A stretch of DNA of 64,000 nt, from contig OZ242356.1 in assembly GCA_965208785.1 (NCBI GenBank), positions 3,138,929 to 3,202,928 of the forward strand. The letters run 5' to 3'. The notes under the pieces are model-generated. The model saw only the letters and a program-made list of their open reading frames with translations, was not told the origin of the DNA and ran no database searches. This stretch comes from Acidimicrobiales bacterium. GTDB lineage: Bacteria > Actinomycetota > Acidimicrobiia > Acidimicrobiales > Bin134. Made by a program: the position numbers and the translations under genes. Below are positions 1 through 64,000 of the stretch, piece by piece (the stretch's first letter is position 1; every line of letters starts with the position of its first letter).

Positions 1-1
1 C

Positions 2-1126
2 CTGGCCGATGGCACCAGCGTCCCGATCGTGACCACGCCGGGCGACTACACCTACGTGGGCCAGCTCATCTTGACTGTCGATGCTGACGGCAACGTGACT
101 GCTGTAGACGAGGCCAGCGGCCTGCGCCGGGTGGCCGGCGGCAGCGAGCCCGACGCGGTCGAGCACCACCCCGACGTGGTGGCGCAGGTGACCGAGCCGG
201 TGGCCGCCGCGCTGGCCGAACTGGCCGCCTCCCCGGTGGGCACCACTGAGGTGCCCCTGGACGGCCGACGCTCGCCCGGCATCCGTACCCACGAGACCAA
301 CCAGGGCAACCTGCTGGCCGACGCCCTGCTGTGGAACGGCCAGCGGCTGGCCGCCGACTTCGGCGTGCCTGAGCCCGTAGTCGCCCTCCAAAACGGCGGC
401 GGGATCCGCAACGACTCGGTGATCCCGGTGGGGCCGATCAGCGAACTGGAAACCTTCAACATCTCCCCGTTCGGCAACTTCGTGACCGTGATCGAAGACG
501 TGTCGCCCGCCCAGTTGAAGGTGATCTTCGAGAACGCCGTGTCGAGGGTGGAGGGCTCCAGCGGCCGCTTCGCCCAGATCGCGGGAATGACCCTGGTGTA
601 CGACCCCGCGGGCACCCCCCAAGAGATCGGCGAAGACGACACCGTTACCACCGAGGGCTCCCGGGTGAAGTCGATCACCCTGGACGACGGCACCGCCATC
701 GTGAGCGACGGAGCCGTGGTGGACGGCGCTCCATCGATCGCCCTGGTCACCCTCAACTTCCTGGCCAACGGCGGCGACCAGTACCTGTTCGGCGACGGCG
801 CCCGCACCCATCTGGGCCTCACCGACCAGCAATCACTGGCCGCCTACATCGCCGACGGCCTCGGCGGAACCATCACCGCCGCCGATTACCCCGAAGGCGG
901 CGAAGGCCGCATCACCGCAGTAGCCGCGGACATGGACGACATGGATGACGGCATGGCCGACGACATGGACGATGGAATGGCTGACGACATGGACGACATG
1001 GCCGGCGAAGAACTCCCCGCCACCGGCACCGAAAGCCGCCTGCTCTTCATCATCGCCGCCACCCTCGTCCTAGCCGGCCTCCTCCTGGCCAGCCTGTCCC
1101 GCCGGAGCAAGAGCCTCACCATCTGA
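2..1126 (+). CDS. 5'-nucleotidase/UDP-sugar hydrolase family protein, C-terminal part, LPXTG-anchored (5' end outside window)
   Basis: Frame is open to the window edge. 5'-nucleotidase C-terminal domain motifs are present (HETNQGNLLADA, NGGGIRND, PFGN). C-terminus has an acidic D/M repeat, then LPATG, a hydrophobic helix and an RRSK tail, which is a sortase signal. Confidence 0.8.
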   Translation: MADGTSVPIVTTPGDYTYVGQLILTVDADGNVTAVDEASGLRRVAGGSEPDAVEHHPDVVAQVTEPVAAALAELAASPVGTTEVPLDGRRSPGIRTHETNQGNLLADALLWNGQRLAADFGVPEPVVALQNGGGIRNDSVIPVGPISELETFNISPFGNFVTVIEDVSPAQLKVIFENAVSRVEGSSGRFAQIAGMTLVYDPAGTPQEIGEDDTVTTEGSRVKSITLDDGTAIVSDGAVVDGAPSIALVTLNFLANGGDQYLFGDGARTHLGLTDQQSLAAYIADGLGGTITAADYPEGGEGRITAVAADMDDMDDGMADDMDDGMADDMDDMAGEELPATGTESRLLFIIAATLVLAGLLLASLSRRSKSLTI

Positions 1127-1226
1127 CCCCCACAACCCAACCCAGCACCGACCCCCGCTCGTGGGGCGGCTAGCCCAATCTCAGCCAGCCGACCCCTGAG
1201 CGGGCTGAACCTTCAGCCCGCGGCAG

Positions 1227-2498
1227 TCAGGGGCCCAGCGCGGTAAGGGGTAGAACGGACGTCCCGTCGGGACGGTCGTACCCGTAGCCGGTTGCGGTAA
1301 TGATGAGCAGTTTGGAAGGTGTACCCACCTTTTCGGTATCCACCTTTTGGCTGAGCCTGAGCAGTGAGCTAGCCGCTTCTTCGATCCACTCCTCGCCGCC
1401 GAGCTTGGCTTCAACTGCCATCCACCGACCATCGCGGGCCTCAACGATCATGTCGGCCTCGAGTTTGTCGCTGTCGTGGTAGTGGTAGACGGCGGCATCG
1501 CTGCGCTGCCCATAAATGCGCAGGTCGCGCACCACCAATGATTCGAACAGAAACCCGAGGGTTTCCAGATCTCCTAGCAGCCGGTCTGGCGTGGCGCCGG
1601 TGGCTGCTGCAGCCAATGAAGGATCGACAAAGTGCCGCTTAGGGGAGCGGAGAAGCGTCGCCCGTGACCGAAGATGAGTTGACCAATGCGGCAAGTCTTC
1701 CACGATGAACAGACGCTCCAACGAACGGACATACTCCGTTGCGGTGGTGCGGTTGAGACCTCGTTCTCCCGAGGCCTCTCTAGCCAATTTCGTGTATGAG
1801 GCCATGGTTGAGATGTTTCGGCTGACGGAGGCCACGAGCCGTTGAACTCCGGTGGGGTCGCGCACCACGCCATCTACTGAGGAGATGTCGGTGCGGCATA
1901 TCTCGCCGAGGTAGTTGCGAAGCAGAAGCTGCGCCTCTGGAACCGGTTTGTTGAGATGACGAGGCCATCCGCCACGGCAGATTGCATCGACGACATCGGC
2001 AAAGGAGGCCGCTGGACGATGGGCCGCTACCGCAGCCCCGTCGAGCAGCGACTCGATCGATACTTCACCGGTGCTCTCACCGGTCTCACACAGAGACATC
2101 GGGCGCATCCGCACTCGCCCGATCCGGCCAGCCCCAGAATGCCTGGTGACGTCGTCGACGGGCACAGCAGAGCCGGTGAGCAGAAAACGGCCAGAGCGAT
2201 GCCCCTCGTCACAAGCGTGGCGTACTTGGTTCCAAACATCGTCGGCGAGCTGCCACTCGTCCAACAAGCGCGGCTCTTGCCCGGCCAGAACATAACCCAA
2301 CGTCGTAGAAACAGATCTCCGCGCGTTGAGGTCTTGATCGAACAACACCTCGCTCCTGGCGAAGTTGCGCCCGCTCCACGTCTTGCCGCACCCCTTCGGC
2401 CCCTCAATGACGACGGCGGGCATGGACGCGAGCGTCTCAGCGATCGCCCGGTCGCTGACTCGCGATATGTAGCCCTCGGGCGTGAGCGTTGCAGCCAT
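1227..2498 (-). CDS. AAA-type ATPase, DUF4143-like orphan ATP-binding protein
   Basis: 423-aa ORF with Walker A GPKGCGKTW. Length and C-terminal layout are typical of the AAA_14/DUF4143 family recalled from memory. Confidence 0.65.
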   Translation of the reverse strand: MAATLTPEGYISRVSDRAIAETLASMPAVVIEGPKGCGKTWSGRNFARSEVLFDQDLNARRSVSTTLGYVLAGQEPRLLDEWQLADDVWNQVRHACDEGHRSGRFLLTGSAVPVDDVTRHSGAGRIGRVRMRPMSLCETGESTGEVSIESLLDGAAVAAHRPAASFADVVDAICRGGWPRHLNKPVPEAQLLLRNYLGEICRTDISSVDGVVRDPTGVQRLVASVSRNISTMASYTKLAREASGERGLNRTTATEYVRSLERLFIVEDLPHWSTHLRSRATLLRSPKRHFVDPSLAAAATGATPDRLLGDLETLGFLFESLVVRDLRIYGQRSDAAVYHYHDSDKLEADMIVEARDGRWMAVEAKLGGEEWIEEAASSLLRLSQKVDTEKVGTPSKLLIITATGYGYDRPDGTSVLPLTALGP

Positions 2499-2533
2499 AT
2501 CAAATCCAAGCAGGTGTCGGAATCATTCCTCAT

Positions 2534-2619
2534 CTTACAGTTTCTGAAACCTACAGCCTACACTTTCTGGACTTCTCAGCCTACAGATTCTTGGACTTTT
2601 AGCCTACAGATTCCGAACC
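2534..2619. promoter_or_regulatory. Iteron-like direct repeat array upstream of the DUF4143 ATPase gene
   Basis: Four or five copies of CCTACAGATTCTTGGACTT-like units. Cores lie at 2558, 2581 and 2604, a 23-bp period, 36-120 nt upstream of the start at 2498. Confidence 0.5.
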
Positions 2620-3033
2620 CCAGTCGGAAGCCCTCCGCGAGTTCTTGGACGAATGGGCCGAAGAGACGGGATCGCCGCGCCCCTAAGACGTAGCTGCGAT
2701 GCGCCGCCGGTAATTCACCTAGTGAGCCTCCAAGTTTGGAACCCCACTCTTCCGCACTCACGCCCCATTCCAGTTCTAGAGCCGCACATTTGCGTAACTG
2801 ACGATGACTTGCCGCCAGTCGCAAGGCAGTTTCCCCATTGCGCCACCTCAATGGGCTCCAGCCAGGACACTTCAGGAGACCTCAGCTCTCCGCAACCGGC
2901 ATGGCTTCGCGGACCCTGAGAGCCTCTCAATCCATGCCGCTCTACTTGACGAAGACTTCCCTACGATGCCATCTGATGAAGTCCAGGCGAGGTGCCCGAT
3001 AGCCTGCGACGGGCTGCTTGACTGCCGAACCGC

Positions 3034-4170
3034 CTAGTGGTCCGTCGCTGAATTGGTTGGGGCGGTTATCGTGGGGGGATGGGTGTTGCGTTGGTGTTGT
3101 CCGGTGGCGACCGCGAGGCGTTGGAGCGCATGGCGGGGTCGGGGTCGGAGCCGCATCGTCGGGTGGTTCGGGCCGGGGCGCTTTTGGCTTTGGCCGATGG
3201 CGGTTCGGTGCGGTCGGTTGCCCGGGACATGGGTTTTCACCAGGACACGGTGAGGGGCTGGCGGGACCGGTTCTTGGAGTCGGGGCCCGACGGGGTGGGC
3301 GCGGTGGCGCCGGGGCGGGGCCGCAAGCCCGGGGTTGCGGCGGCTGTGGTGGAGGCGATCGTGGCCGACACGCTGACTGCGGCGCCGGGCGACGGCTCGG
3401 CGTGCTGGTCGACGCGGGCGATGGCCGCCCGCCACGGCGTGGGCAAGGACACGGTGGCGCGGATCTGGCGGGCGCGGGGGCTGCGCCCGTGGCTCGCGGA
3501 CGTGTTCAAGCTGTCCGGGGATCCGGACTTCGAGGCCAAGCTGGTCGATGTGGTGGGCCTGTATCTGGACCCGCCCGAGGCCGCAGCGGTGTTCGCGTTC
3601 GACGAGAAGACCCAGGTCCAGGCCATAGACCGCACCCAGCCCTCTCTGCCCATGGTCCCGGGGCGCAACCGCACCCTCACACACGACTACAAGCGCCGCG
3701 GAACGCTCGACTTGTTCGCCGCGCTCAACGCGGCGACCGGCGAGGTGCTCCACCAGACCCGCAAGCGCCACACCGGAGCCGATGTGCTCGCGTTCTTCAA
3801 ATGGATCGACCTTCACACCCCCCGCCACCTTGACGTCCACATCGTGCTGGACAACCTGTCGGCCCACAAGTCCAAACCCGCGCGCGACTGGCTCGCCCAC
3901 CCCAAGCGCTCCCGCTGGCACCTGCACTTCACCCCCACCTCGGCATCGTGGCTCAACCTCGTCGAGTCCTGGTTCTCAGCACTGACGCGCAAAGCCCTCA
4001 AAACCAACAGCTTCAACTCCATCGCCGAGCTCGCCGACACCATCGACACCTGGACCTCGCACTGGAACCTCGACCCCCAACCACTCACATGGACCACCCC
4101 CGCCAACGACATCATCGCCAAAACCCGCCGAGCACAAACCGCCCTAACCAAATCCGCGACACACCACTAG
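3034..4170 (+). mobile_element. IS630-family insertion sequence, apparently intact
   Basis: Imperfect terminal inverted repeats: CTAGTGGTCCGTCGCTGAATTGGTTGG at 3034, and the reverse complement CTAGTGGTGTGTCGCGGATTTGGTTAG ending at 4170. TA lies at both junctions. One transposase ORF fills the element. Confidence 0.8.
3079..4170 (+). CDS. IS630 family transposase (HTH + DDE)
   Basis: 363 aa. N-terminal HTH region and DDE-like motifs (FDEKTQVQA, DNLSAHKS, WLNLVESWF). The stop TAG lies in the terminal repeat. Confidence 0.85.
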   Translation: MGVALVLSGGDREALERMAGSGSEPHRRVVRAGALLALADGGSVRSVARDMGFHQDTVRGWRDRFLESGPDGVGAVAPGRGRKPGVAAAVVEAIVADTLTAAPGDGSACWSTRAMAARHGVGKDTVARIWRARGLRPWLADVFKLSGDPDFEAKLVDVVGLYLDPPEAAAVFAFDEKTQVQAIDRTQPSLPMVPGRNRTLTHDYKRRGTLDLFAALNAATGEVLHQTRKRHTGADVLAFFKWIDLHTPRHLDVHIVLDNLSAHKSKPARDWLAHPKRSRWHLHFTPTSASWLNLVESWFSALTRKALKTNSFNSIAELADTIDTWTSHWNLDPQPLTWTTPANDIIAKTRRAQTALTKSATHH

Positions 4171-4629
4171 GTCTACCAAAGCATATGAAGCGTACTCACC
4201 ATCACCAGCCGCCTTCGGGCTAACGAGAATGCTCCCCTGATCGTCTATGCCCAGTGCACCGACGTCAAATAGCTCGTGATGTAGCGAACACAACAAGAGC
4301 CCATTTTCCACAAGATCAGGTCCGGCATGCGAATGCCACTTGATGTGTGCACACTCAAGTGCAATCGGAGAACCATTCAATTTAATGTCAAAGCTGCAAA
4401 ATGCACATTTGCTGCCATACGCGTCTCTGACATCAGAAACGAACTTGGGGTCCCGATATCTAGATTCATACGTAACTTTGCGACCTAGGTCTAGTCGTTC
4501 CAAAATCTCGATATGGGAAGTTTCTGGAATCTGCATGCCAAGTAGTCCATTAACGACTCGCGACCGTATCTTCTTTGACTTCAACGCCTCAGCAAACTCC
4601 TGCGTCAGACCGCCAACCGCCTCTTCCAC
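4144..4629 (-). CDS. HNH endonuclease domain protein; 3' end replaced by IS630 sequence, 5' part split from the upstream ORF
   Basis: HNH_2-type motif CAFCSF...ECAHIKWH...ENGLLLCSLHHELFD. The last 9 codons (4144-4170) are encoded by the IS630 terminal repeat. Confidence 0.75.
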   Translation of the reverse strand: MEEAVGGLTQEFAEALKSKKIRSRVVNGLLGMQIPETSHIEILERLDLGRKVTYESRYRDPKFVSDVRDAYGSKCAFCSFDIKLNGSPIALECAHIKWHSHAGPDLVENGLLLCSLHHELFDVGALGIDDQGSILVSPKAAGDGEYASYALVDLVVCRGFG

Positions 4630-4982
4630 TAGAAATGGTCTAGTCTCCCTTGCAGGTGCCTCTGACGAGGAGGTATTGGTTCCTTCATAGCATAAACGTC
4701 TTTGCCATGGCTATCCCTTACTTCCCACAATTCCCTGCTACTAGCCAAGTACACAAATGGGTATTGGACGCGGAGCTTATTACCCAAGACGTGGCCACGC
4801 ATAAACTCGATCAAAGCTGGCTCAGCTTCTCTAAAGGCCACTGACACTGAAGCACCATTCGTTACTCTGGCAATCATCCACAACAACAGCAGAGCCTTAT
4901 AGGGTGCCCGTTGACCATGAGTACCATCGCGCTTGATGGCTTTCACCACCGAAACCCAGTAAGCAGCACTGCGAGAACTCAT
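4629..4982 (-). CDS. Sulfur-binding-domain (SBD)-like N-terminal module of an SBD-HNH type IV restriction enzyme (split ORF)
   Basis: RAPYKALLLLW and QYPFVYL...ELWEV resemble the HKPLLLL / YPFWRL...WE motifs I recall from ScoMcrA-type phosphorothioate readers. The stop TAG overlaps the GTG of the HNH ORF by 1 nt. Confidence 0.45.
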   Translation of the reverse strand: MSSRSAAYWVSVVKAIKRDGTHGQRAPYKALLLLWMIARVTNGASVSVAFREAEPALIEFMRGHVLGNKLRVQYPFVYLASSRELWEVRDSHGKDVYAMKEPIPPRQRHLQGRLDHF

Positions 4983-5000
4983 TCGATTACTACGAAGCCA

Positions 5001-5894
5001 TCAGTTTTGACTATACAGAGCTTCCTCCGCTGCGGAGTACAGCTCCTTCCAATCCACAAAATCCAAGCAATGCGTATGACTCAATTGAGCAATTTTCTGG
5101 CATGACAATCGAGCCGCTTCTCTCCCACCGACTAATTCGACTTGATCTCTATTGTCAGAAAATGCCGCTACCAGTGCAGATCGAGCTCTTTCTGAATTGA
5201 CTGCTGTAACTTGCCTCAACGACAACTCGATCAGTCTTTCCCATAGCTGACCACTCCTCAAGACTCGATGGGCGTCTCGCAAGGCAAGGTCTCGGCCCGC
5301 TTCTCCTGCAAGCGACGATGCGGACGTAGCAAACCGCCATCTCCACCAACCCTTAGCGATAGGGCAATCTAAGAACGAGGTGACGTTGTAACGAACATGG
5401 TGAAGTCCCCCCATGCGACGAAGAAGATTCCTCACCTTTGCTTCCTGTTCCGGAGGGTTGCGGAAGAACACGGTAGCAATGTCTTCGCCAAACATGCCGC
5501 TCGCTATCCAGTGGGCATGACAAAGAGTCCAGAATGCAGGAGTGGCAGCATAGGCGACCGGTATTGCATCGGCCCAAAGACTTCCCAGCTGTTGTTCCGC
5601 ATACTCAGGAAGGCTGGTCTCCATTTCGCCAGCAGTGAGTGGATTAGGAAGTTCCGGAATCTCGACACCCCAGCCTTCTAGAGAGTTGATTGACAATTTC
5701 TCGGCAAAGTAACGCCAGGTAGATTGCGATCCAGAGGTCACCGCTTCATGAAGCAAGAATTGCCGTTGCTCCACTTGTGTTCTACGTTCGATCGCTTCAG
5801 GTGCCTCTTGGTCAGGAAACTCCTTCTTGACATAGATCAGACTTCGTTGCCAATCTTCGTGCCGTTCGACATAGCCATCGAAAAACGCACTCAT
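5001..5894 (-). CDS. Hypothetical protein (operon member, no recognisable domain)
   Basis: 297-aa ORF in the AT-richer segment. Its ATG overlaps the stop of the upstream ORF in ATGA (5891-5894). Confidence 0.6.
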   Translation of the reverse strand: MSAFFDGYVERHEDWQRSLIYVKKEFPDQEAPEAIERRTQVEQRQFLLHEAVTSGSQSTWRYFAEKLSINSLEGWGVEIPELPNPLTAGEMETSLPEYAEQQLGSLWADAIPVAYAATPAFWTLCHAHWIASGMFGEDIATVFFRNPPEQEAKVRNLLRRMGGLHHVRYNVTSFLDCPIAKGWWRWRFATSASSLAGEAGRDLALRDAHRVLRSGQLWERLIELSLRQVTAVNSERARSALVAAFSDNRDQVELVGGREAARLSCQKIAQLSHTHCLDFVDWKELYSAAEEALYSQN

Positions 5895-6679
5895 TGCTGC
5901 GCCTCCGCGACAAAGAGATCGAAAGGTTCCACAGCCGTTGCCGCCAATGCAGGGTCGTAACCTAAGTCATCATCCCAATCCGGTACGCCTGCATCGTCCA
6001 ATCGACCTCTAAGTTCATTCGTCAAACTGTGATCCGCCAATTCTCCACCTTCTGCCATCTTGCTGCGGGGCAAAAGTGCAAACACCGCAACAAGCCCTGC
6101 AATCCTCATGTCCCGGCTCGTCTTGCACTTCTCGAATACATCAGAAGCAAGAGTGACAGTGAATTTTGGGGCATCCGTGGATACGTCAGCAACAGTCATT
6201 TGTCCAGGAGCCAGAGTGTCCTCAGGTGCTCTTTTGAATGTCACTAGACTCACCGTTAGCGACTGGGACCGCCAGATTTCGCCACGAGCACAACGCCAGC
6301 CAGCCGGAATAAACACACGCTCTTCCGCACCCCAAATGTGTGGGTGCAACGAAGCCGTATCCACGTAAGTATCACGAGTGGTGACTAGTCCAGGAATTAC
6401 AAAAACAGATCCGAGTACTTCGTCTTCTTTCCACTGGACAACTTGGTGTTGGCTAGTAGAGGTCCTTACACGGCTCAGCATGGTTCTTGGACACCGGATC
6501 TCCGCATACCACACTGCATCGCCATCCATGACGAGACGAGATAGCTCGGTGGCCCCTAGTACATGATGTCGAATGGTGACTTGTCCGGTCTCGAATCTCA
6601 CCAATGGCCTATATTGAGCCTCCAACCAATCTAGACGGGAATTGGCATCGTCCAGAACTGGGATAGGGGAATGCTCCAT
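5891..6679 (-). CDS. Hypothetical protein (operon member, no recognisable domain)
   Basis: 262-aa ORF starting 5 nt after the GHKL ATPase stop and overlapping the next ORF by 4 nt. Confidence 0.6.
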   Translation of the reverse strand: MEHSPIPVLDDANSRLDWLEAQYRPLVRFETGQVTIRHHVLGATELSRLVMDGDAVWYAEIRCPRTMLSRVRTSTSQHQVVQWKEDEVLGSVFVIPGLVTTRDTYVDTASLHPHIWGAEERVFIPAGWRCARGEIWRSQSLTVSLVTFKRAPEDTLAPGQMTVADVSTDAPKFTVTLASDVFEKCKTSRDMRIAGLVAVFALLPRSKMAEGGELADHSLTNELRGRLDDAGVPDWDDDLGYDPALAATAVEPFDLFVAEAQQ

Positions 6680-6684
6680 ACTTT

Positions 6685-8592
6685 CTAACTTTCGGCACGT
6701 CTGCGATAGACAACGATTTCGGCATCACTCAGGTTGGTGATATCCGTAGCAACTTCCACGTCCAACCGTTGATGGAAGGGTTCAGCTGGAAGGAGCAATT
6801 CGACTTCTCCTCCGCGGGCCTCTGCCTCGACTCTGTGACCCTCTCCCGTGGTAACTCTCCTCAAGGGCAAATACGAGTCCCCAAATCGTTGTTCACAGCT
6901 GGCATCCGACCCTGAAGGGATGCTGACGCTAATTCCGATTTGCCCCTGGCCAATACTCTCATCATCGATCTGGATTTCGAATCTCACGGTCTTCGGTCCT
7001 ACAACCACCGGAGGCAGAGTTCGGTATCGGGGCACAGTTCCTCGCCGCGGCGTGCCTAGTTGGCGCTGTCGCTTCTTCCCCTTCTTCCTTGTCTTCTCTC
7101 CACGTAAGATATCTCCCGACTGCTTTCCGCCCCCAGATGGTGGCCGTGCCCTAGTGACCTTCTCCCCCCCCGTTGTCACTGACCGCGAGAATTCGGCGAA
7201 TCCCGGTGGAGTGTACTCATCAGTCTCTTCGGCTTGTCCTGCTGCATCACGGATTCTATCGGCTAGATCATCAAGCAAAGTGTCCAATTCCTTACGGTCG
7301 GCCTTGCTCAATCTTGTTCTGTCAATACCCCTGTGTTCTGGACCCTCTGCGTCTCGAATTAACTCTTCCTCTCGGCCATCATCTAGAACTATCACAGCGT
7401 CAAAGGGTCTACATCCAGCAAAGTCATTGGGATACAACCTGGGGGCTGATGAAGTGATCCACATCCCTTTTCGGAACAAATGTACCCTGCTTCCAATTCG
7501 TTTTTCGTGTTCTATAGAGCGGCACCATATTGTCTCGCCGCCTACCCTCTCTAACGACGGCACTTCAGAGATTGTCCGCCATGCCCTGAATGCATGCTCA
7601 CCTGTGATCTGGCCGCGTCCGTCTGCTCTCAGTCGGCTCGAGTACCGTTCTAGAATCTGACCAAGATTTCGAGAATTAATGGTCAATTCGTCCCCTGATC
7701 TCTCGTCATATATATTTACTGTCATTTTTTCCTGGAATATAGCCGCAGAAAAATTCGAAGCTGCAACACGAGCTATTGTTTCGACAGAAGTTGGATCATC
7801 ATCATCACGATGAAAGTCATTGAATCCAAGAATGCATACTACAGTCCCTGTGTTTGGCATACTTTCAAGTGGTGCTGCAAGTAGCGCTGGAGGACGCGAG
7901 GAGTAGTAATTGTGGTCATTTGTGAATGACAATTGACCCTTGCGAAACCAATATCCATCGGCTCCTCGGCGTTGATCTTTCTCAGAAGGGTGAGGATGCG
8001 ATGCCAATACAGCATGACCAGATACTAGAGTACCTAGTTCTCCATTCTCTTGATAGCGTGCACCGTACAAGACGTAACGCATATTGGAAGCGGCAAATGC
8101 AGCGTTGTGCCCTACGCCAAAGCTCCCAGCTCCTCCATCCCCTTTGCCCGAATTTCCCTCTGTCAATAGACGGTCCATTCTTTGTCCATCTAACCCGTGG
8201 CCATTGTCTATACAGAGCAAAGCATCAACTGTCTTGTTATCCAGTACCTCCTGTATACGTTCCACGATCATATTCTCGTCGTGAGAAGGAAGACCTTCAT
8301 TGTTCCACTCTTTTCTATCCATCAATGAGAGTTCAAATGCTTCTACATACTGATCCAACCCTGGAACCATCGAATACGGAACGGGAAAGACGTTGAATGC
8401 AATCTCTGCGGGGCGACCTGCCTTATCAGCAGCATCTAGTGAGTTTTGAATTAATTCCCTTACCACTGGTTCCGCTGAACCGTCAAAGTGGGCTAAGGCA
8501 GCGCTAGTAAACCCAACTGGCCGGCGAGATAGATCAAAAACGAGTCCCGCGTCTTCAATCGGTGCAGTCACACGCTGGCGTGCCTGTGGCAT
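6685..8592 (-). CDS. GHKL (Bergerat-fold, MutL/MORC/Hsp90-like) ATPase with a large C-terminal extension
   Basis: N-box RELIQNSLDA, G1 box IDNGHGLDG, G2 box GAGSFGVGHNAAF. Basic patch KTRKKGKKRQRQ near the C-terminus. The ATG at 8592 is preceded by GGAAGGGG. The ORF track starts at 8616. Confidence 0.75.
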   Translation of the reverse strand: MPQARQRVTAPIEDAGLVFDLSRRPVGFTSAALAHFDGSAEPVVRELIQNSLDAADKAGRPAEIAFNVFPVPYSMVPGLDQYVEAFELSLMDRKEWNNEGLPSHDENMIVERIQEVLDNKTVDALLCIDNGHGLDGQRMDRLLTEGNSGKGDGGAGSFGVGHNAAFAASNMRYVLYGARYQENGELGTLVSGHAVLASHPHPSEKDQRRGADGYWFRKGQLSFTNDHNYYSSRPPALLAAPLESMPNTGTVVCILGFNDFHRDDDDPTSVETIARVAASNFSAAIFQEKMTVNIYDERSGDELTINSRNLGQILERYSSRLRADGRGQITGEHAFRAWRTISEVPSLERVGGETIWCRSIEHEKRIGSRVHLFRKGMWITSSAPRLYPNDFAGCRPFDAVIVLDDGREEELIRDAEGPEHRGIDRTRLSKADRKELDTLLDDLADRIRDAAGQAEETDEYTPPGFAEFSRSVTTGGEKVTRARPPSGGGKQSGDILRGEKTRKKGKKRQRQLGTPRRGTVPRYRTLPPVVVGPKTVRFEIQIDDESIGQGQIGISVSIPSGSDASCEQRFGDSYLPLRRVTTGEGHRVEAEARGGEVELLLPAEPFHQRLDVEVATDITNLSDAEIVVYRRRAES

Positions 8593-9916
8593 AACGCCCC
8601 TTCCTGCTGATTCCATTTATTGAAACTTCTGTGTATGAAAGAGTATTGACTCCAAAGAAGCCGAAGCGAGAGTTCCCACTGCCATCTCGTGCAGGCGTTA
8701 CTCGCGCATATCTATTTTCAATGTCTGCCCACCAGCCAATATCCGTCGGAGTGCAAGATCTCCGTTGAGGGTCTTCGGAAGACGCGATCGCTCCAAGGAT
8801 ACGGGTTCCTTTCATGAAGCAATAGACGCAGTTACCAGCTCCGGCTGGCACACTCAAGTCAAATGACTGCGACTTCCAAAAGTCGATAATGGAATCGGTG
8901 TCTAGACCGGCATCATGGAGGGGGAAGTACGGTCGTTCTCCTGGGGGTTGTGTACGTACCGTGCACTTCGCAGAGGTAGCTCCTTCCGCAAAGAGCGTTC
9001 TCGATAAGACTCGATCTACTCGAGGGGACTCGTCAGCACGAAGGCCCAGAAGTCGTATGTGAAGTGCTCCATTGGGTCCGCGCATGGGCGCTGGAGGACC
9101 TGGCTTCCCCTCTGGGACTGGAGCTGATGTGAAATCCCTCCAGAGCTGAGCCGGACGAGAAGAGGGTTTCTGGTCTAGGTGTTCCGCACGCATGAGAATT
9201 TGGTCTGGAGGGGTGCGACCACCCATCCGAGCGTGTGTCGCGACAGCCTCACCTACATCAGCCAAGTTGACTCCCCAGTGATGGCCTGCGTGAACGGGGC
9301 CAGGAGTTTCGGCGATCCATTCCGAGAGCAACTCGTGTGATGGATATAACTTCAGCTTTGCGGTGCACGTCCTAGAGTGAGGGTTTGGCAGCATCCCCTG
9401 GAGCGCCAACATCTCCTCAAATACCTCACCCGAGGATCGGAATCCCTCCGGATCGTCCTCAACGGGTACCGGCTTGACCAGGCGGTAAGACGCTCGGCGA
9501 CGGTATTCGGACCGCCAGGCGTCCTCTACAGTGCAAAATTCGAACCAAAAGAACGGAATTCCAAATTCTGATTCGATCCTCTCCTTACATCGAGCAGCAA
9601 ATTCATACGTTCCTGGATGTTCGGCAGAGGTGTTGGCAAATAGAACTGCGTCGCCCCGAGACGGCCTCAGGACGCCAGCCTCGGCCAGCATGAACGTGAG
9701 GGCGGCAGAGGATCTGCCACCTGAAAAGCTGACAAAGTGTGGCAGCGCCTCATGTGATGGATGTCGGTACAGAACCGACAACTGCTCTGAAATGCCAGCG
9801 GGAACATCATCAAGAACCTGAGGCCCAGGAGCCGCAGGCGTAACAACGGCACCCATTACGGCCGTCACCTCCTCCCCTCCCTCACGGTACCCACGTGGCG
9901 CTTGCGCAACCCACAC
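8555..9916 (-). CDS. PAPS-reductase-family PP-loop ATP pyrophosphatase, DndC-like
   Basis: PP-loop SFSGGRSS, plus TCTAKLKLYP, LGLRADESPRV and FPLHD...DFW. Cys motifs GNCVYCF and the C-terminal CDC are present. An alternative ATG at 9856 follows GGAGGAGG. Confidence 0.7.
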   Translation of the reverse strand: MWVAQAPRGYREGGEEVTAVMGAVVTPAAPGPQVLDDVPAGISEQLSVLYRHPSHEALPHFVSFSGGRSSAALTFMLAEAGVLRPSRGDAVLFANTSAEHPGTYEFAARCKERIESEFGIPFFWFEFCTVEDAWRSEYRRRASYRLVKPVPVEDDPEGFRSSGEVFEEMLALQGMLPNPHSRTCTAKLKLYPSHELLSEWIAETPGPVHAGHHWGVNLADVGEAVATHARMGGRTPPDQILMRAEHLDQKPSSRPAQLWRDFTSAPVPEGKPGPPAPMRGPNGALHIRLLGLRADESPRVDRVLSRTLFAEGATSAKCTVRTQPPGERPYFPLHDAGLDTDSIIDFWKSQSFDLSVPAGAGNCVYCFMKGTRILGAIASSEDPQRRSCTPTDIGWWADIENRYARVTPARDGSGNSRFGFFGVNTLSYTEVSINGISRKGRYATGTPACDCTD

Positions 9917-10065
9917 AGATTTCTCATGTCTTCCATAGCGACAGCAGATTACTTCTCAGCTACGACAAATAGGCGCACCGGGACACCAAATCGGCCAGAG
10001 TCGGCCCGTCTGGCCAACATGCCACTGCCTCATAGCCAATGCCCATCGAGCAATCTGAAGGCCGA

Positions 10066-11257
10066 TGAGCTTCCCCCCTTTTCGTGGGGAGGTTGGTTGT
10101 GAGGATTGGCGGTGTGGGTCGTCTCGTGTTCTACGGGTGGGGCCATTCCGGTTGCGGAGTGGAGGCGGTGGTGGTTGTACCAGCCGCAGGCCCGCAGCGT
10201 GATTTCTTGGCGGGCTTGGGCTTTGGTGGCCCGGGCCCGGCGGTCGATGGGCTCGTGGGTGAGTGCGGGGGAAGAACGACTCGGCCGGGGCGTTGTCCAG
10301 GGCGTTGCCGGTCCTTTCGGAGGGTCGGGCGATGCCGAGCCGCCGGCAGGCGGCGGCGAAGGCCCCTGCGGTGTATTGCGGCCCCTTGTCGGAGTGAAAG
10401 ACCACGCCGTCGATGTTCCCGCCCCGTGTGGCCGCCGCGGTGTCGGTCGCGGCCTTGGCCGGCTCCGCGGCCGGATAGCGGTTCGAGGCGGCGAACCCGG
10501 CCATGCGCCGCGGGCGCAGGTCCAGCACCGTCGCCAAAAACACCGGGCCCTCGGCGGTCTTGACCTCTTCGAAGTCGCCGCACTGCTTCTGGTTGATCCC
10601 CGAAGCGCTGAAGTCCCGCCGCAATAGGCCTGTCGGGGCCGCACCGCCGGGGTTCCGGCCGGTCAGGCCCTTCTTCTTTTTGGGGCGGGCGCACAGCCCC
10701 CGGCGGGCCATCGGCGCCTCCACCGTCTTCTTCGACACCGACACGCCGTCTCGGCGCAGCTGGGCCCGCACCCCGGGCGACCCGCAGGCCCCCTGGGAGC
10801 GGTCGAACGCCTTTTTGACCTGGGCATCGGCCGCCCGACGGCGGACCTGCATCGGCGCCGGCGGCCGGTCGAGGTGCTTGTAGAACGTCGAGGGAGCAAC
10901 ATCCAGCGCCCGGCAAGACACCGCGTGAGGCACTCCGCGGTCGGCCCTCCGGGATGCGATGAACCCTGCGGCCACCGCGTCGCCCCGCTCACCCAACCGA
11001 CCACGGATCGCTTGAGGACATCGCGCTCCATCCCCCGGCTCGGCCACCCTCATGCGGAGCCGGGCCAGCTCGGCCCGCTCGCCTGCCGACAGCCCGCCGG
11101 CCCGCCCGCCCCGGTCCCGGCGCACCCAGTTCCCCAGCGCGCCCTCACACACACCGAGCCCCCGGGCCACATGGGCCACCGCCCGGCCGGCCTCCTCGAC
11201 GATCCGAACAGCCCCATCTCGGAACTCCCGGCCGAAACTTCTTCGCAGTCCGGACAT
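10066..11257 (-). pseudogene. IS3 family transposase with multiple frameshifts
   Basis: OrfA-like N-terminus (FRDGAVRIVEE...). DDE core HSDKGPQYTAGAF...DNAPAESFF is in one frame. The C-terminal WYNHHRLHSATG is in another frame (ORF 10030-10644). Confidence 0.75.
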
Positions 11258-11302
11258 AACTCCCCCTCATAGAGCATGCCTCCACGAAAAGAGGGGAACC
11301 TC
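10066..11302 (-). mobile_element. IS3-family insertion sequence, degraded
   Basis: Terminal inverted repeats TGAGCTTCCCCCCTTTTCGTGGGGAGG (10066) and the reverse complement TGAGGTTCCCCTCTTTTCGTGGAGG (ending 11302). No matching target duplication was seen. Confidence 0.7.
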
Positions 11303-11735
11303 ACCCGGACCGCCCGCAGTCCGCATAGCAGGCCCGGCAGATCGCCCCTGCGCACACCCTGTAGCCAGACTCGCGCAGCTCCGCTGAGATCGCATGGGGC
11401 GACAGGCGCTCTATGAGGCGGTCCCGCACCAGCCGGCAAAGCCCGGCGTCTGCGGCCAGCTTCGGAAGCCCCGGCCTCCCAGCCGCCACACCGGCCCGGG
11501 CCCGCGCCCCGACGGCGCAGCACGCGCCCGGCGCGCACCGCTTGCGCTCCCCCCAGACCGTCGCCCGGCCCCTTCCCAGCAGCGCCGCGATCCGCGCATC
11601 GCCGAAACCCCGGGCCGCCAGCACCTCGATCCGGGCGCGCTCGCCCGCACCTGAACGCCGTGCCACACTGAACACCTCCACCGGTCGGTCGCAGACATAG
11701 CTGACCGGCCATTCTGGCCGGTCCGTCGCGACCAC
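11301..11735 (-). pseudogene. IS30 family transposase, N-terminal HTH fragment truncated by the IS3 insertion
   Basis: IS30-type N-terminus (ERARIEVLAARGFGDARIAALLGRGRATVWGERKR...LSPHAISAEL). The ORF ends at the IS3 right end (11302). Confidence 0.6.
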
Positions 11736-12317
11736 CGGTGGAGTTCACCGCCTTCTGTGTGAACGCTGCAGTGCAGTCATCAGATATGGCTTTGTAGACC
11801 TTTGAGGCTGATGTGACGCCCTGCGTGGCGGAACCAACAAGCACCTCCGGAATCCACGTCGCCTCTCAGAGGCTCCACCCTCCCCTAACGGTCTCATCAG
11901 CATTCCGATGACACGGGCACTTCAAGCAGGAGAATTCACACAATCCCGTTCCCACACAGAGACCCTGTCATGTACCGAGCAAGCTGACCTTCCGTGCAAT
12001 CGCAATCCTCGGACAGCACCTGCAGACCCCCTCACACCAACACGATCCGTCCCCATGCTTCCTTGCCAGCCCACCAACTGGCGTGTCCGGCAAGGCCGAA
12101 TACACCACTAGCCCTCCCCAATATCCCCTCAATTCACACATCTGCTATATTTCGATGTGGATCTGTATCGCATAGAGTGATGCCTTGTTGGAGCAAGACG
12201 GGGCCTGCACTACATCAAAAACGGCATAACACCTAAAGAACTAAAGTGTAGTTCACTCTTCGATCTACTCAAGATCAAGCTTCAGAGCCAACAATCATCA
12301 AGTTACGGAGGGTATCT

Positions 12318-14279
12318 ATGAGTGACGACTCCTTTTCCGAGCTATTGACCTTAATTGACAAGGGACATCTGCGTCTTCCTCAATTTCAAAGAGAATTTGT
12401 CTGGACCCATAAGCAAGTGAGAGAGTACTTGGACTCCTTGTATCGCGGCTACCCATCTGGGTCAATCCTGATTTGGAAAAAGACCGATACCGATACTATT
12501 CTGGTAACCCGAGGCGACGACACCAGCCCTCCTATCCCTCTACAGCTCTTGCTAGATGGACAACAGAGAATCACAACTCTGTATTGCATCGTAAAGGGGC
12601 AAGCACCTGACTTTTTTACGGGTAATTTCAACGTCTTCAAGAATCTATATTTTCATCTTGAAGAGGAGGAGTTCCAACATGTGAGGTCAAATGTCAAGGA
12701 AGACCCCCTTTACATCGATGTCATGGAATTCTATCAAGAGGATCTTATGCACTATTTCAATATGGTCCAGTCTTTGGAAACTAATGATGCCACTAAGAGC
12801 AAATATCTCATGAGACTCAACACCCTAAACAACATACCCGATAAGAGCGCCAATATTGACACATTTACCGACAGCATTCTTGATCCGCATGCTCCCATTG
12901 ATGGGGTAGTGGAGATCTTCAGCCGTCTGAATACTAACGGGAAAAAGTTGACAGACGTTGACATCACTTTAGCGAGAATGGGGGTCGAGTGGCCTGAAGT
13001 TAGGGAGGATTTGTCCTCAAAGATCGAAGAATGGAAAGGTAAGCTAAGCACGCGAGCCTCTTATGATAAATCCCCCCTCGATTTGAAATGGCTCATGCGA
13101 ACTGCCGTTGTTGTAAAATATGGCAAGACTGATTTCGATGAATTGTGGAAAAATGATTCCGAGGACGTCAAGAGCGGATTCGAAATCACCTATCGATGCA
13201 TTGATCGTACACTCAATCTCCTTGCAGACCGACTTGGACTCGACCGCTCACATGTGATCCTTTCTCCATATGCGCTGCCTGTGATCTGTCGATGGATGCA
13301 GAAAGTGGGCAGAAAGTCGAACTCGGTTGATGAAGGGCTTATCCTAGCTTGGTACATTAGAGCAGCGATTCGGAAGCGTTTTGGGAGTGCTACAGATGAC
13401 GCCATCCAAAAATACACTACCCTTATTGATGCGAACGAACTGTCGCAGTTGGACGACGATCTGGATCAATGGATTCAACAACAAGGATTCCACCCCAACA
13501 TTCACGCTGATGATTTCGCTGGTTCGGGCACTCGCCGGTCTGGGCCTTCGCAGATCTTTTTGTCCATTCTGCATATGATGACAAGAGTCGATGGTGCTCG
13601 TGATCTTTGCAATGGGAACGCGTTAACCTCTTATTTGCATGGTCCTCGATCCAAGTTAGAACTTCATCACATATTTCCTCAGCAATATCTTCTGGATAAT
13701 GGCGTAAAGGACGAAAAGGTCATTGACGCTCATGCGAATCTTTGCTATCTTACTGCTGACTCCAACCGCCAAATCTCAGATTCGCCGCCCAGCGACTACT
13801 TGAACGAAGCGGAACAGATGCACAGTGGTGTACTCCGATCTCAGTGGATTCCACTTGATTCCGATCTTTGGAAGACTGAGAACTATCTCGAGTTTCTCAG
13901 GCAACGACAAGTCTTGATGGCTCAGGCAGTCAGTGATTTTCTTGACCGCACGCGAAATGGAGACCTTTCCAGCGAACGCGGATCACATATAACAGGACCC
14001 CCATCGCAAATCGAATCTCTTGACAAGCGATTGGCCGCTGTCGTTGAACTCTGTGAAGAGCTTGGCCTATCTGAGCCAATTACAAATCATGAATTTGCAG
14101 ACATCAGTTCCTCTTATGCACTTGACTTGGCATGGCCAGACGGTCTCCAGGAAGGACTTACGCCTCCGGTCGCTTATCTACTTGAGGCAAACGAAGAAGC
14201 CGCTCGGTGGCAGGGAATCGAAGGATGGCGCTTCTTCTTCACCTATGAGACTTTTGAGGAATACGCCCGAAGCTTGTGA
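12318..14279 (+). CDS. GmrSD/SspE-like type IV restriction-type nuclease (DUF262 + DUF1524)
   Basis: DUF262 motifs LPQFQREFVW and DGQQRITTLY. DUF1524 His-Me motif LELHHIFPQ...NLCYLTADSNRQIS. GGAGG RBS precedes the ATG. The segment is AT-richer. Confidence 0.8.
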   Translation: MSDDSFSELLTLIDKGHLRLPQFQREFVWTHKQVREYLDSLYRGYPSGSILIWKKTDTDTILVTRGDDTSPPIPLQLLLDGQQRITTLYCIVKGQAPDFFTGNFNVFKNLYFHLEEEEFQHVRSNVKEDPLYIDVMEFYQEDLMHYFNMVQSLETNDATKSKYLMRLNTLNNIPDKSANIDTFTDSILDPHAPIDGVVEIFSRLNTNGKKLTDVDITLARMGVEWPEVREDLSSKIEEWKGKLSTRASYDKSPLDLKWLMRTAVVVKYGKTDFDELWKNDSEDVKSGFEITYRCIDRTLNLLADRLGLDRSHVILSPYALPVICRWMQKVGRKSNSVDEGLILAWYIRAAIRKRFGSATDDAIQKYTTLIDANELSQLDDDLDQWIQQQGFHPNIHADDFAGSGTRRSGPSQIFLSILHMMTRVDGARDLCNGNALTSYLHGPRSKLELHHIFPQQYLLDNGVKDEKVIDAHANLCYLTADSNRQISDSPPSDYLNEAEQMHSGVLRSQWIPLDSDLWKTENYLEFLRQRQVLMAQAVSDFLDRTRNGDLSSERGSHITGPPSQIESLDKRLAAVVELCEELGLSEPITNHEFADISSSYALDLAWPDGLQEGLTPPVAYLLEANEEAARWQGIEGWRFFFTYETFEEYARSL

Positions 14280-14804
14280 GGTGATACCTCTTGTCCTGAA
14301 CACTCAATCAACCTAGGCGGCACCATTGCCGATGTGACGGATTTCTTTGCCGAAACAGCGACAAGAGAGCGATGTGGAATTGCCGGAAGGTTTGTGCCAC
14401 GACTCGCCACCACAGGCAATTGTCATTCGCGTCAGTACACTCGTGACATAGATTTTGGGGCTGTGACCTGCGGACACGGCAGGGATGGGGTGTGTATTGA
14501 TGCGGTGGACGTGGCTGCGTCGGATGATGCCACCTTGGACGTTCGGCTGTGTTGGCTCGGCTATGGGTAGTTACGGCAGGAGTTGCTCAAGCGCCGACTA
14601 GTTCGGTGACCTTCGGGGCGCACGAATACTCTCTGACCGCCAGAAGGACTTTGCGGTGCCGACCCAGCAAGACAAGGAGCATCCCCATCGTGATACTGGG
14701 ATCCACAGGAATGGGTTCGTCTTTCGAAGGGCATGCTCGGAGGCTTGATCGAGGGATGGTCTCAAGAATGGCCTCTTGGGACATCCGGTCCAGGCGGATA
14801 TGAT

Positions 14805-15044
14805 GTGCTGGTGCCAGTAACTCTCGAGCTCCCTGACAATGTGGTGGCTCGTCTTCGCCGCGAGGCCGACAGTCGGGGCGTGAGCTTGGACGAACTCGTG
14901 ACTGAATTGGCATCGCTGCTTCCCCTTTCGCCAACACCGGTTGGCCACCGTACTTTGGGATTTGTCGGCATCGGAGCTTCAAACTCAAGCTTCAATGCCG
15001 CCAACGCAGACGAGATCCTCGCCGAGGGTTTCGGACGCAGCTGA
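14805..15044 (+). CDS. vapB: Ribbon-helix-helix antitoxin, VapB-like
   Basis: VTLELPDNVVARLRREADSRGVSLDELV is an RHH signature. The stop lies 4 nt before the likely PIN toxin start. GTG start inferred; the ORF track starts at 14733. Confidence 0.65.
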   Translation: MLVPVTLELPDNVVARLRREADSRGVSLDELVTELASLLPLSPTPVGHRTLGFVGIGASNSSFNAANADEILAEGFGRS

Positions 15045-15048
15045 ACTC

Positions 15049-15459
15049 TTGCTGGTTGTAGACACCGGGGTCCTGCTAGCTGCGGCTGACTCCAGCGACC
15101 CTGATCATGTTGCATGTGCATCACTATTGGCCACAGAACCCGGACCGCTCCTTGCCTCCCCGCTTGTAGCCGCCGAAGCGGCCTACCTCATCGGACGCCA
15201 ACTGGGCACGTTTGCCGAGTCAGCCTTCATGCGCTCGATCGCTGCTGGAGAAATCACTATGGAGACCTTGACCGCGGCTGAGTTGGTTGCGGTCTCGGAT
15301 CTGATTGACCGCTACTCCGACCTAGGGCTGGGTGCGACTGATGCCTCTGTCGTGGTTCTTGCCGCGCGACATGAAATCCGACGAATCGCAACCCTCGATC
15401 GCCGCCACTTCAGTGTCGTGCGCACTATGACCGGAAAGAGCTTCGAGCTCGTGCCATAG
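15049..15459 (+). CDS. vapC: PIN-domain ribonuclease toxin, VapC-like
   Basis: LLVVDTGVLLAAAD, GATDASVVVLA and TLDRRHF are PIN acidic-residue motifs. Start inferred as TTG at 15049 and is uncertain. Confidence 0.7.
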   Translation: MLVVDTGVLLAAADSSDPDHVACASLLATEPGPLLASPLVAAEAAYLIGRQLGTFAESAFMRSIAAGEITMETLTAAELVAVSDLIDRYSDLGLGATDASVVVLAARHEIRRIATLDRRHFSVVRTMTGKSFELVP

Positions 15460-15484
15460 AAGAGCGCTTCGCGTACTTTTTTTG

Positions 15485-15880
15485 CTATGCAGCCAGAACT
15501 TCGTTGACGATCTTGTAGCCGCTGATGACCGTCATGCCATTGCTCCGGGGGAAGCGCAGCGGTGTGCGCTTGCGGGCTGGTTCCGCCACGATATCGGCGG
15601 CGCGGAACACCTTGCTTATGGTCGTTGCCATCTTCTTCAGGGTCCCGTCTAGCGAGTCGGCGTCGGCAACAAGGAACCAGATCCGCAATTCTCCGGTGTC
15701 GGCTTGACCGAACACACCGCAGTCTGAAATCAGGCCGTGCAGACTGTCCGACACCTTCTCGAACACCGCATCGTATTCGTCCCTACTGAGCGGTTGCTCT
15801 CGCCCTTCGGACCTGCGAGCCAGCACGCCCGTGACAGTGACTTCCATGATCGGGTCGCTCATGCCACCTCCTTGGTGCAA
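15485..15880 (-). CDS. Hypothetical protein
   Basis: 131-aa ORF with no recognisable motif. Confidence 0.35.
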   Translation of the reverse strand: MHQGGGMSDPIMEVTVTGVLARRSEGREQPLSRDEYDAVFEKVSDSLHGLISDCGVFGQADTGELRIWFLVADADSLDGTLKKMATTISKVFRAADIVAEPARKRTPLRFPRSNGMTVISGYKIVNEVLAA

Positions 15881-15964
15881 GTCAGTGCGGACATCTGTCG
15901 ATGTCGGCTTGCCGGTTGACGAGCGTGCGCTGTGAAGACGGTGTGAGGGGGATGGACACTGGGT

Positions 15965-16213
15965 CTATCCGACGGATCGGTTCATGGCCCCGAAGTCGGC
16001 GAAGTCGCGGCCGATCCTGATAAGGGAAAACTCGCCTTCGCCGAACTGCTCATAGCCGGCGATGTTCGCAGTTTCAAGGTCGGCATACACACCATCAGGA
16101 TGGCCATCGCGCATGAGGGCGATTCTGCCACGGTCGTCCCGCTCCAAGCGCACGCGGTGGTCGGACTCGTAGGCGGCTCGGTTCATCTGGGCCTGATCCA
16201 GTTCACCCTGCAT
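15965..16213 (-). CDS. Hypothetical small protein
   Basis: 82-aa ORF upstream of 15485-15880 on the same strand. Confidence 0.35.
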   Translation of the reverse strand: MQGELDQAQMNRAAYESDHRVRLERDDRGRIALMRDGHPDGVYADLETANIAGYEQFGEGEFSLIRIGRDFADFGAMNRSVG

Positions 16214-16398
16214 GCCTTGCCTCCAGGGTCTTTCCCACAGCCTGGATGCTACTGTCGCGGAAGCACTTTTGCGGGTTGGTGATGGAGGCGACCAGGCGCT
16301 CCACTACAGGGCAGATCACGAACCGGGCGGCTGGGGTTCGTCTTTGTGACTTTCTAGCTCTCGCAATCCGACGACTTGTCACCTGCTTGTCACACTGT

Positions 16399-16433
16399 CG
16401 CGAAGTCTTATCACATTGTGACAAGACTTCGCG
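16399..16433. promoter_or_regulatory. 35-bp near-perfect palindrome in a divergent intergenic region
   Basis: CGCGAAGTCTTaTCACAtTGTGAcAAGACTTCGCG, preceded by two direct TTGTCAC copies. Lies between the minus-strand start at 16213 and the plus-strand start at 16520. Confidence 0.5.
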
Positions 16434-16519
16434 CAACATGTACTAAGTAGTGATATGTTAACCAAACATGACTGCAAGCTTCCAAAGATGAAACCAGCCC
16501 AAATCAATTCGAAACCGCA

Positions 16520-18043
16520 ATGACTACTGGACTTCAACCCCAAGTTGACGAGGCTGTCCGCCATCTTCGACAAGCAGGCACCGATCTCCAGAACATCGAG
16601 GTCAAAGCGGCCAGTGGTGGCCTTCCACGCTCTGCCAAGGAGTCGGTGTCGGCATTCGCCAACACCCGCGGCGGCATTATCATCCTTGGGCTGAGCGGCG
16701 GCGACTTCCTACCAGTTCCCATCGATGCTGCAAAGCTCGCCGCCGATCTCGCTTCGGTTTGCGCCAACGAAGTAGAGCCCCCGATCAGAGCCGAGTTCGA
16801 CATCGCCCATGTAGAGGGCCACCCAGTAGTGGCAGCTTTGGTGGAGGAACTGCCGACCGGGCGCAAGCCTTGCTTTGTAAAGAGCAAGGGCATGGAAAGC
16901 GGGTCGTACATCCGAACCCATGACGGCGATTACCGTCTGAGCTCCTACGAAATACACATCTTGGTGTCGGGTCGGGGACAACCACTTGACGATATGGCAG
17001 TAGTCGGGGGAGCGAGCGTCGCCGACCTCGATGATGACCTCGTCGCTTCGTTGTTGAATCGCATTCGCAACAGGCGAGGGCAGACAATGGCCTCGCAGAG
17101 CGACACCGACATCCTAAAGATGCTCGGCGTGATAGTCGGAAATGGCCACGAGCCATCAATCACTCTCGCTGGCCTCATGACACTTGGGCGATTCCCGCAG
17201 CAATTCGTTCCCCAGCTCAATGTGACATTCGTAGCGTTTCCCACCGTAACCGGAAGACCGCTAGAAGACGGCACTCGATTTCTGGATAACGAACCCATCG
17301 ATGGGCCGATACCCGCGATGGTGGCCGGTGCGCTGGCCGCGGTGCGGCGCAACATCACTCGCCGATCGGTAGTCACCGGAGCGGGCCGGCTGGATGTCTG
17401 GGAGTATCCCGATGAGGCAGTTCGTGAGATCGTGGGAAATGCCCTAATGCACCGGGACTACCACCCCTCATCGCACGGTTCCCAGGTGAGAATCGAGCTC
17501 TACCCTGACCGACTAGAGGTGGTGAACCCCGGTGGACTCCACGGTGAGATCAACAGAGATCACCTGTTTTCTCGACCAGTCACGTCTTCACGAAACTCCC
17601 GGCTCGCCAAGTTGCTTGAGGACATCGAAATCCCATCGACCAATACAACCGTGTGCGAAAACCGAGGGTCGGGTCTGCTCGCTGTCGCAGCCTCGCTCCA
17701 AAATGCAGGTCTTCACCGGCCAGTATTCGAGGACAGCATCAGAAACTTCACGGTGAAGCTCCAGGGTGCTACCTACCCCTTGGATCACTCAAGTGGGTCA
17801 CGTCACGACAATGTCGCCCAAAGGAGTTCGAGAGAATCGCCCCGCGACAAAATCAGAGCACTGTTGACTAAAGGCCCTCTACCTGCCAAAGACCTCGTTG
17901 AAGAACTCGGCATGAGCAGAGGGGGGGTGCTCCGATGGCTGCGAATTATGGAAAGAGACGGAGAGATCGAGACGACTGAGGCAGCAAGGCGAAGCCCCCG
18001 CAACCGCTGGCAGCTTGTGGTCTCAGATTTCACGACACGCTGA
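16520..18043 (+). CDS. AlbA_2 (Schlafen-like) + HATPase_c_4 + C-terminal wHTH putative regulator/DNA-binding protein
   Basis: IEVKAASGGLP...AFANTRGGIIILG matches AlbA_2 and REIVGNALMHRDY matches HATPase_c_4. The C-terminal LRWLRIMERDGEIE looks like a wHTH. Confidence 0.7.
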   Translation: MTTGLQPQVDEAVRHLRQAGTDLQNIEVKAASGGLPRSAKESVSAFANTRGGIIILGLSGGDFLPVPIDAAKLAADLASVCANEVEPPIRAEFDIAHVEGHPVVAALVEELPTGRKPCFVKSKGMESGSYIRTHDGDYRLSSYEIHILVSGRGQPLDDMAVVGGASVADLDDDLVASLLNRIRNRRGQTMASQSDTDILKMLGVIVGNGHEPSITLAGLMTLGRFPQQFVPQLNVTFVAFPTVTGRPLEDGTRFLDNEPIDGPIPAMVAGALAAVRRNITRRSVVTGAGRLDVWEYPDEAVREIVGNALMHRDYHPSSHGSQVRIELYPDRLEVVNPGGLHGEINRDHLFSRPVTSSRNSRLAKLLEDIEIPSTNTTVCENRGSGLLAVAASLQNAGLHRPVFEDSIRNFTVKLQGATYPLDHSSGSRHDNVAQRSSRESPRDKIRALLTKGPLPAKDLVEELGMSRGGVLRWLRIMERDGEIETTEAARRSPRNRWQLVVSDFTTR

Positions 18044-18085
18044 ACCCGACGAAAGCCCACGCCAGCGGCCTCCAAGTTGGGGGAC

Positions 18086-19312
18086 TCAAGTCCCCATGGG
18101 CTGGAGTTCGTCTTCCAGGCCTTCTTCTTCGCGGACCAGGTTCCAGCCGAAGCGCTCGGCTAGGGCTTCGCGGCCTTCGTCGGGGCCGCTGGCGATGATC
18201 TCGTCGCCGGCATAGAGCATGGCGCTGCCCCGGGGGCGGTAGATGTAGCGGCCGGCCCGGCGGATGGCCAGCACGGTGAAACCGGGCTCGATGTTGAGGG
18301 CCAGCTCCTTGAGCGAGGCCCCATCGGCGCCGCTCAAGCGGGCCACCGGCAGCTCGACCACCACCTCGTCGGAGTCGCCGAGGGCGATCTCCAAAATGGG
18401 GTGGACCTCTTCGCCCTGTTCCACCAGTGCGATCATCTGGCGGGCCTGATCCCCGATGTCCTCGGCTGCTTGGCCCAGATGCAGCAGCCCCCGCAATGGC
18501 GAGGGATCGATGTTGTTGGCCGCCGCCCGCAGCACCCACAGCTCCAGTTGGTGGTTCATCTCGTCGAGGCGCCCCTCCAGAAGCCGCACCTGGGCGGCCA
18601 GTCCCCGGTCGTTGAGCACCAGCGCCGAGTAGGCCAGCCCCACCGCGGCCTCCGACAGGTCCTTCATCTCCACCAGCACGTCCACCGCCCGATCCAGATC
18701 GGAGATCCAGGGGTCTTCGGGGGCCACCGGCTCCTCCCACATGGGCGCGGCGGCCAGTTGGTGCAGCCGCATGATGCCCGCGGGCGAGCCTCGCAAAAAC
18801 AGCACATCGTCGGGCATCATGAGCTGATCGCCGCCCACATCGGTGATCCAACTGCGGTCCCGCCGGATGGCCATCACCCGCATCCCGGCCACCACGGGCA
18901 GCTCCAAGTCGCCCAGAGGACGGCGCACCATATGCGATCCCTCCCGCACCACCAGCCGATGCGATACCTCCTCAGCGCTGGACAAGTCGGCCACCAACTC
19001 GGCGGGGATTCCCAGCCGGCGGCTCACGATCCGGGAGATGTCCACCGCGTCGTTGGCGATCCGCTCGATGGCGCTGATCACCTGGAGCACCGACGACATG
19101 CCCTCGGCCTCCCGGGGGTGGCGAACCGCCATGATGCACACCGCCCGCATGTCCTGCACCAGCGCGGTCATCTGGACCTCGAGCTCGTCGACCTCGGTGG
19201 CCATGTCAGGATCGCCGAAGTACAGAGCGGCGTAGGCCAGATCGACCATCAGCTCGGAGAGGTCTTTGGCCTCGGCGAGCATGGCCCGAAGATTGCGGGG
19301 TTTATCGTCCAT
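18086..19312 (-). CDS. PhoU-like/TrkA-C (RCK_C) domain regulatory protein
   Basis: Two repeats of PhoU-like helices (DLAYAALYFGD, GLAYSALVLND), each followed by an RCK_C-like segment. Sits adjacent to an MgtE-like membrane protein. Confidence 0.6.
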   Translation of the reverse strand: MDDKPRNLRAMLAEAKDLSELMVDLAYAALYFGDPDMATEVDELEVQMTALVQDMRAVCIMAVRHPREAEGMSSVLQVISAIERIANDAVDISRIVSRRLGIPAELVADLSSAEEVSHRLVVREGSHMVRRPLGDLELPVVAGMRVMAIRRDRSWITDVGGDQLMMPDDVLFLRGSPAGIMRLHQLAAAPMWEEPVAPEDPWISDLDRAVDVLVEMKDLSEAAVGLAYSALVLNDRGLAAQVRLLEGRLDEMNHQLELWVLRAAANNIDPSPLRGLLHLGQAAEDIGDQARQMIALVEQGEEVHPILEIALGDSDEVVVELPVARLSGADGASLKELALNIEPGFTVLAIRRAGRYIYRPRGSAMLYAGDEIIASGPDEGREALAERFGWNLVREEEGLEDELQPMGT

Positions 19313-19363
19313 TGTCAGGTCTCCCCAAGATAGCCATCGGATTCAAAATGAGTCATTTGCCCT

Positions 19364-20620
19364 TCACCCCGCACCCACAGCCTCGATGGCGAACACCAGG
19401 GTGAGGGCGCCCACCAAATCGAGCACCGCGGTCACCGTGGGGATGCCCACGGAGTCGGGGTCGATGCCGAAGCGGACGGCGGCGATGGTCCCGTAATAGG
19501 CCACCGCCACCACCACCACCACCGCCAGGATTCCGCCCACCAGAGCCACCCCCACCAACCGCTCCACCCCCGGCCCGGCCAGATCCACCAGCGATCCCGC
19601 CCCTTGCGACACCAGGGCCACGATGGCGAACACCGGCAGCGCCAGCCCGATGGTCACCCCCACATCGGTGCGGGCCCCCCGATGGGGCACAAGCGAGGGG
19701 CCGATCAAGCCCAGGTGAAGCTTGCTGGACAGCCGATTGGCCAAGATGCCCCCCAGGGCGCCGGCGGTGGCCAGAAAGCCGGGGATCAGAACCAGCAGTA
19801 CCGGGCGCTCGGAGAACACCTCGAACCGGTTCTCCACCGTCACCCCGGCCATCAGCGACAAGAACCCGGCCAGCACCAGCACCGGAACCGACTCCCGCAT
19901 GACGGTCCGCAGCTGGGGGGCATTGGAGCGGAGCGCGCCCACCAGCGACACAATCGCAGCAACCGCCACTGCCCCGGCGATCACCGGAGTCACCACGTCG
20001 ATGCGCACCAGATAGGAGGCCAAGATGAGCGCGGGCAGGGTCAACACGTCGCCCGCGGCGGTCACCATGGGGGCGGTCACATTGTCGGGGTCGAGACCCC
20101 AGCGCACCGACCCGGTGGCCATGCCCAGCGTCACCAGCAGCACGAACACCGAGGCCAGCAGCCCGCCCACCACCGAGATGACCACGTAGTCGGCCACACC
20201 GATGGCGTTCTCCACCCCGAGATTCGAAGCCATCGCCGAGGCCAGCAGGGCCAGCACCAGCGACATCAGCAGGGTCAACACCAACGATGCCCACACGTTC
20301 TGGCCCACCACGCTGGACGAGCGCAGCGACAAGCGGAACGTTCCGGCGTGGATGGCGGTGCCCAGCCGGCTGCCCAGCGCCCCGAAGATCTTCCCCGGCA
20401 GGGCTATGGCCGCCGGCACCAGCAGCAAGAGGCCGGGCAGCTCGGCCAGGCGCTCGTGGCTCCGGCCCAACACCACGCCAGCCACCACGCTGGTCACCGC
20501 CAGGATGCACAGCGCCCCCAGCGACTGGCGCACACCCCGGGGGTCGGGGCCGAGCAGCCGGACCACATGCAGCCTGCTGCCCGACCGCCGGATGAGCGAG
20601 AGCACTGTGCGGGAGAGCAT
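19364..20620 (-). CDS. MgtE-like divalent cation transporter membrane protein (two-repeat)
   Basis: Start taken at MLSRTVLSL (cat at 20618-20620). Polytopic, internally duplicated hydrophobic protein. The upstream part of the 528-aa ORF is Arg/Pro/Gly-rich, which looks like a high-GC artefact. Confidence 0.55.
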   Translation of the reverse strand: MLSRTVLSLIRRSGSRLHVVRLLGPDPRGVRQSLGALCILAVTSVVAGVVLGRSHERLAELPGLLLLVPAAIALPGKIFGALGSRLGTAIHAGTFRLSLRSSSVVGQNVWASLVLTLLMSLVLALLASAMASNLGVENAIGVADYVVISVVGGLLASVFVLLVTLGMATGSVRWGLDPDNVTAPMVTAAGDVLTLPALILASYLVRIDVVTPVIAGAVAVAAIVSLVGALRSNAPQLRTVMRESVPVLVLAGFLSLMAGVTVENRFEVFSERPVLLVLIPGFLATAGALGGILANRLSSKLHLGLIGPSLVPHRGARTDVGVTIGLALPVFAIVALVSQGAGSLVDLAGPGVERLVGVALVGGILAVVVVVAVAYYGTIAAVRFGIDPDSVGIPTVTAVLDLVGALTLVFAIEAVGAG

Positions 20621-20640
20621 GAGGACGACTTCCCGCCCGG

Positions 20641-21570
20641 CTACCCCGTCGCGGCCTGGCCCAGTTGGCGCAGACGCACCTGGCAGTCGTCCCAGGCCTC
20701 CCACAGGATGTCGGCCACTGGGCGCACCTCGTCGATGCGGCCCATCACCTGGCCGCCGAAGGGAACGGCAACGTCCATCTGCCCACCGAAGTACTGGTCC
20801 ATGAGCCGGTCTAGGCCGGGCATCTGCACCTGGTCGCGGTGCTCCATCTCGGCGGTCAGCTCGGTGCGCAGCGCCCGCATGCCGGGGCGGCCGAACCGGT
20901 TCAACAACACGGTGTCGGTCTCGGCTGCCGCCACCACCGCCTGCTTCCAATTGTCATGCACCGGCGACTCGGCCGCCGACAGCATCCTGGTGCCCATCTG
21001 CACCCCGTCGGCCCCCAAAGCCAGGGCCGCGGCCATGGACACGCCATCGCAGATGCCCCCGGCGGCGACTACCGGCACCTCCACCTCGGCCACCACCAGC
21101 GGGGTGAGCACCATGGTGGACGACCCGTGGGGGTTCTTGAAGCCGCCGCCCTCCACCCCCTCCACGATGAGCCCGTCCACCCCGGCATCCACTGCCTTGA
21201 GGGCCCCGCGCAATGTGGGCACGACATGGAAGACCGTGATCCCGGCGTCTTTCAGCATCGCGGTGAACCGGTTGGGGTCGCCCGCCGAGGTGGTCGCAAA
21301 CCCCACGCCGTGCTCAATGACGAAGTCGATCACGGTGGCGTCGGGCATCAGCAGCTGGGCGATGTTCACCCCCCACGGGCGGTCGGTTAGATCGCGCATC
21401 TTGGCGATCTCCACCTTGATGTCGTCGAGCTGGCCCGAGGAGGTCTCGATGATGCCCATGCCCCCGGCGTTGGACACCGCCGAGGCCAGCTTGGCCCGGG
21501 CGATGTAGCCCATCGGGGCCTGCACCACTGGGATGTCGATGCCCAATAGATCGGTGATGCGGGTTTTCAT
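20641..21570 (-). CDS. Nitronate monooxygenase / NAD(P)H-dependent flavin oxidoreductase (NMO family)
   Basis: N-terminus ITDLLGIDIPVVQAPMGYIA...SNAGGMGII and GADGVQMGTR are NMO signatures. Confidence 0.8.
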   Translation of the reverse strand: MKTRITDLLGIDIPVVQAPMGYIARAKLASAVSNAGGMGIIETSSGQLDDIKVEIAKMRDLTDRPWGVNIAQLLMPDATVIDFVIEHGVGFATTSAGDPNRFTAMLKDAGITVFHVVPTLRGALKAVDAGVDGLIVEGVEGGGFKNPHGSSTMVLTPLVVAEVEVPVVAAGGICDGVSMAAALALGADGVQMGTRMLSAAESPVHDNWKQAVVAAAETDTVLLNRFGRPGMRALRTELTAEMEHRDQVQMPGLDRLMDQYFGGQMDVAVPFGGQVMGRIDEVRPVADILWEAWDDCQVRLRQLGQAATG

Positions 21571-21607
21571 GGCGCCAGCCTCATCGCCTGCGGCATCCTC
21601 GGTGAAA

Positions 21608-22753
21608 TCACCGCCGCCGCCCAGGGCCGAACCCCCGCCGTCGTATCTCGCTCAGCAAGGGGGGCAGCGGGCGACGCAGGGGGCGATAGAACAGCGGCAG
21701 CCGGTGATAGGGAGAGGGCCGGTCGGTGCTCCACTTACCCGGCGGGGCGGAGGTGATCGAAGCCAGCCCCACCAGGCAGTTGTCGTAGTTAACCCGCCAT
21801 CCGGCGTAGTCGCGCCACGCCTGATCACGGTCTTCCACCACCGGGACCCCCGCATTCCGCAGCGTCTCGCAGGTGTCGTCGAACTCGTGGCGGCACACGG
21901 TGATCGGGCCTGTGGGCGCCGGGTCGGGGTCGTATTCGATGGCGAAGAAGTCGGCGATGTTGCGCAGCGCCACGTAGCCCGCCCGGATCATGTACGGCGC
22001 CCCGGGCGAATGGGGCACCGCCACCGCCGACAACATGATGGCAGCGGTGTCCAGGATGCAGCCCGCCGCGGTCACCCACGACCGGTCGGAGCGCACCGAA
22101 CGGAAAAAGGCCAGCGCCGGGTGGGTCTGGTGGGTTTCTTCAATGTGGATGAACCAGTGCTCCCACTCGGTCCAGGTCTCGCCCATGTTCGCGAGGCCGC
22201 CGGTCTCGTGGGCCAAGATGATCATGGCCTCGGGCGTGGGCGGGTTACCGGCCCGAATCTCCAGGCGGGCCACTGCGGCCTCCCGGGCGCTGAACGCGCT
22301 GTGCATAACCGGCAAAAAGCTGATCAGCAGCGCCACGATGCCGAGACCGATGAGCGCCTCGGCCACCACCAGAACCTGCGTAAATAGGTCGGTGGCCACC
22401 CAATAGCCCAGGGTGGTGAGCGACCATCCGCTCAATACCAAAGCCTCCCTGTAGGGGCGCACGTCCAGCGCCCAGAACATCAGCGAAAACCCATAGATCA
22501 CGCCGGCAGCCCACACCATCGGCAGCAGCATGAGCGTGGTAGGCGCGTAGCGGGCCAGCAGCGCATCGCGAGCTTCGTATGTCTTGCGCCGACGGGCGAA
22601 CATCGAGAACAACAGCCCCACTCCCACATACACGAAGCGGACCACCAGGCTGCGCTCGGCCCGGGGAACCACCACGGTCTGAATGGCGAGCAAGAGCGTG
22701 CCCAAGGCGATCAGGGCCCCAACCGCAAACACCATGCCTTCAGCCGGGCTCAT
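21608..22753 (-). CDS. Integral membrane protein with a degenerate pore-loop-like motif plus a cytoplasmic domain
   Basis: 381 aa with N-terminal TM helices. SLTTLGYWVATD is reminiscent of a K-channel filter but degenerate. The first ~150 codons are duplicated at 26489-26939. Confidence 0.6.
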   Translation of the reverse strand: MSPAEGMVFAVGALIALGTLLLAIQTVVVPRAERSLVVRFVYVGVGLLFSMFARRRKTYEARDALLARYAPTTLMLLPMVWAAGVIYGFSLMFWALDVRPYREALVLSGWSLTTLGYWVATDLFTQVLVVAEALIGLGIVALLISFLPVMHSAFSAREAAVARLEIRAGNPPTPEAMIILAHETGGLANMGETWTEWEHWFIHIEETHQTHPALAFFRSVRSDRSWVTAAGCILDTAAIMLSAVAVPHSPGAPYMIRAGYVALRNIADFFAIEYDPDPAPTGPITVCRHEFDDTCETLRNAGVPVVEDRDQAWRDYAGWRVNYDNCLVGLASITSAPPGKWSTDRPSPYHRLPLFYRPLRRPLPPLLSEIRRRGFGPGRRR

Positions 22754-22760
22754 ACGGGAT
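22303..22760. repeat. 458-bp direct repeat, copy A
   Basis: Near-identical to 26489-26946 at a constant offset of 4186. Two substitutions were noticed (22582/26768 and 22706/26892). Confidence 0.9.
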
Positions 22761-22899
22761 AAAGACTACGGGACTGCTGACACCGCCTCGGTAAATCCGC
22801 CTACCCTCAATGCATGGCGAAGATCCAGACCGGCCCCGAGCCCACCAACGACGCCCCGGTAGGCACCGCCATCGGCGCAGTCCCGCCGAAGAGTCCTCC

Positions 22900-23127
22900 A
22901 TGAACCTGGTGTTCGACCAAGACCTCTCCAACCTCCAGCGAGCCCAGCGCGGCCTCCACCAGCCCAGCCTCGACCACATCGTGTTGAGCCGGGAGGAGAT
23001 GCGGATCATCAACCTCCACTACAACCTCGAAGAGTTCATCGGCATCCGCGAGCTCTCCGACGAGGCGGTTGCCGAAATCGAGGCCCTGCGCGCCCAGCCA
23101 GCAGCCATCGGCCCCGTCGTCGGCTAA
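22900..23127 (+). CDS. Hypothetical small protein (75 aa)
   Basis: Internal ATG of ORF 22810-23127. The C-terminal EIEALRAQPAAIGPVV is repeated as a remnant at 24376-24450. Confidence 0.35.
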   Translation: MNLVFDQDLSNLQRAQRGLHQPSLDHIVLSREEMRIINLHYNLEEFIGIRELSDEAVAEIEALRAQPAAIGPVVG

Positions 23128-23131
23128 GAGA

Positions 23132-23201
23132 AATACTCGGTTGAGCCGAGTATTCAATACTCGACTGAGTGGAGTATTGGATACTCCACTCAATGGAGTA
23201 T
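23132..23201. promoter_or_regulatory. Three tandem palindromes with an ATACTC-N7-9-GAGTAT core
   Basis: AATACTCGGttgagCCGAGTATT (23132-23154), CAATACTCgactgagtgGAGTATTG (23155-23179) and ATACTCCactcaatGGAGTAT (23181-23201). They lie between the small ORF stop and the ATPase start. Confidence 0.6.
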
Positions 23202-24302
23202 GCTTGGCGGGTGGATCGAAGTCCCTTTCCATACCATGGCCCGCTAGAAGCTGATCAGGTTTCTGGTCGAGAGAACCTTGTAGTCGACATCGCCCAACGC
23301 ATCACTGATCGCCGGCTCACTGCACTGGTTGGTCCCCGGCGCTACGGCAAGACCAGTTTGCTGAAGCGGGTGGCCGCCGACCTTGAAGCAGTTGGCCCTC
23401 AGCCGGTGTGGATCGATCTCTACCAGATGACATCGATGGCCGACCTTGCTAGCGCGGTCGACCGCGGACTTGCCTCCGTCGTAGGGCCGGTGCGCCAGGT
23501 GCTCGACTCCATCGCCAGCAGTGTTTCGCTGAAGATCGGAATGTTGGGTATCGAGCTCTCTCGCCGGCATAAGGAGAAAGCCGACCCCGTTCTGGCGTTG
23601 CGCTCCCTCATTGAAGTGCTGGTGGACACAAGCAGAAGGCATGACATATTCATTGCGTTCGACGAGTTCTCCGGAATCGCTGGGGTCGAGGGTGGCGCTG
23701 GCGTGCTGAGAACTGAGCTGCAACATCATTTCCAGTCGCTGGGCATCGTCTTCGCTGGTTCGGAACCCTCCGTCATGAGAACGCTGTTTAGCGAGCAGGC
23801 GCAACCTTTCTTCGCCCAAGCCGACCTTGTGGAGGTCGGGCCCTTGGCTGATGTAGCAGTATTCCGCATCATCGAAGACGGCTTCGATCGCACCAATCGG
23901 AGTACCGGTGGCGTTACCAGCCGCATCGCGGACTTCGCCAAAGGGCACCCGCAGCGAGCAATGCAGCTCTCTGACGCTGTTTGGAGGCTCGTCGAACCAG
24001 GCGGAACGGCCAATTCGCAGACCTGGGAGCAAGCCCTTGGCGAGGTGCGGGCCAACGTGGACACAGGATCGGAACGCGTCTTCGGATTGCTTCCAACCGG
24101 ACACCAAAAGACTCTCAGGGCGGTGGCCTCAGCCGAGAGCATTTACGGCCGTCAGGCACAGCTGCTCAACCTGTCGCCGGGCACCGCCAGAGGCGCGTCT
24201 GAGGCTCTGGTGGGAAATGGCCTCTTACGACACCAAGAAGGCCAACTCGCCGTTGTCGACCCCCTACTCGCCGATTGGCTACGCCGCCGCTTCCCCCTGT
24301 GA
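23169..24302 (+). CDS. Orphan AAA/Arch-type ATPase
   Basis: Walker A GPRRYGKTSLL and Walker B IFIAFDEFSG. Start ambiguous: GTG 23169 or ATG 23193, both inside the palindrome array. Confidence 0.65.
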   Translation: MEYWILHSMEYAWRVDRSPFPYHGPLEADQVSGRENLVVDIAQRITDRRLTALVGPRRYGKTSLLKRVAADLEAVGPQPVWIDLYQMTSMADLASAVDRGLASVVGPVRQVLDSIASSVSLKIGMLGIELSRRHKEKADPVLALRSLIEVLVDTSRRHDIFIAFDEFSGIAGVEGGAGVLRTELQHHFQSLGIVFAGSEPSVMRTLFSEQAQPFFAQADLVEVGPLADVAVFRIIEDGFDRTNRSTGGVTSRIADFAKGHPQRAMQLSDAVWRLVEPGGTANSQTWEQALGEVRANVDTGSERVFGLLPTGHQKTLRAVASAESIYGRQAQLLNLSPGTARGASEALVGNGLLRHQEGQLAVVDPLLADWLRRRFPL

Positions 24303-24460
24303 ACCTCACGCGATGAAGGCCCGACAAGCGGGCCTTCATGATGGCTGGATCGCCTCGGTGACCCAAAGCTGCGCCTCGGTGACCCAAGCCGAAATCGAGG
24401 CGCTGCGCGCCCAACCAGCCCAGATAGAACCTGTCATAGTCAAGAGCTAGCCTCCCCCGA

Positions 24461-24561
24461 ATGAATCGCCGTGAAACAGTCGAGCGAGCCGCGGAGCAGT
24501 GGGCCAAAGAGCTCACCGACGAATCCGGTCGCAACCGGCTGTTGTACTACCGAGTACTAAA
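24461..24561 (+). pseudogene. 5' stub of a DUF4011-type (Upf1-like) helicase gene truncated by ISL3
   Basis: MNRRETVERAAEQWAKELTDESGRNRLLYYRVLK resembles the LxDxSxRNRLLxFR N-terminus recalled for DUF4011 proteins. The reading frame runs into the ISL3 inverted repeat at 24562. Confidence 0.35.
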
Positions 24562-24669
24562 GCGGGTCTTCGCGTCGAAGCTGGGACTGGGGTGGTTTGA
24601 GGGTCGGCTTCTGAGTGGGGGGCCTCGCCGATTCTTGTGACTGTCAGATAGTCCAAGATTCAGGATGAA

Positions 24670-25946
<1,277 letters not shown>

Positions 25947-26004
25947 TGCTCCATCCTCTCAAGGAACAGAGCCTCCACCGAACCCGGAGCGATTCAGGAG
26001 GCCC

Positions 26005-26494
26005 TTGGTGGTTGAAGCTGGTTCAGGTGTCGGGTTCGGCGCGCTCGGTTTGGAGTTGGCCGGCGTCGAGGAGGTCCGGGGGGAGGTGGTGGTGCGGGTC
26101 CAGGCCCCTGGTGGGCGGCGGGTGTTCTGCGCTGGTTGCGGTGGCAGGGCGCGGTCGAAGGGGCGCCGCGAGGTGGTGTTGCGCGACGCGCCTGACGGCG
26201 GCGGGCGGCGAGCGGGCCGCCCCCGAGGCCGCCCCCGAGCTGCACCGCCTCGCCCGCACCCTCGACCGCTGGCGCACCGAGACCAACACCAGCGTCGCGA
26301 CCGGCACCCACAACGGGCGCACCGAAGCAGCCAACGCCAAGATCAAAGACGTCAAACGCTCAGCCAGAGGCTTCCGCAACTTCTCCAACTACCGACCCCG
26401 AATCCTGCTTGCCGCCGGACAAAACCCGGCCAAACCCAACCCGCCACAAAAATCCGAACCCCACGCCCCAGCTTCAACGCGAAGAGCCGCATAA
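26005..26494 (+). pseudogene. ISL3 family transposase, internally deleted and frameshifted
   Basis: N-terminal zinc-finger part (VFCAGCGGRARSKGRREVVLRDAP) is in one frame. The C-terminal part (HNGRTEAANAKIKDVKRSARGFRNFSNYRPRILL) is in another. Confidence 0.7.
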
Positions 26495-26939
26495 CCGGCA
26501 AAAAGCTGATCAGCAGCGCCACGATGCCGAGACCGATGAGCGCCTCGGCCACCACCAGAACCTGCGTAAATAGGTCGGTGGCCACCCAATAGCCCAGGGT
26601 GGTGAGCGACCATCCGCTCAATACCAAAGCCTCCCTGTAGGGGCGCACGTCCAGCGCCCAGAACATCAGCGAAAACCCATAGATCACGCCGGCAGCCCAC
26701 ACCATCGGCAGCAGCATGAGCGTGGTAGGCGCGTAGCGGGCCAGCAGCGCATCGCGAGCTTCGTATGACTTGCGCCGACGGGCGAACATCGAGAACAACA
26801 GCCCCACTCCCACATACACGAAGCGGACCACCAGGCTGCGCTCGGCCCGGGGAACCACCACGGTCTGAATGGCGAGCAAGAGCGTGCCCAAGACGATCAG
26901 GGCCCCAACCGCAAACACCATGCCTTCAGCCGGGCTCAT
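26489..26939 (-). pseudogene. 5' fragment (about 150 codons) of a paralog of membrane-protein gene 21608-22753, truncated at the ISL3 end
   Basis: MSPAEGMVFAVGAL...LISFLPVM is identical or near-identical to the intact gene, then diverges at 26489. Confidence 0.8.
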
Positions 26940-26946
26940 ACGGGAT
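26489..26946. repeat. 458-bp direct repeat, copy B
   Basis: See copy A. It begins exactly at the ISL3 right inverted repeat. Confidence 0.9.
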
Positions 26947-27047
26947 CCTGAACCACGACAGGCTGTCGGCGGCTGAGCGGGCGGAGATGGTGCGACTGCG
27001 CACGCAGAAAATGAAACCTGTCCAGGAGGGCCTACTAAATTGGTGCC

Positions 27048-30000
27048 GTGCTTTGGAGGTCTGCGAACCACCCCGCCCCGCCCCGCCCCACCCCCACCCC
27101 CCCCCCCCCCCTTTTGATCTCGCGCCGGCCGCTCTCGTTGTCTAGGTGGGCGGCGGCCACCATCCTGCCTCTTTCCGTGCTGGCCGCGGGGACCCTGCCC
27201 GCTGCCGCTCAGGCGCTGGATGAAGACCCTTCGCAACAACAGGGCCAGCAGGAGTTCAAGCTAACCGATTTGGGCGGCGACGGGCTGCTGCCCGATTCAC
27301 CGGCGCCGGATGAGTCGGCGGACCCCGATCTCGGCCTCGGTTCGGCTGAAGCCGAGGTTGTGTATCCGAATCTGGGCTCGTCGCTCAGCGCGCTGGCGGT
27401 GGCAAGCGCCGCTCCAGCTATGGGCGATGCGGCTATGGACGGGGCGATCACTGGGCCGCTGCTGCCCGAGGGCGCCAACTCCACGCTGACCAGCGAGCCG
27501 GTGCTGCTGACGATCCAGCTGGACGCCAACCGCCAAGAGGTGCTGGAGTTCCTCGACGACAACGGCGTGACGCCGGCGAACGTGGTGGGCGACTATCTCG
27601 AGGCGTATGTGCCGCCGACGCTGCTCGGCTCGCTCGCGCAGCAAACCGGGGTGTCTCGCGTGCGCGAGTTGCCGCAGCCCTTCGATGATCGGGGCACGCT
27701 CACGGCCTCCTCGGCCCTCGCCGCACACGGCGCGGCGACTTGGCACCTCAACGACTACACCGGCGACGGCGTGAAGGTGGGAGTCATCGACACGCCCACC
27801 ACGGCCACCGGCAAGGACGGCTTCACCGGTCTGAGCCATCTGCTCGGCACTGATCTGCCCTCAACGGTGGTCGGCCGCTGCTACACCGATGTAGGCAACC
27901 CCACGAGCAAGCTGGCGAACTGCGACGCCGCGGGCGGCGACACGCATGGCACCCGAGTCGCCGCATCGCTCATGGACATCGCCCCCGACGCCGAGCTGTA
28001 CGTCGCGAATCCCCGCTCATGGGCCGACCTGCACAGCAGCGTCGTGTGGATGCACGGCCAGGGGGTGAAGATCATCGTCCAGTCGGTGAGCTGGTCGCAT
28101 CACGGTGCCGCCGACGGCACGTCGCCGATCTCTCCGAGCCCCCTCAACACAGCCAAATGGGCCTCCGACAACGGCATCACCTGGGTCAACTCGGCCGGGA
28201 ACTACGGGAAAAGGTCGTGGTATGGCTCATACGCCGATTCCGACGGCGACGGCTATCACGAATGGTCCGGATCGGGGAGCACCGCTGATGAGGCGCAGAT
28301 GTTCCAGTTGTCGGCATCCGCCTCTGTCTACGTCAGCATGCGCTGGGACGACACGTGGGGCGGTTCGACCAGGGATCTCGACTTGGAGATCAGGTACTCG
28401 GCCACCGAAGACGGCGCCCAGACCGTGGTCGAGGGCAGCGCCGATGTTCAAAACGGCGGTTCGAACGATTACCCGCTGGAGAGGATGTACCTGCCGGTGG
28501 ACAGGGCCGGCTACTACTGGGTGTACGCCAAGAAGAAGTCGGCCAGCGCGGCCCCGTCGTGGGTGCAGTTCCAAGTCTTCGGCGCCGTCAGCGAGATCGA
28601 CCACTACTCGCAGCGCGGCACTGTCACGAGCCCTGGCGACAGCTCGAGCTCCGGGGTTCTGGCCGTCGGTGCCGCAGATAATCAGACGAGCTGGCTCGAT
28701 CCCACCTTCTACGTCAAGGCGTACAGCGGTCGCGGGCCGACACCGGACGGACGCACGAAGCCCGACGTAGTCGCCAAAGACTGCGAGCCGGTCACGAGCA
28801 CGAGCGGGGCATTCTGCGGGACGAGCCAGTCGGCACCGTTCGTCGCGGGCCTCGCCGCGCTGGTGCGCGAGCGCTACCCCGCCTACACCGCCCAGCAGGT
28901 GGCCACCTATCTCAGGACCAACGCAGCCGACCACGGTGCCCCGGGCACCGACAATGAATTCGGCTACGGCTTCGCCATGTTGCCCTCCGACGGGCTGACC
29001 ACCATAGACGACACCTGCTCGACAACGCCGCTGGCGGGCAGCGGCACCGTCCAAGGAACCTGGGACGCCTACTGCCTTAAGGAGGGCGAAGACTTGTTTT
29101 CTGCGCGCTACTACAGCTTTGCCGTGGATCAGCAACGCAGCGTCACCATCGAGTTGAGCACCACCGCGGATGCCTACCCCAGCTTGCAGCTAACGCGGGG
29201 CGGCAACAACAGGACGAGTTCACGCTTGTCATCCTCGGAGAGGGGTTGGGCCACTGGCGGCAAGGGCGGGACTGCCCGGCTAGAGCTCGACCTGCCCGCC
29301 GGCGACTACACGATTGAGGCGGGGACGCAACACCCATTCGAACGCGGCCCGTTTTCGTTGAAGGTGCAGGGAGTGCCGACGCTGGTGAAGTCGGGATCGG
29401 AGATCAGCATCGCATCCGGCAGCGACGTGACCGAGGGCAGCGACATCACCTTCACCGTGACAGCAAACCCCCCGCCGTCGGCGCCGCTGACGGTGTGGGT
29501 GGACGTGGACCAGCAGGGCAGCTTCGTGGCGACAACAGGCCTTCGGCCGGTGACGGTGGCGACATCGGGCACCGGCACGCTGACGGTGTCCACCGTCGAC
29601 GACAGCGTCGACGAAGCTGACGGCACGGTGACCGCGACGGTGGACGCCAGCCCGCGCTATTCCGTGTCGTCTGCGACAGGAGCAGCATCGGTGACGGTGG
29701 CCGACAACGACTCAGTGTTGGCGGTGCCGGTGCAGGGCGACGATTGCATGTGGACGCTCACCGGCGAAGGCGCCTTCGAGGCGAAGTGGACTGACGCCTG
29801 CAAGTCGACGGCCCAAGCCCGTTACGACACGAACGGTTACGAGACCCGCTACTACACCTTCACGCTGGACAACGAGTCCACGGTGACCATCGACCTCGAA
29901 GCGAAGTACATCGACAACCAGCTCTTCCTGAGAAGCGGCAAGGGCCAAAAGGACGGGTCCTGGCTCGCTCGCTCCATCGAGGCGAACAGATGGCAGCCTC

Positions 30001-32717
30001 CTTGGTCGGGCGGCTTGTGGACGGCAGGGCCCTTCCGAAGGAGCCAGATCGTCCGGACCCTGGCCCCCGGCGACTACACGATTGAGGCAGCCACATCCGA
30101 TTGGGAGGATCCGGGCCCATTCACCTTGGCGTTCTCTCGTGACGACTCAGGCTGTTCCAGAGAAGTCGAGGCTGAACTGAAGTACCGCGACAATTACAAC
30201 CCGGGCATTGTCGGCTGGTGGTCGACGGCGTCTTCGGAATGCACGTCGAAAGTGTCGAGGCGCGGCTATGCCCGCTGGTATGTGCTGACCCTGGCGGAAA
30301 CGTCGCAGGTGACGCTGGACTTGCGTGCTAGCTGGCGGGGAGTGGACACGTACATGTATCTGCGCCGGGGCGACGATGTCCGCTCGGGAACGGCGCTGCA
30401 CTCCGACGACGACGGCGGCGAGGGCCGCAACTCCCGGATCAGCGCCCAGCTGGATGCAGGCGTCTACACCATCGAAGCCACCACCTACCGCACCGAGAAG
30501 GAGGGAACGTTTGATCTGAAGGTCGACGTTGTCGCGGTACAAGCGGCAAACCCGGTGGTGAGCATCGCTGCGGGCAGCGGCGTCACCGAGGGCACCGCGG
30601 CCGAGTTCACCGTGACCGCGAGCCCCGCTCCCGCCGCCGACCTCGACATCAGCGTCACGGTCGCCCAGAGCGGCGACTACGGTGCCACTACCGGCTCGCG
30701 GACGGTGACGATTCCGACAACGGGCAGCGCCACACTGTCGGTGTCCACCATCGGCGACACCACAGACGAGCCCGACGGCTCAGTCACCACCACCCTGGTC
30801 GACGGCTCGGACTACGACCTCGGCACCTCCAAGACGGCGACCGTGGCTGTCTCCGACGACGATCCGCCGCCAGCCGGGTACACCGTCGATCCCCAAGTGG
30901 TGGCCAAGGTACAGACGCTGGCCGCGCAGACCCACCACGGCACCGCGCACGTCAACCGCTGGAATCGCGTGCTGGTCGCGTTCGGCGAGCACGACGGCAC
31001 CGGCGTCACCGGCGGGGCGATGACCGCGGCGCAGGCCCAGCAGATGGCCGACGCCTATAGCAGCCCGGTGTGGGACGAGGTCGTCGCCGAGCTCACCGCC
31101 CTCGAAGCCGCGCCCGCGACCCCACCGCCGCCACCGAAACCTGAGGTGTCCATCACCTCCAACGGCGACGTCGCCGAGGGCTCTGCCGCCGCGTTCACCC
31201 TGACGGCATCGCCAGCGCCGGCGGCTGATCTCGACGTGAGCGTAAGGCTCAGCGCCAGCGGAGACTACGGCGCCCTCACCGTCACGCGGATAGTGGCGAT
31301 CCCCACTTCGGGCAGCGCGACGTTGTCGGTGGCCACCATCGGCGATGACGTCGACGAGGCCGACGGATCGGTCACCGCCACACTCAACACCAGCAGCGAC
31401 TACACCGTGTCTAACACCGCGGGCGCTGCAACTGTTGTTGTGGCCGACGATGACGACCCCCCGCCGATTGGCTACACCGTCGATCCCCAGGTGGTGTCGA
31501 GGGTGCGGGCGCTGGCGGCGCAGACCCATCACGGCACCCTGCATGTGAACCGCTGGCGGCGGGTGCTGGTGGCGTTCGGCGAGGACGACGGCACCGGCGT
31601 CACCGGCGGGGCGATGACCGCGGCGCAGGCCCAGCAGATGGCCGACCGCCACAGCAGCCCGGTGTGGGACCAGGTGGTGGCCGAGCTCACCGCCCTCGAA
31701 GCCGCGCCAGCAACGCCACCTCCTCCACCTCCGCCGCCACCGCCGCCGCCACCACCTCCGCCGCCGCCTCCTCCACCTCCGCCGCCGCCTCCTCCACCTC
31801 CGCCGCCGCCACCTCCTCCACCGCCGCCGCCACCTCCACCGCCGAAACCCGAGGTGTCCATCACCGCCGCAGGCGACGTCACCGAGGGAACCGCCGCCGA
31901 GTTCACCCTGACCGCATTGCCGGCACCGACGGCTGATCTCAACGTGAGCGTCACAGTCACCGCCGTGGGCGACTACGGCGCCGCCACCGGCAGCCAGACG
32001 GTGACGATCCCCACCTCGGGCAGCGCCACCCTCACAATCGCCACCACCGACGACAACACCGACGAAACCGACGGCACAGTCACCGCCACCCTCAACACCG
32101 GCAGCGACTACACCGTGTCAACCACCGCCGGAAACGCAACCATTGCCGTGGCCGATGACGACGACCCCCCGCCGCCGCCACCGCCGCCACCGCCGCCGCC
32201 ACCGCCGCCGCCACCGCCGCCGCCACCGCCGTTGGTCAGCGTGACCGCTGGTGCCGGTGTGACCGAGGGGGCCGGGGCGGTGTTCACCGTCACCGCCAGC
32301 CCCGCGCCGGCCGCGGCTTTGCCGGTGACGGTGACGGTCACCGCCGCCGGCGATTTCGGCGTGTCAACCGGGTCGCGGACGGTGACGGTGCCGACGTCGG
32401 GAAACACCACGTTCACAGTCGCCACCACCGGCGACTCCACCGACGAGCCCGACGGCTCGGTCACCGCCACTGTGAACGCCGCCAGCGGCTACACCGTGTC
32501 GCCCACCCAGGCCACAGCCACGGTGGCCGTGGCCGATGACGATGACGATTCCAGCAATTCGGGTTCGCCCACCGAGAACGGCGACGTCACGATGCGCCAA
32601 CTCATGGAAGCGTTCAACGAGGGCCATTGGTTCGCCTATGAGGACGGGCCGGGCTGCACGTCTTTGGGCCCGGGCATAGCGACAGGCCGAATCGTCTACA
32701 AATGCCCCGACAACTGA
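27048..32717 (+). CDS. Giant secreted subtilisin-like (S8) serine protease with PPC-like and Calx-beta-like repeats and polyproline linkers
   Basis: Signal peptide RWAAATILPLSVLAAGTLPAAAQA. Catalytic D (VGVIDT), H (DTHGTRVA) and S (GTSQSAPFVAG). Three PPC-like modules (YYxF...GDYTIEA), five Calx-beta-like modules (VTEG...FTVTA...DDxxDExDG) and two copies of an unknown ~85-aa module. Start uncertain (27048, 27114 or 27138). Confidence 0.85.
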   Translation: MLWRSANHPAPPRPTPTPPPPLLISRRPLSLSRWAAATILPLSVLAAGTLPAAAQALDEDPSQQQGQQEFKLTDLGGDGLLPDSPAPDESADPDLGLGSAEAEVVYPNLGSSLSALAVASAAPAMGDAAMDGAITGPLLPEGANSTLTSEPVLLTIQLDANRQEVLEFLDDNGVTPANVVGDYLEAYVPPTLLGSLAQQTGVSRVRELPQPFDDRGTLTASSALAAHGAATWHLNDYTGDGVKVGVIDTPTTATGKDGFTGLSHLLGTDLPSTVVGRCYTDVGNPTSKLANCDAAGGDTHGTRVAASLMDIAPDAELYVANPRSWADLHSSVVWMHGQGVKIIVQSVSWSHHGAADGTSPISPSPLNTAKWASDNGITWVNSAGNYGKRSWYGSYADSDGDGYHEWSGSGSTADEAQMFQLSASASVYVSMRWDDTWGGSTRDLDLEIRYSATEDGAQTVVEGSADVQNGGSNDYPLERMYLPVDRAGYYWVYAKKKSASAAPSWVQFQVFGAVSEIDHYSQRGTVTSPGDSSSSGVLAVGAADNQTSWLDPTFYVKAYSGRGPTPDGRTKPDVVAKDCEPVTSTSGAFCGTSQSAPFVAGLAALVRERYPAYTAQQVATYLRTNAADHGAPGTDNEFGYGFAMLPSDGLTTIDDTCSTTPLAGSGTVQGTWDAYCLKEGEDLFSARYYSFAVDQQRSVTIELSTTADAYPSLQLTRGGNNRTSSRLSSSERGWATGGKGGTARLELDLPAGDYTIEAGTQHPFERGPFSLKVQGVPTLVKSGSEISIASGSDVTEGSDITFTVTANPPPSAPLTVWVDVDQQGSFVATTGLRPVTVATSGTGTLTVSTVDDSVDEADGTVTATVDASPRYSVSSATGAASVTVADNDSVLAVPVQGDDCMWTLTGEGAFEAKWTDACKSTAQARYDTNGYETRYYTFTLDNESTVTIDLEAKYIDNQLFLRSGKGQKDGSWLARSIEANRWQPPWSGGLWTAGPFRRSQIVRTLAPGDYTIEAATSDWEDPGPFTLAFSRDDSGCSREVEAELKYRDNYNPGIVGWWSTASSECTSKVSRRGYARWYVLTLAETSQVTLDLRASWRGVDTYMYLRRGDDVRSGTALHSDDDGGEGRNSRISAQLDAGVYTIEATTYRTEKEGTFDLKVDVVAVQAANPVVSIAAGSGVTEGTAAEFTVTASPAPAADLDISVTVAQSGDYGATTGSRTVTIPTTGSATLSVSTIGDTTDEPDGSVTTTLVDGSDYDLGTSKTATVAVSDDDPPPAGYTVDPQVVAKVQTLAAQTHHGTAHVNRWNRVLVAFGEHDGTGVTGGAMTAAQAQQMADAYSSPVWDEVVAELTALEAAPATPPPPPKPEVSITSNGDVAEGSAAAFTLTASPAPAADLDVSVRLSASGDYGALTVTRIVAIPTSGSATLSVATIGDDVDEADGSVTATLNTSSDYTVSNTAGAATVVVADDDDPPPIGYTVDPQVVSRVRALAAQTHHGTLHVNRWRRVLVAFGEDDGTGVTGGAMTAAQAQQMADRHSSPVWDQVVAELTALEAAPATPPPPPPPPPPPPPPPPPPPPPPPPPPPPPPPPPPPPPPPPPPPKPEVSITAAGDVTEGTAAEFTLTALPAPTADLNVSVTVTAVGDYGAATGSQTVTIPTSGSATLTIATTDDNTDETDGTVTATLNTGSDYTVSTTAGNATIAVADDDDPPPPPPPPPPPPPPPPPPPPPPLVSVTAGAGVTEGAGAVFTVTASPAPAAALPVTVTVTAAGDFGVSTGSRTVTVPTSGNTTFTVATTGDSTDEPDGSVTATVNAASGYTVSPTQATATVAVADDDDDSSNSGSPTENGDVTMRQLMEAFNEGHWFAYEDGPGCTSLGPGIATGRIVYKCPDN
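27097..27111 (+). repeat. Homopolymeric C15 tract at the 5' end of the S8 protease gene
   Basis: Counted directly: C at 27097-27111, followed by TTTT. In frame it encodes PPPP if the GTG at 27048 is the start. It lies immediately upstream of the alternative TTG start at 27114. Confidence 0.9.
31716..31844 (+). repeat. 129-nt CCN repeat encoding 43 consecutive prolines
   Basis: Codon count taken from the frame of the 27048 ORF. The DNA is built of reiterated CCTCCTCCACCTCCGCCGCCG-type units. Confidence 0.9.
32166..32231 (+). repeat. 66-nt CCN repeat encoding 22 consecutive prolines
   Basis: Direct codon count (CCGCCGCCGCCA units). Confidence 0.9.
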
Positions 32718-32805
32718 CGACAACCCCCCGGCGCCGCCAACTACAACGCCAAAGGCACCGTAACCTTCACCGACTAACAGCCGACGGGGTGCCCGTGCCC
32801 AGCCA

Positions 32806-32920
32806 CCGCTGGTCGGAAATGGCCTCTTACGACATCAAAACGGCCAACTCGTGGTTGTCACCCCACCCCTGCTTGCCGACTGGCTCCGCCGCCGCTTCCC
32901 CGTGTGAACCCCACGCGATG
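32806..32920 (+). pseudogene. 3' remnant of a paralog of the orphan ATPase gene 23169-24302
   Basis: Encodes VGNGLLRHQNGQLVVVTPPLLADWLRRRFPV*, versus VGNGLLRHQEGQLAVVDPLLADWLRRRFPL* at 24207-24302. The downstream CACGCGATG is also shared. Confidence 0.7.
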
Positions 32921-32947
32921 CCTGCTAATCCCAGCGTAGCCATGTAG

Positions 32948-34405
32948 CTACTCAGGATAGAGGTCGTCCATAGCCCAGCAGATGACCTCGCGAGCGGGGT
33001 CGGCGACCTCGTGGAATGAGGGGGCGTAGCCGGCGGCGGAGACGAACCAGAAGGGCGACTCCGGGGCTAAAGCCTCTTGGGCCCAGCCGAGGCCGCTGTC
33101 GGCTAGGCGCTCTAGGGCGGTTATGTGGTCTAGGTAGGTTTTTGCGTCGGCGGGACGGGTGCGGAACTTGACCGAGCCGGTGACTATCTCGTCGTCGAGG
33201 GTGCGGCCGATCAGGTCGATTTCCACCTCGCGGCGAGATCGGTCGCGCCCCGACCATCTGCCCCACTCAGCTACTGCGGGCAGACTCTGGGCAGGCCCCC
33301 AGCGCCGACAGGCCTGGCGGGCCACGTCTTCGAAAACGTGCTGGCCGGCATAGGAGGGAAACACTTCTGGCTCAATACGGACCCGCCATGCAGCCTCGGG
33401 GCCGAGGACGGCCACCGCCGATTCTGCGGGCAACCCGATGCCGTAGTGGAACCGGGCCGCGGGGTCGGCCAGCCGGTAGCGGATCCCCCGCTGGGGAGAG
33501 GCCCCAAAGTTGACCTCCCGCACCAGATACGACATGTCTTCGAGCTGGTCGACCACTCGCTTCAACGCGGTGTCAGCGCGCTGGCCCATTTTGGCGGCGA
33601 TCTCACCAACGGTGCGAGAACCCAGACCGATGCTGGCCAGCACCGCCCGATAGCGGGCCGTGTTGCGCAATCCCTCCTCTTGGTCGATCTCGGTCGCCAA
33701 TCGAGACCGGACCACACCGTGGGGCGAAAGAAGGAAATCGGCAATGTTCTCCCCTACCGGGCTGGTGTCGTCGACCACAGCAAGATTGGCCGGCAGACCG
33801 CCGAACGCCGCATAGGCGCGAACCCGGTCGCGGGGTTCATACCGGGGGACCATTTGGCCCGCGTTGTAGTAGTCGAATGGCTCTAAGGGGACAACGGCAT
33901 CGAGTCGGCCGTAGAGGGGCGACCCGCCGGCAGCCAAGGCCTCAAGGGTGCGTACCGCCGACCCAGCCAGCACCACGAGTAAGCCCGCCGAACGATGCAA
34001 ACCCGACTCCCACACCGCGTTCAGTTCCGAAGCGACCTCGCGCAACCCCTTTTCGTCATCGGCGAGATACTGGAACTCGTCCAACACGATGACGGTCGGC
34101 TGACTAGGACGAAGGCTGGACAGAGTTCTAAACACCGTGCGCCAAGTCGGGTGATCCTCAGGGCGGATCTCTTCTCCTGACCAGCGGGCCGCTTCTTCAA
34201 GCAGCGTCTGGCGGTTGAGCATCGGAGTGGTGGACGAGGCCGAATAGTGGAGCACTTGCTCAGGTGGCCAGAGATTGGCCAGAAGATAAGTCTTGCCCAC
34301 CCGGCGACGGCCGCGCACCAATGCGAGAGCGGGTGTGCCGCGCTCTAGAAGAGTTCGCAGCGTCGCTGCCTCTGCCTCTCGGTTGACGATCGCCATCGGC
34401 TCCAT
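32948..34405 (-). CDS. Arch-type AAA ATPase with DUF234-like C-terminal domain
   Basis: Walker A GRRRVGKTYLL and Walker B VIVLDEFQY. 485 aa. Confidence 0.7.
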   Translation of the reverse strand: MEPMAIVNREAEAATLRTLLERGTPALALVRGRRRVGKTYLLANLWPPEQVLHYSASSTTPMLNRQTLLEEAARWSGEEIRPEDHPTWRTVFRTLSSLRPSQPTVIVLDEFQYLADDEKGLREVASELNAVWESGLHRSAGLLVVLAGSAVRTLEALAAGGSPLYGRLDAVVPLEPFDYYNAGQMVPRYEPRDRVRAYAAFGGLPANLAVVDDTSPVGENIADFLLSPHGVVRSRLATEIDQEEGLRNTARYRAVLASIGLGSRTVGEIAAKMGQRADTALKRVVDQLEDMSYLVREVNFGASPQRGIRYRLADPAARFHYGIGLPAESAVAVLGPEAAWRVRIEPEVFPSYAGQHVFEDVARQACRRWGPAQSLPAVAEWGRWSGRDRSRREVEIDLIGRTLDDEIVTGSVKFRTRPADAKTYLDHITALERLADSGLGWAQEALAPESPFWFVSAAGYAPSFHEVADPAREVICWAMDDLYPE

Positions 34406-34432
34406 GCCATGACTGTATCTTTTATTATTATA

Positions 34433-34460
34433 TTAGTCAACTAATATGTTAGTTTACTAA
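34433..34460. promoter_or_regulatory. Two TTAGT-NN-ACTAA palindromes in a very AT-rich promoter patch
   Basis: TTAGTcaACTAA (34433-34444) and TTAGTttACTAA (34449-34460), 28-55 nt upstream of the ATPase start at 34405. The second overlaps the stop of the trmH-like gene. Confidence 0.5.
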
Positions 34461-35179
34461 TACATTTGGTGATTGCGGCGTTGGCGGGCGATTTCGAAGC
34501 AGAGGACGGCGGCGGCGGAGGCGACGTTGAGGGATTCGACGGAGGCGGCCATGGGGATGGACACCCAGCGGTCGATGCCCGCGGCTTGATCGGGCTGATC
34601 GAGGCCGTGGGCCTCGTTGCCCACCACCAGGGTGAGGGGGCCAGTGAGATCGGCCTCGTCGCAGGGGTCGCCCTGGTGGGGATGGGCGCCGATGCGCTCC
34701 CCCACTGGTGCTTTCACGGTCAGCGGGACCCGAAACAGCGCGCCGGCCGACGCCCGAACGGTCTTGGGATTCCAGGGATCCACTGATCCGGGGCTGAACA
34801 CCACCGCCTGGACCCCGGCAGCCACCGCGCTGCGCACGATGGTTCCCGCGTTGCCGGGATCGGCCACCCCGGCCAGCTCAACGATGAGGTCGCCGCCAGC
34901 CAAGGGACCCAGATCGGGAATGCGGGCGGTGGCCATGACTCCCTGGGGCGCGACCACCGAACCCACCTTGGCCAGCACACCGTCGCCCACCGTCCAGACT
35001 GGGGCGTCCACTGACACTCCCAGGTCGGCCCACAGGTCGATCACCGGCTCCACGAACACGTCCACGATCTCCAAATCGGCGGCCAGCGCCTCGATCAGCA
35101 ACCGCGGGCCGTCGATGACGAACTTGCCGGCCTCGGTGCGCTCTCGGCGGCGGTTCACCAGGCGGCGCAGCTCAGCCAC
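34457..35179 (-). CDS. TrmH/SpoU-family RNA 2'-O-methyltransferase
   Basis: SpoU motifs (GNAGTIVRSA, LVVGNEAHGL, IPMAASVESLNVASAAAV). Conserved position after rplT. Confidence 0.8.
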   Translation of the reverse strand: MAELRRLVNRRRERTEAGKFVIDGPRLLIEALAADLEIVDVFVEPVIDLWADLGVSVDAPVWTVGDGVLAKVGSVVAPQGVMATARIPDLGPLAGGDLIVELAGVADPGNAGTIVRSAVAAGVQAVVFSPGSVDPWNPKTVRASAGALFRVPLTVKAPVGERIGAHPHQGDPCDEADLTGPLTLVVGNEAHGLDQPDQAAGIDRWVSIPMAASVESLNVASAAAVLCFEIARQRRNHQMY

Positions 35180-35220
35180 CCGGCGATTTCGGGCACTGAG
35201 AGGTGTGTTCGGGGGCAGTG

Positions 35221-35670
35221 CTACCCCACCGAGGCGGGCTCTTCTTCGACTGCGCCCTCGAGTTCATCTACGGCCTCAGCCTCTGCGGGCAGTTCGGCCT
35301 TAGGAGTTTGCCCCGCCTCGGACGCAGCCTTGGCCACCTCGACCAGCGCAGTGAAAGCCGCCGGATCATTCACGGCCATATCGGCCAGGATCTTGCGGTC
35401 CACCTCGACTTCGGCCAGCTTCAGGCCGTTGATGAACCGGCTGTAGTTGGTGCCGTTCTGGCGGCAGGCGGCGTTGATGCGCTGGATCCACAGGCGGCGG
35501 AACTCGCCCTTGCGGGCCCGGCGATCCCGGAAGGCGTACTGGCCGCTGTGCATAAGCTGCTCGTTGGCGCCCCGGAACGTGCGGCTCTTGTTGCCGTAAT
35601 ACCCCTTGGCCCGCTTCAGCACCGCCCGGCGGCGCTTGCGGGCGGTGACGGCGCGCTTGACTCTGGCCAT
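35221..35670 (-). CDS. rplT: 50S ribosomal protein L20
   Basis: [26 protein letters not shown]...[11 protein letters not shown]. Confidence 0.95.
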
Positions 35671-35710
35671 CGTGTGATCCTCCTTGGACTCGTGCTCGTG
35701 CTATCAGGAC

Positions 35711-35905
35711 CTACAGGCCCAGCTGGCGCTTGACCGCCGGGGCGTCGGCGGCCGACACCTCGGCCGGACCGCGCAGCTGGCGCTTGCGCTTGGGGGCCTT
35801 CTTCTCGAGGATGTGGTTCTTGTAGGCGCTGCGGCGGCGGATCTTGCCGGTGCCAGTGGTCTTGAACCGCTTGGCCGCGCCTCGGTGGGTTTTCATCTTG
35901 GGCAT
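35711..35905 (-). CDS. rpmI: 50S ribosomal protein L35
   Basis: Internal start [25 protein letters not shown], 64 aa. Confidence 0.95.
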
Positions 35906-35906
35906 G

Positions 35907-36523
35907 TCAGTTTCCTGCGCTCTGCTGAGCAGATTCGGTGGCCTCGGCCTCTTCAGCCGGTTGGCGAGCAGCCCTGGCGGCCTGCTTGCGGGACTGCCTC
36001 TTCGCCGGCCCCAGCACCATGACCATGTTGCGGCCGTCCAGCCTCGGATATACCTCGACCTTGGCCACTTCTTCCACCTCAGCGGCAATGTCGTCGAGAA
36101 TGCGCCTCCCCAACTCGGGATGCTGCACCTCGCGGCCGCGGAACATGATCGTGACCTTTACTTTGTAGCCTTCCTCGAGAAAGCTCCGCACCTTGCGCGT
36201 CTTGGTGTGGAAGTCGCCCGGTCCGATCTTGGGCCGGTACTTCATCTCCTTGACGATGATGTTGGTGCTGTTTCGCCGGGACTCCTTGGCCCGTTGGGCG
36301 GCTTCGTACTTGTACTTGCCGTAGTCCATGATCCGGCACACCGGCGGGCTCGCCTTCTCAGCGACCTCCACCAGGTCTAAGCCGGCTTCACGGGCCATGT
36401 CCAACGCCTCTGGCAGCAGGCGAATGCCTATCTGCTGTCCATCCTGATCCACGAGCCGAACCTCATGTGCTCTGATCCGGTCGTTGATCCGGGGCTCAGC
36501 ATCTGCCGAGGCTATGGCCGATC
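35907..36523 (-). CDS. infC: Translation initiation factor IF-3
   Basis: [23 protein letters not shown] lies upstream of the listed start and continues with [10 protein letters not shown]...IMFRGRE. The true start is probably a non-ATG codon: GTG 36523, or ATC/ATA at 36520/36514. Confidence 0.9.
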
Positions 36524-36678
36524 ACCGCTCTGCAATGCGCAAAATCCTCTCTCTCGACTATGGGAATGGCCCGCTGGAATCGGATGCGATTCCGTTTGCG
36601 CGCCAAAGTTGCGGGGTAACAGTATCAGCGTTGAGGGACAATCACGCCAGACGAGGCAAAAAGGAGTTGTAGACGACC

Positions 36679-37140
36679 ATGAGCACACTGTGGACACCAG
36701 GCGGAGAAATACCGGTTGACGACGGCAGGGGGCAGTCGGCGGCGCCCCCGCCGCAGGCACCTCCCGAGCCGGCGGAGGACCCGCTGGCCGGGCTGAGCGA
36801 GGAAGAGAGGGCCCAGGCGGAGGAGCTGGCCCAGCAGCTAGCCGAGGCCCGGGAGCAGATCGCCCAGACGCCGGCGTCAGTGGTGGTGGGCAACCACGCC
36901 ATGGGCCTTTATGAACTGGGGGCCATCCACCTGAGCCAGCAGCCGCCCAACCTGGACGAGGCCCGGCTGGCCATCGACGCGCTCGGCGCGCTGGTCGACC
37001 GTCTCGAGGGTCGCCTCGGCGAGCACGAGGCCACGCTGAAGGACGCCCTTCACCAGATCCGCATGGCGTTTGTGCAGGTGTCGCGCCTGGTCGAGGACGC
37101 GGACGAGGCGACAGCAGACGATGGGGCTAGCGGGGAGTAA
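36679..37140 (+). CDS. DUF1844 domain protein
   Basis: VVGNHAMGLYELGAIHL...EARLAIDALGALV is typical of DUF1844. It is commonly found near infC in actinobacteria. Confidence 0.7.
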   Translation: MSTLWTPGGEIPVDDGRGQSAAPPPQAPPEPAEDPLAGLSEEERAQAEELAQQLAEAREQIAQTPASVVVGNHAMGLYELGAIHLSQQPPNLDEARLAIDALGALVDRLEGRLGEHEATLKDALHQIRMAFVQVSRLVEDADEATADDGASGE

Positions 37141-37351
37141 TCCCAGCCGCCTCCCACAGGCCCCGGTGCCCAGGGGCCAAGTGGAAGGTCACCGCGATGC
37201 CGGCCTCGATCACGCGGCTCCCGTCGGCAATCGCCGTGCAGTGGAACGGGTATGGGGCCCCGTCTTCAGCTTCCACCACGCCCCAGCCGGTGGCTGCGTC
37301 AAAGCCGGCAACCGTGCCGGCGAGGGGAGCGCCGCGGGCGGTCAGGCTCAA
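37127..37351 (-). CDS. Cold-shock-domain-like small protein
   Basis: GTVAGFDAATGWGVVEAEDGAPYPFHCTAI...GIAVTFHL is CSD-like. The TTG start overlaps the hisG stop (ATTGA). Confidence 0.45.
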   Translation of the reverse strand: MSLTARGAPLAGTVAGFDAATGWGVVEAEDGAPYPFHCTAIADGSRVIEAGIAVTFHLAPGHRGLWEAAGITPR

Positions 37352-38223
37352 TGGACGATCTTGGCCAGCGGCAGCTCGATGATGTCGCTGGCCCCGGCGT
37401 CGCGCAGATCGGGAATCAACACATTGATGTCGGTCTTGGGCACCACCGTCTCCACGGCATAGCCGTGTCCTCCGAACAGTTCGTTGACCGTGGGGGCCTT
37501 CATGGACGGCAGCAAGTCGATCACCTTGTCCAGGCTGGCCGCGGGCACGTTCATCTTCACCAGCACCTTGCCCCTGGCCTCCAGCACCCCGCCCAACAAG
37601 GTGTGGATCTGCTCCATGGCGTGGCGGCGATGGGGATCGGCGTAGCTGGCCGGATTGGCCACCAGCTCGGTGTAGGAGGTGAGGATGGTGTGGATGATCT
37701 TGAGGCCGGCAGCCCGCAGCGCCCGCCCCGTCTCGGTGATCTCCACCACCGCATCCACGATGTCGGGCGCCTTGGCCTCGGTGGCCCCATACGACAGGGC
37801 GATGTCGGCCTCGATGCCCAGGCCATCGAAGAACTGCTTGGTCAAGGCGGGGTACTCGCTGGAGATTTTCACGCCCTGGGGCAGGTCGCCCGCGGCCTCC
37901 CACGGTGAATCGCCGGGTACCGCCAGCACCATCCGTATGGGCCGGGAGGTGTTCTTGGAGTATCGCAGCTCCCCCAGCGACACCACTTCGCTGCCGGTCT
38001 CGGCCACCCAGTCCCGACCGGTTATGCCCAGATCGAACAGCCCGTCGGCCACGTAGCGGGGAATCTCCTGGGGCCGCAGGATGCGGACCTGGTCGATACG
38101 AGGGTCGTTGATGGTCCCCTTGTAGGCCACGTCTGAACTGCGCTGCACGGGGATGTCGGCGGCGTCGAAAAGCTCCAAAGTGGCCTTTTCCAGCGACCCC
38201 TTGGGCAGAACCAGCGAGAGCAT
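37348..38223 (-). CDS. hisG: ATP phosphoribosyltransferase (long form)
   Basis: MLSLVLPKGSLEKATLELF...GITGRDW...AVEITETGRALRAAGL, 291 aa from the ATG at 38223. Confidence 0.9.
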   Translation of the reverse strand: MLSLVLPKGSLEKATLELFDAADIPVQRSSDVAYKGTINDPRIDQVRILRPQEIPRYVADGLFDLGITGRDWVAETGSEVVSLGELRYSKNTSRPIRMVLAVPGDSPWEAAGDLPQGVKISSEYPALTKQFFDGLGIEADIALSYGATEAKAPDIVDAVVEITETGRALRAAGLKIIHTILTSYTELVANPASYADPHRRHAMEQIHTLLGGVLEARGKVLVKMNVPAASLDKVIDLLPSMKAPTVNELFGGHGYAVETVVPKTDINVLIPDLRDAGASDIIELPLAKIVH

Positions 38224-38269
38224 GGCCCCAACGCTACCGGGCTGCATGGCGGGGACTGGGGTCAATAGT

Positions 38270-39307
38270 TCAACCGCCAGCCAATCGGGACCGGAGGTCG
38301 ATGCGGAGGTCGGAGCCAAGCCGAGTGACGGCGGTGATCTCTCCACGCCACAAGTCTGCGATGGTGGAGGCACCGGCGCCGGTGAACATCGGGCGGCTGT
38401 CGTCGCCGCCGAACAGGGCCGGGGCCAGATACACGGCATAGTGGTCCGCAAAACCGGCCCGGTGAAAGGAGGCCGCGGTGGCCGCGCCCCCCTCGACCAG
38501 GAGCTGGACCACTCCCCGCTCCCCCAGCTCGCACAGCACCTGTTCCAGCGGCCCGCCCGTCTCCAGCGCAGGCTGTATGCGGGCGTCGGGCGGGGCTGAG
38601 CCCAACACCACTCGCAATGGCTGGCTGGTGCGAGGCGCCACACCGGTGGGCGGCTGCCAGTCGCGCACCGTCAGCGCAGGATCATCGGCCCGCACGGTGC
38701 CCGCTCCCACCAGAACCGCGTCGCTCTCGGCTCGGAGCCGATGGACATCGGCCCTGGCCTCAGGGCCGGTGACCCAGCGGCTGGTGGCATCGGGGGCGGC
38801 GATGCGGCCGTCCAGGGTGGCGGCCAGCTTCAGCACCACCCAGGGAAGCCCGGTTCGGCGGTGCTTCAGATACGGCGCCAGCAGCTCAGCGGCCTCAGCA
38901 GCCCGCACGCCCAGTTCCACGGTGATCCCAGACTCTCGAAGTGCAGCCACGCCCCGGCCCGAAACGGCGGGGTCGGGGTCCTCAACGGCCACCACCACCC
39001 GGGCGACCCCCGCGGCAACGATGGCCTCGGTACACGGACCAGTGCGGCCCCGGTGAGCGCAGGGCTCCAGAGTGGTGTACAGGTCGGCGCCCCGGGCCAG
39101 CGGCCCAGCCGACTCCAAGGCGTTGACCTCGGCGTGATTGCCGCCCGGTGGCGAGGTGGCTCCGATGAACTGATCCTTACCGGCATCGATCGCGCATCCC
39201 ACCCACGGATTGGGAGAGGCGACCAGTCGACAGGAGCGGGCCGCCTCCAGGGCCAAGCCCATCATGCGACCGCTGCGGATTGCTTGGTCGCCTTGAGCGG
39301 TAGTCAA
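38270..39307 (-). CDS. ribD: Bifunctional riboflavin biosynthesis deaminase/reductase
   Basis: Deaminase motifs HAEVNAL and PCAHRGRTGPC, followed by a RibD_C reductase domain. The TTG start at 39307 overlaps the mog stop, so the start is uncertain. Confidence 0.85.
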   Translation of the reverse strand: MTTAQGDQAIRSGRMMGLALEAARSCRLVASPNPWVGCAIDAGKDQFIGATSPPGGNHAEVNALESAGPLARGADLYTTLEPCAHRGRTGPCTEAIVAAGVARVVVAVEDPDPAVSGRGVAALRESGITVELGVRAAEAAELLAPYLKHRRTGLPWVVLKLAATLDGRIAAPDATSRWVTGPEARADVHRLRAESDAVLVGAGTVRADDPALTVRDWQPPTGVAPRTSQPLRVVLGSAPPDARIQPALETGGPLEQVLCELGERGVVQLLVEGGAATAASFHRAGFADHYAVYLAPALFGGDDSRPMFTGAGASTIADLWRGEITAVTRLGSDLRIDLRSRLAGG

Positions 39308-39792
39308 TGCTCGGTGGGCTGGTCGGCCAATAGGCGCAGGGCGTGGGGAACCACGTCGAGCACTGCACCCAGGCACTCCACCGATCCTTTGGGAGAGCCG
39401 GGCAGGTTCACGATCAGCGCCGTGCCCCTGGTGCCGGCGATGGCCCGCGACAGGCGCCCGAACGGGCTCACCAGCCGGGAGGCTTCGGCCAAGCCGTCGG
39501 CCCGGCGCTCCAACACGGCGGCGGTGCCCTCAGGAGTGAGATCACGGGGTCCGAAGCCCGTGCCCCCGGTGGTGACGATGAGGCCGGCGAACCCCTCAGA
39601 CATGTCCACCAGGGCATCGCGCACCGACTCGACGCCGTCCTCAACTGCCCGGCGGTCGGCAATCTCGTAGCCCTCGCCAGCGAGCATCTCCACCAGGGCA
39701 TCGCCCGAGCCGTCTTGGCGGGTGCCCGCGATCACGCCGTCCGACACAGTCAGTACTTTGGCGGCCAGACCCGCCGTTTCAAGATCAGCCAT
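39304..39792 (-). CDS. mog: Molybdopterin adenylyltransferase MogA/MoaB family
   Basis: LTVSDG...GLIVTTGGTGFGPRDLTPE. Confidence 0.8.
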   Translation of the reverse strand: MADLETAGLAAKVLTVSDGVIAGTRQDGSGDALVEMLAGEGYEIADRRAVEDGVESVRDALVDMSEGFAGLIVTTGGTGFGPRDLTPEGTAAVLERRADGLAEASRLVSPFGRLSRAIAGTRGTALIVNLPGSPKGSVECLGAVLDVVPHALRLLADQPTEH

Positions 39793-39803
39793 TGCCGGTC
39801 ACA

Positions 39804-40940
39804 CTACCCACCGGGAGTCTTGTAGATGACAGCGAACATCCCGTCGGTGCTGTGGTCTTGGGGAAGGACGAGGGCGCCGCGGCCGTGGGGGCGCCAGCGA
39901 GGGGCGGCGATGGGGACTGCGACGGCATCGGGGTGCTCTCGGGCCACCAATTGGTCGATGGCCACGGTCTCGGCCTTGGTCATGGTGCAGACGCTGTAGA
40001 CCACCACTCCCCCCGGGCGGACGAGGCCGAATGCAGAGCAGACCAGCTCTGCCTGGAGAAGGGCCAGTTCCTCCACATCTTCGGGTGTTATCCGCCAGCG
40101 GGCGTCGGCCCGCCGCCCCAGCACCCCCAGTCCCGAGCAGGGGGCGTCCACCAGCACCCGGTCGAAAGTGCCGGGGCGAAATGGCGCCTGGAAGCCGTTG
40201 GCGGCCACCACTCCCGCCAAAAGAGCGCCGGTCTTGGCGGCGTTGGCCGCCACCAATCGGGCCCGATGCCGACGATGATCAGCCGCCACCACTGCGGCTC
40301 GACTGCGGGCCATGGCCGTTGCTTTGCCTCCTGGGCCGGCGCACATGTCCAGCACCCGCTCTCCCGGCTGAGGGCCGACCAACTCGGCCACCCATTGCGA
40401 AGCCTGGTCCTGGGTGTAGCCGTCGAGCCGAACGGTGACCGGTGGCGGCCGGTTCATGTGCTCCAACGCGTCGTGGGCATCGTCAGCACCAAGATCAAGT
40501 TCCAGCCGTTCAACAACCCAGTCCGGATAGCTGAGCCGGATCGCCTCGGCAGGCCAAGCGGCCTCCAGGTCGGCCACCCGCCGCAAGACGGCGTTGACGA
40601 ATCCCCGTTGGCGGCGGGACGCGGCCTGGACGGTCTCGCTCACCGCGGCATAGGCCGGGGTGCCCATCATGTGCAGCTGGTAGGCCCCAACCCGCAGCAG
40701 GTTGCGGGTGGCGAGATCAGGCGGGTCGGCCACAAAGCCGTCAATGAGGTGGTCAAGGGCCCGGCGCATGCGGGTGACCCCGTAGACCAACTCGGTGATG
40801 AGCCCGGCATCGCGTTCGGGCAAATCGGCTGAGGCCAATACCAGGTTGGCAAAAGCGCCGTCGCCCTCAATCCGGTCGAGGAGCTGGGCTGCGACGGCTC
40901 GGGCATTCCCCGACGCCCCACCCGATGGGGGGCGGCTCAC
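39804..40940 (-). CDS. rsmB: 16S rRNA (cytosine-C5)-methyltransferase RsmB/Sun family
   Basis: LDMCAGPGGKAT, DRVLVDAPCSGLGVLGRR and PGGVVVYSVCT. The GTG start overlaps the fmt stop (GTGA). Confidence 0.8.
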   Translation of the reverse strand: MSRPPSGGASGNARAVAAQLLDRIEGDGAFANLVLASADLPERDAGLITELVYGVTRMRRALDHLIDGFVADPPDLATRNLLRVGAYQLHMMGTPAYAAVSETVQAASRRQRGFVNAVLRRVADLEAAWPAEAIRLSYPDWVVERLELDLGADDAHDALEHMNRPPPVTVRLDGYTQDQASQWVAELVGPQPGERVLDMCAGPGGKATAMARSRAAVVAADHRRHRARLVAANAAKTGALLAGVVAANGFQAPFRPGTFDRVLVDAPCSGLGVLGRRADARWRITPEDVEELALLQAELVCSAFGLVRPGGVVVYSVCTMTKAETVAIDQLVAREHPDAVAVPIAAPRWRPHGRGALVLPQDHSTDGMFAVIYKTPGG

Positions 40941-41818
40941 GACCCGAGCCGGTCGCTCGGCGTCAGGCGGGCCCCCCGGAGCCAGTCCTCGGCGGCTTGG
41001 CGCGCCTTGCCCTCGGCCTGCACTTCGACCAGGCGCAGCAGACCGTGGCCGGTACCGACGACAGGTCCTTGGAGTTCGCCCGGCGGATGGGATCCTTCGA
41101 CTGGGTGGGCCGACCAGACTTTCAAGGTCTTGCCTCGCCACATCGTCCACGCCCCGCCCACCCGGACTTGGCGATGCAGGAACTCCGCCGGTTGCCCCCA
41201 GTCGAGGTGAAGCTCGTCTCGGGTGATCTTGGCGGCGTACACCGGCTCGCCCTGCTGGGGCTGGGGCGCGCCCAGGCCATCGCGCAGCGCGCTCACCAAC
41301 ATGGGAACCGCGGCGTCCACCAGATCAGCCCGCAGCGATGCCGCGGTCGCGTCAGGGGCGATGGGCACCTCGACCCGGCGGTACACCCGACCGGTGTCGA
41401 GCCTCTCGGCCACCTCCATCAGACACACCCCGGCGGTCTGGTCACCGGCCAGGATGGCCCGCTCCACCGGGGCCGCCCCCCGCCACCGGGGCAGCAGCGA
41501 GAAGTGAACGTTGACCATGGCCAACCGGTTGAGGATGTGAGGCCTGATGATCTGCCCGAAGGCCACCACCACCCCCAGGTCGGCATCGGAGCCCAACACG
41601 TCGTCCGCTTCGGAGGAAACCGGAATGCCCAGATTCTGAGCCGAGGCCTTCACCGGGCTGGGAGTGGGACCGGCCCGCCGCCCGCGGCGCTTGTCGGCCC
41701 CGGTCACCGCCAAGGCCACCTCGAATCCGGCCTCCCCCAGCGCCTCCAAGAACGGCACCGACTCCTCAGGAGTGCCGAGGTAGACGAGCCGGCGAATGTC
41801 CGCCGGCGGGTCGATCAC
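40937..41818 (-). CDS. fmt: Methionyl-tRNA formyltransferase
   Basis: VNVHFSLLPRWRGAAPVERAI. Located in a def-fmt operon. Confidence 0.9.
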   Translation of the reverse strand: MIDPPADIRRLVYLGTPEESVPFLEALGEAGFEVALAVTGADKRRGRRAGPTPSPVKASAQNLGIPVSSEADDVLGSDADLGVVVAFGQIIRPHILNRLAMVNVHFSLLPRWRGAAPVERAILAGDQTAGVCLMEVAERLDTGRVYRRVEVPIAPDATAASLRADLVDAAVPMLVSALRDGLGAPQPQQGEPVYAAKITRDELHLDWGQPAEFLHRQVRVGGAWTMWRGKTLKVWSAHPVEGSHPPGELQGPVVGTGHGLLRLVEVQAEGKARQAAEDWLRGARLTPSDRLGS

Positions 41819-42348
41819 GGCAGCGACAGCCCGTCGCCGGCACCAGGTGGGCGACTCGGCCCACTCATGGCCCGCTCTCGGAGAATGCGCTTGGCCTCCC
41901 GGCGCTGGTCCTCGTCCAGGTAGTCGAGCAGGATCTTGCCCGCCAGGTGGTCGAGCTCGTGCTGGAATAGGCGAGCCTCGAGATCCTCGGCCTCAAGACT
42001 TACCTCGCTGCCGTCCAGGTCATAGCCCTTCAAATGGATGCTGCGGGGGCGGACGATCTCCCACGACAGCTCGGGCACCGACAGGCAGCCCTCGTTGTAG
42101 GTCCACTCCCCGTCGCTCTCGGTGATCTCGGGGTTGACCAGCACGCCGGGCCCCTCCCCGAAGTCGTACACGAAGAACCGCTGCGACACCCCCACCTGCG
42201 GTGCGGCCAAGCCGATGCCGGGTGCCTCGTACATGGCGGCGAGCATCTCCTGGCACAGATCGGCCATGGCGCCGTCGATGTCGGTCACATCTTCGGCCAC
42301 GCGCCGCAGCACCGGATCGCCATACACCCGTATCCGCAGTGGGGCCAT
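41815..42348 (-). CDS. def: Peptide deformylase
   Basis: GIGLAAPQVG, EGCLSVP and HELDHLAG. Confidence 0.95.
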   Translation of the reverse strand: MAPLRIRVYGDPVLRRVAEDVTDIDGAMADLCQEMLAAMYEAPGIGLAAPQVGVSQRFFVYDFGEGPGVLVNPEITESDGEWTYNEGCLSVPELSWEIVRPRSIHLKGYDLDGSEVSLEAEDLEARLFQHELDHLAGKILLDYLDEDQRREAKRILRERAMSGPSRPPGAGDGLSLP

Positions 42349-42370
42349 CGTTTCAGGTTACCGTCAATCC

Positions 42371-42970
42371 GTGGGCGACTCGCATTACTTCAGCGCCTCA
42401 CCGGGCGGGAGACGGCGGCCGGGAACCGTCGGTTTGCGGGTGGGAGATCTGGATGTGGAACTGGCCACCGACCGAGGGGTGTTCTCCCCCGATGAGCTGG
42501 ACTTCGGCACTCGATACCTGTTGGCCGAAGCGCCCCGTCCGCCTCAAAACGGCGCATTGCTGGACCTGGGCTGCGGCTATGGGCCCATTGCGGTGGCACT
42601 GGGCCAGTGGGCGCCCCAGGCCCCGCTGTGGGCTGTTGACGTGAACCCCCGGGCGCTGGAGCTGTGCCGAGCCAACCTGGATCGCCACGGCCGCCCCGAC
42701 GCCGCGGCGTGCCTTCCCGACGACGTGCCCCCCGATGCGCGCTTTGCCGCCATCTACTCCAACCCGCCCATCCGCATCGGCAAGGTCGCCTTGCACGAGG
42801 TGCTGGCAACTTGGCTGGGCCGATTGGCCACCGAGGGCCGGGCCTACCTGGTGGTGAACAAGAACCTGGGCTCAGATTCCCTGGCCCGATGGCTCAGCCA
42901 ACAGGGCTGGCCCACCACCCGGCTGAGCTCCCGCCGCGGCTACCGGATCCTGGAGATTAGGAACAGCTAA
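42371..42970 (+). CDS. Class I SAM-dependent methyltransferase (RsmC/MTS-type)
   Basis: Start inferred at GTG 42371 (VGDSHYFSASP). Motifs TDRGVFS, LLDLGCGYGPI and YSNPPIR. Confidence 0.7.
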   Translation: MGDSHYFSASPGGRRRPGTVGLRVGDLDVELATDRGVFSPDELDFGTRYLLAEAPRPPQNGALLDLGCGYGPIAVALGQWAPQAPLWAVDVNPRALELCRANLDRHGRPDAAACLPDDVPPDARFAAIYSNPPIRIGKVALHEVLATWLGRLATEGRAYLVVNKNLGSDSLARWLSQQGWPTTRLSSRRGYRILEIRNS

Positions 42971-44679
42971 ATCGCCCTGATGGGGTCGACGTCGATGCGG
43001 AGCCGGCCGCTTGGGCGCTCCACTGAGGCGAGGGCATCGCAGAGGGTGTTGTAGTCGGGGGCTCGCAGGAAGAACTGGCCGCCGGGGTCGGGGGCGATCT
43101 GAATACCCAACGGGGCGCCGAATCGCGCCATGTATTCCCCGGCCTCCGGCCCTGAAACCACGGCGATGGCGCCGTAGGGAGGCAGGCCCAGCTCTTGGCG
43201 GCGGTCTCGCTCATAGCGGGCCAGCAGCGCCGCGTCAGCCCGGAGCGCGGCGGTCACCACGGGGTCGTCGGGCAGGCGGGTTTGCAGCACGATCTTCCCG
43301 CCAGACTCACGGGGCCCGGTGATCCGGGCGGCTCGGGCAATGAGAGCCAACGCCTGCTCTCGGGCCCGGAATCGGGGAGCCAGCAGCTCTTGGTCGAACT
43401 CCAGGAAAGCGACCACATCGAACGGTCGGCCCAAGTGCAGCACCGCCTCGGTGCCCACCACCACCCGGGCCGTGGGCGGGCCGACATAGCCGCCGCCGGT
43501 GGCCTCGGCCACTGGCGTGCGAACCAGCGCCTCGATCTCCTCGCGAACCCGCTTGATCCCGGCCCGCAGGTTGCGCATCGCGGTGCTGCCGCACTCTGCG
43601 CACACGGTCGGGCGGCTGTGGCCGGCCGACCGGCACACCAAGCGCTTGTCGTCGTCCTGGCGCATGGGCGCCCCGCACTCGGCACACACGGCGAGTTCGC
43701 CGCACACCCGGCAGGCCAGCAGCAGCGACCGGCCCCGGCGGTTCAGCACGCAAGCCGCCCGCCCCCCGCCGCGCAGCGCCTGGACCAGCTTCGGCGAGTA
43801 CAGGCCGGCGCGCCCCGGGTCCTCGCTGCGGCGGTCCACCACATCCACCTGCGGCCAGCCGGCCCGCTCGGTGCCCCGCGATGGGCGCATCACCGGCCGG
43901 GACCGCAGCGCCTCCAAGGAGGGCACCGGCGACAGCAGCACGCAGGGCACGCCCGCCCGCCGGGCCCGCTCGACGGCGACGTCTCGGCCGCTCCACGTGG
44001 GGGCCGACTCTGAGCGATACGACTCGTCGTGCTCGTCAACCACCACCACTGCGGCCAGATCAGGGGCCGGCGCCCACGCAGCCGACACCGTGCCCACCAC
44101 GGTGGCCCCCGCCGCGGCCGCGGCCCAGCCTTCCGGGTATCGCACGGCCCACACCCCTTCCCTTCCCAACCTCCTTGCCAACTCGTCAGCTCGGTCGTGG
44201 TCGGGCACCAACACCAGCGCCTGGCCTCGCGACGCGGCGACGAGCGCGATGGGCAAAGGATCGTCGGAGGGCCCCTGGCGCAGGGTGCGGCCCTCTCCCT
44301 CAAAGAGATCGGGGTGGTCGCCTGAGGGCGCCGCCCGCGAGCGCGTGGGCCGGGGCAGGGCGGCCACCACTCGGGGAGGCGAGGCGGTCCGCAAGAAGTG
44401 GGCCCGGCGACCAGCCCATCGCCAGGCCGCCCATTGGCTCAGATCGATGAGCCCCCGGTCGGGTCCCCGGCTGCTCAGCTTGGCCAGCGGGGCGGGCTCC
44501 ACCCCTTCGGGGGATTCCACGCCCACTTCGGTGACCCAGCCCCCCACCCGGCGACCATGCAGCACCACCCGGACCATGGACCCCACCCCGAACCGGGGAT
44601 CGTCGGTCCAGCCCTTGGGGACCGTGTACGTGAACTCGCGGTCTATGGCAACAACGTCGGTCAGAACCCGAACGTTCAC
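42967..44679 (-). CDS. priA: Primosomal protein N' (PriA), actinobacterial type
   Basis: DExH box VVVVDEHDESY. Cys-rich zinc region CRVCGELAVCAECG...CAECGS. No canonical GxGKT is visible. Confidence 0.8.
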   Translation of the reverse strand: MNVRVLTDVVAIDREFTYTVPKGWTDDPRFGVGSMVRVVLHGRRVGGWVTEVGVESPEGVEPAPLAKLSSRGPDRGLIDLSQWAAWRWAGRRAHFLRTASPPRVVAALPRPTRSRAAPSGDHPDLFEGEGRTLRQGPSDDPLPIALVAASRGQALVLVPDHDRADELARRLGREGVWAVRYPEGWAAAAAGATVVGTVSAAWAPAPDLAAVVVVDEHDESYRSESAPTWSGRDVAVERARRAGVPCVLLSPVPSLEALRSRPVMRPSRGTERAGWPQVDVVDRRSEDPGRAGLYSPKLVQALRGGGRAACVLNRRGRSLLLACRVCGELAVCAECGAPMRQDDDKRLVCRSAGHSRPTVCAECGSTAMRNLRAGIKRVREEIEALVRTPVAEATGGGYVGPPTARVVVGTEAVLHLGRPFDVVAFLEFDQELLAPRFRAREQALALIARAARITGPRESGGKIVLQTRLPDDPVVTAALRADAALLARYERDRRQELGLPPYGAIAVVSGPEAGEYMARFGAPLGIQIAPDPGGQFFLRAPDYNTLCDALASVERPSGRLRIDVDPIRAI

Positions 44680-44694
44680 ATGGCCTACACCGAA

Positions 44695-45870
44695 CTAGAG
44701 GCCGAGGGCAGAACGGAGGTCGTCCACCCGATCGGCGCGCTCCCAGGTGAAGATGCTCTCAGGGGTGCGTCCGAAGTGGCCGTACGCCGCTGTGTTCCGG
44801 TAGATCGGCCGCAGCAGCTCCAAATCCCGAATGATGGCCGCCGGGCGCAGATCGAAGATCTCATTCACCTGGTGGCTGATCTTGGCCGGGTCCACCGCCT
44901 CGGTGCCGAAGGTCTCCACCATCACCGACATCGGGCGGGCGATGCCGATGGCATACGACACCTGCACCTCGCAGCGGGAAGCGGCGCCAGAGGCCACCAC
45001 GTTCTTGGCCACCCAGCGGGCCGCATACGCCGCCGAGCGGTCCACCTTGCTGGGATCCTTGCCCGAAAAGGCACCCCCGCCGTGGCGGGCCATGCCCCCG
45101 TAGGTGTCGACAATGATCTTGCGCCCGGTCAGGCCGGCATCGGCCACCGGCCCACCCCTCACGAACTTCCCGGTGGGATTGACCAGCACGTCGTAGTCGT
45201 CGTCGCGGAACTGCTCGGGAACCACTGGGTCGATCACCTGCTCTTTGAGGTCGTCCTTCATCTCGTTGAGATCGGTCCCGTCGCGGTGGTGGGCTGATAT
45301 CAGCACGGCGCTCAGCCCGACCGCCCTGGTTCCCTCGTACTCAAACGTCACCTGGCTCTTGCCGTCGGGCCTCAGGTAGGGCACACACCCCGACCGGCGG
45401 ACCTCGGTCAGGCGCTCGACCATTCGGTGGGCGATGTGGATGGGCAGCGGCATCAGCTCGGGGGTCTCATCGCAGGCGAACCCGAACATCATCCCCTGGT
45501 CGCCGGCCCCCTGCTCCAGCGGGTCGAGCCGGTCCACGCCCTGGGCAATGTCGGGAGACTGGTCGTCGATGGACACCATCACCCCGCAGGTGTTGCCGTC
45601 GAAGCCGTAGTCCTCCCGGTCGTACCCGATCCCGGTGATGGTGTCGCGCACCACCCGGGGGATGTCGATATACCCGTCGGTGGAGATCTCTCCGGCCACC
45701 ACCACCAGTCCGGTGGTGACCAGGGTCTCACACGCCACCCGGCTGCCGATGTCCACGGCCAGCAGGGCATCCAGCACTCCGTCGGATATCTGATCGGCGA
45801 TCTTGTCGGGATGGCCGCCGGTGACCGACTCAGACGTGAAGCGGTGTCGGCCATTTGACCCTTGGCTCAT
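44695..45870 (-). CDS. metK: S-adenosylmethionine synthase
   Basis: [28 protein letters not shown] and GGGAFSGKD. Confidence 0.95.
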
Positions 45871-47108
45871 TGATTCTCCTCACGGGCGTCGGCCCGGTCT
45901 TCCATCACCAAGTCGAGGACGGCTCGGGCCACCTGGCGTTTGGAGCGCAGTCCGACCGGCCGGACCCGGCCATCGGAAGCTAGCACCGTCACCTCGTTGG
46001 TGTCGCAGGCGAAACCTACGTTCTCGGCCGCCACGTCATTGGCCACGATGTAGTCGGCGCACTTGCCGCTCAGCTTGGCCGCCGCGTTGTCAGCCACATC
46101 GCAGGTCTCGGCGGCAAACCCCACCAAGATCTGGCCCTCCGGCTTGGATGCCCCCAACCCAGCGAGGATGTCGGGAGTGGGCTCCAGTTGGATGGCGGGC
46201 ACGCCATCGCTCTTTTTGATCTTCACCCCCGCGGGATCTACCGGGCGGAAATCGGCTACCGCCGCAGCCATGATCACCACATCGACTTCCTTGGCGGCCT
46301 CAGCGGTGGCCACAGCCATCTCCTCGGCGGTGTTCACTCTCACCACCGTGACCCCGGGCGCCACGGTGGGGCCCAGGGGCCCAGGGCGGTCCACGGTGGA
46401 GACGAGGGTCACCTCGGCGCCCCGGGCGGCGGCCTCTTCGGCGAAGGCGTAGCCCTGCTTGCCCGACGACCGGTTCCCGATATAGCGCACCGGATCGATG
46501 GGCTCCCGAGTGCCCCCCGCGGTTACCACCACCGACAGACCGCCCATATCGAGGCGTCGGCCGGAGAAATCGAGCACCCGGTCCACCTCGGCCACTATGT
46601 CGGCTGGCGAGCTGAGCCTGCCCGCACCCTCGTCGCCCCCCGCCAAGCGGCCCGACTCCGGTCCCACAATGGAAACACCCCGCTTGACCAGGGTAGCGAT
46701 GTTGTCGGCCACCGCCGGGTGCTCCCACATCTCGGTGTGCATGGCCGGACAGATCACCACCGGCGCCCGGGTGGCGATGAGCGTGGCCGTGAGCAGGTCG
46801 GAGCTGATGCCGGCGGCGTAGGCGCCGATCACCCGGGCGGTGGCCGGGGCGACGAGCACGCAATCGGCCGTCTGGCCCAGCGTGGTGTGGGGAATGGGGT
46901 CGTCCTCGTCGAAGAGGCTCATCCGAACCGGCTCTGAGGCCAGCGCATCGAAGGTGGCGCGGCCCACAAACCGGGTGGCGCCGTTGGTGAGCACTGGAAT
47001 CACGTGGGTGCCCGCATCCATCAGCCGGCGGCAGACTTCAACCGCCTTGTACGCCGCGATCCCCCCGCTCACGCCGAGCACGATGCGCTTGCCGGCGAGC
47101 GAATTCAT
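45867..47108 (-). CDS. coaBC: Bifunctional phosphopantothenoylcysteine decarboxylase/synthetase
   Basis: Start at [21 protein letters not shown]. Motifs PAMHTEMW and NRSSGKQG. Confidence 0.9.
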
Positions 47109-47115
47109 TGGCTTG

Positions 47116-47481
47116 TCAGGACGCAGAGTTGAGATCGGCCTCGGCCTGATCGGCGCCGTCGCGGTCATCCCCACCGGTCTCGGCTTCACCGGTGGGAATC
47201 AAGGTGTCGGCCAGAACCCCCTCTTCGGGCACCTCAGGAGGATCAACCGCAACGATCTTGTCCGACGCGATCTCTTCGAAGGCTATGGACAGAGGCTTGC
47301 GGGACATGGTAAGCACCTGCGGCGGAACCATCGCCCCCAAGCCCTCGCCGAGCTGGCCGAAGTAGGAGTTGATCTGGCAGGCCCTCAGCGCTCCCAGGGT
47401 AACCAGGCGGAACTTGGAGTCGGTGCGGCCCAGGAGTTCCTCGATGGTCGGGTACATCATGGTGTCGTGCTGTTCGGTCAT
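47116..47481 (-). CDS. rpoZ: DNA-directed RNA polymerase subunit omega
   Basis: IEELLGRTDSKFRLVTLGALRA. Confidence 0.85.
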   Translation of the reverse strand: MTEQHDTMMYPTIEELLGRTDSKFRLVTLGALRACQINSYFGQLGEGLGAMVPPQVLTMSRKPLSIAFEEIASDKIVAVDPPEVPEEGVLADTLIPTGEAETGGDDRDGADQAEADLNSAS

Positions 47482-47567
47482 CAGTGCAGCCTTCTTCCAA
47501 CAGGTACTGAGAAGAGCGAGCCAATGGTATCAGGGCAGGCTGGCTTAATCGTCATCGACAAGCCGCC

Positions 47568-47631
47568 CCGACGGGCTTCTTCGATGAGAAGAGCCATCAT
47601 GGCCGACGGGCTTCTTCGATGAGAAGAGCCA
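47568..47631. repeat. Perfect 29-nt direct repeat with a 35-bp period at the gmk 3' end
   Basis: CCGACGGGCTTCTTCGATGAGAAGAGCCA occurs at 47568-47596 and 47603-47631. Confidence 0.9.
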
Positions 47632-48121
47632 CCGCCGCCACCGCTTCGGTAAGGCTGTCGTTGACGACGTGGACCGCGTTGAGCTCATAGGCCAGGATTC
47701 GCTCGGAGTCGGCCAGGGCCAGCCGCTTGGCGATATGAGCCTCCGCATCGCCCCGGCCGCGCAAACGGGATTCCTGCTCGGCCGCTGATGGCGCTTCCAC
47801 AAAGATGCACAAGGCATCGGGGTGGCTCTCCCTGACTTGGGCTGCTCCCTGGACATCGATCTCCAACAAGACATCACAGCCGGCCGGAGGATCGGGTTGT
47901 GGCGTTCCGTAGAGGTTTCCGGCGATCTCTGCCCATTCCACGAAGCCCCCCTCGGCGATCTTGGCCTGGAACTCGGCCTCGTCGGCGAACACATAGGCGG
48001 TTTCGGGCTCGTCAGGGCGACGCGCCCGGGTGGTCCATGAGCGGCTGAGCCACAATCTGGGGTCCGCGGCCACCAGAGCGGCCGCGATCGTTCCCTTGCC
48101 GACCCCGCCGGGGCCGGACAA
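47597..48121 (-). CDS. gmk: Guanylate kinase
   Basis: P-loop [10 protein letters not shown]. The listed TTG start looks slightly short, so the start is uncertain. The 3' end is affected by the tandem duplication. Confidence 0.85.
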
Positions 48122-48141
48122 AACGATGACGAGTGGCTGAT

Positions 48142-48462
48142 CTACGAGTCGCCGCAGCGTGCGAGCAGCGAGGCCCGCTGCTGATCGCCCAGCCCGCGGA
48201 TGCGACGGCTGTCGGCAATGCCGACCTCGTCCATCATCTTGCGGGCCCGCACCTTGCCCATGCCTGGAAGGGATTCCAAGACGGCGAGCACTTTGGTGCC
48301 GGCGATTACCTCGTCGGTTTCAGCATCTTCAAGCAGCTGAGCGAGCGTGATGGTCTTCATCTTGAGCTTGTGCTTGACGTCGGCGCGCTTGCGGCGCACC
48401 TCGCCAGCCTTCTTCAACGCATCTTGACGCTGCTCTGCTGTCAATTGTGGGGGTCCTGCCAT
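48142..48462 (-). CDS. mihF: Actinobacterial integration host factor
   Basis: [21 protein letters not shown]...[13 protein letters not shown]. Conserved position before gmk. Confidence 0.85.
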
Positions 48463-48641
48463 TACACCATTGTAGTTTCAACTTCAAGTCTTGTGGTGGA
48501 TTTCTGCTGTTATGCCGGGAGACCGCCCTTTTGGCCCAGCAGGTCCTGGTGGAGCGGGGCGAGATCAGCCCCGGCGCGCCGATAGGGGAAAGGGGGGAAA
48601 GACCGTCGGGCGTCCCCCGCCAGCCGCATAATGGGACCGAG

Positions 48642-48780
48642 ATGTGTGGCCGGTACAGCCTGACCTCCAGCCTGCAAGAGCTGGCCGAAGGGCAATCGCA
48701 TCCCGTCCTGCGCCATCATCACCACTGAGGCCAACGACGTCCCCGAAGTCACCGCGCCGCTGCCCCGGCTCCCCTTCTGA
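48642..48780 (+). pseudogene. Remnant of an SOS-response-associated peptidase (SRAP/YedK) gene
   Basis: MCGRYSLTS is the N-terminus with the catalytic Cys2. A frame change follows, to CAIITTEANDV, with most of the gene missing. Confidence 0.45.
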
Positions 48781-48797
48781 GCGTGTAGGTTGGGCCT

Positions 48798-49358
48798 GTG
48801 CGATTGGAACGGGCCGCGGGGTATGGCGCGCTGACCAGCACCGGCGTGCTCATCGCCCACACATCCGGCTATCTGATCGCCTACTCCAGCGCTGCCGACC
48901 GCAACATCGCACTGGCCGGGCACGCCTACTTCGGCCCGACAGCCTGGGTGATAATCCCGCTGGCCTCGCTGCTCATCGCCGCGGTGGTGGTCCGGGCCGC
49001 GGCCCGCAGCGCGGTCACCGGGTTCCAGCCGGGGGTGGTGTCGGCTGCCACCATGGGCGGATTCCTCGCTCTCGAGGTACTGGAGCGAGTACCCGCCGGT
49101 GAGCACCATGCCGTTCTCACTGAGCCCGGCGTGGTGGCCGGCCTGGCTCTGTCGCTTCCCGTGGGGTGGGTGCTGGCCAAACTCGCCCGAAGCATCGAGC
49201 ACATCGTCGAGGCCATCGTCAACAGCTCGCGGCGGCAGTGGTCGCGCCACGCGGCGCCGGCCGCCCCAGTCGATGCGCCGGCTGCCGCCATCGGGCAGTT
49301 CTTCGGCCTGCTCCCCTCGCCCCGGGGTCCTCCAGGGTTGCGTGTTCTGACCATCTGA
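48798..49358 (+). CDS. Hypothetical membrane protein
   Basis: 186 aa with about four hydrophobic segments. Confidence 0.4.
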   Translation: MRLERAAGYGALTSTGVLIAHTSGYLIAYSSAADRNIALAGHAYFGPTAWVIIPLASLLIAAVVVRAAARSAVTGFQPGVVSAATMGGFLALEVLERVPAGEHHAVLTEPGVVAGLALSLPVGWVLAKLARSIEHIVEAIVNSSRRQWSRHAAPAAPVDAPAAAIGQFFGLLPSPRGPPGLRVLTI

Positions 49359-49389
49359 CCTGAACACGCCCCAGAGAGAGGAGCCCAAA

Positions 49390-49884
49390 ATGAAATCAAC
49401 CCGTTATGCGCGGGTGCTGGTCGGCCTGCTGGCCGTTCTCGGCTTGCTGACCACCGCCTGCGCCAACGACGACACTGCGGTGCCAGCGGCGACGACCGGC
49501 CCCACGATCGTCCCCGAGACCCCGCAGCCCACTGACAGTCATTCCGATGAAATGGCCATGGAGGAAACCGACCACGGTCACGACCACGGCCACGCCACGC
49601 TGATGGAGATGGATGACAGTGCAGATACAACCATCGAAGTTGAGGTGGCCGGAGGCAAGCCGGTGGACGGGGTGCAGCGTCACCAGATCGACGCCCGAGA
49701 CATCGTCACCATTGTGGTGAACGGCGACACCACCGACGAGCTCCACATCCACGGCTACGACCTCGTAGTGCCCTTCACCCCCGGCCAGCCCGGTTCAATC
49801 ACTTTCGAGGCCGACATCCCCGGCATCTTCGAGGTGGAGACCCACCACCACGGTGATCTGGTGATGGAGCTCCAGGTGGGATGA
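49390..49884 (+). CDS. His-rich lipoprotein, possible metal-binding (cupredoxin-like C-terminal half)
   Basis: Lipobox LLTTAC, a His/Asp/Met-rich stretch (SHSDEMAMEETDHGHDHGH) and a C-terminal HIHGYD...ETHHHGD. Confidence 0.6.
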   Translation: MKSTRYARVLVGLLAVLGLLTTACANDDTAVPAATTGPTIVPETPQPTDSHSDEMAMEETDHGHDHGHATLMEMDDSADTTIEVEVAGGKPVDGVQRHQIDARDIVTIVVNGDTTDELHIHGYDLVVPFTPGQPGSITFEADIPGIFEVETHHHGDLVMELQVG

Positions 49885-49891
49885 TTCTGGC

Positions 49892-51226
49892 GTGACCATG
49901 CTGAACACCGTGCTGGCCCACGGGGTGGGGTCGCGGGGCGACTTGCCCCTGCCGTTCTATCTGTTCGGCATCGGCGCCGCCGTGGCCCTCATGGCCGCCT
50001 TCGTCAGCTTGAGCTTCTTCTGGCATCGGGCCTGGCTGCCCGAGGCCGCAACGGGCCGGAGTCTGGGGATGGCCTTCGGTCGGGTGCTGGATGTGGTGGC
50101 CGTACCGGCCCGGCTGGCTTCGCTGGCGTTGTTCGTGCTGGCCCTGGCCAGCAGCGTGAGCGGCGCCGCGGTGGGAAGCCAGCGGTTCGGACCCCTCACG
50201 GTGTATGTGGCGCTGTGGGTGGGGATGGCGATGGTGACGGCGGTGTTCGGCGATGTATGGCGGGTGCTCAACCCGTTCGAGACCATCGCCTCCGCCATCG
50301 AGTGGACCGCGGGCAAGCTGGACCTGCCCCAGTTCAAAGACACCGGTGAGATCCCCGGCGGCTACTGGCCCTCGGTGATCGCGCTGGGATGGTTTCTGTT
50401 CTTCGAGCTCTGCTACCACAACGGCACCACCAACGATGCGGTGGGCGGGGCCATGATCGCCTACACGCTGGGGATGGTCGGCGGTTCGGCGGTGTACGGG
50501 CGGCGCTGGCTGCGCCAAGCCGACGGGTTCGGGGTGCTGTTCTCGCTGCTGGCCCAGATGTCGCCGCTGTACCGAGACGACACCGGGGCGGTGCGGTGCC
50601 GGGCACCGCTGTCGGGGCTGACCACCGTTACCCCCCGCCTCGACCTGCTGGCTGTGCTGCTGGTGGTGCTGGGCGGCACCACCTTCGACTCGCTGGTCGG
50701 CAGCACCCTGTGGCCCAAACTGGTGGGCACCCACCGGGGCTGGACCGCCACCGGCACCAATACCCTGGGAATGATCGTCGTCATCGCCATCATGGCGGCG
50801 CTCTACTACCTGGGGTCGCTGGCCGTGGGCTGGTTCACCGAGCAGTCCGCCCCCGAGGTGGCCCGGCGCTTCGCCCACTCCCTGGTGCCCATCGTGTTGG
50901 GCTACACCGTGGCCCACTACTTCTCGCTGCTGGTGCTCGACGGTGGCCAGAACTTCCTGCGCCTGTTGTCGAACCCGTTCGACCGCGGCTCCAACTGGTT
51001 CGGGACGGCTGACTGGGCGGTGAACTTCTTTTTGGTCTCCGCCGATGCCATCGCCTGGGTGCAGTTCTCAGCCATCGTCATCGGCCATATCGCCGCGGTG
51101 CTGGTGGCCCACGACCGGGCCGTGGAGACCAGCAAGGCCGATGAAGCTGTCTGGGCCCAGCGTCCCATGCTCATCGTCATGGTGTTCTACAGCGTGGTCG
51201 GCCTCTGGCTCCTCCAAGAAGCCTGA
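49892..51226 (+). CDS. Polytopic integral membrane protein
   Basis: 444 aa with at least 10 hydrophobic segments. N-terminal AHGVGSRGDLPLP motif. Starts 8 nt after the lipoprotein gene. Confidence 0.6.
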   Translation: MTMLNTVLAHGVGSRGDLPLPFYLFGIGAAVALMAAFVSLSFFWHRAWLPEAATGRSLGMAFGRVLDVVAVPARLASLALFVLALASSVSGAAVGSQRFGPLTVYVALWVGMAMVTAVFGDVWRVLNPFETIASAIEWTAGKLDLPQFKDTGEIPGGYWPSVIALGWFLFFELCYHNGTTNDAVGGAMIAYTLGMVGGSAVYGRRWLRQADGFGVLFSLLAQMSPLYRDDTGAVRCRAPLSGLTTVTPRLDLLAVLLVVLGGTTFDSLVGSTLWPKLVGTHRGWTATGTNTLGMIVVIAIMAALYYLGSLAVGWFTEQSAPEVARRFAHSLVPIVLGYTVAHYFSLLVLDGGQNFLRLLSNPFDRGSNWFGTADWAVNFFLVSADAIAWVQFSAIVIGHIAAVLVAHDRAVETSKADEAVWAQRPMLIVMVFYSVVGLWLLQEA

Positions 51227-51346
51227 CCGGGCGCTGTTCCGGCAAGCTCGGAATAGAGTGAGGCATGGCCACGCAAACGACGGCGGCTGCCTAGGCACCC
51301 TCGACGTGAAGATCCCCGCCGACATGCACGCGACAGAAGAGCTCTG

Positions 51347-51368
51347 AGCGCCCACAGCAGGATTCGAA
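51347..51368. repeat. att-like direct repeat of the tRNA-Arg 3' end (distal copy)
   Basis: AGCGCCCACAGCAGGATTCGAA versus AGCGCCCACGGCAGGATTCGAA at 57664-57685 (21 of 22 identical). Confidence 0.75.
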
Positions 51369-51494
51369 AATTTGCCAAACGCCCAGGTAGAGACACCAAA
51401 CGGGCGCTGGCAACTTGCTCTTCCCCCACTTTATCCCCCATTTGTGGCGCGATTGTCGAGGAGGACGCGGTTCGTGGGCAATGGCTTACTGCTA

Positions 51495-52066
51495 CTAGTG
51501 GTGTGTCGCGGATTTGGTGATCCGGTCGAGGGTTGCTCGTCCTGAGGCGACTTTGTCGATGATTTGTTGGGCTGTGCGGGTCCATGTGAAGGGTTCGGGG
51601 TTGTCGTTGGAGTGCTCGACCCACCAGTCGATGCGGTTCTCGAGTTCTGCGACTGATGAGAAGCTGGTGTTCGCGAGGGCTTTGCGGGTCAGCACGCTGA
51701 ACCAGGCCTCGACGAGGTTCAGCCATGAGGAGCTGGTGGGGGTGAAGTGGAGGTGCCAGCGTTTTCGCTTGGGGTGGGAGAGCCAGTCGCGAACGGTCTG
51801 GGACTTGTGGGCCGAGAGGTTGTCCAAGATGACGTGGAGCTCCAGGTCCTTTGGGACGTGGAGGTCGATCAGCTTGAAGAACCCCAGCACGTCGCGTCCG
51901 GTGTGGCTGCGCCGGGTGTCGTGGAGCACTTCGCCGGTGGCGACGTTGAGCGCGGCGAACAGGTCCACGGTGCCGTGCCGCTTGCAGTCATGGGCATGGT
52001 GCCAGCCCGGCCGGGGACCATCGGCAGCGACGGCTGGGTCCGGTCAGGGTCAATAGGCCCCCCTCC
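51495..52066 (-). pseudogene. IS630 family transposase, 5'-truncated and frameshifted
   Basis: The C-terminal 157 aa look roughly 70% identical by eye to the intact copy and end in the same KSATHH. Upstream, IDPDRTQPSLPMVPGR is in a different frame. The terminal CTAGTGGTGTGTCGCGGATTTGGT is conserved. Confidence 0.8.
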
Positions 52067-52112
52067 CCCCCTTCATTGAAGCATCTGGGCGGCGGTGACA
52101 TCCTGCCCGTGA

Positions 52113-52283
52113 GCCCAGTTCTGGGGGTCAATCCGACGCTGGCTGCCAAAAGGCACCGACCTGCATATCCCAGCAGTGCGCCTGTCCATAATCGAGGACA
52201 ACCTCAACACCATGCCCCGCAAACTCCACAACTGGAACTCAGCCCAAACCATCTACACCGCCCTCAACCGCAACCACCGATAG
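52113..52283 (+). pseudogene. IS30 family transposase, C-terminal fragment
   Basis: IRRWLPKGTDLHIP...IEDNLNTMPRKLHNWNSAQTIY* matches the conserved IS30 C-terminus. No ORF in the track covers this frame. Confidence 0.55.
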
Positions 52284-52344
52284 AGCTTGCCCCGTTTCGG
52301 AACGACGGGCCCGTGGAGCCGCCGCTTTTAGAATCCGTGGTCGG

Positions 52345-52638
52345 CTAGCTGCACTTGCGGCGAGTGTCGGCTTCGGCCAGGATCATGTTCACCCGCGCTG
52401 AGAACAAAGCCTCCGATGAGTGGTCGTGCTCGGCCACGGCGGAACTCGATTCGGGGTTGTCGGCTACAGCCTCGTCCGCCAAGGCGTGCTCTTAGAACTC
52501 GTCTTGCCAGCGCAGCTCGGCACTCGCCTGCTCGATAGCCGCCTGCTCGCAGCCAGCTTCAGACGGCGGTGAACAGGAGAGGGCGAGCATTCCCGCCGCA
52601 ACAACAACGGCGGGAATGCCTATCCGATAGCACCTCAC
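52345..52638 (-). pseudogene. Small lipoprotein-like ORF interrupted by one in-frame TAA
   Basis: Hand translation gives VRCYRIGIPAVVVAAGMLALSCSPP...WQDEF*EHALADEAV...RRKCS*. The lipobox is LALSC and the TAA lies at 52492-52494. Confidence 0.3.
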
Positions 52639-52647
52639 ACAAGCTAC

Positions 52648-52848
52648 CTACGGACTATCGACGACCGCGCTCTTGCGGCGGAAGAAACGGGACACAGCCC
52701 TTTGCGCTGTCATCACAGATGGCATCACGACCGCCATTGCTATAACCCAGATGAGATTAACGCTCGTGGTGAAAACCCCCAGCATGACAAAAACCGTCAT
52801 TCCCGCCGCGGCAATAGCCGCGCGGGCTGCGAACTCCGCTCTTGTCAT
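52648..52848 (-). CDS. Two-TM mini membrane protein (66 aa)
   Basis: Two hydrophobic helices. The start sits inside a 17-bp tandem duplication directly after the upstream gene. Confidence 0.5.
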   Translation of the reverse strand: MTRAEFAARAAIAAAGMTVFVMLGVFTTSVNLIWVIAMAVVMPSVMTAQRAVSRFFRRKSAVVDSP

Positions 52849-52866
52849 GTCTCCGCTCTTGTCATG

Positions 52867-53331
52867 TCAGCAACTCACCATCACTCCGATTTGGGCCCCG
52901 GCGCTCGGCGCTGCGACCACTTGGCCTCCGGGGATCAAGCCCGCAACGAGGTTAGCACCCGCCCATCCCACATGGAGCCACTTATTGCACCTATTCACAT
53001 GTGATCCGTGATACCAATAGGTAGTCGGCGGCACCCACACTGACACGGTGTAGGTTTCCCAAGAACTCTGGGTACGAGCGCACACCCACGTATCGGTAGC
53101 GTAGTCAATCTCGTGCTGTACGCACCGCGACGTGAGCCTAGTTCTGGGTACTGGCTCCCAATACCCGCCTACGGTCTTCCAATAGCCGGGATGCGCCGAC
53201 GCTGACTCGGTGCTGTCGCCGACCACTGGAACCCATCCGGGCATCGGTGCTACTGCCAGGGTTGTGGCCAGCATGACTGCTGCCAGCGCTAGGGAGAGTG
53301 CTTTCCTGGGAAAGCCTTGCAGTCCAAGCAT
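52867..53331 (-). CDS. Small secreted Trp/Tyr-rich protein with a Gly-rich hydrophobic C-terminal tail
   Basis: Start MLGLQGF at 53331 is preceded by AGGAGG. Signal peptide ALSLALAAVMLATTLAVA. Mature part is about 120 aa. Confidence 0.6.
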   Translation of the reverse strand: MLGLQGFPRKALSLALAAVMLATTLAVAPMPGWVPVVGDSTESASAHPGYWKTVGGYWEPVPRTRLTSRCVQHEIDYATDTWVCARTQSSWETYTVSVWVPPTTYWYHGSHVNRCNKWLHVGWAGANLVAGLIPGGQVVAAPSAGAQIGVMVSC

Positions 53332-53782
53332 TTGGCTCCTCCTTGTGGAAGGTGGTGGATATTTGCCTTTATCCGCCGCGTGAGAACCCATACGGAAAGA
53401 GCGCCTGCGACGTGAGAGCCGCGTGGGAAACCCGTGCCCATACGGGGCATTCTCGGTGTGGGCGGCAGGGAGATCGGGCCGGGTCCGCACGGCCCCGCCA
53501 GTGGCGCGACAGCCGATTGCCCGACGCAATCTCTCGGCGACTGACGTTGACCTCGGGCCTGCGGGGTCCGGTCGCCCGGGGATTCCGGGCGCTAGTCGGG
53601 ACTGTTGTTTGTGCTGTTCAGCGGACTATTGGACCTTTCGGTTGCGGAGGGGTGCCTAGGCTGGTTGGAGATTGGCTTGACAGGGGCTGTGGTTTCGAAG
53701 TAAGGAATAAAGGCAATTATCAGCCATATAACATCTAACTAGTTAGTTTTGGCTGATTATAGTTGCTGTTGGTGTTCTGCGG

Positions 53783-54924
53783 TTGGTGTCTGCTAGACCA
53801 GCCGACATGGCTCAGATAACAGACGGTTATGGCGGCGCGGCCGGGGACAGGAGGGCGGGGTGCGTCTGCCCTCCTTGTCGATGCGCGGCCAGCCGCGCGC
53901 CCGGCGGCGGCGGGCCTCAGGGCCAGGGCAAGTCGGGGAATCGGGGGCGGGAGATCGCTCGGGCCAAGGCGGCGGCGTTGTCTGCGAACACTTTGAGGAC
54001 CTATGCCACGGGGTGGGGCAGTTTTTGCTCGTGGGCGAACGCCCAGGGCATAGATGTGTGGTCGGCTGATTCGTCTGATGTGGAGGGGTGGCTGGTGGAT
54101 CTCGCCGCGGAGGGCAAGAAGCCGTTGACTTTATGCACCTACCGCGCCGCGGTGGCCCACGGCTACGGCGAGCGGGGCGGCGCCAACCCCGCCCAGGACC
54201 CGCAGGTCAGCCGGGTGCTGTCGGGGCTCAGGCGCCAGGCCGCCGAGGAGGGCTATCTCCCAAGACAGGCCGCCCCGCTGCGCTTTCACCACGTCGAACA
54301 GATCGCCGACTCGGCGTTCGAGCCGCGGCGCAGCCGGCCCGGAGGGCGGCTGGAAAACGCCGAGCAGGCCGCGGCCCGCGCTGTGGTCGACATCGCTTTG
54401 GCCGCTGTGGCCCACGACGGCTTGTTGCGCTGCTCGGAGCTGCTGGCGATCAGGTGGGCCGACATCATCTTCACCGACAACGGCGGGGCGCCCTGATCTA
54501 CATCCGCCGCTCAAAGACCGACCAGACCGCCGACGGCGCATACGCGCCCATCTCCCAGTTCGCCTCAAACGCACTCAAGCAAATCAAACCCGCCGACGCT
54601 GGCCCCGACGCATTGGTGTTCGACCTGTCCCCCAGCACCGTCGCCCGGCGCCTCAAAGCCGCCGCGAAAGCCGCCGGCATAGACCCCGCTGACATCTCCA
54701 CCCACTCGCCCCGCGTCGGCATGGCCCAAGACCTCGCCGCCTCAGGCTTCGACATGGCCGCCATCATGGTCGCAGGCCGCTGGAGCACCCCAGCAATGAT
54801 CGCCCGATACACCCGACGACTCACCGCCGCCGACACCGCCATCGCCAAACACCTCCAAACCCGACAACCCCGCCCCAGCCGACAAATGCCCTGTAACACC
54901 AACACCACACCCCAAGCCGCATAG
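53783..54924 (+). pseudogene. Tyrosine recombinase/integrase with a frameshift near 54490
   Basis: The N-terminal SAM-like domain and catalytic Arg region (LRCSELLAIRWADI) are in ORF 53783-54496. IRRSKTDQ, HSPRVG, GRW and ARYT are in ORF 54088-54924. Confidence 0.75.
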
Positions 54925-55239
54925 ACCGCGGGACCAGCCAACGGGGGGAACCTCAGGGGGAACCTCATGGCACTGTCGGGGCGGCCGCGGGTTTTACGGC
55001 TGTTGGATTTTTTTCGGTCGTGCATTGGGGTTGCGACCGGGTGGATGCGGTTTACGACCGGTGCCACGGAGGGTTGCGACCGGTCGCGACAGGCTCGGTG
55101 GTACATGATGGCGGTCATGTGCAGGGTTCTTGGCCTTCTGCGGGCGGTGGGTTGCGGCGGTGCTGCTCGTGTTGGCGGACCAGGGACGCGGGCCGTGGAA
55201 GCTGTATGTTTCTCAGATCGGCTCTGGTATATTTCTCAT

Positions 55240-56091
55240 ATGGGCTCTGTCAAGGTTCTGAAGGGTCTGGGACCGGTGTTCTCGACTCGGGAGTTCGAGC
55301 GGGCGGCCGGGGTGCGCCCGTCTTCGGCGTCGCGCGCACTGGGGGAGTTGGCGGCCGGGGGCAGGGTGGAGAAGATTCGCCGGGGGACGTGGCGCAACTT
55401 CTGTGTGGAGTGGCCGTCTGCGGCCGATCAATTGGTCGGCGCCGGCCCTGTATCGCACCATTGGACTGCGGAATGGGAGGCGGAGCTGGAGGCGGCCTAT
55501 GGGGGCGCTGTTCGCCGTATCTCAGGTCTGACCGCGTTGGGAATGGCGGGGGCGGCGCTGATCTGCCGGCCGGAGGTCAGCGTGGCCGGCGCCGTCGCGT
55601 TCGACACTGATCCGTTCGGGTTCTCGTCATGGCGGGAGAGCCCCGAGGCGCTCTTGGTGGGCGCGGCACAGCTGACGGAGCACACCTGGGTGTCGACGCC
55701 CGCTCGGGCGATGTTGGAGTGCGCCCACCACCCTTACCGCTCGCACCGCTGGGAGGAGTATGTGGGCCGCATGTTGGCCTGGCGCTTCGAAGTGTGCGCG
55801 CCCGACGAGGTCGCCGAGGTGGCGGGCGCTTTGGGATGGCGCGCCGGATTGCGGCGGATCTCGTCTTTGGCACAGGGACTGGCCGAGACCCCGGCAGGGC
55901 AAAGCCTGGGGTTCGACATCGACCCCCGGTGGGCTGATCTGGGCTCCGCCGCTCGCCGAGGGGACGACTGGATTCACCTCGCGCCGCTGCACCGCACCGG
56001 CGATCCGCCCCGCATCGCCCACCAAGATGCGGCACGCAAGGTCAACTGGGCGGCGGCACCCGAAGCTCTGGCCGCCGCGGTGTCGACATGA
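55240..56091 (+). CDS. abiEi: AbiEi-family type IV antitoxin (wHTH)
   Basis: Start taken at MGSVKVLKGL. FSTREFERAAGVRPSSASRALGELAAGGRVEKIRRGTW is a typical AbiEi N-terminus. The stop overlaps the abiEii start (ATGA). Confidence 0.65.
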   Translation: MGSVKVLKGLGPVFSTREFERAAGVRPSSASRALGELAAGGRVEKIRRGTWRNFCVEWPSAADQLVGAGPVSHHWTAEWEAELEAAYGGAVRRISGLTALGMAGAALICRPEVSVAGAVAFDTDPFGFSSWRESPEALLVGAAQLTEHTWVSTPARAMLECAHHPYRSHRWEEYVGRMLAWRFEVCAPDEVAEVAGALGWRAGLRRISSLAQGLAETPAGQSLGFDIDPRWADLGSAARRGDDWIHLAPLHRTGDPPRIAHQDAARKVNWAAAPEALAAAVST

Positions 56092-56381
56092 GCCCCCCGG
56101 CGAGCCGGCACAGCCGATGGGAGCCAGCCGATCTGGTCCAGCACCAAATCGTCTCCGCAATCGCCGCCCGCCAACAAAACGTCCCCCGGGTGGTCTTCAA
56201 GGGCGGGACCCTTCTTCGGGTCTGCTACCGGCACGACTGGCGGTTCTCAGAGGACCTGGACTTCGACTGGATCCACACCGACGACAGCAAGCAAGCCATA
56301 CACGACTTCCTCGACCGCGGCCTCGCCAAGGCCATTTTCTCACCGGTTGTCCTAACTCAAGCGCTCGAAGATCAGTCCTGA
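56088..56381 (+). pseudogene. abiEii: AbiEii/AbiGii nucleotidyltransferase toxin, truncated to 97 aa
   Basis: VFKGGTLLRVCYRHDWRFSEDLDF is the NTase motif. From my recollection, family members are about 250-300 aa. Confidence 0.65.
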
Positions 56382-56462
56382 ATGGCCTGGCGACAGGGCT
56401 GAGGCACCACGTGCGACCCTGCCGTTTGGGTCCTTTCGGCAAATTCCGTTGATCGAGACCGC

Positions 56463-57038
56463 CTAGTTCGCCGGCGCGATGGCGTCGACCGCTGCCTTGA
56501 GCCCTGGCCACCCACACGGCGCTGACAGAAGGCCCAGAGTGGCAAGCCCGACCGTCTTCTGCGCCCCAAGCTCGTCATCCAGGGTTTGCTTGGAGACCAC
56601 CCAGAACTCCCAAGATGACGGATCTCGAGCGTTCTCATTCGTCGCCGGTACCGGCACATGGAGGCAAAACACATACAGATCTGCAATCCGCGCCGGCGGA
56701 ACGCTCTCAACCAACCCGCCTTCGTCGGGCCTAAAGAACCACTTCCTCGGGGCAATGTCGAACCTTGGAATCGACCTCCGACCCAGAGCCCACCCCTGGC
56801 TCAGACCCGACGCCTTCACCTCTACTCGGGTCCCCCGATAGTCCAAGTCCCACCCATCCCACTCAGTCCGCATGTCTCCTCTGTCTATGGCACCCAACGC
56901 CAGCCCGACCATCCACTCCGCGAACACCCCTCTATTCAGATTGTCGACCAAGTTCCCCACAGCCCACCTGCGGAACTCCTCAATGTCGTCTAACCCGACC
57001 TGCTGATCTGCCACAACGACAAACCTAGCGATCGCCAA
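56463..57038 (-). CDS. PD-(D/E)XK-like nuclease-fold hypothetical protein
   Basis: WDLDYRGTRVEVKAS fits a D...E-x-K core. 191 aa. Confidence 0.4.
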   Translation of the reverse strand: MAIARFVVVADQQVGLDDIEEFRRWAVGNLVDNLNRGVFAEWMVGLALGAIDRGDMRTEWDGWDLDYRGTRVEVKASGLSQGWALGRRSIPRFDIAPRKWFFRPDEGGLVESVPPARIADLYVFCLHVPVPATNENARDPSSWEFWVVSKQTLDDELGAQKTVGLATLGLLSAPCGWPGLKAAVDAIAPAN

Positions 57039-57099
57039 CCCCAGCGGTTTGACGGACCTGCTTAGGGGCTCTTCGCCGCATTTTGGCGAGATCGAGCGC

Positions 57100-57513
57100 T
57101 TACGCTCTCACTGACACGTTCCTGATCACGGCTGATGCTGGCAGCGCCCTCTCGTCGACCGGTCCGGCGAGCTCGGCGGAGCGGGGTGCCCACAAGTTGG
57201 CATGGAGGCGCATGTCTAGATGCGGGATGGGCGTGGGGTCCCACCCAACACGCTGGTGGACAACGTTCCCGTCTACTAGCCAAGTCAATCGGTCCGGACG
57301 CCAGTCGATGACGTAGCGGTGGAATGCGGCCGTGGCATCGAATCCGAGATATATGCGGCATGGGGAGCCGCGATACCCAAAGCTCATGTCTGTGCCATCG
57401 TCGCCGGGATTGAAGTAGACGTTGATAAGCATTCGCCAGGGGTCGTCTCCCGAGAACTCGATGTCGATCTCCTGTCGCGGTGCGGCTCGGTGAAGGAAGA
57501 ATCCGGTAATCAA
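57100..57513 (-). pseudogene. Glycoside hydrolase family 16 fragment (N-terminally truncated)
   Basis: Catalytic EIDIEF motif. The upstream in-frame sequence GRFEAEIRPARGSG is cut by a TAG about 60 nt upstream. Confidence 0.6.
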
Positions 57514-57663
57514 CCCAGAACCACGCGCTGGCCTAATCTCGGCTTCGAAGCGTCCATGCCCAAAGGGCCGGCCAGCCTACCAGTGGCCTCTGACAAAACA
57601 GTCGCTGCGCTGGGGAAATGGGGAACAACACAGACCCACTGGCAACAACAGAAAACTGTCGGC

Positions 57664-57685
57664 AGCGCCCACGGCAGGATTCGAA
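57664..57685. repeat. att-like repeat, tRNA-proximal copy
   Basis: Overlaps the 3' 20 nt of tRNA-Arg plus 2 nt beyond it. Confidence 0.75.
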
Positions 57686-57740
57686 CCTGCGACCTTGGAC
57701 TTAGGAGGTCCCTGCTCTGTCCTGACTGAGCTACGTGGGC
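57666..57740 (-). tRNA. tRNA-Arg (anticodon CCT)
   Basis: Hand-folded cloverleaf: acceptor GCCCACG/CGTGGGC, D stem GCTC/GAGC, anticodon loop CTCCTAA, T arm GCAGG-TTCGAAT-CCTGC, discriminator G. No encoded CCA. Confidence 0.9.
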
Positions 57741-58002
57741 GGGGGTGCGCGAATTGCTAGGTGGCGAATTCTAGGTGGGCAACAGGGGTTTGGGGTGATG
57801 GGTTATGGCGCCAAGTGCTGGTGGACGGCGTCGAGAATTGAGATGACCTCGCATCGGCCTTGGGGGAGGGTGATGGAGGTGTGGGTGTTGGGGTCGCGAG
57901 CGATGAGAAGGGTAGCCATGCCCAGGTCTAGGAATGAGCGTCTTTGCGTGAATAGTCATAGAAAAAACTGAAATTAGGTTAGGCTCAATAGCCTGATCGG
58001 AA

Positions 58003-58077
58003 GGGTGGCTCGGCCCACCCGGTCCGGTCCTTCAACCTTGTACTCGGCACCGGACCGGGATCGGGCCGAGTCCACCC
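58003..58077. terminator. Long imperfect GC-rich hairpin downstream of the xsc-like gene
   Basis: Arms GGGTGGCTCGGCCCACCCGGTCCGGT and ACCGGACCGGGATCGGGCCGAGTCCACCC pair in 6+8+11 bp blocks, with a 20-nt loop. No clear U-tract. Confidence 0.35.
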
Positions 58078-58111
58078 TACCCCATCGATGCTGGGCCTTC
58101 TACCCTGGCTT

Positions 58112-59878
58112 TCAGACGAAGTCCTCGTACTTGTCCAGGTGGCGGGTGGGGCGGCTGAGGGCGTCTTTGCGGAAGGGGTCGCCCAGTTCCATGGTACACA
58201 TGGCTTCGATCACGGTGGTGCGGCCGCCGTTCATCTGGGCGTCGATGGCCTTGGTCAGCGCCGGGCCCACCTCTTCGAGCTCGTTCACCCGCACGCCGTC
58301 GGCGCCCATGGCCCGGGCCACCTCCGACCAGTCCTCGCCGCCGTCGAGCTCGCCGGCCACGAACCGGCGGCCGTAGAAGTCCACCTGGTTCTTCTTCTCC
58401 GCGCCCCACTGTCGGTTGTGGAACACCACCGCGGTAATCGGGATGTTGTGGCGTACTGCGGTCATGGTCTCCACCATGCTCATGGCCCATGCCCCGTCAC
58501 CGGCGTAGGCCACCGCCGGGCGATCCGGCGCGGCCTTCTTGGCCCCGATGATGGTGGGCAGCGCATAGCCGCAGTTGCCCCAGCTCATGGCGGCAAAGAA
58601 CGACCGGGGCTCCTCGAAGCGCAGGTAGCTGTTGGCCACCGAATTGATGTTGCCGATGTCGGTGGACACCATCACCCGCTCGGGCATGGCGTTCTCCAGC
58701 TCGCGCAGCACCTGGCGGGGGTGCATCCAGTTGTAGCGCTCCTCGGCGGCCTGCTTGATCATGTCGACGCTGAAGTCGTCGGTCTCGTGGATCCAGTCGT
58801 CCAGCTCGGCCTCCCAGTCGGCCTTGTCGGCCGCGATCTCGGCCGCCCGCTGGACCCGAGTGGCATCGCAGGCCAACTCCCGACCCTCCAAGCGCTGAAG
58901 AAGCGCAGCAGCGGCAGCGCCGGCGTCGCCGCAGATGCCCACGTCGATGGGCTTGACCAGCCCGAGCATCTTGTTGTCGGCGTCCACCTGGATGATCTTG
59001 GCCTCGTTGGGCCAGTAGTCCATGTCGTGCTGGGGCAGGGTGCCGAACGGCCCGAGACGGGTGCCCAGCGCCAGCACCACGTCGGCCCTCGAGATCAGCC
59101 GCATGGCCGCCTTGGAGCCCTGGTAACCGAGAGGCCCGCACCACAGGGGATGCGACGCCGGGAACGAGTCGTTGTGCAGGTAGCTGTTGACCACCGGACA
59201 GCCGAGCCGCTCAGCCAACGCCGCCGTCTCGGCCATGGCGTCGCCCATCACCACGCCGCCGCCGGAGATCATCACCGGGAAAGAGGCCCCGGCCAACAGC
59301 TCGGCGGCCTCGTTCAGGGTTCGCTCGCCGCCGGGACCCCGATCCAGTCGATGCGGTTGCGGTATCTCCACGTCGATGTCGCCGTAGAAGCGGTCGCGGG
59401 GGATGTTGAGCTGCGTGGGGCCCATCTCGGATAGTGCCCGGTCGAAACACCGGGCGGTGAGCTCGGCCATGCGGTGCTCATTGTTGACGTGGCCCTGGTA
59501 CTTGGTGAACTCCTCGAACATCGGAAGCTGGTTGGCCTCCTGGAAGCCGCCCAGGCCGATGCCCATGGTTCCCGTCTCGGGGGTGACGATCACCACCGGG
59601 CTGTGGGCCCAGTAGGCCGCGGCGATGGCGGTCACGCAGTTGGAGATGCCCGGTCCGTTCTGACCGATCACCACGCCGTGGCGGCCGCTCACCCGGCTGA
59701 ATCCGTCGGCCATGTGGGCCGCGCCCTGCTCGTGGACCACCGGCACCAGCTCGATGCCGGCCGGCTCGAAGATGTCCATGGCATCCATGAACGCGCTGCC
59801 CATGATGCCGAAGATGGTGTCGACACCGTGGGCGACCATGGTCTCCACGAACGCTTCGCTAGGAGTCATTCGGGTCAT
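58112..59878 (-). CDS. xsc: Thiamine-diphosphate enzyme, sulfoacetaldehyde acetyltransferase (Xsc)-like
   Basis: Start at MTRMTPSEAFVETMVAHGVDTIFGIMGSAF. Motifs HEQGAAHMADGFSRVSG and GDGAWAMS (ThDP motif). 588 aa. The Xsc assignment over generic acetolactate-synthase-like rests on remembered N-terminal similarity. Confidence 0.6.
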   Translation of the reverse strand: MTRMTPSEAFVETMVAHGVDTIFGIMGSAFMDAMDIFEPAGIELVPVVHEQGAAHMADGFSRVSGRHGVVIGQNGPGISNCVTAIAAAYWAHSPVVIVTPETGTMGIGLGGFQEANQLPMFEEFTKYQGHVNNEHRMAELTARCFDRALSEMGPTQLNIPRDRFYGDIDVEIPQPHRLDRGPGGERTLNEAAELLAGASFPVMISGGGVVMGDAMAETAALAERLGCPVVNSYLHNDSFPASHPLWCGPLGYQGSKAAMRLISRADVVLALGTRLGPFGTLPQHDMDYWPNEAKIIQVDADNKMLGLVKPIDVGICGDAGAAAAALLQRLEGRELACDATRVQRAAEIAADKADWEAELDDWIHETDDFSVDMIKQAAEERYNWMHPRQVLRELENAMPERVMVSTDIGNINSVANSYLRFEEPRSFFAAMSWGNCGYALPTIIGAKKAAPDRPAVAYAGDGAWAMSMVETMTAVRHNIPITAVVFHNRQWGAEKKNQVDFYGRRFVAGELDGGEDWSEVARAMGADGVRVNELEEVGPALTKAIDAQMNGGRTTVIEAMCTMELGDPFRKDALSRPTRHLDKYEDFV

Positions 59879-59937
59879 GACTCTTTCCTTTCGTGTTAGT
59901 GGATTCTCCGCTGAAGGAGATCCCGCGGGCAAAAAGA

Positions 59938-62751
59938 TCAGAGCGCATAGGCCGATGGGCTGGGTTTGAGCGGGCGGGAGTACCACAGGGGTCGGCGCAG
60001 ACCGCCGGGGCCGGGGGCCGGACGGGTCATGGCCAGCCACTCCCGGTAAGCCTTGCGGGCTTCGGCGGTGTCCACCACCACGTCGCCAGGGGTGTCGCCG
60101 GGCTCAGCGGGCGTCACCCGCACCCGCTGGTGCCAGCACTGCATGCCCGAAACCGGATCGGGCTGCACGCTGAACGTCAGATTCTGGTGGACGCCGGTAT
60201 CGCTCCACCAGATCCGCTCGGTGTCGCCGTCGGCGCTGGCATGTCGCTCCGGTCGGCCTCGACGGGTGAGCCGCCACATCGTGCCGTCGTTGGCGATGTC
60301 GGCATCGCCCCCCGTCCACGACCCGCCGTTTTCGGGGTCGAGGCGCCAGCGGCCCATGTGATGCGAAGCCGCCACCACACCGGGTCGGATGCCCTCGGTG
60401 CGCCACGCCCCGATCACGAAGTGGCCGATCCGGGTGGTGATCCTCACCAGGCCGCCCATCTCGATGCCCAGAGCCTCGGCATCGGAGGGATGGATCCACA
60501 GCGGGTGGCGATGGCTGAGCTCCGACAGCCACTTGCTGTTGGCCGAGCGGGTGTGGATCAGCGTCGGGATGCGAAACGTCGGAACCAGGATGCGCTCATC
60601 GCCGGAAAGGTCGAGGTTCTCCCAGTGTACGTGGGAGGGAATCCAGGTGGGGGTGGCGTACTCGGGCCAGCCCCAGTCGGCCAGCGTCTGCGAGTACAGC
60701 TCCAGCTTGCGCGACGGCGTCGGGAAGCCCTCCTTGGGGGTTCCGTCCACCTGCACTGCCGGGGAGCCGTCGCCCAAGTCGGCCAACTCCAGTCCGGCCA
60801 GATCCTCCGCCTCGCCCGACCACGTACCAGGGGTGCCCGAGCGTCGGTACACGCCGGCGTCGTCGAGGTGACAGCCCTCCAGCTCGGCAGGGTCCACCTC
60901 CCGCTCATAAGGCTTGTACATGTCGCCGTCGAGGGCATAGGCACCCCGGTCGCGCATGAACTCCAATGGAGTCTGACCGGCCGCTTCGGCATCGCCGGCC
61001 AGGCCGGGAACCGCCGCGAACATCGACCCGTAGTACTCGTCCACGCTCATCGGCGTGCCGGGCTGCTCAATGCTCTCAAACCAGCGGCGGACACCCATGG
61101 CGCCGTCGGGGTCGATGCGCCACGACAAGTCGACCCAAAACTCGTTCTCCTCCCACACCTCGCCCGGGTTGAACTCGTGAGTTCGAGACTCGCTGGTCAC
61201 ACCGCCATCGCGAATCTCGGCAAAACGGCGCAGCACCGGCTGGCGAAAGCCGATCCACCGCCCGGCGTGGGTCTCGAAGCTGGCCACATCGTGGCGCTCG
61301 GCCCCCACCCCCATGGGCAGCACGTAGTCGGCGAACACCGCCGTCTCCGACCACGTGGGGGTCAGCGCCACGTGGCAGGCCACCTTGTCGGGGTCTTTGA
61401 GCGCCTCCAGCCAGCTGAAGCCGTCGGGGTTGGTCCACACCGGGTTGTACACCCGGCTGAAGTACACCTCGAGGCGGCCTCGGCCCTCGGCCAGGAAATG
61501 GGGCAGCAGGATCGACATCTCGTGGTGGGCCAGCGGGTACTCCCGGGGCCAGCTCATCTCGTTCCACTGCTCGAAGGGCGGTGCTCCCGCCGGGTGGGAG
61601 GCCTTGTACTTGTTCCAGCCGTTGCCGGTGGTGCCCCCCACGGTGCCCACCGAGCCGGTGAGCACGTTGAGGAAGAACAGGCACCGGGCCGTCTGCCAGC
61701 CGCCCAGGTTGCCGGCGGCCGCCGCCCGCCAGTTGTGGGAGGCGAACCTGGTGGGATGGGCGCCGATGATCTCGGCGATCTCGGCGATCTGGGCCGCGGG
61801 CACCCCGCACACCCGCTCGGCCTCCTCAGGGGTGTGGGCGGCGTAGTCGTCGGCCAGCGCGGGGCCCACCGACTCGAACTCCACCGGGCGGTGCGGGTGG
61901 CGCTGGCGCAGGTACACCTCCCAGTTGGTCCAGCGCCGCACGAAGTCGCGCTCCCAGGTGCCGTTGAGCACCAGCAGCCGGGCGATGGCCAGCAGCAGGA
62001 AGGGCTCGGTGCCGGGCCAGGCGGGCAGCCAGTAGTCGGCCTTGGAGCCGGTGTTCGACAGCCGGGGATCCACGCAGATGACGGTGGCCCCCTTGGACTG
62101 GGCCTCGACGATCCGCTGGGCGTGGGGGTTGAAATAGTGGCCCGACTCCAGGTGCGACGAGATGAGGAAGATCACCTCGGCGTTGGCGAAGTCTGCCGAC
62201 GGGCGGTCGTGGCCCATCCAGCTCTGATACCCGACCCGGGCGTTGGAGCTGCACACGTTGGTGTGGCTGTTGTGGCCGTCCACCCCCCAGCACTGAAGCA
62301 CCCGCTCGGCGAAGCCGTCCTCGCCGGGGCGGCCCACGTGGTACATGACCTCGTTGTGGCGGCCTTCGGCGATGGCCCCTCGGATGCGGATGCCGATGTC
62401 GGTCAGTGCCTCGTCCCAGCTCACCCGCTCCCATTGCCCCGAGCCCCGCTCACCGGCCTGCCGCAGCGGATAGAGGATTCGCTCGTGGTCGTCGATCTGG
62501 TTGAGCGTGGCCGGACCCTTGGCGCAGTTGCGGCCCCGGCTGGCCGGATGCAGGGGGTTGCCCTCGACGCGGTCGATGCGCCCGGTGGCATGGTCCACAT
62601 GGCACACCAGCCCACAGGCCGCCTCGCAGTTGAAGCAGGTGGTGGGCACCAGGGTGTGATGGCGCTCCACCCGGCGGGGCCAGGCCTTGGCGTCAAGCGA
62701 GGTGGCGTCGTGCCATGTCTCGTGCGGGGGGTAGCGGTGCAAGTCAGTCAT
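59938..62751 (-). CDS. Molybdopterin (bis-MGD) oxidoreductase catalytic subunit, no Tat signal (SoeA-like candidate)
   Basis: Start at MTDLHRYPP. The N-terminal 4Fe-4S motif is CFNCEAACGLVCHV...GRNCAKG. 937 aa. No RRxFL twin-arginine leader. Confidence 0.75.
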   Translation of the reverse strand: MTDLHRYPPHETWHDATSLDAKAWPRRVERHHTLVPTTCFNCEAACGLVCHVDHATGRIDRVEGNPLHPASRGRNCAKGPATLNQIDDHERILYPLRQAGERGSGQWERVSWDEALTDIGIRIRGAIAEGRHNEVMYHVGRPGEDGFAERVLQCWGVDGHNSHTNVCSSNARVGYQSWMGHDRPSADFANAEVIFLISSHLESGHYFNPHAQRIVEAQSKGATVICVDPRLSNTGSKADYWLPAWPGTEPFLLLAIARLLVLNGTWERDFVRRWTNWEVYLRQRHPHRPVEFESVGPALADDYAAHTPEEAERVCGVPAAQIAEIAEIIGAHPTRFASHNWRAAAAGNLGGWQTARCLFFLNVLTGSVGTVGGTTGNGWNKYKASHPAGAPPFEQWNEMSWPREYPLAHHEMSILLPHFLAEGRGRLEVYFSRVYNPVWTNPDGFSWLEALKDPDKVACHVALTPTWSETAVFADYVLPMGVGAERHDVASFETHAGRWIGFRQPVLRRFAEIRDGGVTSESRTHEFNPGEVWEENEFWVDLSWRIDPDGAMGVRRWFESIEQPGTPMSVDEYYGSMFAAVPGLAGDAEAAGQTPLEFMRDRGAYALDGDMYKPYEREVDPAELEGCHLDDAGVYRRSGTPGTWSGEAEDLAGLELADLGDGSPAVQVDGTPKEGFPTPSRKLELYSQTLADWGWPEYATPTWIPSHVHWENLDLSGDERILVPTFRIPTLIHTRSANSKWLSELSHRHPLWIHPSDAEALGIEMGGLVRITTRIGHFVIGAWRTEGIRPGVVAASHHMGRWRLDPENGGSWTGGDADIANDGTMWRLTRRGRPERHASADGDTERIWWSDTGVHQNLTFSVQPDPVSGMQCWHQRVRVTPAEPGDTPGDVVVDTAEARKAYREWLAMTRPAPGPGGLRRPLWYSRPLKPSPSAYAL

Positions 62752-62765
62752 GAGTCGACACTCAC

Positions 62766-64000
62766 TTACGACAGCGGCACGGACTGGCCCGCCCGAACGA
62801 AGCTGTCCTCGTAGAACCACATGCCCACCACGGCGCTGATCCCGGCCACTGCGGCGGGGACCAACCCGGAATCAGTAGCAAGGGCGACGCTCACCAGCAC
62901 CGCAGGCAAGATCAGACCGAACACCACTCCCCCAAGCCAGAACTGCCGGGCGTATCGACCTTGCGTCATGGCCGCCACCGCCGCCTCAGCCTGGGCGGTC
63001 CCCCGTACCGTCAGCTCGGCGCCGATCAGCACTGCACAGGCGCCGATCCCGCCCAGCATCACCGAATACACCAGGACCAGGTCGGGCATGTCCATCACCA
63101 AGTCGGCCACCGTGTAAACGGCCCCGCCAGCCACCAACGCCTGCGCCAACAGCGTGGGCAACACCAAGGGCGACTGCCACAGGTCGCGCCCCTCGCACTG
63201 GCCGAACAAAAAGGCGGTGTAGCCGGCCGTGGCCGCCCCGAGCAGCACAACCAGCACGGACAGCAGAACTTGTGCTCCGGGGGATTCGACCAAGCCGGCC
63301 CAGAGCCACGCGCCACACAGCACGGTAAATGCCCCCAGTACCGCGGCGCCCTTTACCAGCCACGACCGGCGGTTGGCCCGGGTGATCAGATAGTAGACGC
63401 GTTCCGGACGTTTCAGATCCCCCACCAGCAACACAGCAGTCACCGCCAAAAAGAACCATGCCACCACCGACGGCATAACTGCGACTGCGGTCTGTTCGTA
63501 GTAGTGCCCGCCGAGCGTCACCATCAGCGCGGCCATCATCATCACGCCGGCGGCCACCGCCTTGGTGACCAGATAGCTCGACACCTTCGCCTTCCACATC
63601 ATCTGGTGAGCTGTGGTGTAGACGGTGCGGGCCACCACGCTGTCGCTGGCGAGATCAGCCGTCGGATGCTGGGCGGTGGTGTCGGCCCAGATCATCCCGT
63701 CGGGCGCTATTGCGGTGCGCAGCGGGTCAAGCGAGGCTTGATCGGCGCCCCGGTAGTACACCTTGGGCTGCGTGTTCTGCTCCGGGGCCCGCACCACGGT
63801 GTCGCTTCGGGCGATGAGCTCGGTGGTGGCATCGGTCGGGTCGTCGAGGTCGGCCACCTTGATGGCGTGGGTGGGGCACACCACCACACAGCTCGGCTCG
63901 AGGCCCTGCTCGATGCGGTGGTTGCAGAAATTGCACTTGTTGGCCGTGTTGGTAACCGGATTGATGTAGATGGCGTCATAGGGACAGGCATTCATGCACC
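62766..64000 (-). CDS. Fused 4Fe-4S ferredoxin subunit + NrfD/PsrC-like membrane anchor (5' end outside window)
   Basis: CMNACPYDAIY, CNFCNHR and CVVVCPTHAI are ferredoxin clusters, followed by about 8 hydrophobic helices. The frame is open to the window end. Confidence 0.75.
   Translation of the reverse strand, partial: CMNACPYDAIYINPVTNTANKCNFCNHRIEQGLEPSCVVVCPTHAIKVADLDDPTDATTELIARSDTVVRAPEQNTQPKVYYRGADQASLDPLRTAIAPDGMIWADTTAQHPTADLASDSVVARTVYTTAHQMMWKAKVSSYLVTKAVAAGVMMMAALMVTLGGHYYEQTAVAVMPSVVAWFFLAVTAVLLVGDLKRPERVYYLITRANRRSWLVKGAAVLGAFTVLCGAWLWAGLVESPGAQVLLSVLVVLLGAATAGYTAFLFGQCEGRDLWQSPLVLPTLLAQALVAGGAVYTVADLVMDMPDLVLVYSVMLGGIGACAVLIGAELTVRGTAQAEAAVAAMTQGRYARQFWLGGVVFGLILPAVLVSVALATDSGLVPAAVAGISAVVGMWFYEDSFVRAGQSVPLS

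Follow-up and report, generated by a model that had tools for sequence, protein, structure and literature searches.

A four-gene cassette combining an SspD-like PP-loop enzyme with a PDC-M33-type triad is a candidate phosphorothioate-type modification and defence system

Introduction

The locus described here raises the question of whether a tightly packed run of minus-strand genes near the start of the window (the whole 64,000-nt stretch of DNA that was analysed) encodes a DNA modification or defence system and, if so, how that system relates to those already named. In the dnd and ssp systems, phosphorothioate (PT) synthesis is described as requiring enzymes with a PAPS-reductase domain; the corresponding writer of BREX type 4 is BrxP, and the tdp system needs only TdpC (PMC12914056). 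An earlier note on this DNA proposed an operon of six ORFs, including an enzyme of this class, that matched no known system. Our analysis of homologies and gene neighbourhoods suggests that four of the genes, A-B-C-D, most likely (probability about 0.55) represent a new architecture of PT-type modification and defence; a literature search found no publication describing the A-B-C-D combination.

Results

The six minus-strand ORFs were recovered at the coordinates previously given (8555-9916, 6685-8616, 5891-6679, 5001-5894, 4629-4982 and 4144-4629), but these correspond to five genes rather than six, the last two ORFs being parts of a single SBD-HNH gene (Table 1). The tight packing was reproduced, with a 5-nt gap at 6680-6684, an ATGA at 5891-5894 and a 1-nt overlap at 4629. 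The 38-62 nt overlap of genes A and B was also found, measuring 62 nt from the first ATG of gene B and 38 nt from the second (8592). Gene A probably starts at position 9856, where an ATG follows a GGAGG at a distance of about 11 nt, and the conserved core of the protein begins near residue 46. All of the PP-loop, Bergerat and HNH motifs quoted in the earlier note are present in the translations, and the flanking elements were identified by Pfam as IS630 on one side and IS3 on the other. The boundaries of IS630 were set from the break in synteny with L086, the closest relative of the window. The segment is AT-richer as claimed, with a GC content of 0.51-0.54 over 4-10 kb compared to 0.65-0.70 across most of the window, but the low-GC island is larger than the operon and spans about 1190-18095 based on synteny with L086. 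A second low-GC block at 12-14.5 kb contains a BrxU-like gene (PADLOC HEC-05, 2e-39; PDB BrxU 7p9k, 2e-7), which is a neighbour within the same island and lies outside the core cassette. This gene was considered as a candidate SspE and rejected, as it gave no match in the SspE search.

Table 1. Features of the locus, in window coordinates
Feature	Position	Strand	Remarks
Gene A, PAPS-reductase-family PP-loop ATP pyrophosphatase, SspD-like	8555..9916	-	453-aa ORF from GTG
Gene B, GHKL (Bergerat-fold) ATPase, Hsp90/sacsin type, 643 aa	6685..8616	-	
Gene C, 262 aa, N-terminal β-sandwich region and helical C-terminal part (predicted)	5891..6679	-	
Gene D, 297-aa all-α protein (predicted), divergent DUF6339 member	5001..5894	-	
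SBD-HNH pseudogene, 5' part (sulfur-binding wHTH domain)	4659..4982	-	NF045808 PT-DNA_restrict 1e-7 (NCBIfam)
SBD-HNH pseudogene, middle (linker and HNH)	4167..4656	-, -1 frame	NF045808 2e-40; Pfam HNH_2 6e-10
SBD-HNH pseudogene, displaced 3' end (~last 30 codons)	2946..3037	-	beyond IS630
IS630-family insertion sequence	3038..4166	+	transposase ORF 3079-4170; Pfam DDE_3 and HTH domains
IS3-family transposase ORF 9956-11257 and adjoining remnant ORF	9956..11844	-	Pfam HTH_Tnp_1, HTH_21, rve
BrxU/GmrSD-type DUF262 type IV restriction enzyme	12318..14279	+	Pfam GmrSD_N 2e-29

Comparison with other genomes establishes that the operon is real and that its core consists of the four genes A-B-C-D. 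Co-occurrence of the four upstream genes elsewhere had been set beforehand as a refutation test, and of the 83 loci compared, which span six phyla, 77 have A-B-C-D collinear and on the same strand; contig ends account for three of the remaining six. The cassette is kept in at least 77 genomes, nearly all of them sponge-associated MAGs, while its flanks vary among loci and include housekeeping genes. Across loci, the A/B, B/C and C/D junctions have a median gap of about -1 nt, with approximately half overlapping. All four genes are under purifying selection, dN/dS for the cassette genes ranging from 0.04 to 0.15 (A, 0.09 against L086; B, 0.08; C, 0.13; D, 0.15). One might suppose that there is no system here, the genes being a chance juxtaposition within a defence island or gene A a housekeeping enzyme of sulfur assimilation, and the island of the window is indeed a mosaic in which IS elements and unrelated defence genes are mixed. 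Such an explanation is highly improbable given the retention of gene order between different flanks, the overlapping junctions, and the lack of any match of gene A to CysH/CysD models; conservation and selection effectively refute it.

Gene A contains the motifs SGGRSS, NTSAEH, RTCTAKLK and GLRADES, which are collinear with those of PAPS reductases, and matches Pfam PAPS_reduct at 5e-4, under the cut-off. The proposal that it is a PP-loop enzyme distinct from assimilatory CysH/CysD is borne out by the absence of matches to the NCBIfam CysH/CysD models and by matches of 26 out of 26 tested A proteins to the PADLOC SspD model (2e-8 for the window protein, 9e-12 at best). The same A proteins gave four weak matches to BrxP and none to the DndC models of PADLOC, and among the PDB sequences the gene A profile found no PP-loop protein. 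Cys184, Cys318, Cys363 and Cys366, along with the C-terminal Cys449 and Cys451, are conserved in at least 92% of 76 sequences. An insert of ~100 residues and a unique CxCTD tail set gene A apart from SspD, DndC and BrxP. The match to SspD is weak and partial, so a different nucleophile or target is possible. The cassette lacks a linked cysteine desulfurase gene, as do many dnd and ssp loci.

We take gene A to act on DNA because relatives are fused to DNA cytosine-5 methyltransferases. In P0180, an HhaI-like DNA C5-methyltransferase (E=9e-35) is joined to a complete A domain with its CxCTD tail; the C-terminal half aligns end to end with gene A (32% identity, E=2e-72), and the gene sits on a plasmid/phage-like stretch that lacks B-C-D. 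Motif reading indicates the same arrangement in P0203 and P0185, PDB support for P0203 consisting of one 57-residue stretch (E=6e-4).

Gene B was correctly described as a Bergerat-fold ATPase, based on its motifs and on the invariant residues E54, N58, D61, D137, G141, G164, G167 and G169, and Pfam HATPase_c is matched by 14 of 25 family members. Its suggested MORC-type affiliation does not hold: the protein matches the NCBIfam sacsin-like ATP-binding domain (3e-5) and the family profile matches the Hsp90 N-domain 3ied (6e-4), pointing to an Hsp90/sacsin-like ATPase instead. The middle and C-terminal regions are uncharacterised and contain the conserved motifs R382-x-GMWI, PFDA, EGPEHR and SGSD. 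The 262-aa and 297-aa proteins C and D had been regarded as orphans, but both have relatives. PADLOC PDC-M33B is matched by 28 of 41 gene C family members; for gene D, 8 of 41 match Pfam DUF6339 and 1 of 41 matches PDC-M33C. The AlphaFold2 models are confident (pLDDT 80.5 and pTM 0.60 for C; 88.7 and 0.85 for D), yet the predicted folds are uninformative as to function. Gene C has a predicted β-sandwich region at about residues 17-177, for which Foldseek against PDB returned only generic FN3/cytokine-receptor β-sandwiches (E of at least 2e-3, TM about 0.26), and no catalytic motif was recognised. Gene D has no structural neighbours in PDB (best E=0.76) or BFVD (best E=1.3) but contains conserved Trp/Arg-rich motifs (RRxGGL..VRG and DCP..AWWR). 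B, C and D contain nothing recognisable as a nuclease or as another kind of effector domain, and a restriction role for these proteins is therefore conjecture.

Taken with the match of gene B to PDC-M33A (8e-32), the profile matches identify B-C-D as a divergent copy of the PADLOC candidate PDC-M33. Thus the claim that the set matches no known system fails for B-C-D and stands for their pairing with a PP-loop enzyme, to which the novelty is limited. PDC-M33 occurs without A, inside or beside restriction-modification and other defence genes (Payne et al., bioRxiv 10.1101/2024.01.29.577857, supplement), and we observed the same in the loci examined here; three of five (L103, L104 and L105) lie beside dcm genes. 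This occurrence without A, along with a BCD-A-BCD order in three loci, indicates that B-C-D is modular.

Some features of these proteins would suit an activity of gene A away from DNA, in which a protein, a nucleotide or RNA would be the substrate that it adenylates and conjugates or thiolates, and B-C-D would serve as a sensor and effector of the abortive-infection type. QueC-like PP-loop enzymes have such a role in some defence systems. Gene B is closer to chaperone-type GHKL ATPases (Hsp90/sacsin) than to the DNA-acting MutL or MORC, and gene C is predicted to be a generic β-sandwich, a type of fold that commonly serves in protein binding. PP-loop enzymes also serve many substrate classes, examples being ThiI, MnmA, Ncs6 and TtcA (PMC12914056). 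We nevertheless consider this quite improbable, given the fusions of A domains to DNA methyltransferases, the DNA-acting SspD as best profile match, and the recurrence of PT-DNA readers beside the cassette.

The last gene of the operon was rightly assigned to the SBD-HNH family of PT-DNA nucleases (NF045808). In L086 and L087 the orthologue is intact (302 aa) and contains Pfam DNA-SBD_ScoMcrA and HNH_2; aligned with these, the gene of the window is seen to be split by a 1-bp deletion between window positions 4657 and 4656. In addition, IS630 interrupts it near the 3' end: homology to L086 stops at window position 4167, and beyond the insertion the displaced end gives a phmmer match to residues 271-301 of the L086 HNH protein, with window 3037-2946 corresponding to L086 15721-15812 at 94.6% (blastn). 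The gene had been treated as a component of the system, but it adjoins the cassette in only 11 loci, where its side and strand vary, and is a doubly hit pseudogene here; it is an optional add-on and not part of the core. In L086, SspE-ABCD-HNH lies in a single low-GC block (0.48-0.54 compared to 0.63-0.68), and based on this shared low GC we count it as one acquired block. L086 carries a full-length sspE directly upstream of A at the position occupied by IS3 in the window, where no sspE remnant was detected. The best reading is that SspE-ABCD-HNH was the ancestral block of this lineage. The window has apparently lost both reader nucleases, sspE being gone and the HNH gene freshly inactivated, and retains an apparently intact and constrained ABCD.

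The neighbours of the cassette in other loci point to PT. Full-length SspE adjoins it in four loci (L086, L002, L010 and L062; PDB 6jiv, E=1e-173; PADLOC, 7e-264), and PbeA-like DEAH helicases in another four (L051, L054, L056 and L058; PADLOC 1e-150, three members), two of which, L056 and L058, have a 68-aa ORF and a 755-aa gene after the PbeA-like gene that are possibly pbeB/C-like. Judged by their profile matches, SspE, the PbeA-like helicases and SBD-HNH represent three unrelated PT-linked restriction modules beside ABCD. Within ±10 kb of the loci flanked by PT readers, A is the only PAPS-reductase-like PP-loop gene. The reported absence of DndA/D/E, SspABC and a BREX core was upheld by PADLOC for the operon genes of the window and by the Pfam lists of L002 and L086, which contain no SspB/C or Dnd genes; no Tdp partner genes are present beside the cassette. 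The readers beside ABCD match the pattern reported for Dnd modification genes, where 698 taxa have a wHTH(SBD)-SAD-HNH nuclease in the Dnd locus (PMC10853773), and for BREX type 4, where the study of PT formation cloned brxP and brxC together with an mcrA homologue (PMC12914056). A recognised PT reader is a neighbour in only about 15% of loci, or about 24% if DUF262-only genes are counted. The commonest neighbour is a 515-aa DUF262-only family, which was considered as SspE and rejected.

That neighbour family, the distance of A from SspD, DndC and BrxP, and its insert and tail could also be accommodated if A writes a mark other than PT, using another nucleophile after adenylating a phosphate or base, with B-C-D and the DUF262/HNH proteins reading the mark. 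Dnd-like cores without DndC may likewise use a different modification or mechanism (PMC10853773). This alternative is improbable, as the conserved Cys dyad and candidate Fe-S cysteines of A suit sulfur chemistry, and families reported to be PT-sensing or PT-dependent (SspE, PbeA-like helicases and SBD-HNH) all flank ABCD. Two caveats bear on our preference for a PT mark: type IV enzymes collect in defence islands anyway, and an intact PT-dependent HNH nuclease beside a PT writer could be self-toxic if it is ScoMcrA-like.

Discussion

We propose that A-B-C-D is a mobile, restriction-modification-like cassette to which the variable neighbours would be add-ons. Gene A would mark the DNA of its own cell. 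If it works as DndC, SspD, BrxP and TdpC do, it would use ATP to adenylate a backbone phosphate and then replace a non-bridging oxygen with sulfur to give PT. Sulfur may be supplied by a housekeeping cysteine desulfurase to the conserved C-terminal Cys-x-Cys tail, and Cys184, 318, 363 and 366 are the likely ligands of an Fe-S cluster. B-C-D, a triad of the same type as PDC-M33, would act as an ATP-driven partner for DNA surveillance. We favour a role for it like that of BrxC/PglZ/BrxL in BREX type 4, helping the writer on self DNA and excluding DNA that lacks the mark; the triad may mainly target the writer or mainly act upon unmarked DNA. SspE, the Pbe-like genes and SBD-HNH would be interchangeable extra restriction arms that read PT.

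The division of labour could also be simpler, with all four proteins forming a modification machine in which B-C-D scans or targets for writer A in place of DndD/DndE or SspB/SspC, and restriction comes solely from variable neighbours (SspE, Pbe, SBD-HNH or DUF262 proteins). The writers of Dnd, Ssp and BREX type 4 need an ATPase partner (PMC12914056), and the DndD-DndE scanning core also occurs without DndC, then often with cytosine methylases (PMC10853773), to which the PDC-M33 loci adjoining dcm genes may be compared. The separate PT-dependent modules that flank ABCD and the lack of a recognised effector domain in B, C and D are consistent with this arrangement. On the other hand, a writer may need no scanner, since the methyltransferase-fused A domain on a mobile element has no B-C-D beside it and TdpC works alone (PMC12914056). 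PDC-M33 is moreover defined inside systems that have their own target-recognition subunits, such as type I restriction-modification (L085), and most loci would become 'orphan' modification modules, about 75% of ABCD loci having no recognisable restriction partner. We therefore regard a purely modifying cassette as unlikely, though it is the strongest competitor of the combined modification and defence cassette.

The proposed cassette resembles SspABCD-SspE in that the best profile match of A is SspD (26/26 members), in having a full-length SspE gene as neighbour in four loci, one of them L086, the window's closest relative, and in the logic of a writer plus a PT-sensing nuclease. It differs in lacking SspB (DUF4007 nickase), SspC (AAA+ ATPase) and a linked SspA, its partners being a GHKL ATPase and two proteins whose predicted folds have no functional assignment. 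Gene A exceeds the SspD model by about 150 residues and carries the CxCTD tail, and the window itself lacks SspE.

BREX type 4 (BrxP-BrxC-PglZ-BrxL) was recently shown to make PT (PMC12914056). As may be the case here, it is an exclusion system of several proteins built around ATPases, in which a PAPS-reductase-type writer takes the place of a methyltransferase; brxP and brxC were cloned along with an mcrA homologue (PMC12914056), as SBD-HNH follows D; and its core, like B-C-D, exists also without the PAPS-reductase enzyme. Unlike BREX type 4, the cassette has no BrxC, PglZ or BrxL, gene A lacks a DUF4007 domain and matches BrxP weakly in only 4 of 26 proteins, and the ATPase is of the GHKL rather than the P-loop type.

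DndABCDE, acting with DndFGH, PbeABCD or SBD-HNH, shares a PP-loop writer with conserved cysteines (possibly for an Fe-S cluster) and a cysteine dyad, as well as HKD/SF2-helicase (PbeA-type) and SBD-HNH nucleases directly downstream of the modification genes (PMC10853773; PMC6459918), but the cassette has neither the DndD ABC ATPase nor DndE or DndB, and A does not match the PADLOC DndC models. The thermophile PT system TdpABC indicates that one PAPS-reductase-type enzyme, TdpC, can suffice as writer (PMC12914056), a precedent that fits the stand-alone methyltransferase-A fusions; the cassette differs from it in having no TdpA/B-like genes, and the A profile finds no PP-loop protein in the PDB set.

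PDC-M33 is an untested three-gene 'guilt-by-embedding' candidate in PADLOC (Payne et al., bioRxiv 10.1101/2024.01.29.577857). Beyond the profile matches of B, C and D, gene order and sizes agree with annotated examples on Firmicute, Deinococcus and Arthrobacter plasmids. PDC-M33 differs in having no PP-loop gene and in a small gene of ~75-80 aa upstream in four of five examined loci, conserved in three; the sequences are very divergent (B about 20-26% identical), and PDC-M33 itself has no assigned function or mechanism. If our interpretation is true, a sulfur-type DNA mark is written with previously unseen partner proteins, mostly in sponge-symbiont bacteria.

Organization of the operon

Genes A, B, C and D, together referred to as the ABCD cassette, lie on the minus strand with an SBD-HNH nuclease gene on the 3' side of D. 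Six minus-strand ORFs had been proposed here in the earlier note, and their coordinates, overlaps and gaps are exactly as claimed; the ORFs represent only five genes, however, as the last two are halves of one SBD-HNH gene. The segment is indeed AT-richer, with a GC content of 0.51–0.54 compared to 0.65–0.70 across most of the window, all of the motifs quoted for its products were found in the translations, and the expected insertion elements are present, IS630 on one side and IS3 on the other. A promoter and terminator scan of positions 2800–12400 gave a result at chance level. The operon finding is real, and the main inference drawn from it, that of a modification or defence module, is largely upheld.

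Features of the ABCD operon and its surroundings in the window
Feature	Position	Strand	Description
Gene A	8555-9916	-	Predicted PAPS-reductase-family PP-loop enzyme
Gene B	6685-8616	-	Predicted GHKL ATPase, Bergerat motifs
Gene C	5891-6679	-	Predicted β-sandwich with helical tail
Gene D	5001-5894	-	Predicted all-α protein, DUF6339 family
SBD-HNH pseudogene	4629-4982 and 4144-4629, 3' end at 2946-3037	-	Delimited by alignment with intact orthologues
IS630-type transposase	3079-4170
IS3-type transposase	9956-11257
DUF4143 and AAA_14 ATPase gene	1227-2498	-	Insertion relative to the syntenic locus L086
DUF262 gene	12318-14279	+	BrxU/GmrSD-type type IV restriction gene, 653 aa
103-aa ORF	14733-15044		Overlaps the PIN-domain gene from upstream
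PIN-domain gene	14941-15459	+
507-aa ORF	16520-18043	+	Motifs read by eye

Gene A encodes a putative SspD relative

Gene A is predicted to encode a member of the PAPS-reductase/PP-loop superfamily. The motifs SFSGGRSS (which contains the SGGxxS signature), NTSAEH, RTCTAKLK and GLRADES show no variation, or almost none, in the A family and are collinear with the motifs of PAPS reductases. The alignment of Pfam PF01507 with A is confined to the first 55 residues and scores 20.5 bits, below the cut-off of 22.5. Grouping with assimilatory CysH/CysD enzymes would have spoken against the earlier note, and no CysH or CysD model matched A. The PADLOC model for SspD matched all 26 A proteins tested, although weakly and partially (best 9e-12; window A 2e-8, over two short stretches), and the BrxP model gave weak matches to 4 of the 26 (0.0027), restricted to the PP-loop region. 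A is thus probably a distant relative of SspD and not its orthologue. The A-family profile found no match among PDB sequences.

We also examined the cysteines of A in 76 sequences. Cys184, Cys363 and Cys366 are invariant, Cys318 and Cys451 are kept in 97%, and Cys449, which together with Cys451 is located in the C-terminal CDCTD tail, is kept in 92%. An Fe-S site and a sulfur-relay cysteine dyad have been described for DndC (PMC10853773), and by analogy we infer that the conserved cysteines of A may serve the same two functions.

In 90%-identity clusters the A family numbers more than 689 members, among which we found no Pfam domain and no functional name, the few named members being called 'hypothetical protein'; at E<=1e-30 it comprises 149 clusters among 1.84 billion representatives. 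Viral contigs contained no relative of B, and the relatives of A found there (loci L089–L101) were only short, distant proteins of PAPS-reductase type (~210–280 aa, 27–41% identity), so the cassette is not obviously phage-borne. A short A relative is also found at positions 7959–8795 of L084, a locus on plasmid pANAM02 of a Bosea sp. from the sponge Callyspongia, between the genes for thymidylate synthase and dihydrofolate reductase; this placement hints that the protein may modify nucleotides or DNA on mobile elements.

Genes B, C and D form a divergent PDC-M33 triad

The E/N box, DxGxG and GxxGxG motifs of the Bergerat fold are all present in B, which is accordingly predicted to be a GHKL ATPase, the conserved residues of motifs I–III being E54, N58, D61, D137, G139, G141, G164, G167 and G169. 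HATPase_c was detected in 14 of 25 B-family members. B had been compared to GHKL ATPases of the MORC type, an affiliation that found no support: the B-family profile lies nearest to the Hsp90 N-domain (6e-4), with MutL and topoisomerase VI-B at E>0.2 and MORC at E>0.3. A sacsin-type ATP-binding domain is also matched, and the C-terminal 350 residues contain further conserved motifs.

C and D are evolving at a much higher rate than A, and a word-index search recovered only 6 and 13 relatives, respectively. An AlphaFold2 model of D is all-α (pLDDT 88.7, pTM 0.85), and Foldseek found no structural neighbour for it in the PDB or among the viral models of BFVD. The model of C has a β-sandwich region and a helical tail (pLDDT 80.5) and recovered only generic β-sandwiches of the FN3 or cytokine-receptor type. 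The C-family and D-family profiles gave nothing meaningful against PDB sequences, and neither sequence profiles nor predicted folds revealed a nuclease or other catalytic signature in C or D.

The B-C-D set corresponds to PDC-M33, an untested three-gene 'guilt-by-embedding' candidate defence system with 98 RefSeq instances (Payne et al., bioRxiv 10.1101/2024.01.29.577857). B matches the PADLOC model PDC-M33A at 8e-32; PDC-M33B matches 28 of 41 C-family members, the window C at 1e-3; Pfam DUF6339 is found in 8 of 41 D-family members and M33C in 1 of 41, with no match to the window D itself. The link rests on these HMM matches across family members, hhalign comparisons of the C and D profiles to the Ligilactobacillus PDC-M33 proteins being too weak. 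With its GHKL, ~285-aa and DUF6339 genes, the window triad can be classed as a divergent member of PDC-M33, and the new element is therefore A. Annotated PDC-M33 examples on plasmids of Ligilactobacillus, Lactococcus, Priestia, Deinococcus and Arthrobacter consist of genes for proteins of ~650 aa, 285 aa and DUF6339 type. R-M, Abi and Shedu genes surround or adjoin them, and none of the five includes a PP-loop gene. A gene of ~75–80 aa lies directly upstream of the triad in four of the five and is conserved in three (L103 6744–6974, L104 6669–6896 and L105 6725–6955), where it encodes a helical protein of ~76 aa (ERFRRLAE..LIGNLANRNNYDY) directly upstream of the GHKL gene. This protein occupies the position of A in the sponge-type cassette and lies outside the three-family PDC-M33 cassette in the published supplement (Payne et al., bioRxiv 10.1101/2024.01.29.577857).

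Conservation, mobility and hosts of the cassette

Conservation was determined in 83 loci, 80 from a genome scan and 3 others. The earlier note had made its case depend on co-occurrence of the four genes in other genomes, and A-B-C-D are found in this order on a single strand in 77 of the 83; of the six exceptions, three are contig ends. The median gap at ABCD junctions is about -1 nt, with overlap at half of the junctions, and dN/dS for all four genes is 0.04–0.15 when the window is compared with its two closest relatives. Chance juxtaposition or a housekeeping role of the genes is effectively excluded. The immediate flanks are very diverse, often consisting of housekeeping genes, which indicates that ABCD moves as a unit. 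Of 67 loci, 55 have a cassette of lower GC content than the flanking DNA.

The hosts are Actinomycetota (Acidimicrobiia), Chloroflexota, Gemmatimonadota, Acidobacteriota, Verrucomicrobiota and Pseudomonadota. According to the record titles for L004–L083, the ABCD-bearing genomes of these six phyla are almost all metagenome-assembled genomes (MAGs) of sponge-associated lineages, many of them assembled from long reads. This distribution suggests that the cassette spreads horizontally in a habitat-specific manner inside sponge microbiomes, and it points to sponge symbionts as apparently the typical bearers of a defence and epigenetic system.

Some loci contain more than one triad. In three sponge MAGs (L005 5962–14888, L079 2669–11614 and L081 6227–15145), a single PP-loop gene lies between two triads in a BCD-A-BCD tandem, the paralogous triads having only about 25–28% identity to the window B, and L048 contains two full ABCD sets and an extra D. 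These arrangements suggest that one writer may serve two surveillance complexes.

Evidence for a proposed DNA-marking role of A

PAPS-reductase-domain enzymes are reported to be essential for phosphorothioate (PT) synthesis in dnd and ssp, BrxP is the equivalent in BREX type 4, and TdpC writes PT without a partner (PMC12914056). The likeness of A to SspD is only distant, which weakens a reading of A as a PT writer; rival readings are that its chemistry is other than PT or that its substrate is other than DNA. Gene fusions bear on the substrate. The A-related protein P0180 is a fusion of an HhaI-type DNA C5-methyltransferase (E=9e-35; FSGIGG, PCQ, ENV, QRY..GNAV) with an entire A domain that retains the CxCTD tail, and the window A can be aligned to this domain along its whole length (32% identity, E=2e-72). 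Motif reading gave a methyltransferase-A arrangement for P0203 and P0185 as well, the sole PDB support for P0203 being one 57-residue stretch at E=6e-4. The methyltransferase fusions point to DNA as the substrate of A, and a fusion of the P0180 type may be a dual-mark DNA modification enzyme. All three fusions are from AT-rich genomes. The P0180 gene (L106 8001–10472) lies in a plasmid- or phage-like region (Rep3_C, pRha, topoisomerase, SSB, secretin) that contains no B-C-D, suggesting that an A-type writer is able to act alone.

A PT chemistry is consistent with the neighbours of the cassette, which include three unrelated kinds of PT-linked restriction module. A full-length SspE gene lies directly upstream of A in L086, one of the two closest relatives of the window locus (PDB 6jiv, E=1e-173 over the full length), and SspE also adjoins ABCD in L002, L010 and L062. 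PbeA-like DEAH helicases are found beside ABCD in L051, L054, L056 and L058 (PADLOC 1e-150, 3 members), followed in L056 and L058 by a 68-aa ORF and a gene of ~755 aa that are candidates for pbeB and pbeC by size and order. In 11 loci ABCD is adjoined by the SBD-HNH gene, whose side and strand vary. Dnd modification genes have HKD-SF2 helicases and wHTH(SBD)-SAD-HNH nucleases immediately downstream, the HNH type being present in the Dnd locus of 698 taxa (PMC10853773), and an mcrA homologue was cloned with brxP and brxC in a study of BREX type 4 (PMC12914056). The neighbourhood of ABCD follows the arrangement seen at the Dnd modification genes. Within ±10 kb, A is the sole PAPS-reductase-like PP-loop gene in the loci flanked by SspE, Pbe or HNH genes, one other PP-loop ORF, QueC-like, being found in L062; the Pfam lists of L002 and L086 contain no SspB/C or Dnd genes. 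Against the PT reading, PT-reader neighbours are found in only about 15–24% of loci, and the check for other writers covered ±10 kb of the cassette.

The commonest ABCD neighbour in Acidimicrobiia is a different family of ~515 aa with only a DUF262/GmrSD_N domain. It lies directly upstream of A on the same strand in L001, L002, L004, L006, L007, L008, L011, L014 and L082, and is neither SspE nor clearly BrxU-like, the BrxU match being weak and N-terminal only.

Loss or recent inactivation of PT readers in the window locus

The HNH nuclease had been counted as a member of the operon. Its SBD and HNH domains are recognizable (NF045808, 1e-7 for the SBD part and 2e-40 for the HNH part), but the window copy is a pseudogene of the PT-dependent, ScoMcrA-like SBD-HNH family, and with only 11 adjoining loci the gene is not part of the conserved ABCD unit. 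The window gene has been hit twice: alignment with intact 302-aa orthologues places a single-base deletion between 4657 and 4656, and an IS630 insertion separates the last ~30 codons from the remainder. The intact orthologues in L086 and L087, the two closest relatives, contain Pfam DNA-SBD_ScoMcrA and HNH_2. Compared to the L086 orthologue, dN/dS of the HNH gene is 0.10–0.19, which indicates that inactivation is recent.

By synteny, the window, L086 and L087 loci share a single chromosomal site, flanked on one side by MgtE/PhoU genes and on the other by a 5'-nucleotidase gene, and the window and L086 A proteins are 92% identical over their full length (96.6% in the conserved core). The order in L086 is SspE-A-B-C-D-HNH, and L087 has an HATPase_c_3 gene in place of SspE. 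The L086 genes form a single low-GC block (0.48–0.54 compared to 0.63–0.68), suggesting that they arrived together. At about 9 kb, this block is compact enough for heterologous testing. No SspE was detected in the window, where the interval from A to the conserved flank (about 9956–18095) is taken up by IS3 remnants, the gene for a DUF262 enzyme of BrxU-like type, the PIN-domain gene and further ORFs. From the double hit to the HNH gene, the absence of sspE and the low dN/dS of ABCD, we conclude that the window contains an intact and constrained ABCD whose PT-reading partners are lost or recently disabled. The locus has thus been caught losing its reader nucleases while keeping the writer cassette.

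In four other loci, probably including L003, a gene of the DUF4143/AAA_14 family directly follows ABCD on its downstream side; it may be mobile, or a companion that recurs. The DUF262 gene (PADLOC HEC-05, 2e-39) is divergent from the operon, with IS3 remnants between them, and lies in a second low-GC block (0.45–0.48); it was considered as the SspE of the system and rejected, being BrxU-like and not SspE. The PIN-domain gene and the 103-aa ORF, a putative antitoxin, lie in the same island and look like a VapBC-type toxin-antitoxin module. The 507-aa ORF, read by eye, has motifs typical of the AlbA_2/Schlafen and HATPase_c_4 'RecG-like' family (e.g. NALMHRDY), and a protein of this family is encoded directly upstream of ABCD in L003.

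Proposed mechanism

Most likely, A would act as a writer, with ATP-dependent adenylation of a backbone phosphate followed by sulfur substitution. The sulfur would be supplied by a housekeeping cysteine desulfurase and relayed through the C-terminal cysteines of A. B-C-D would be an ATP-driven DNA-surveillance partner of the writer. We favour a logic like that of BREX type 4, in which the same machine would cooperate with the writer on self DNA and exclude unmarked DNA, any phenotype being likewise a prediction; SspE, the Pbe-like genes and SBD-HNH would be optional extra arms. A rival reading is that B-C-D is purely a targeting device for A: no effector domain is recognizable in B, C or D, which weakens the case for exclusion. 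A model in which foreign DNA is marked and then cut by HNH/GmrSD enzymes was not retained as the leading one, since such a nuclease is missing from most loci; for SBD-HNH and SspE beside PT writers there is already a simpler precedent (PMC12914056, PMC10853773).

Comparison with known PT systems

The established PT systems are four, Dnd, Ssp, Tdp and BREX type 4, of which three combine a PAPS-reductase writer with a P-loop ATPase and the Tdp writer acts alone (PMC12914056). The view that the operon matches no known system stands for Ssp, Dnd and BREX type 4, to none of which ABCD appears to belong by gene content, but has to be amended for B-C-D, which falls in the candidate PDC-M33. In Ssp, SspD is accompanied by SspB and SspC and by SspE, a PT-sensing nuclease with DUF262 and DUF1524, whereas the partners of A are B, C and D; the PADLOC models for SspB (DUF4007 nickase) and SspC (AAA+ ATPase) matched no window operon protein. 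Dnd combines DndC with the ABC ATPase DndD and with DndE, and models for these three matched none of the window operon proteins or A-family members tested. In BREX type 4, BrxP (PAPS reductase and DUF4007) is found with BrxC, PglZ and BrxL; ABCD shares only the weak BrxP similarity, and the other three models matched no window operon protein.

The latest systematic search for PT systems was run on UniProt and considered only candidates with a P-loop NTPase as neighbour (PMC12914056), which accounts for ABCD having been missed. Our literature search on PDC-M33, DUF6339 and any PAPS-reductase/GHKL or phosphorothioate/GHKL system, outside of which lay most subscription journals, found no prior description. 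ABCD is best described as a putative DNA-marking defence system that is built around a PAPS-reductase-type enzyme and in which the PDC-M33 triad supplies the new partners. We tentatively propose, at a probability of roughly 0.4, that it represents a fifth, mechanistically distinct route of backbone marking, by PT or a chemically new relative, which pairs an SspD-like writer with a GHKL machine; that B-C-D is a portable 'mark-aware' surveillance engine for varied writers (PAPS-reductase here, methyltransferases elsewhere); and that the system has spread horizontally through the sponge microbiome across six phyla. This provides a first functional hypothesis for the orphan candidate PDC-M33/DUF6339. 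The ATPase of Dnd, Ssp and BREX type 4 is of the P-loop type, whereas that of ABCD is predicted to be GHKL, with partners whose folds are uninformative or unmatched; such a GHKL-based PT architecture, if true, would widen the known ways in which cells target and use backbone marks.
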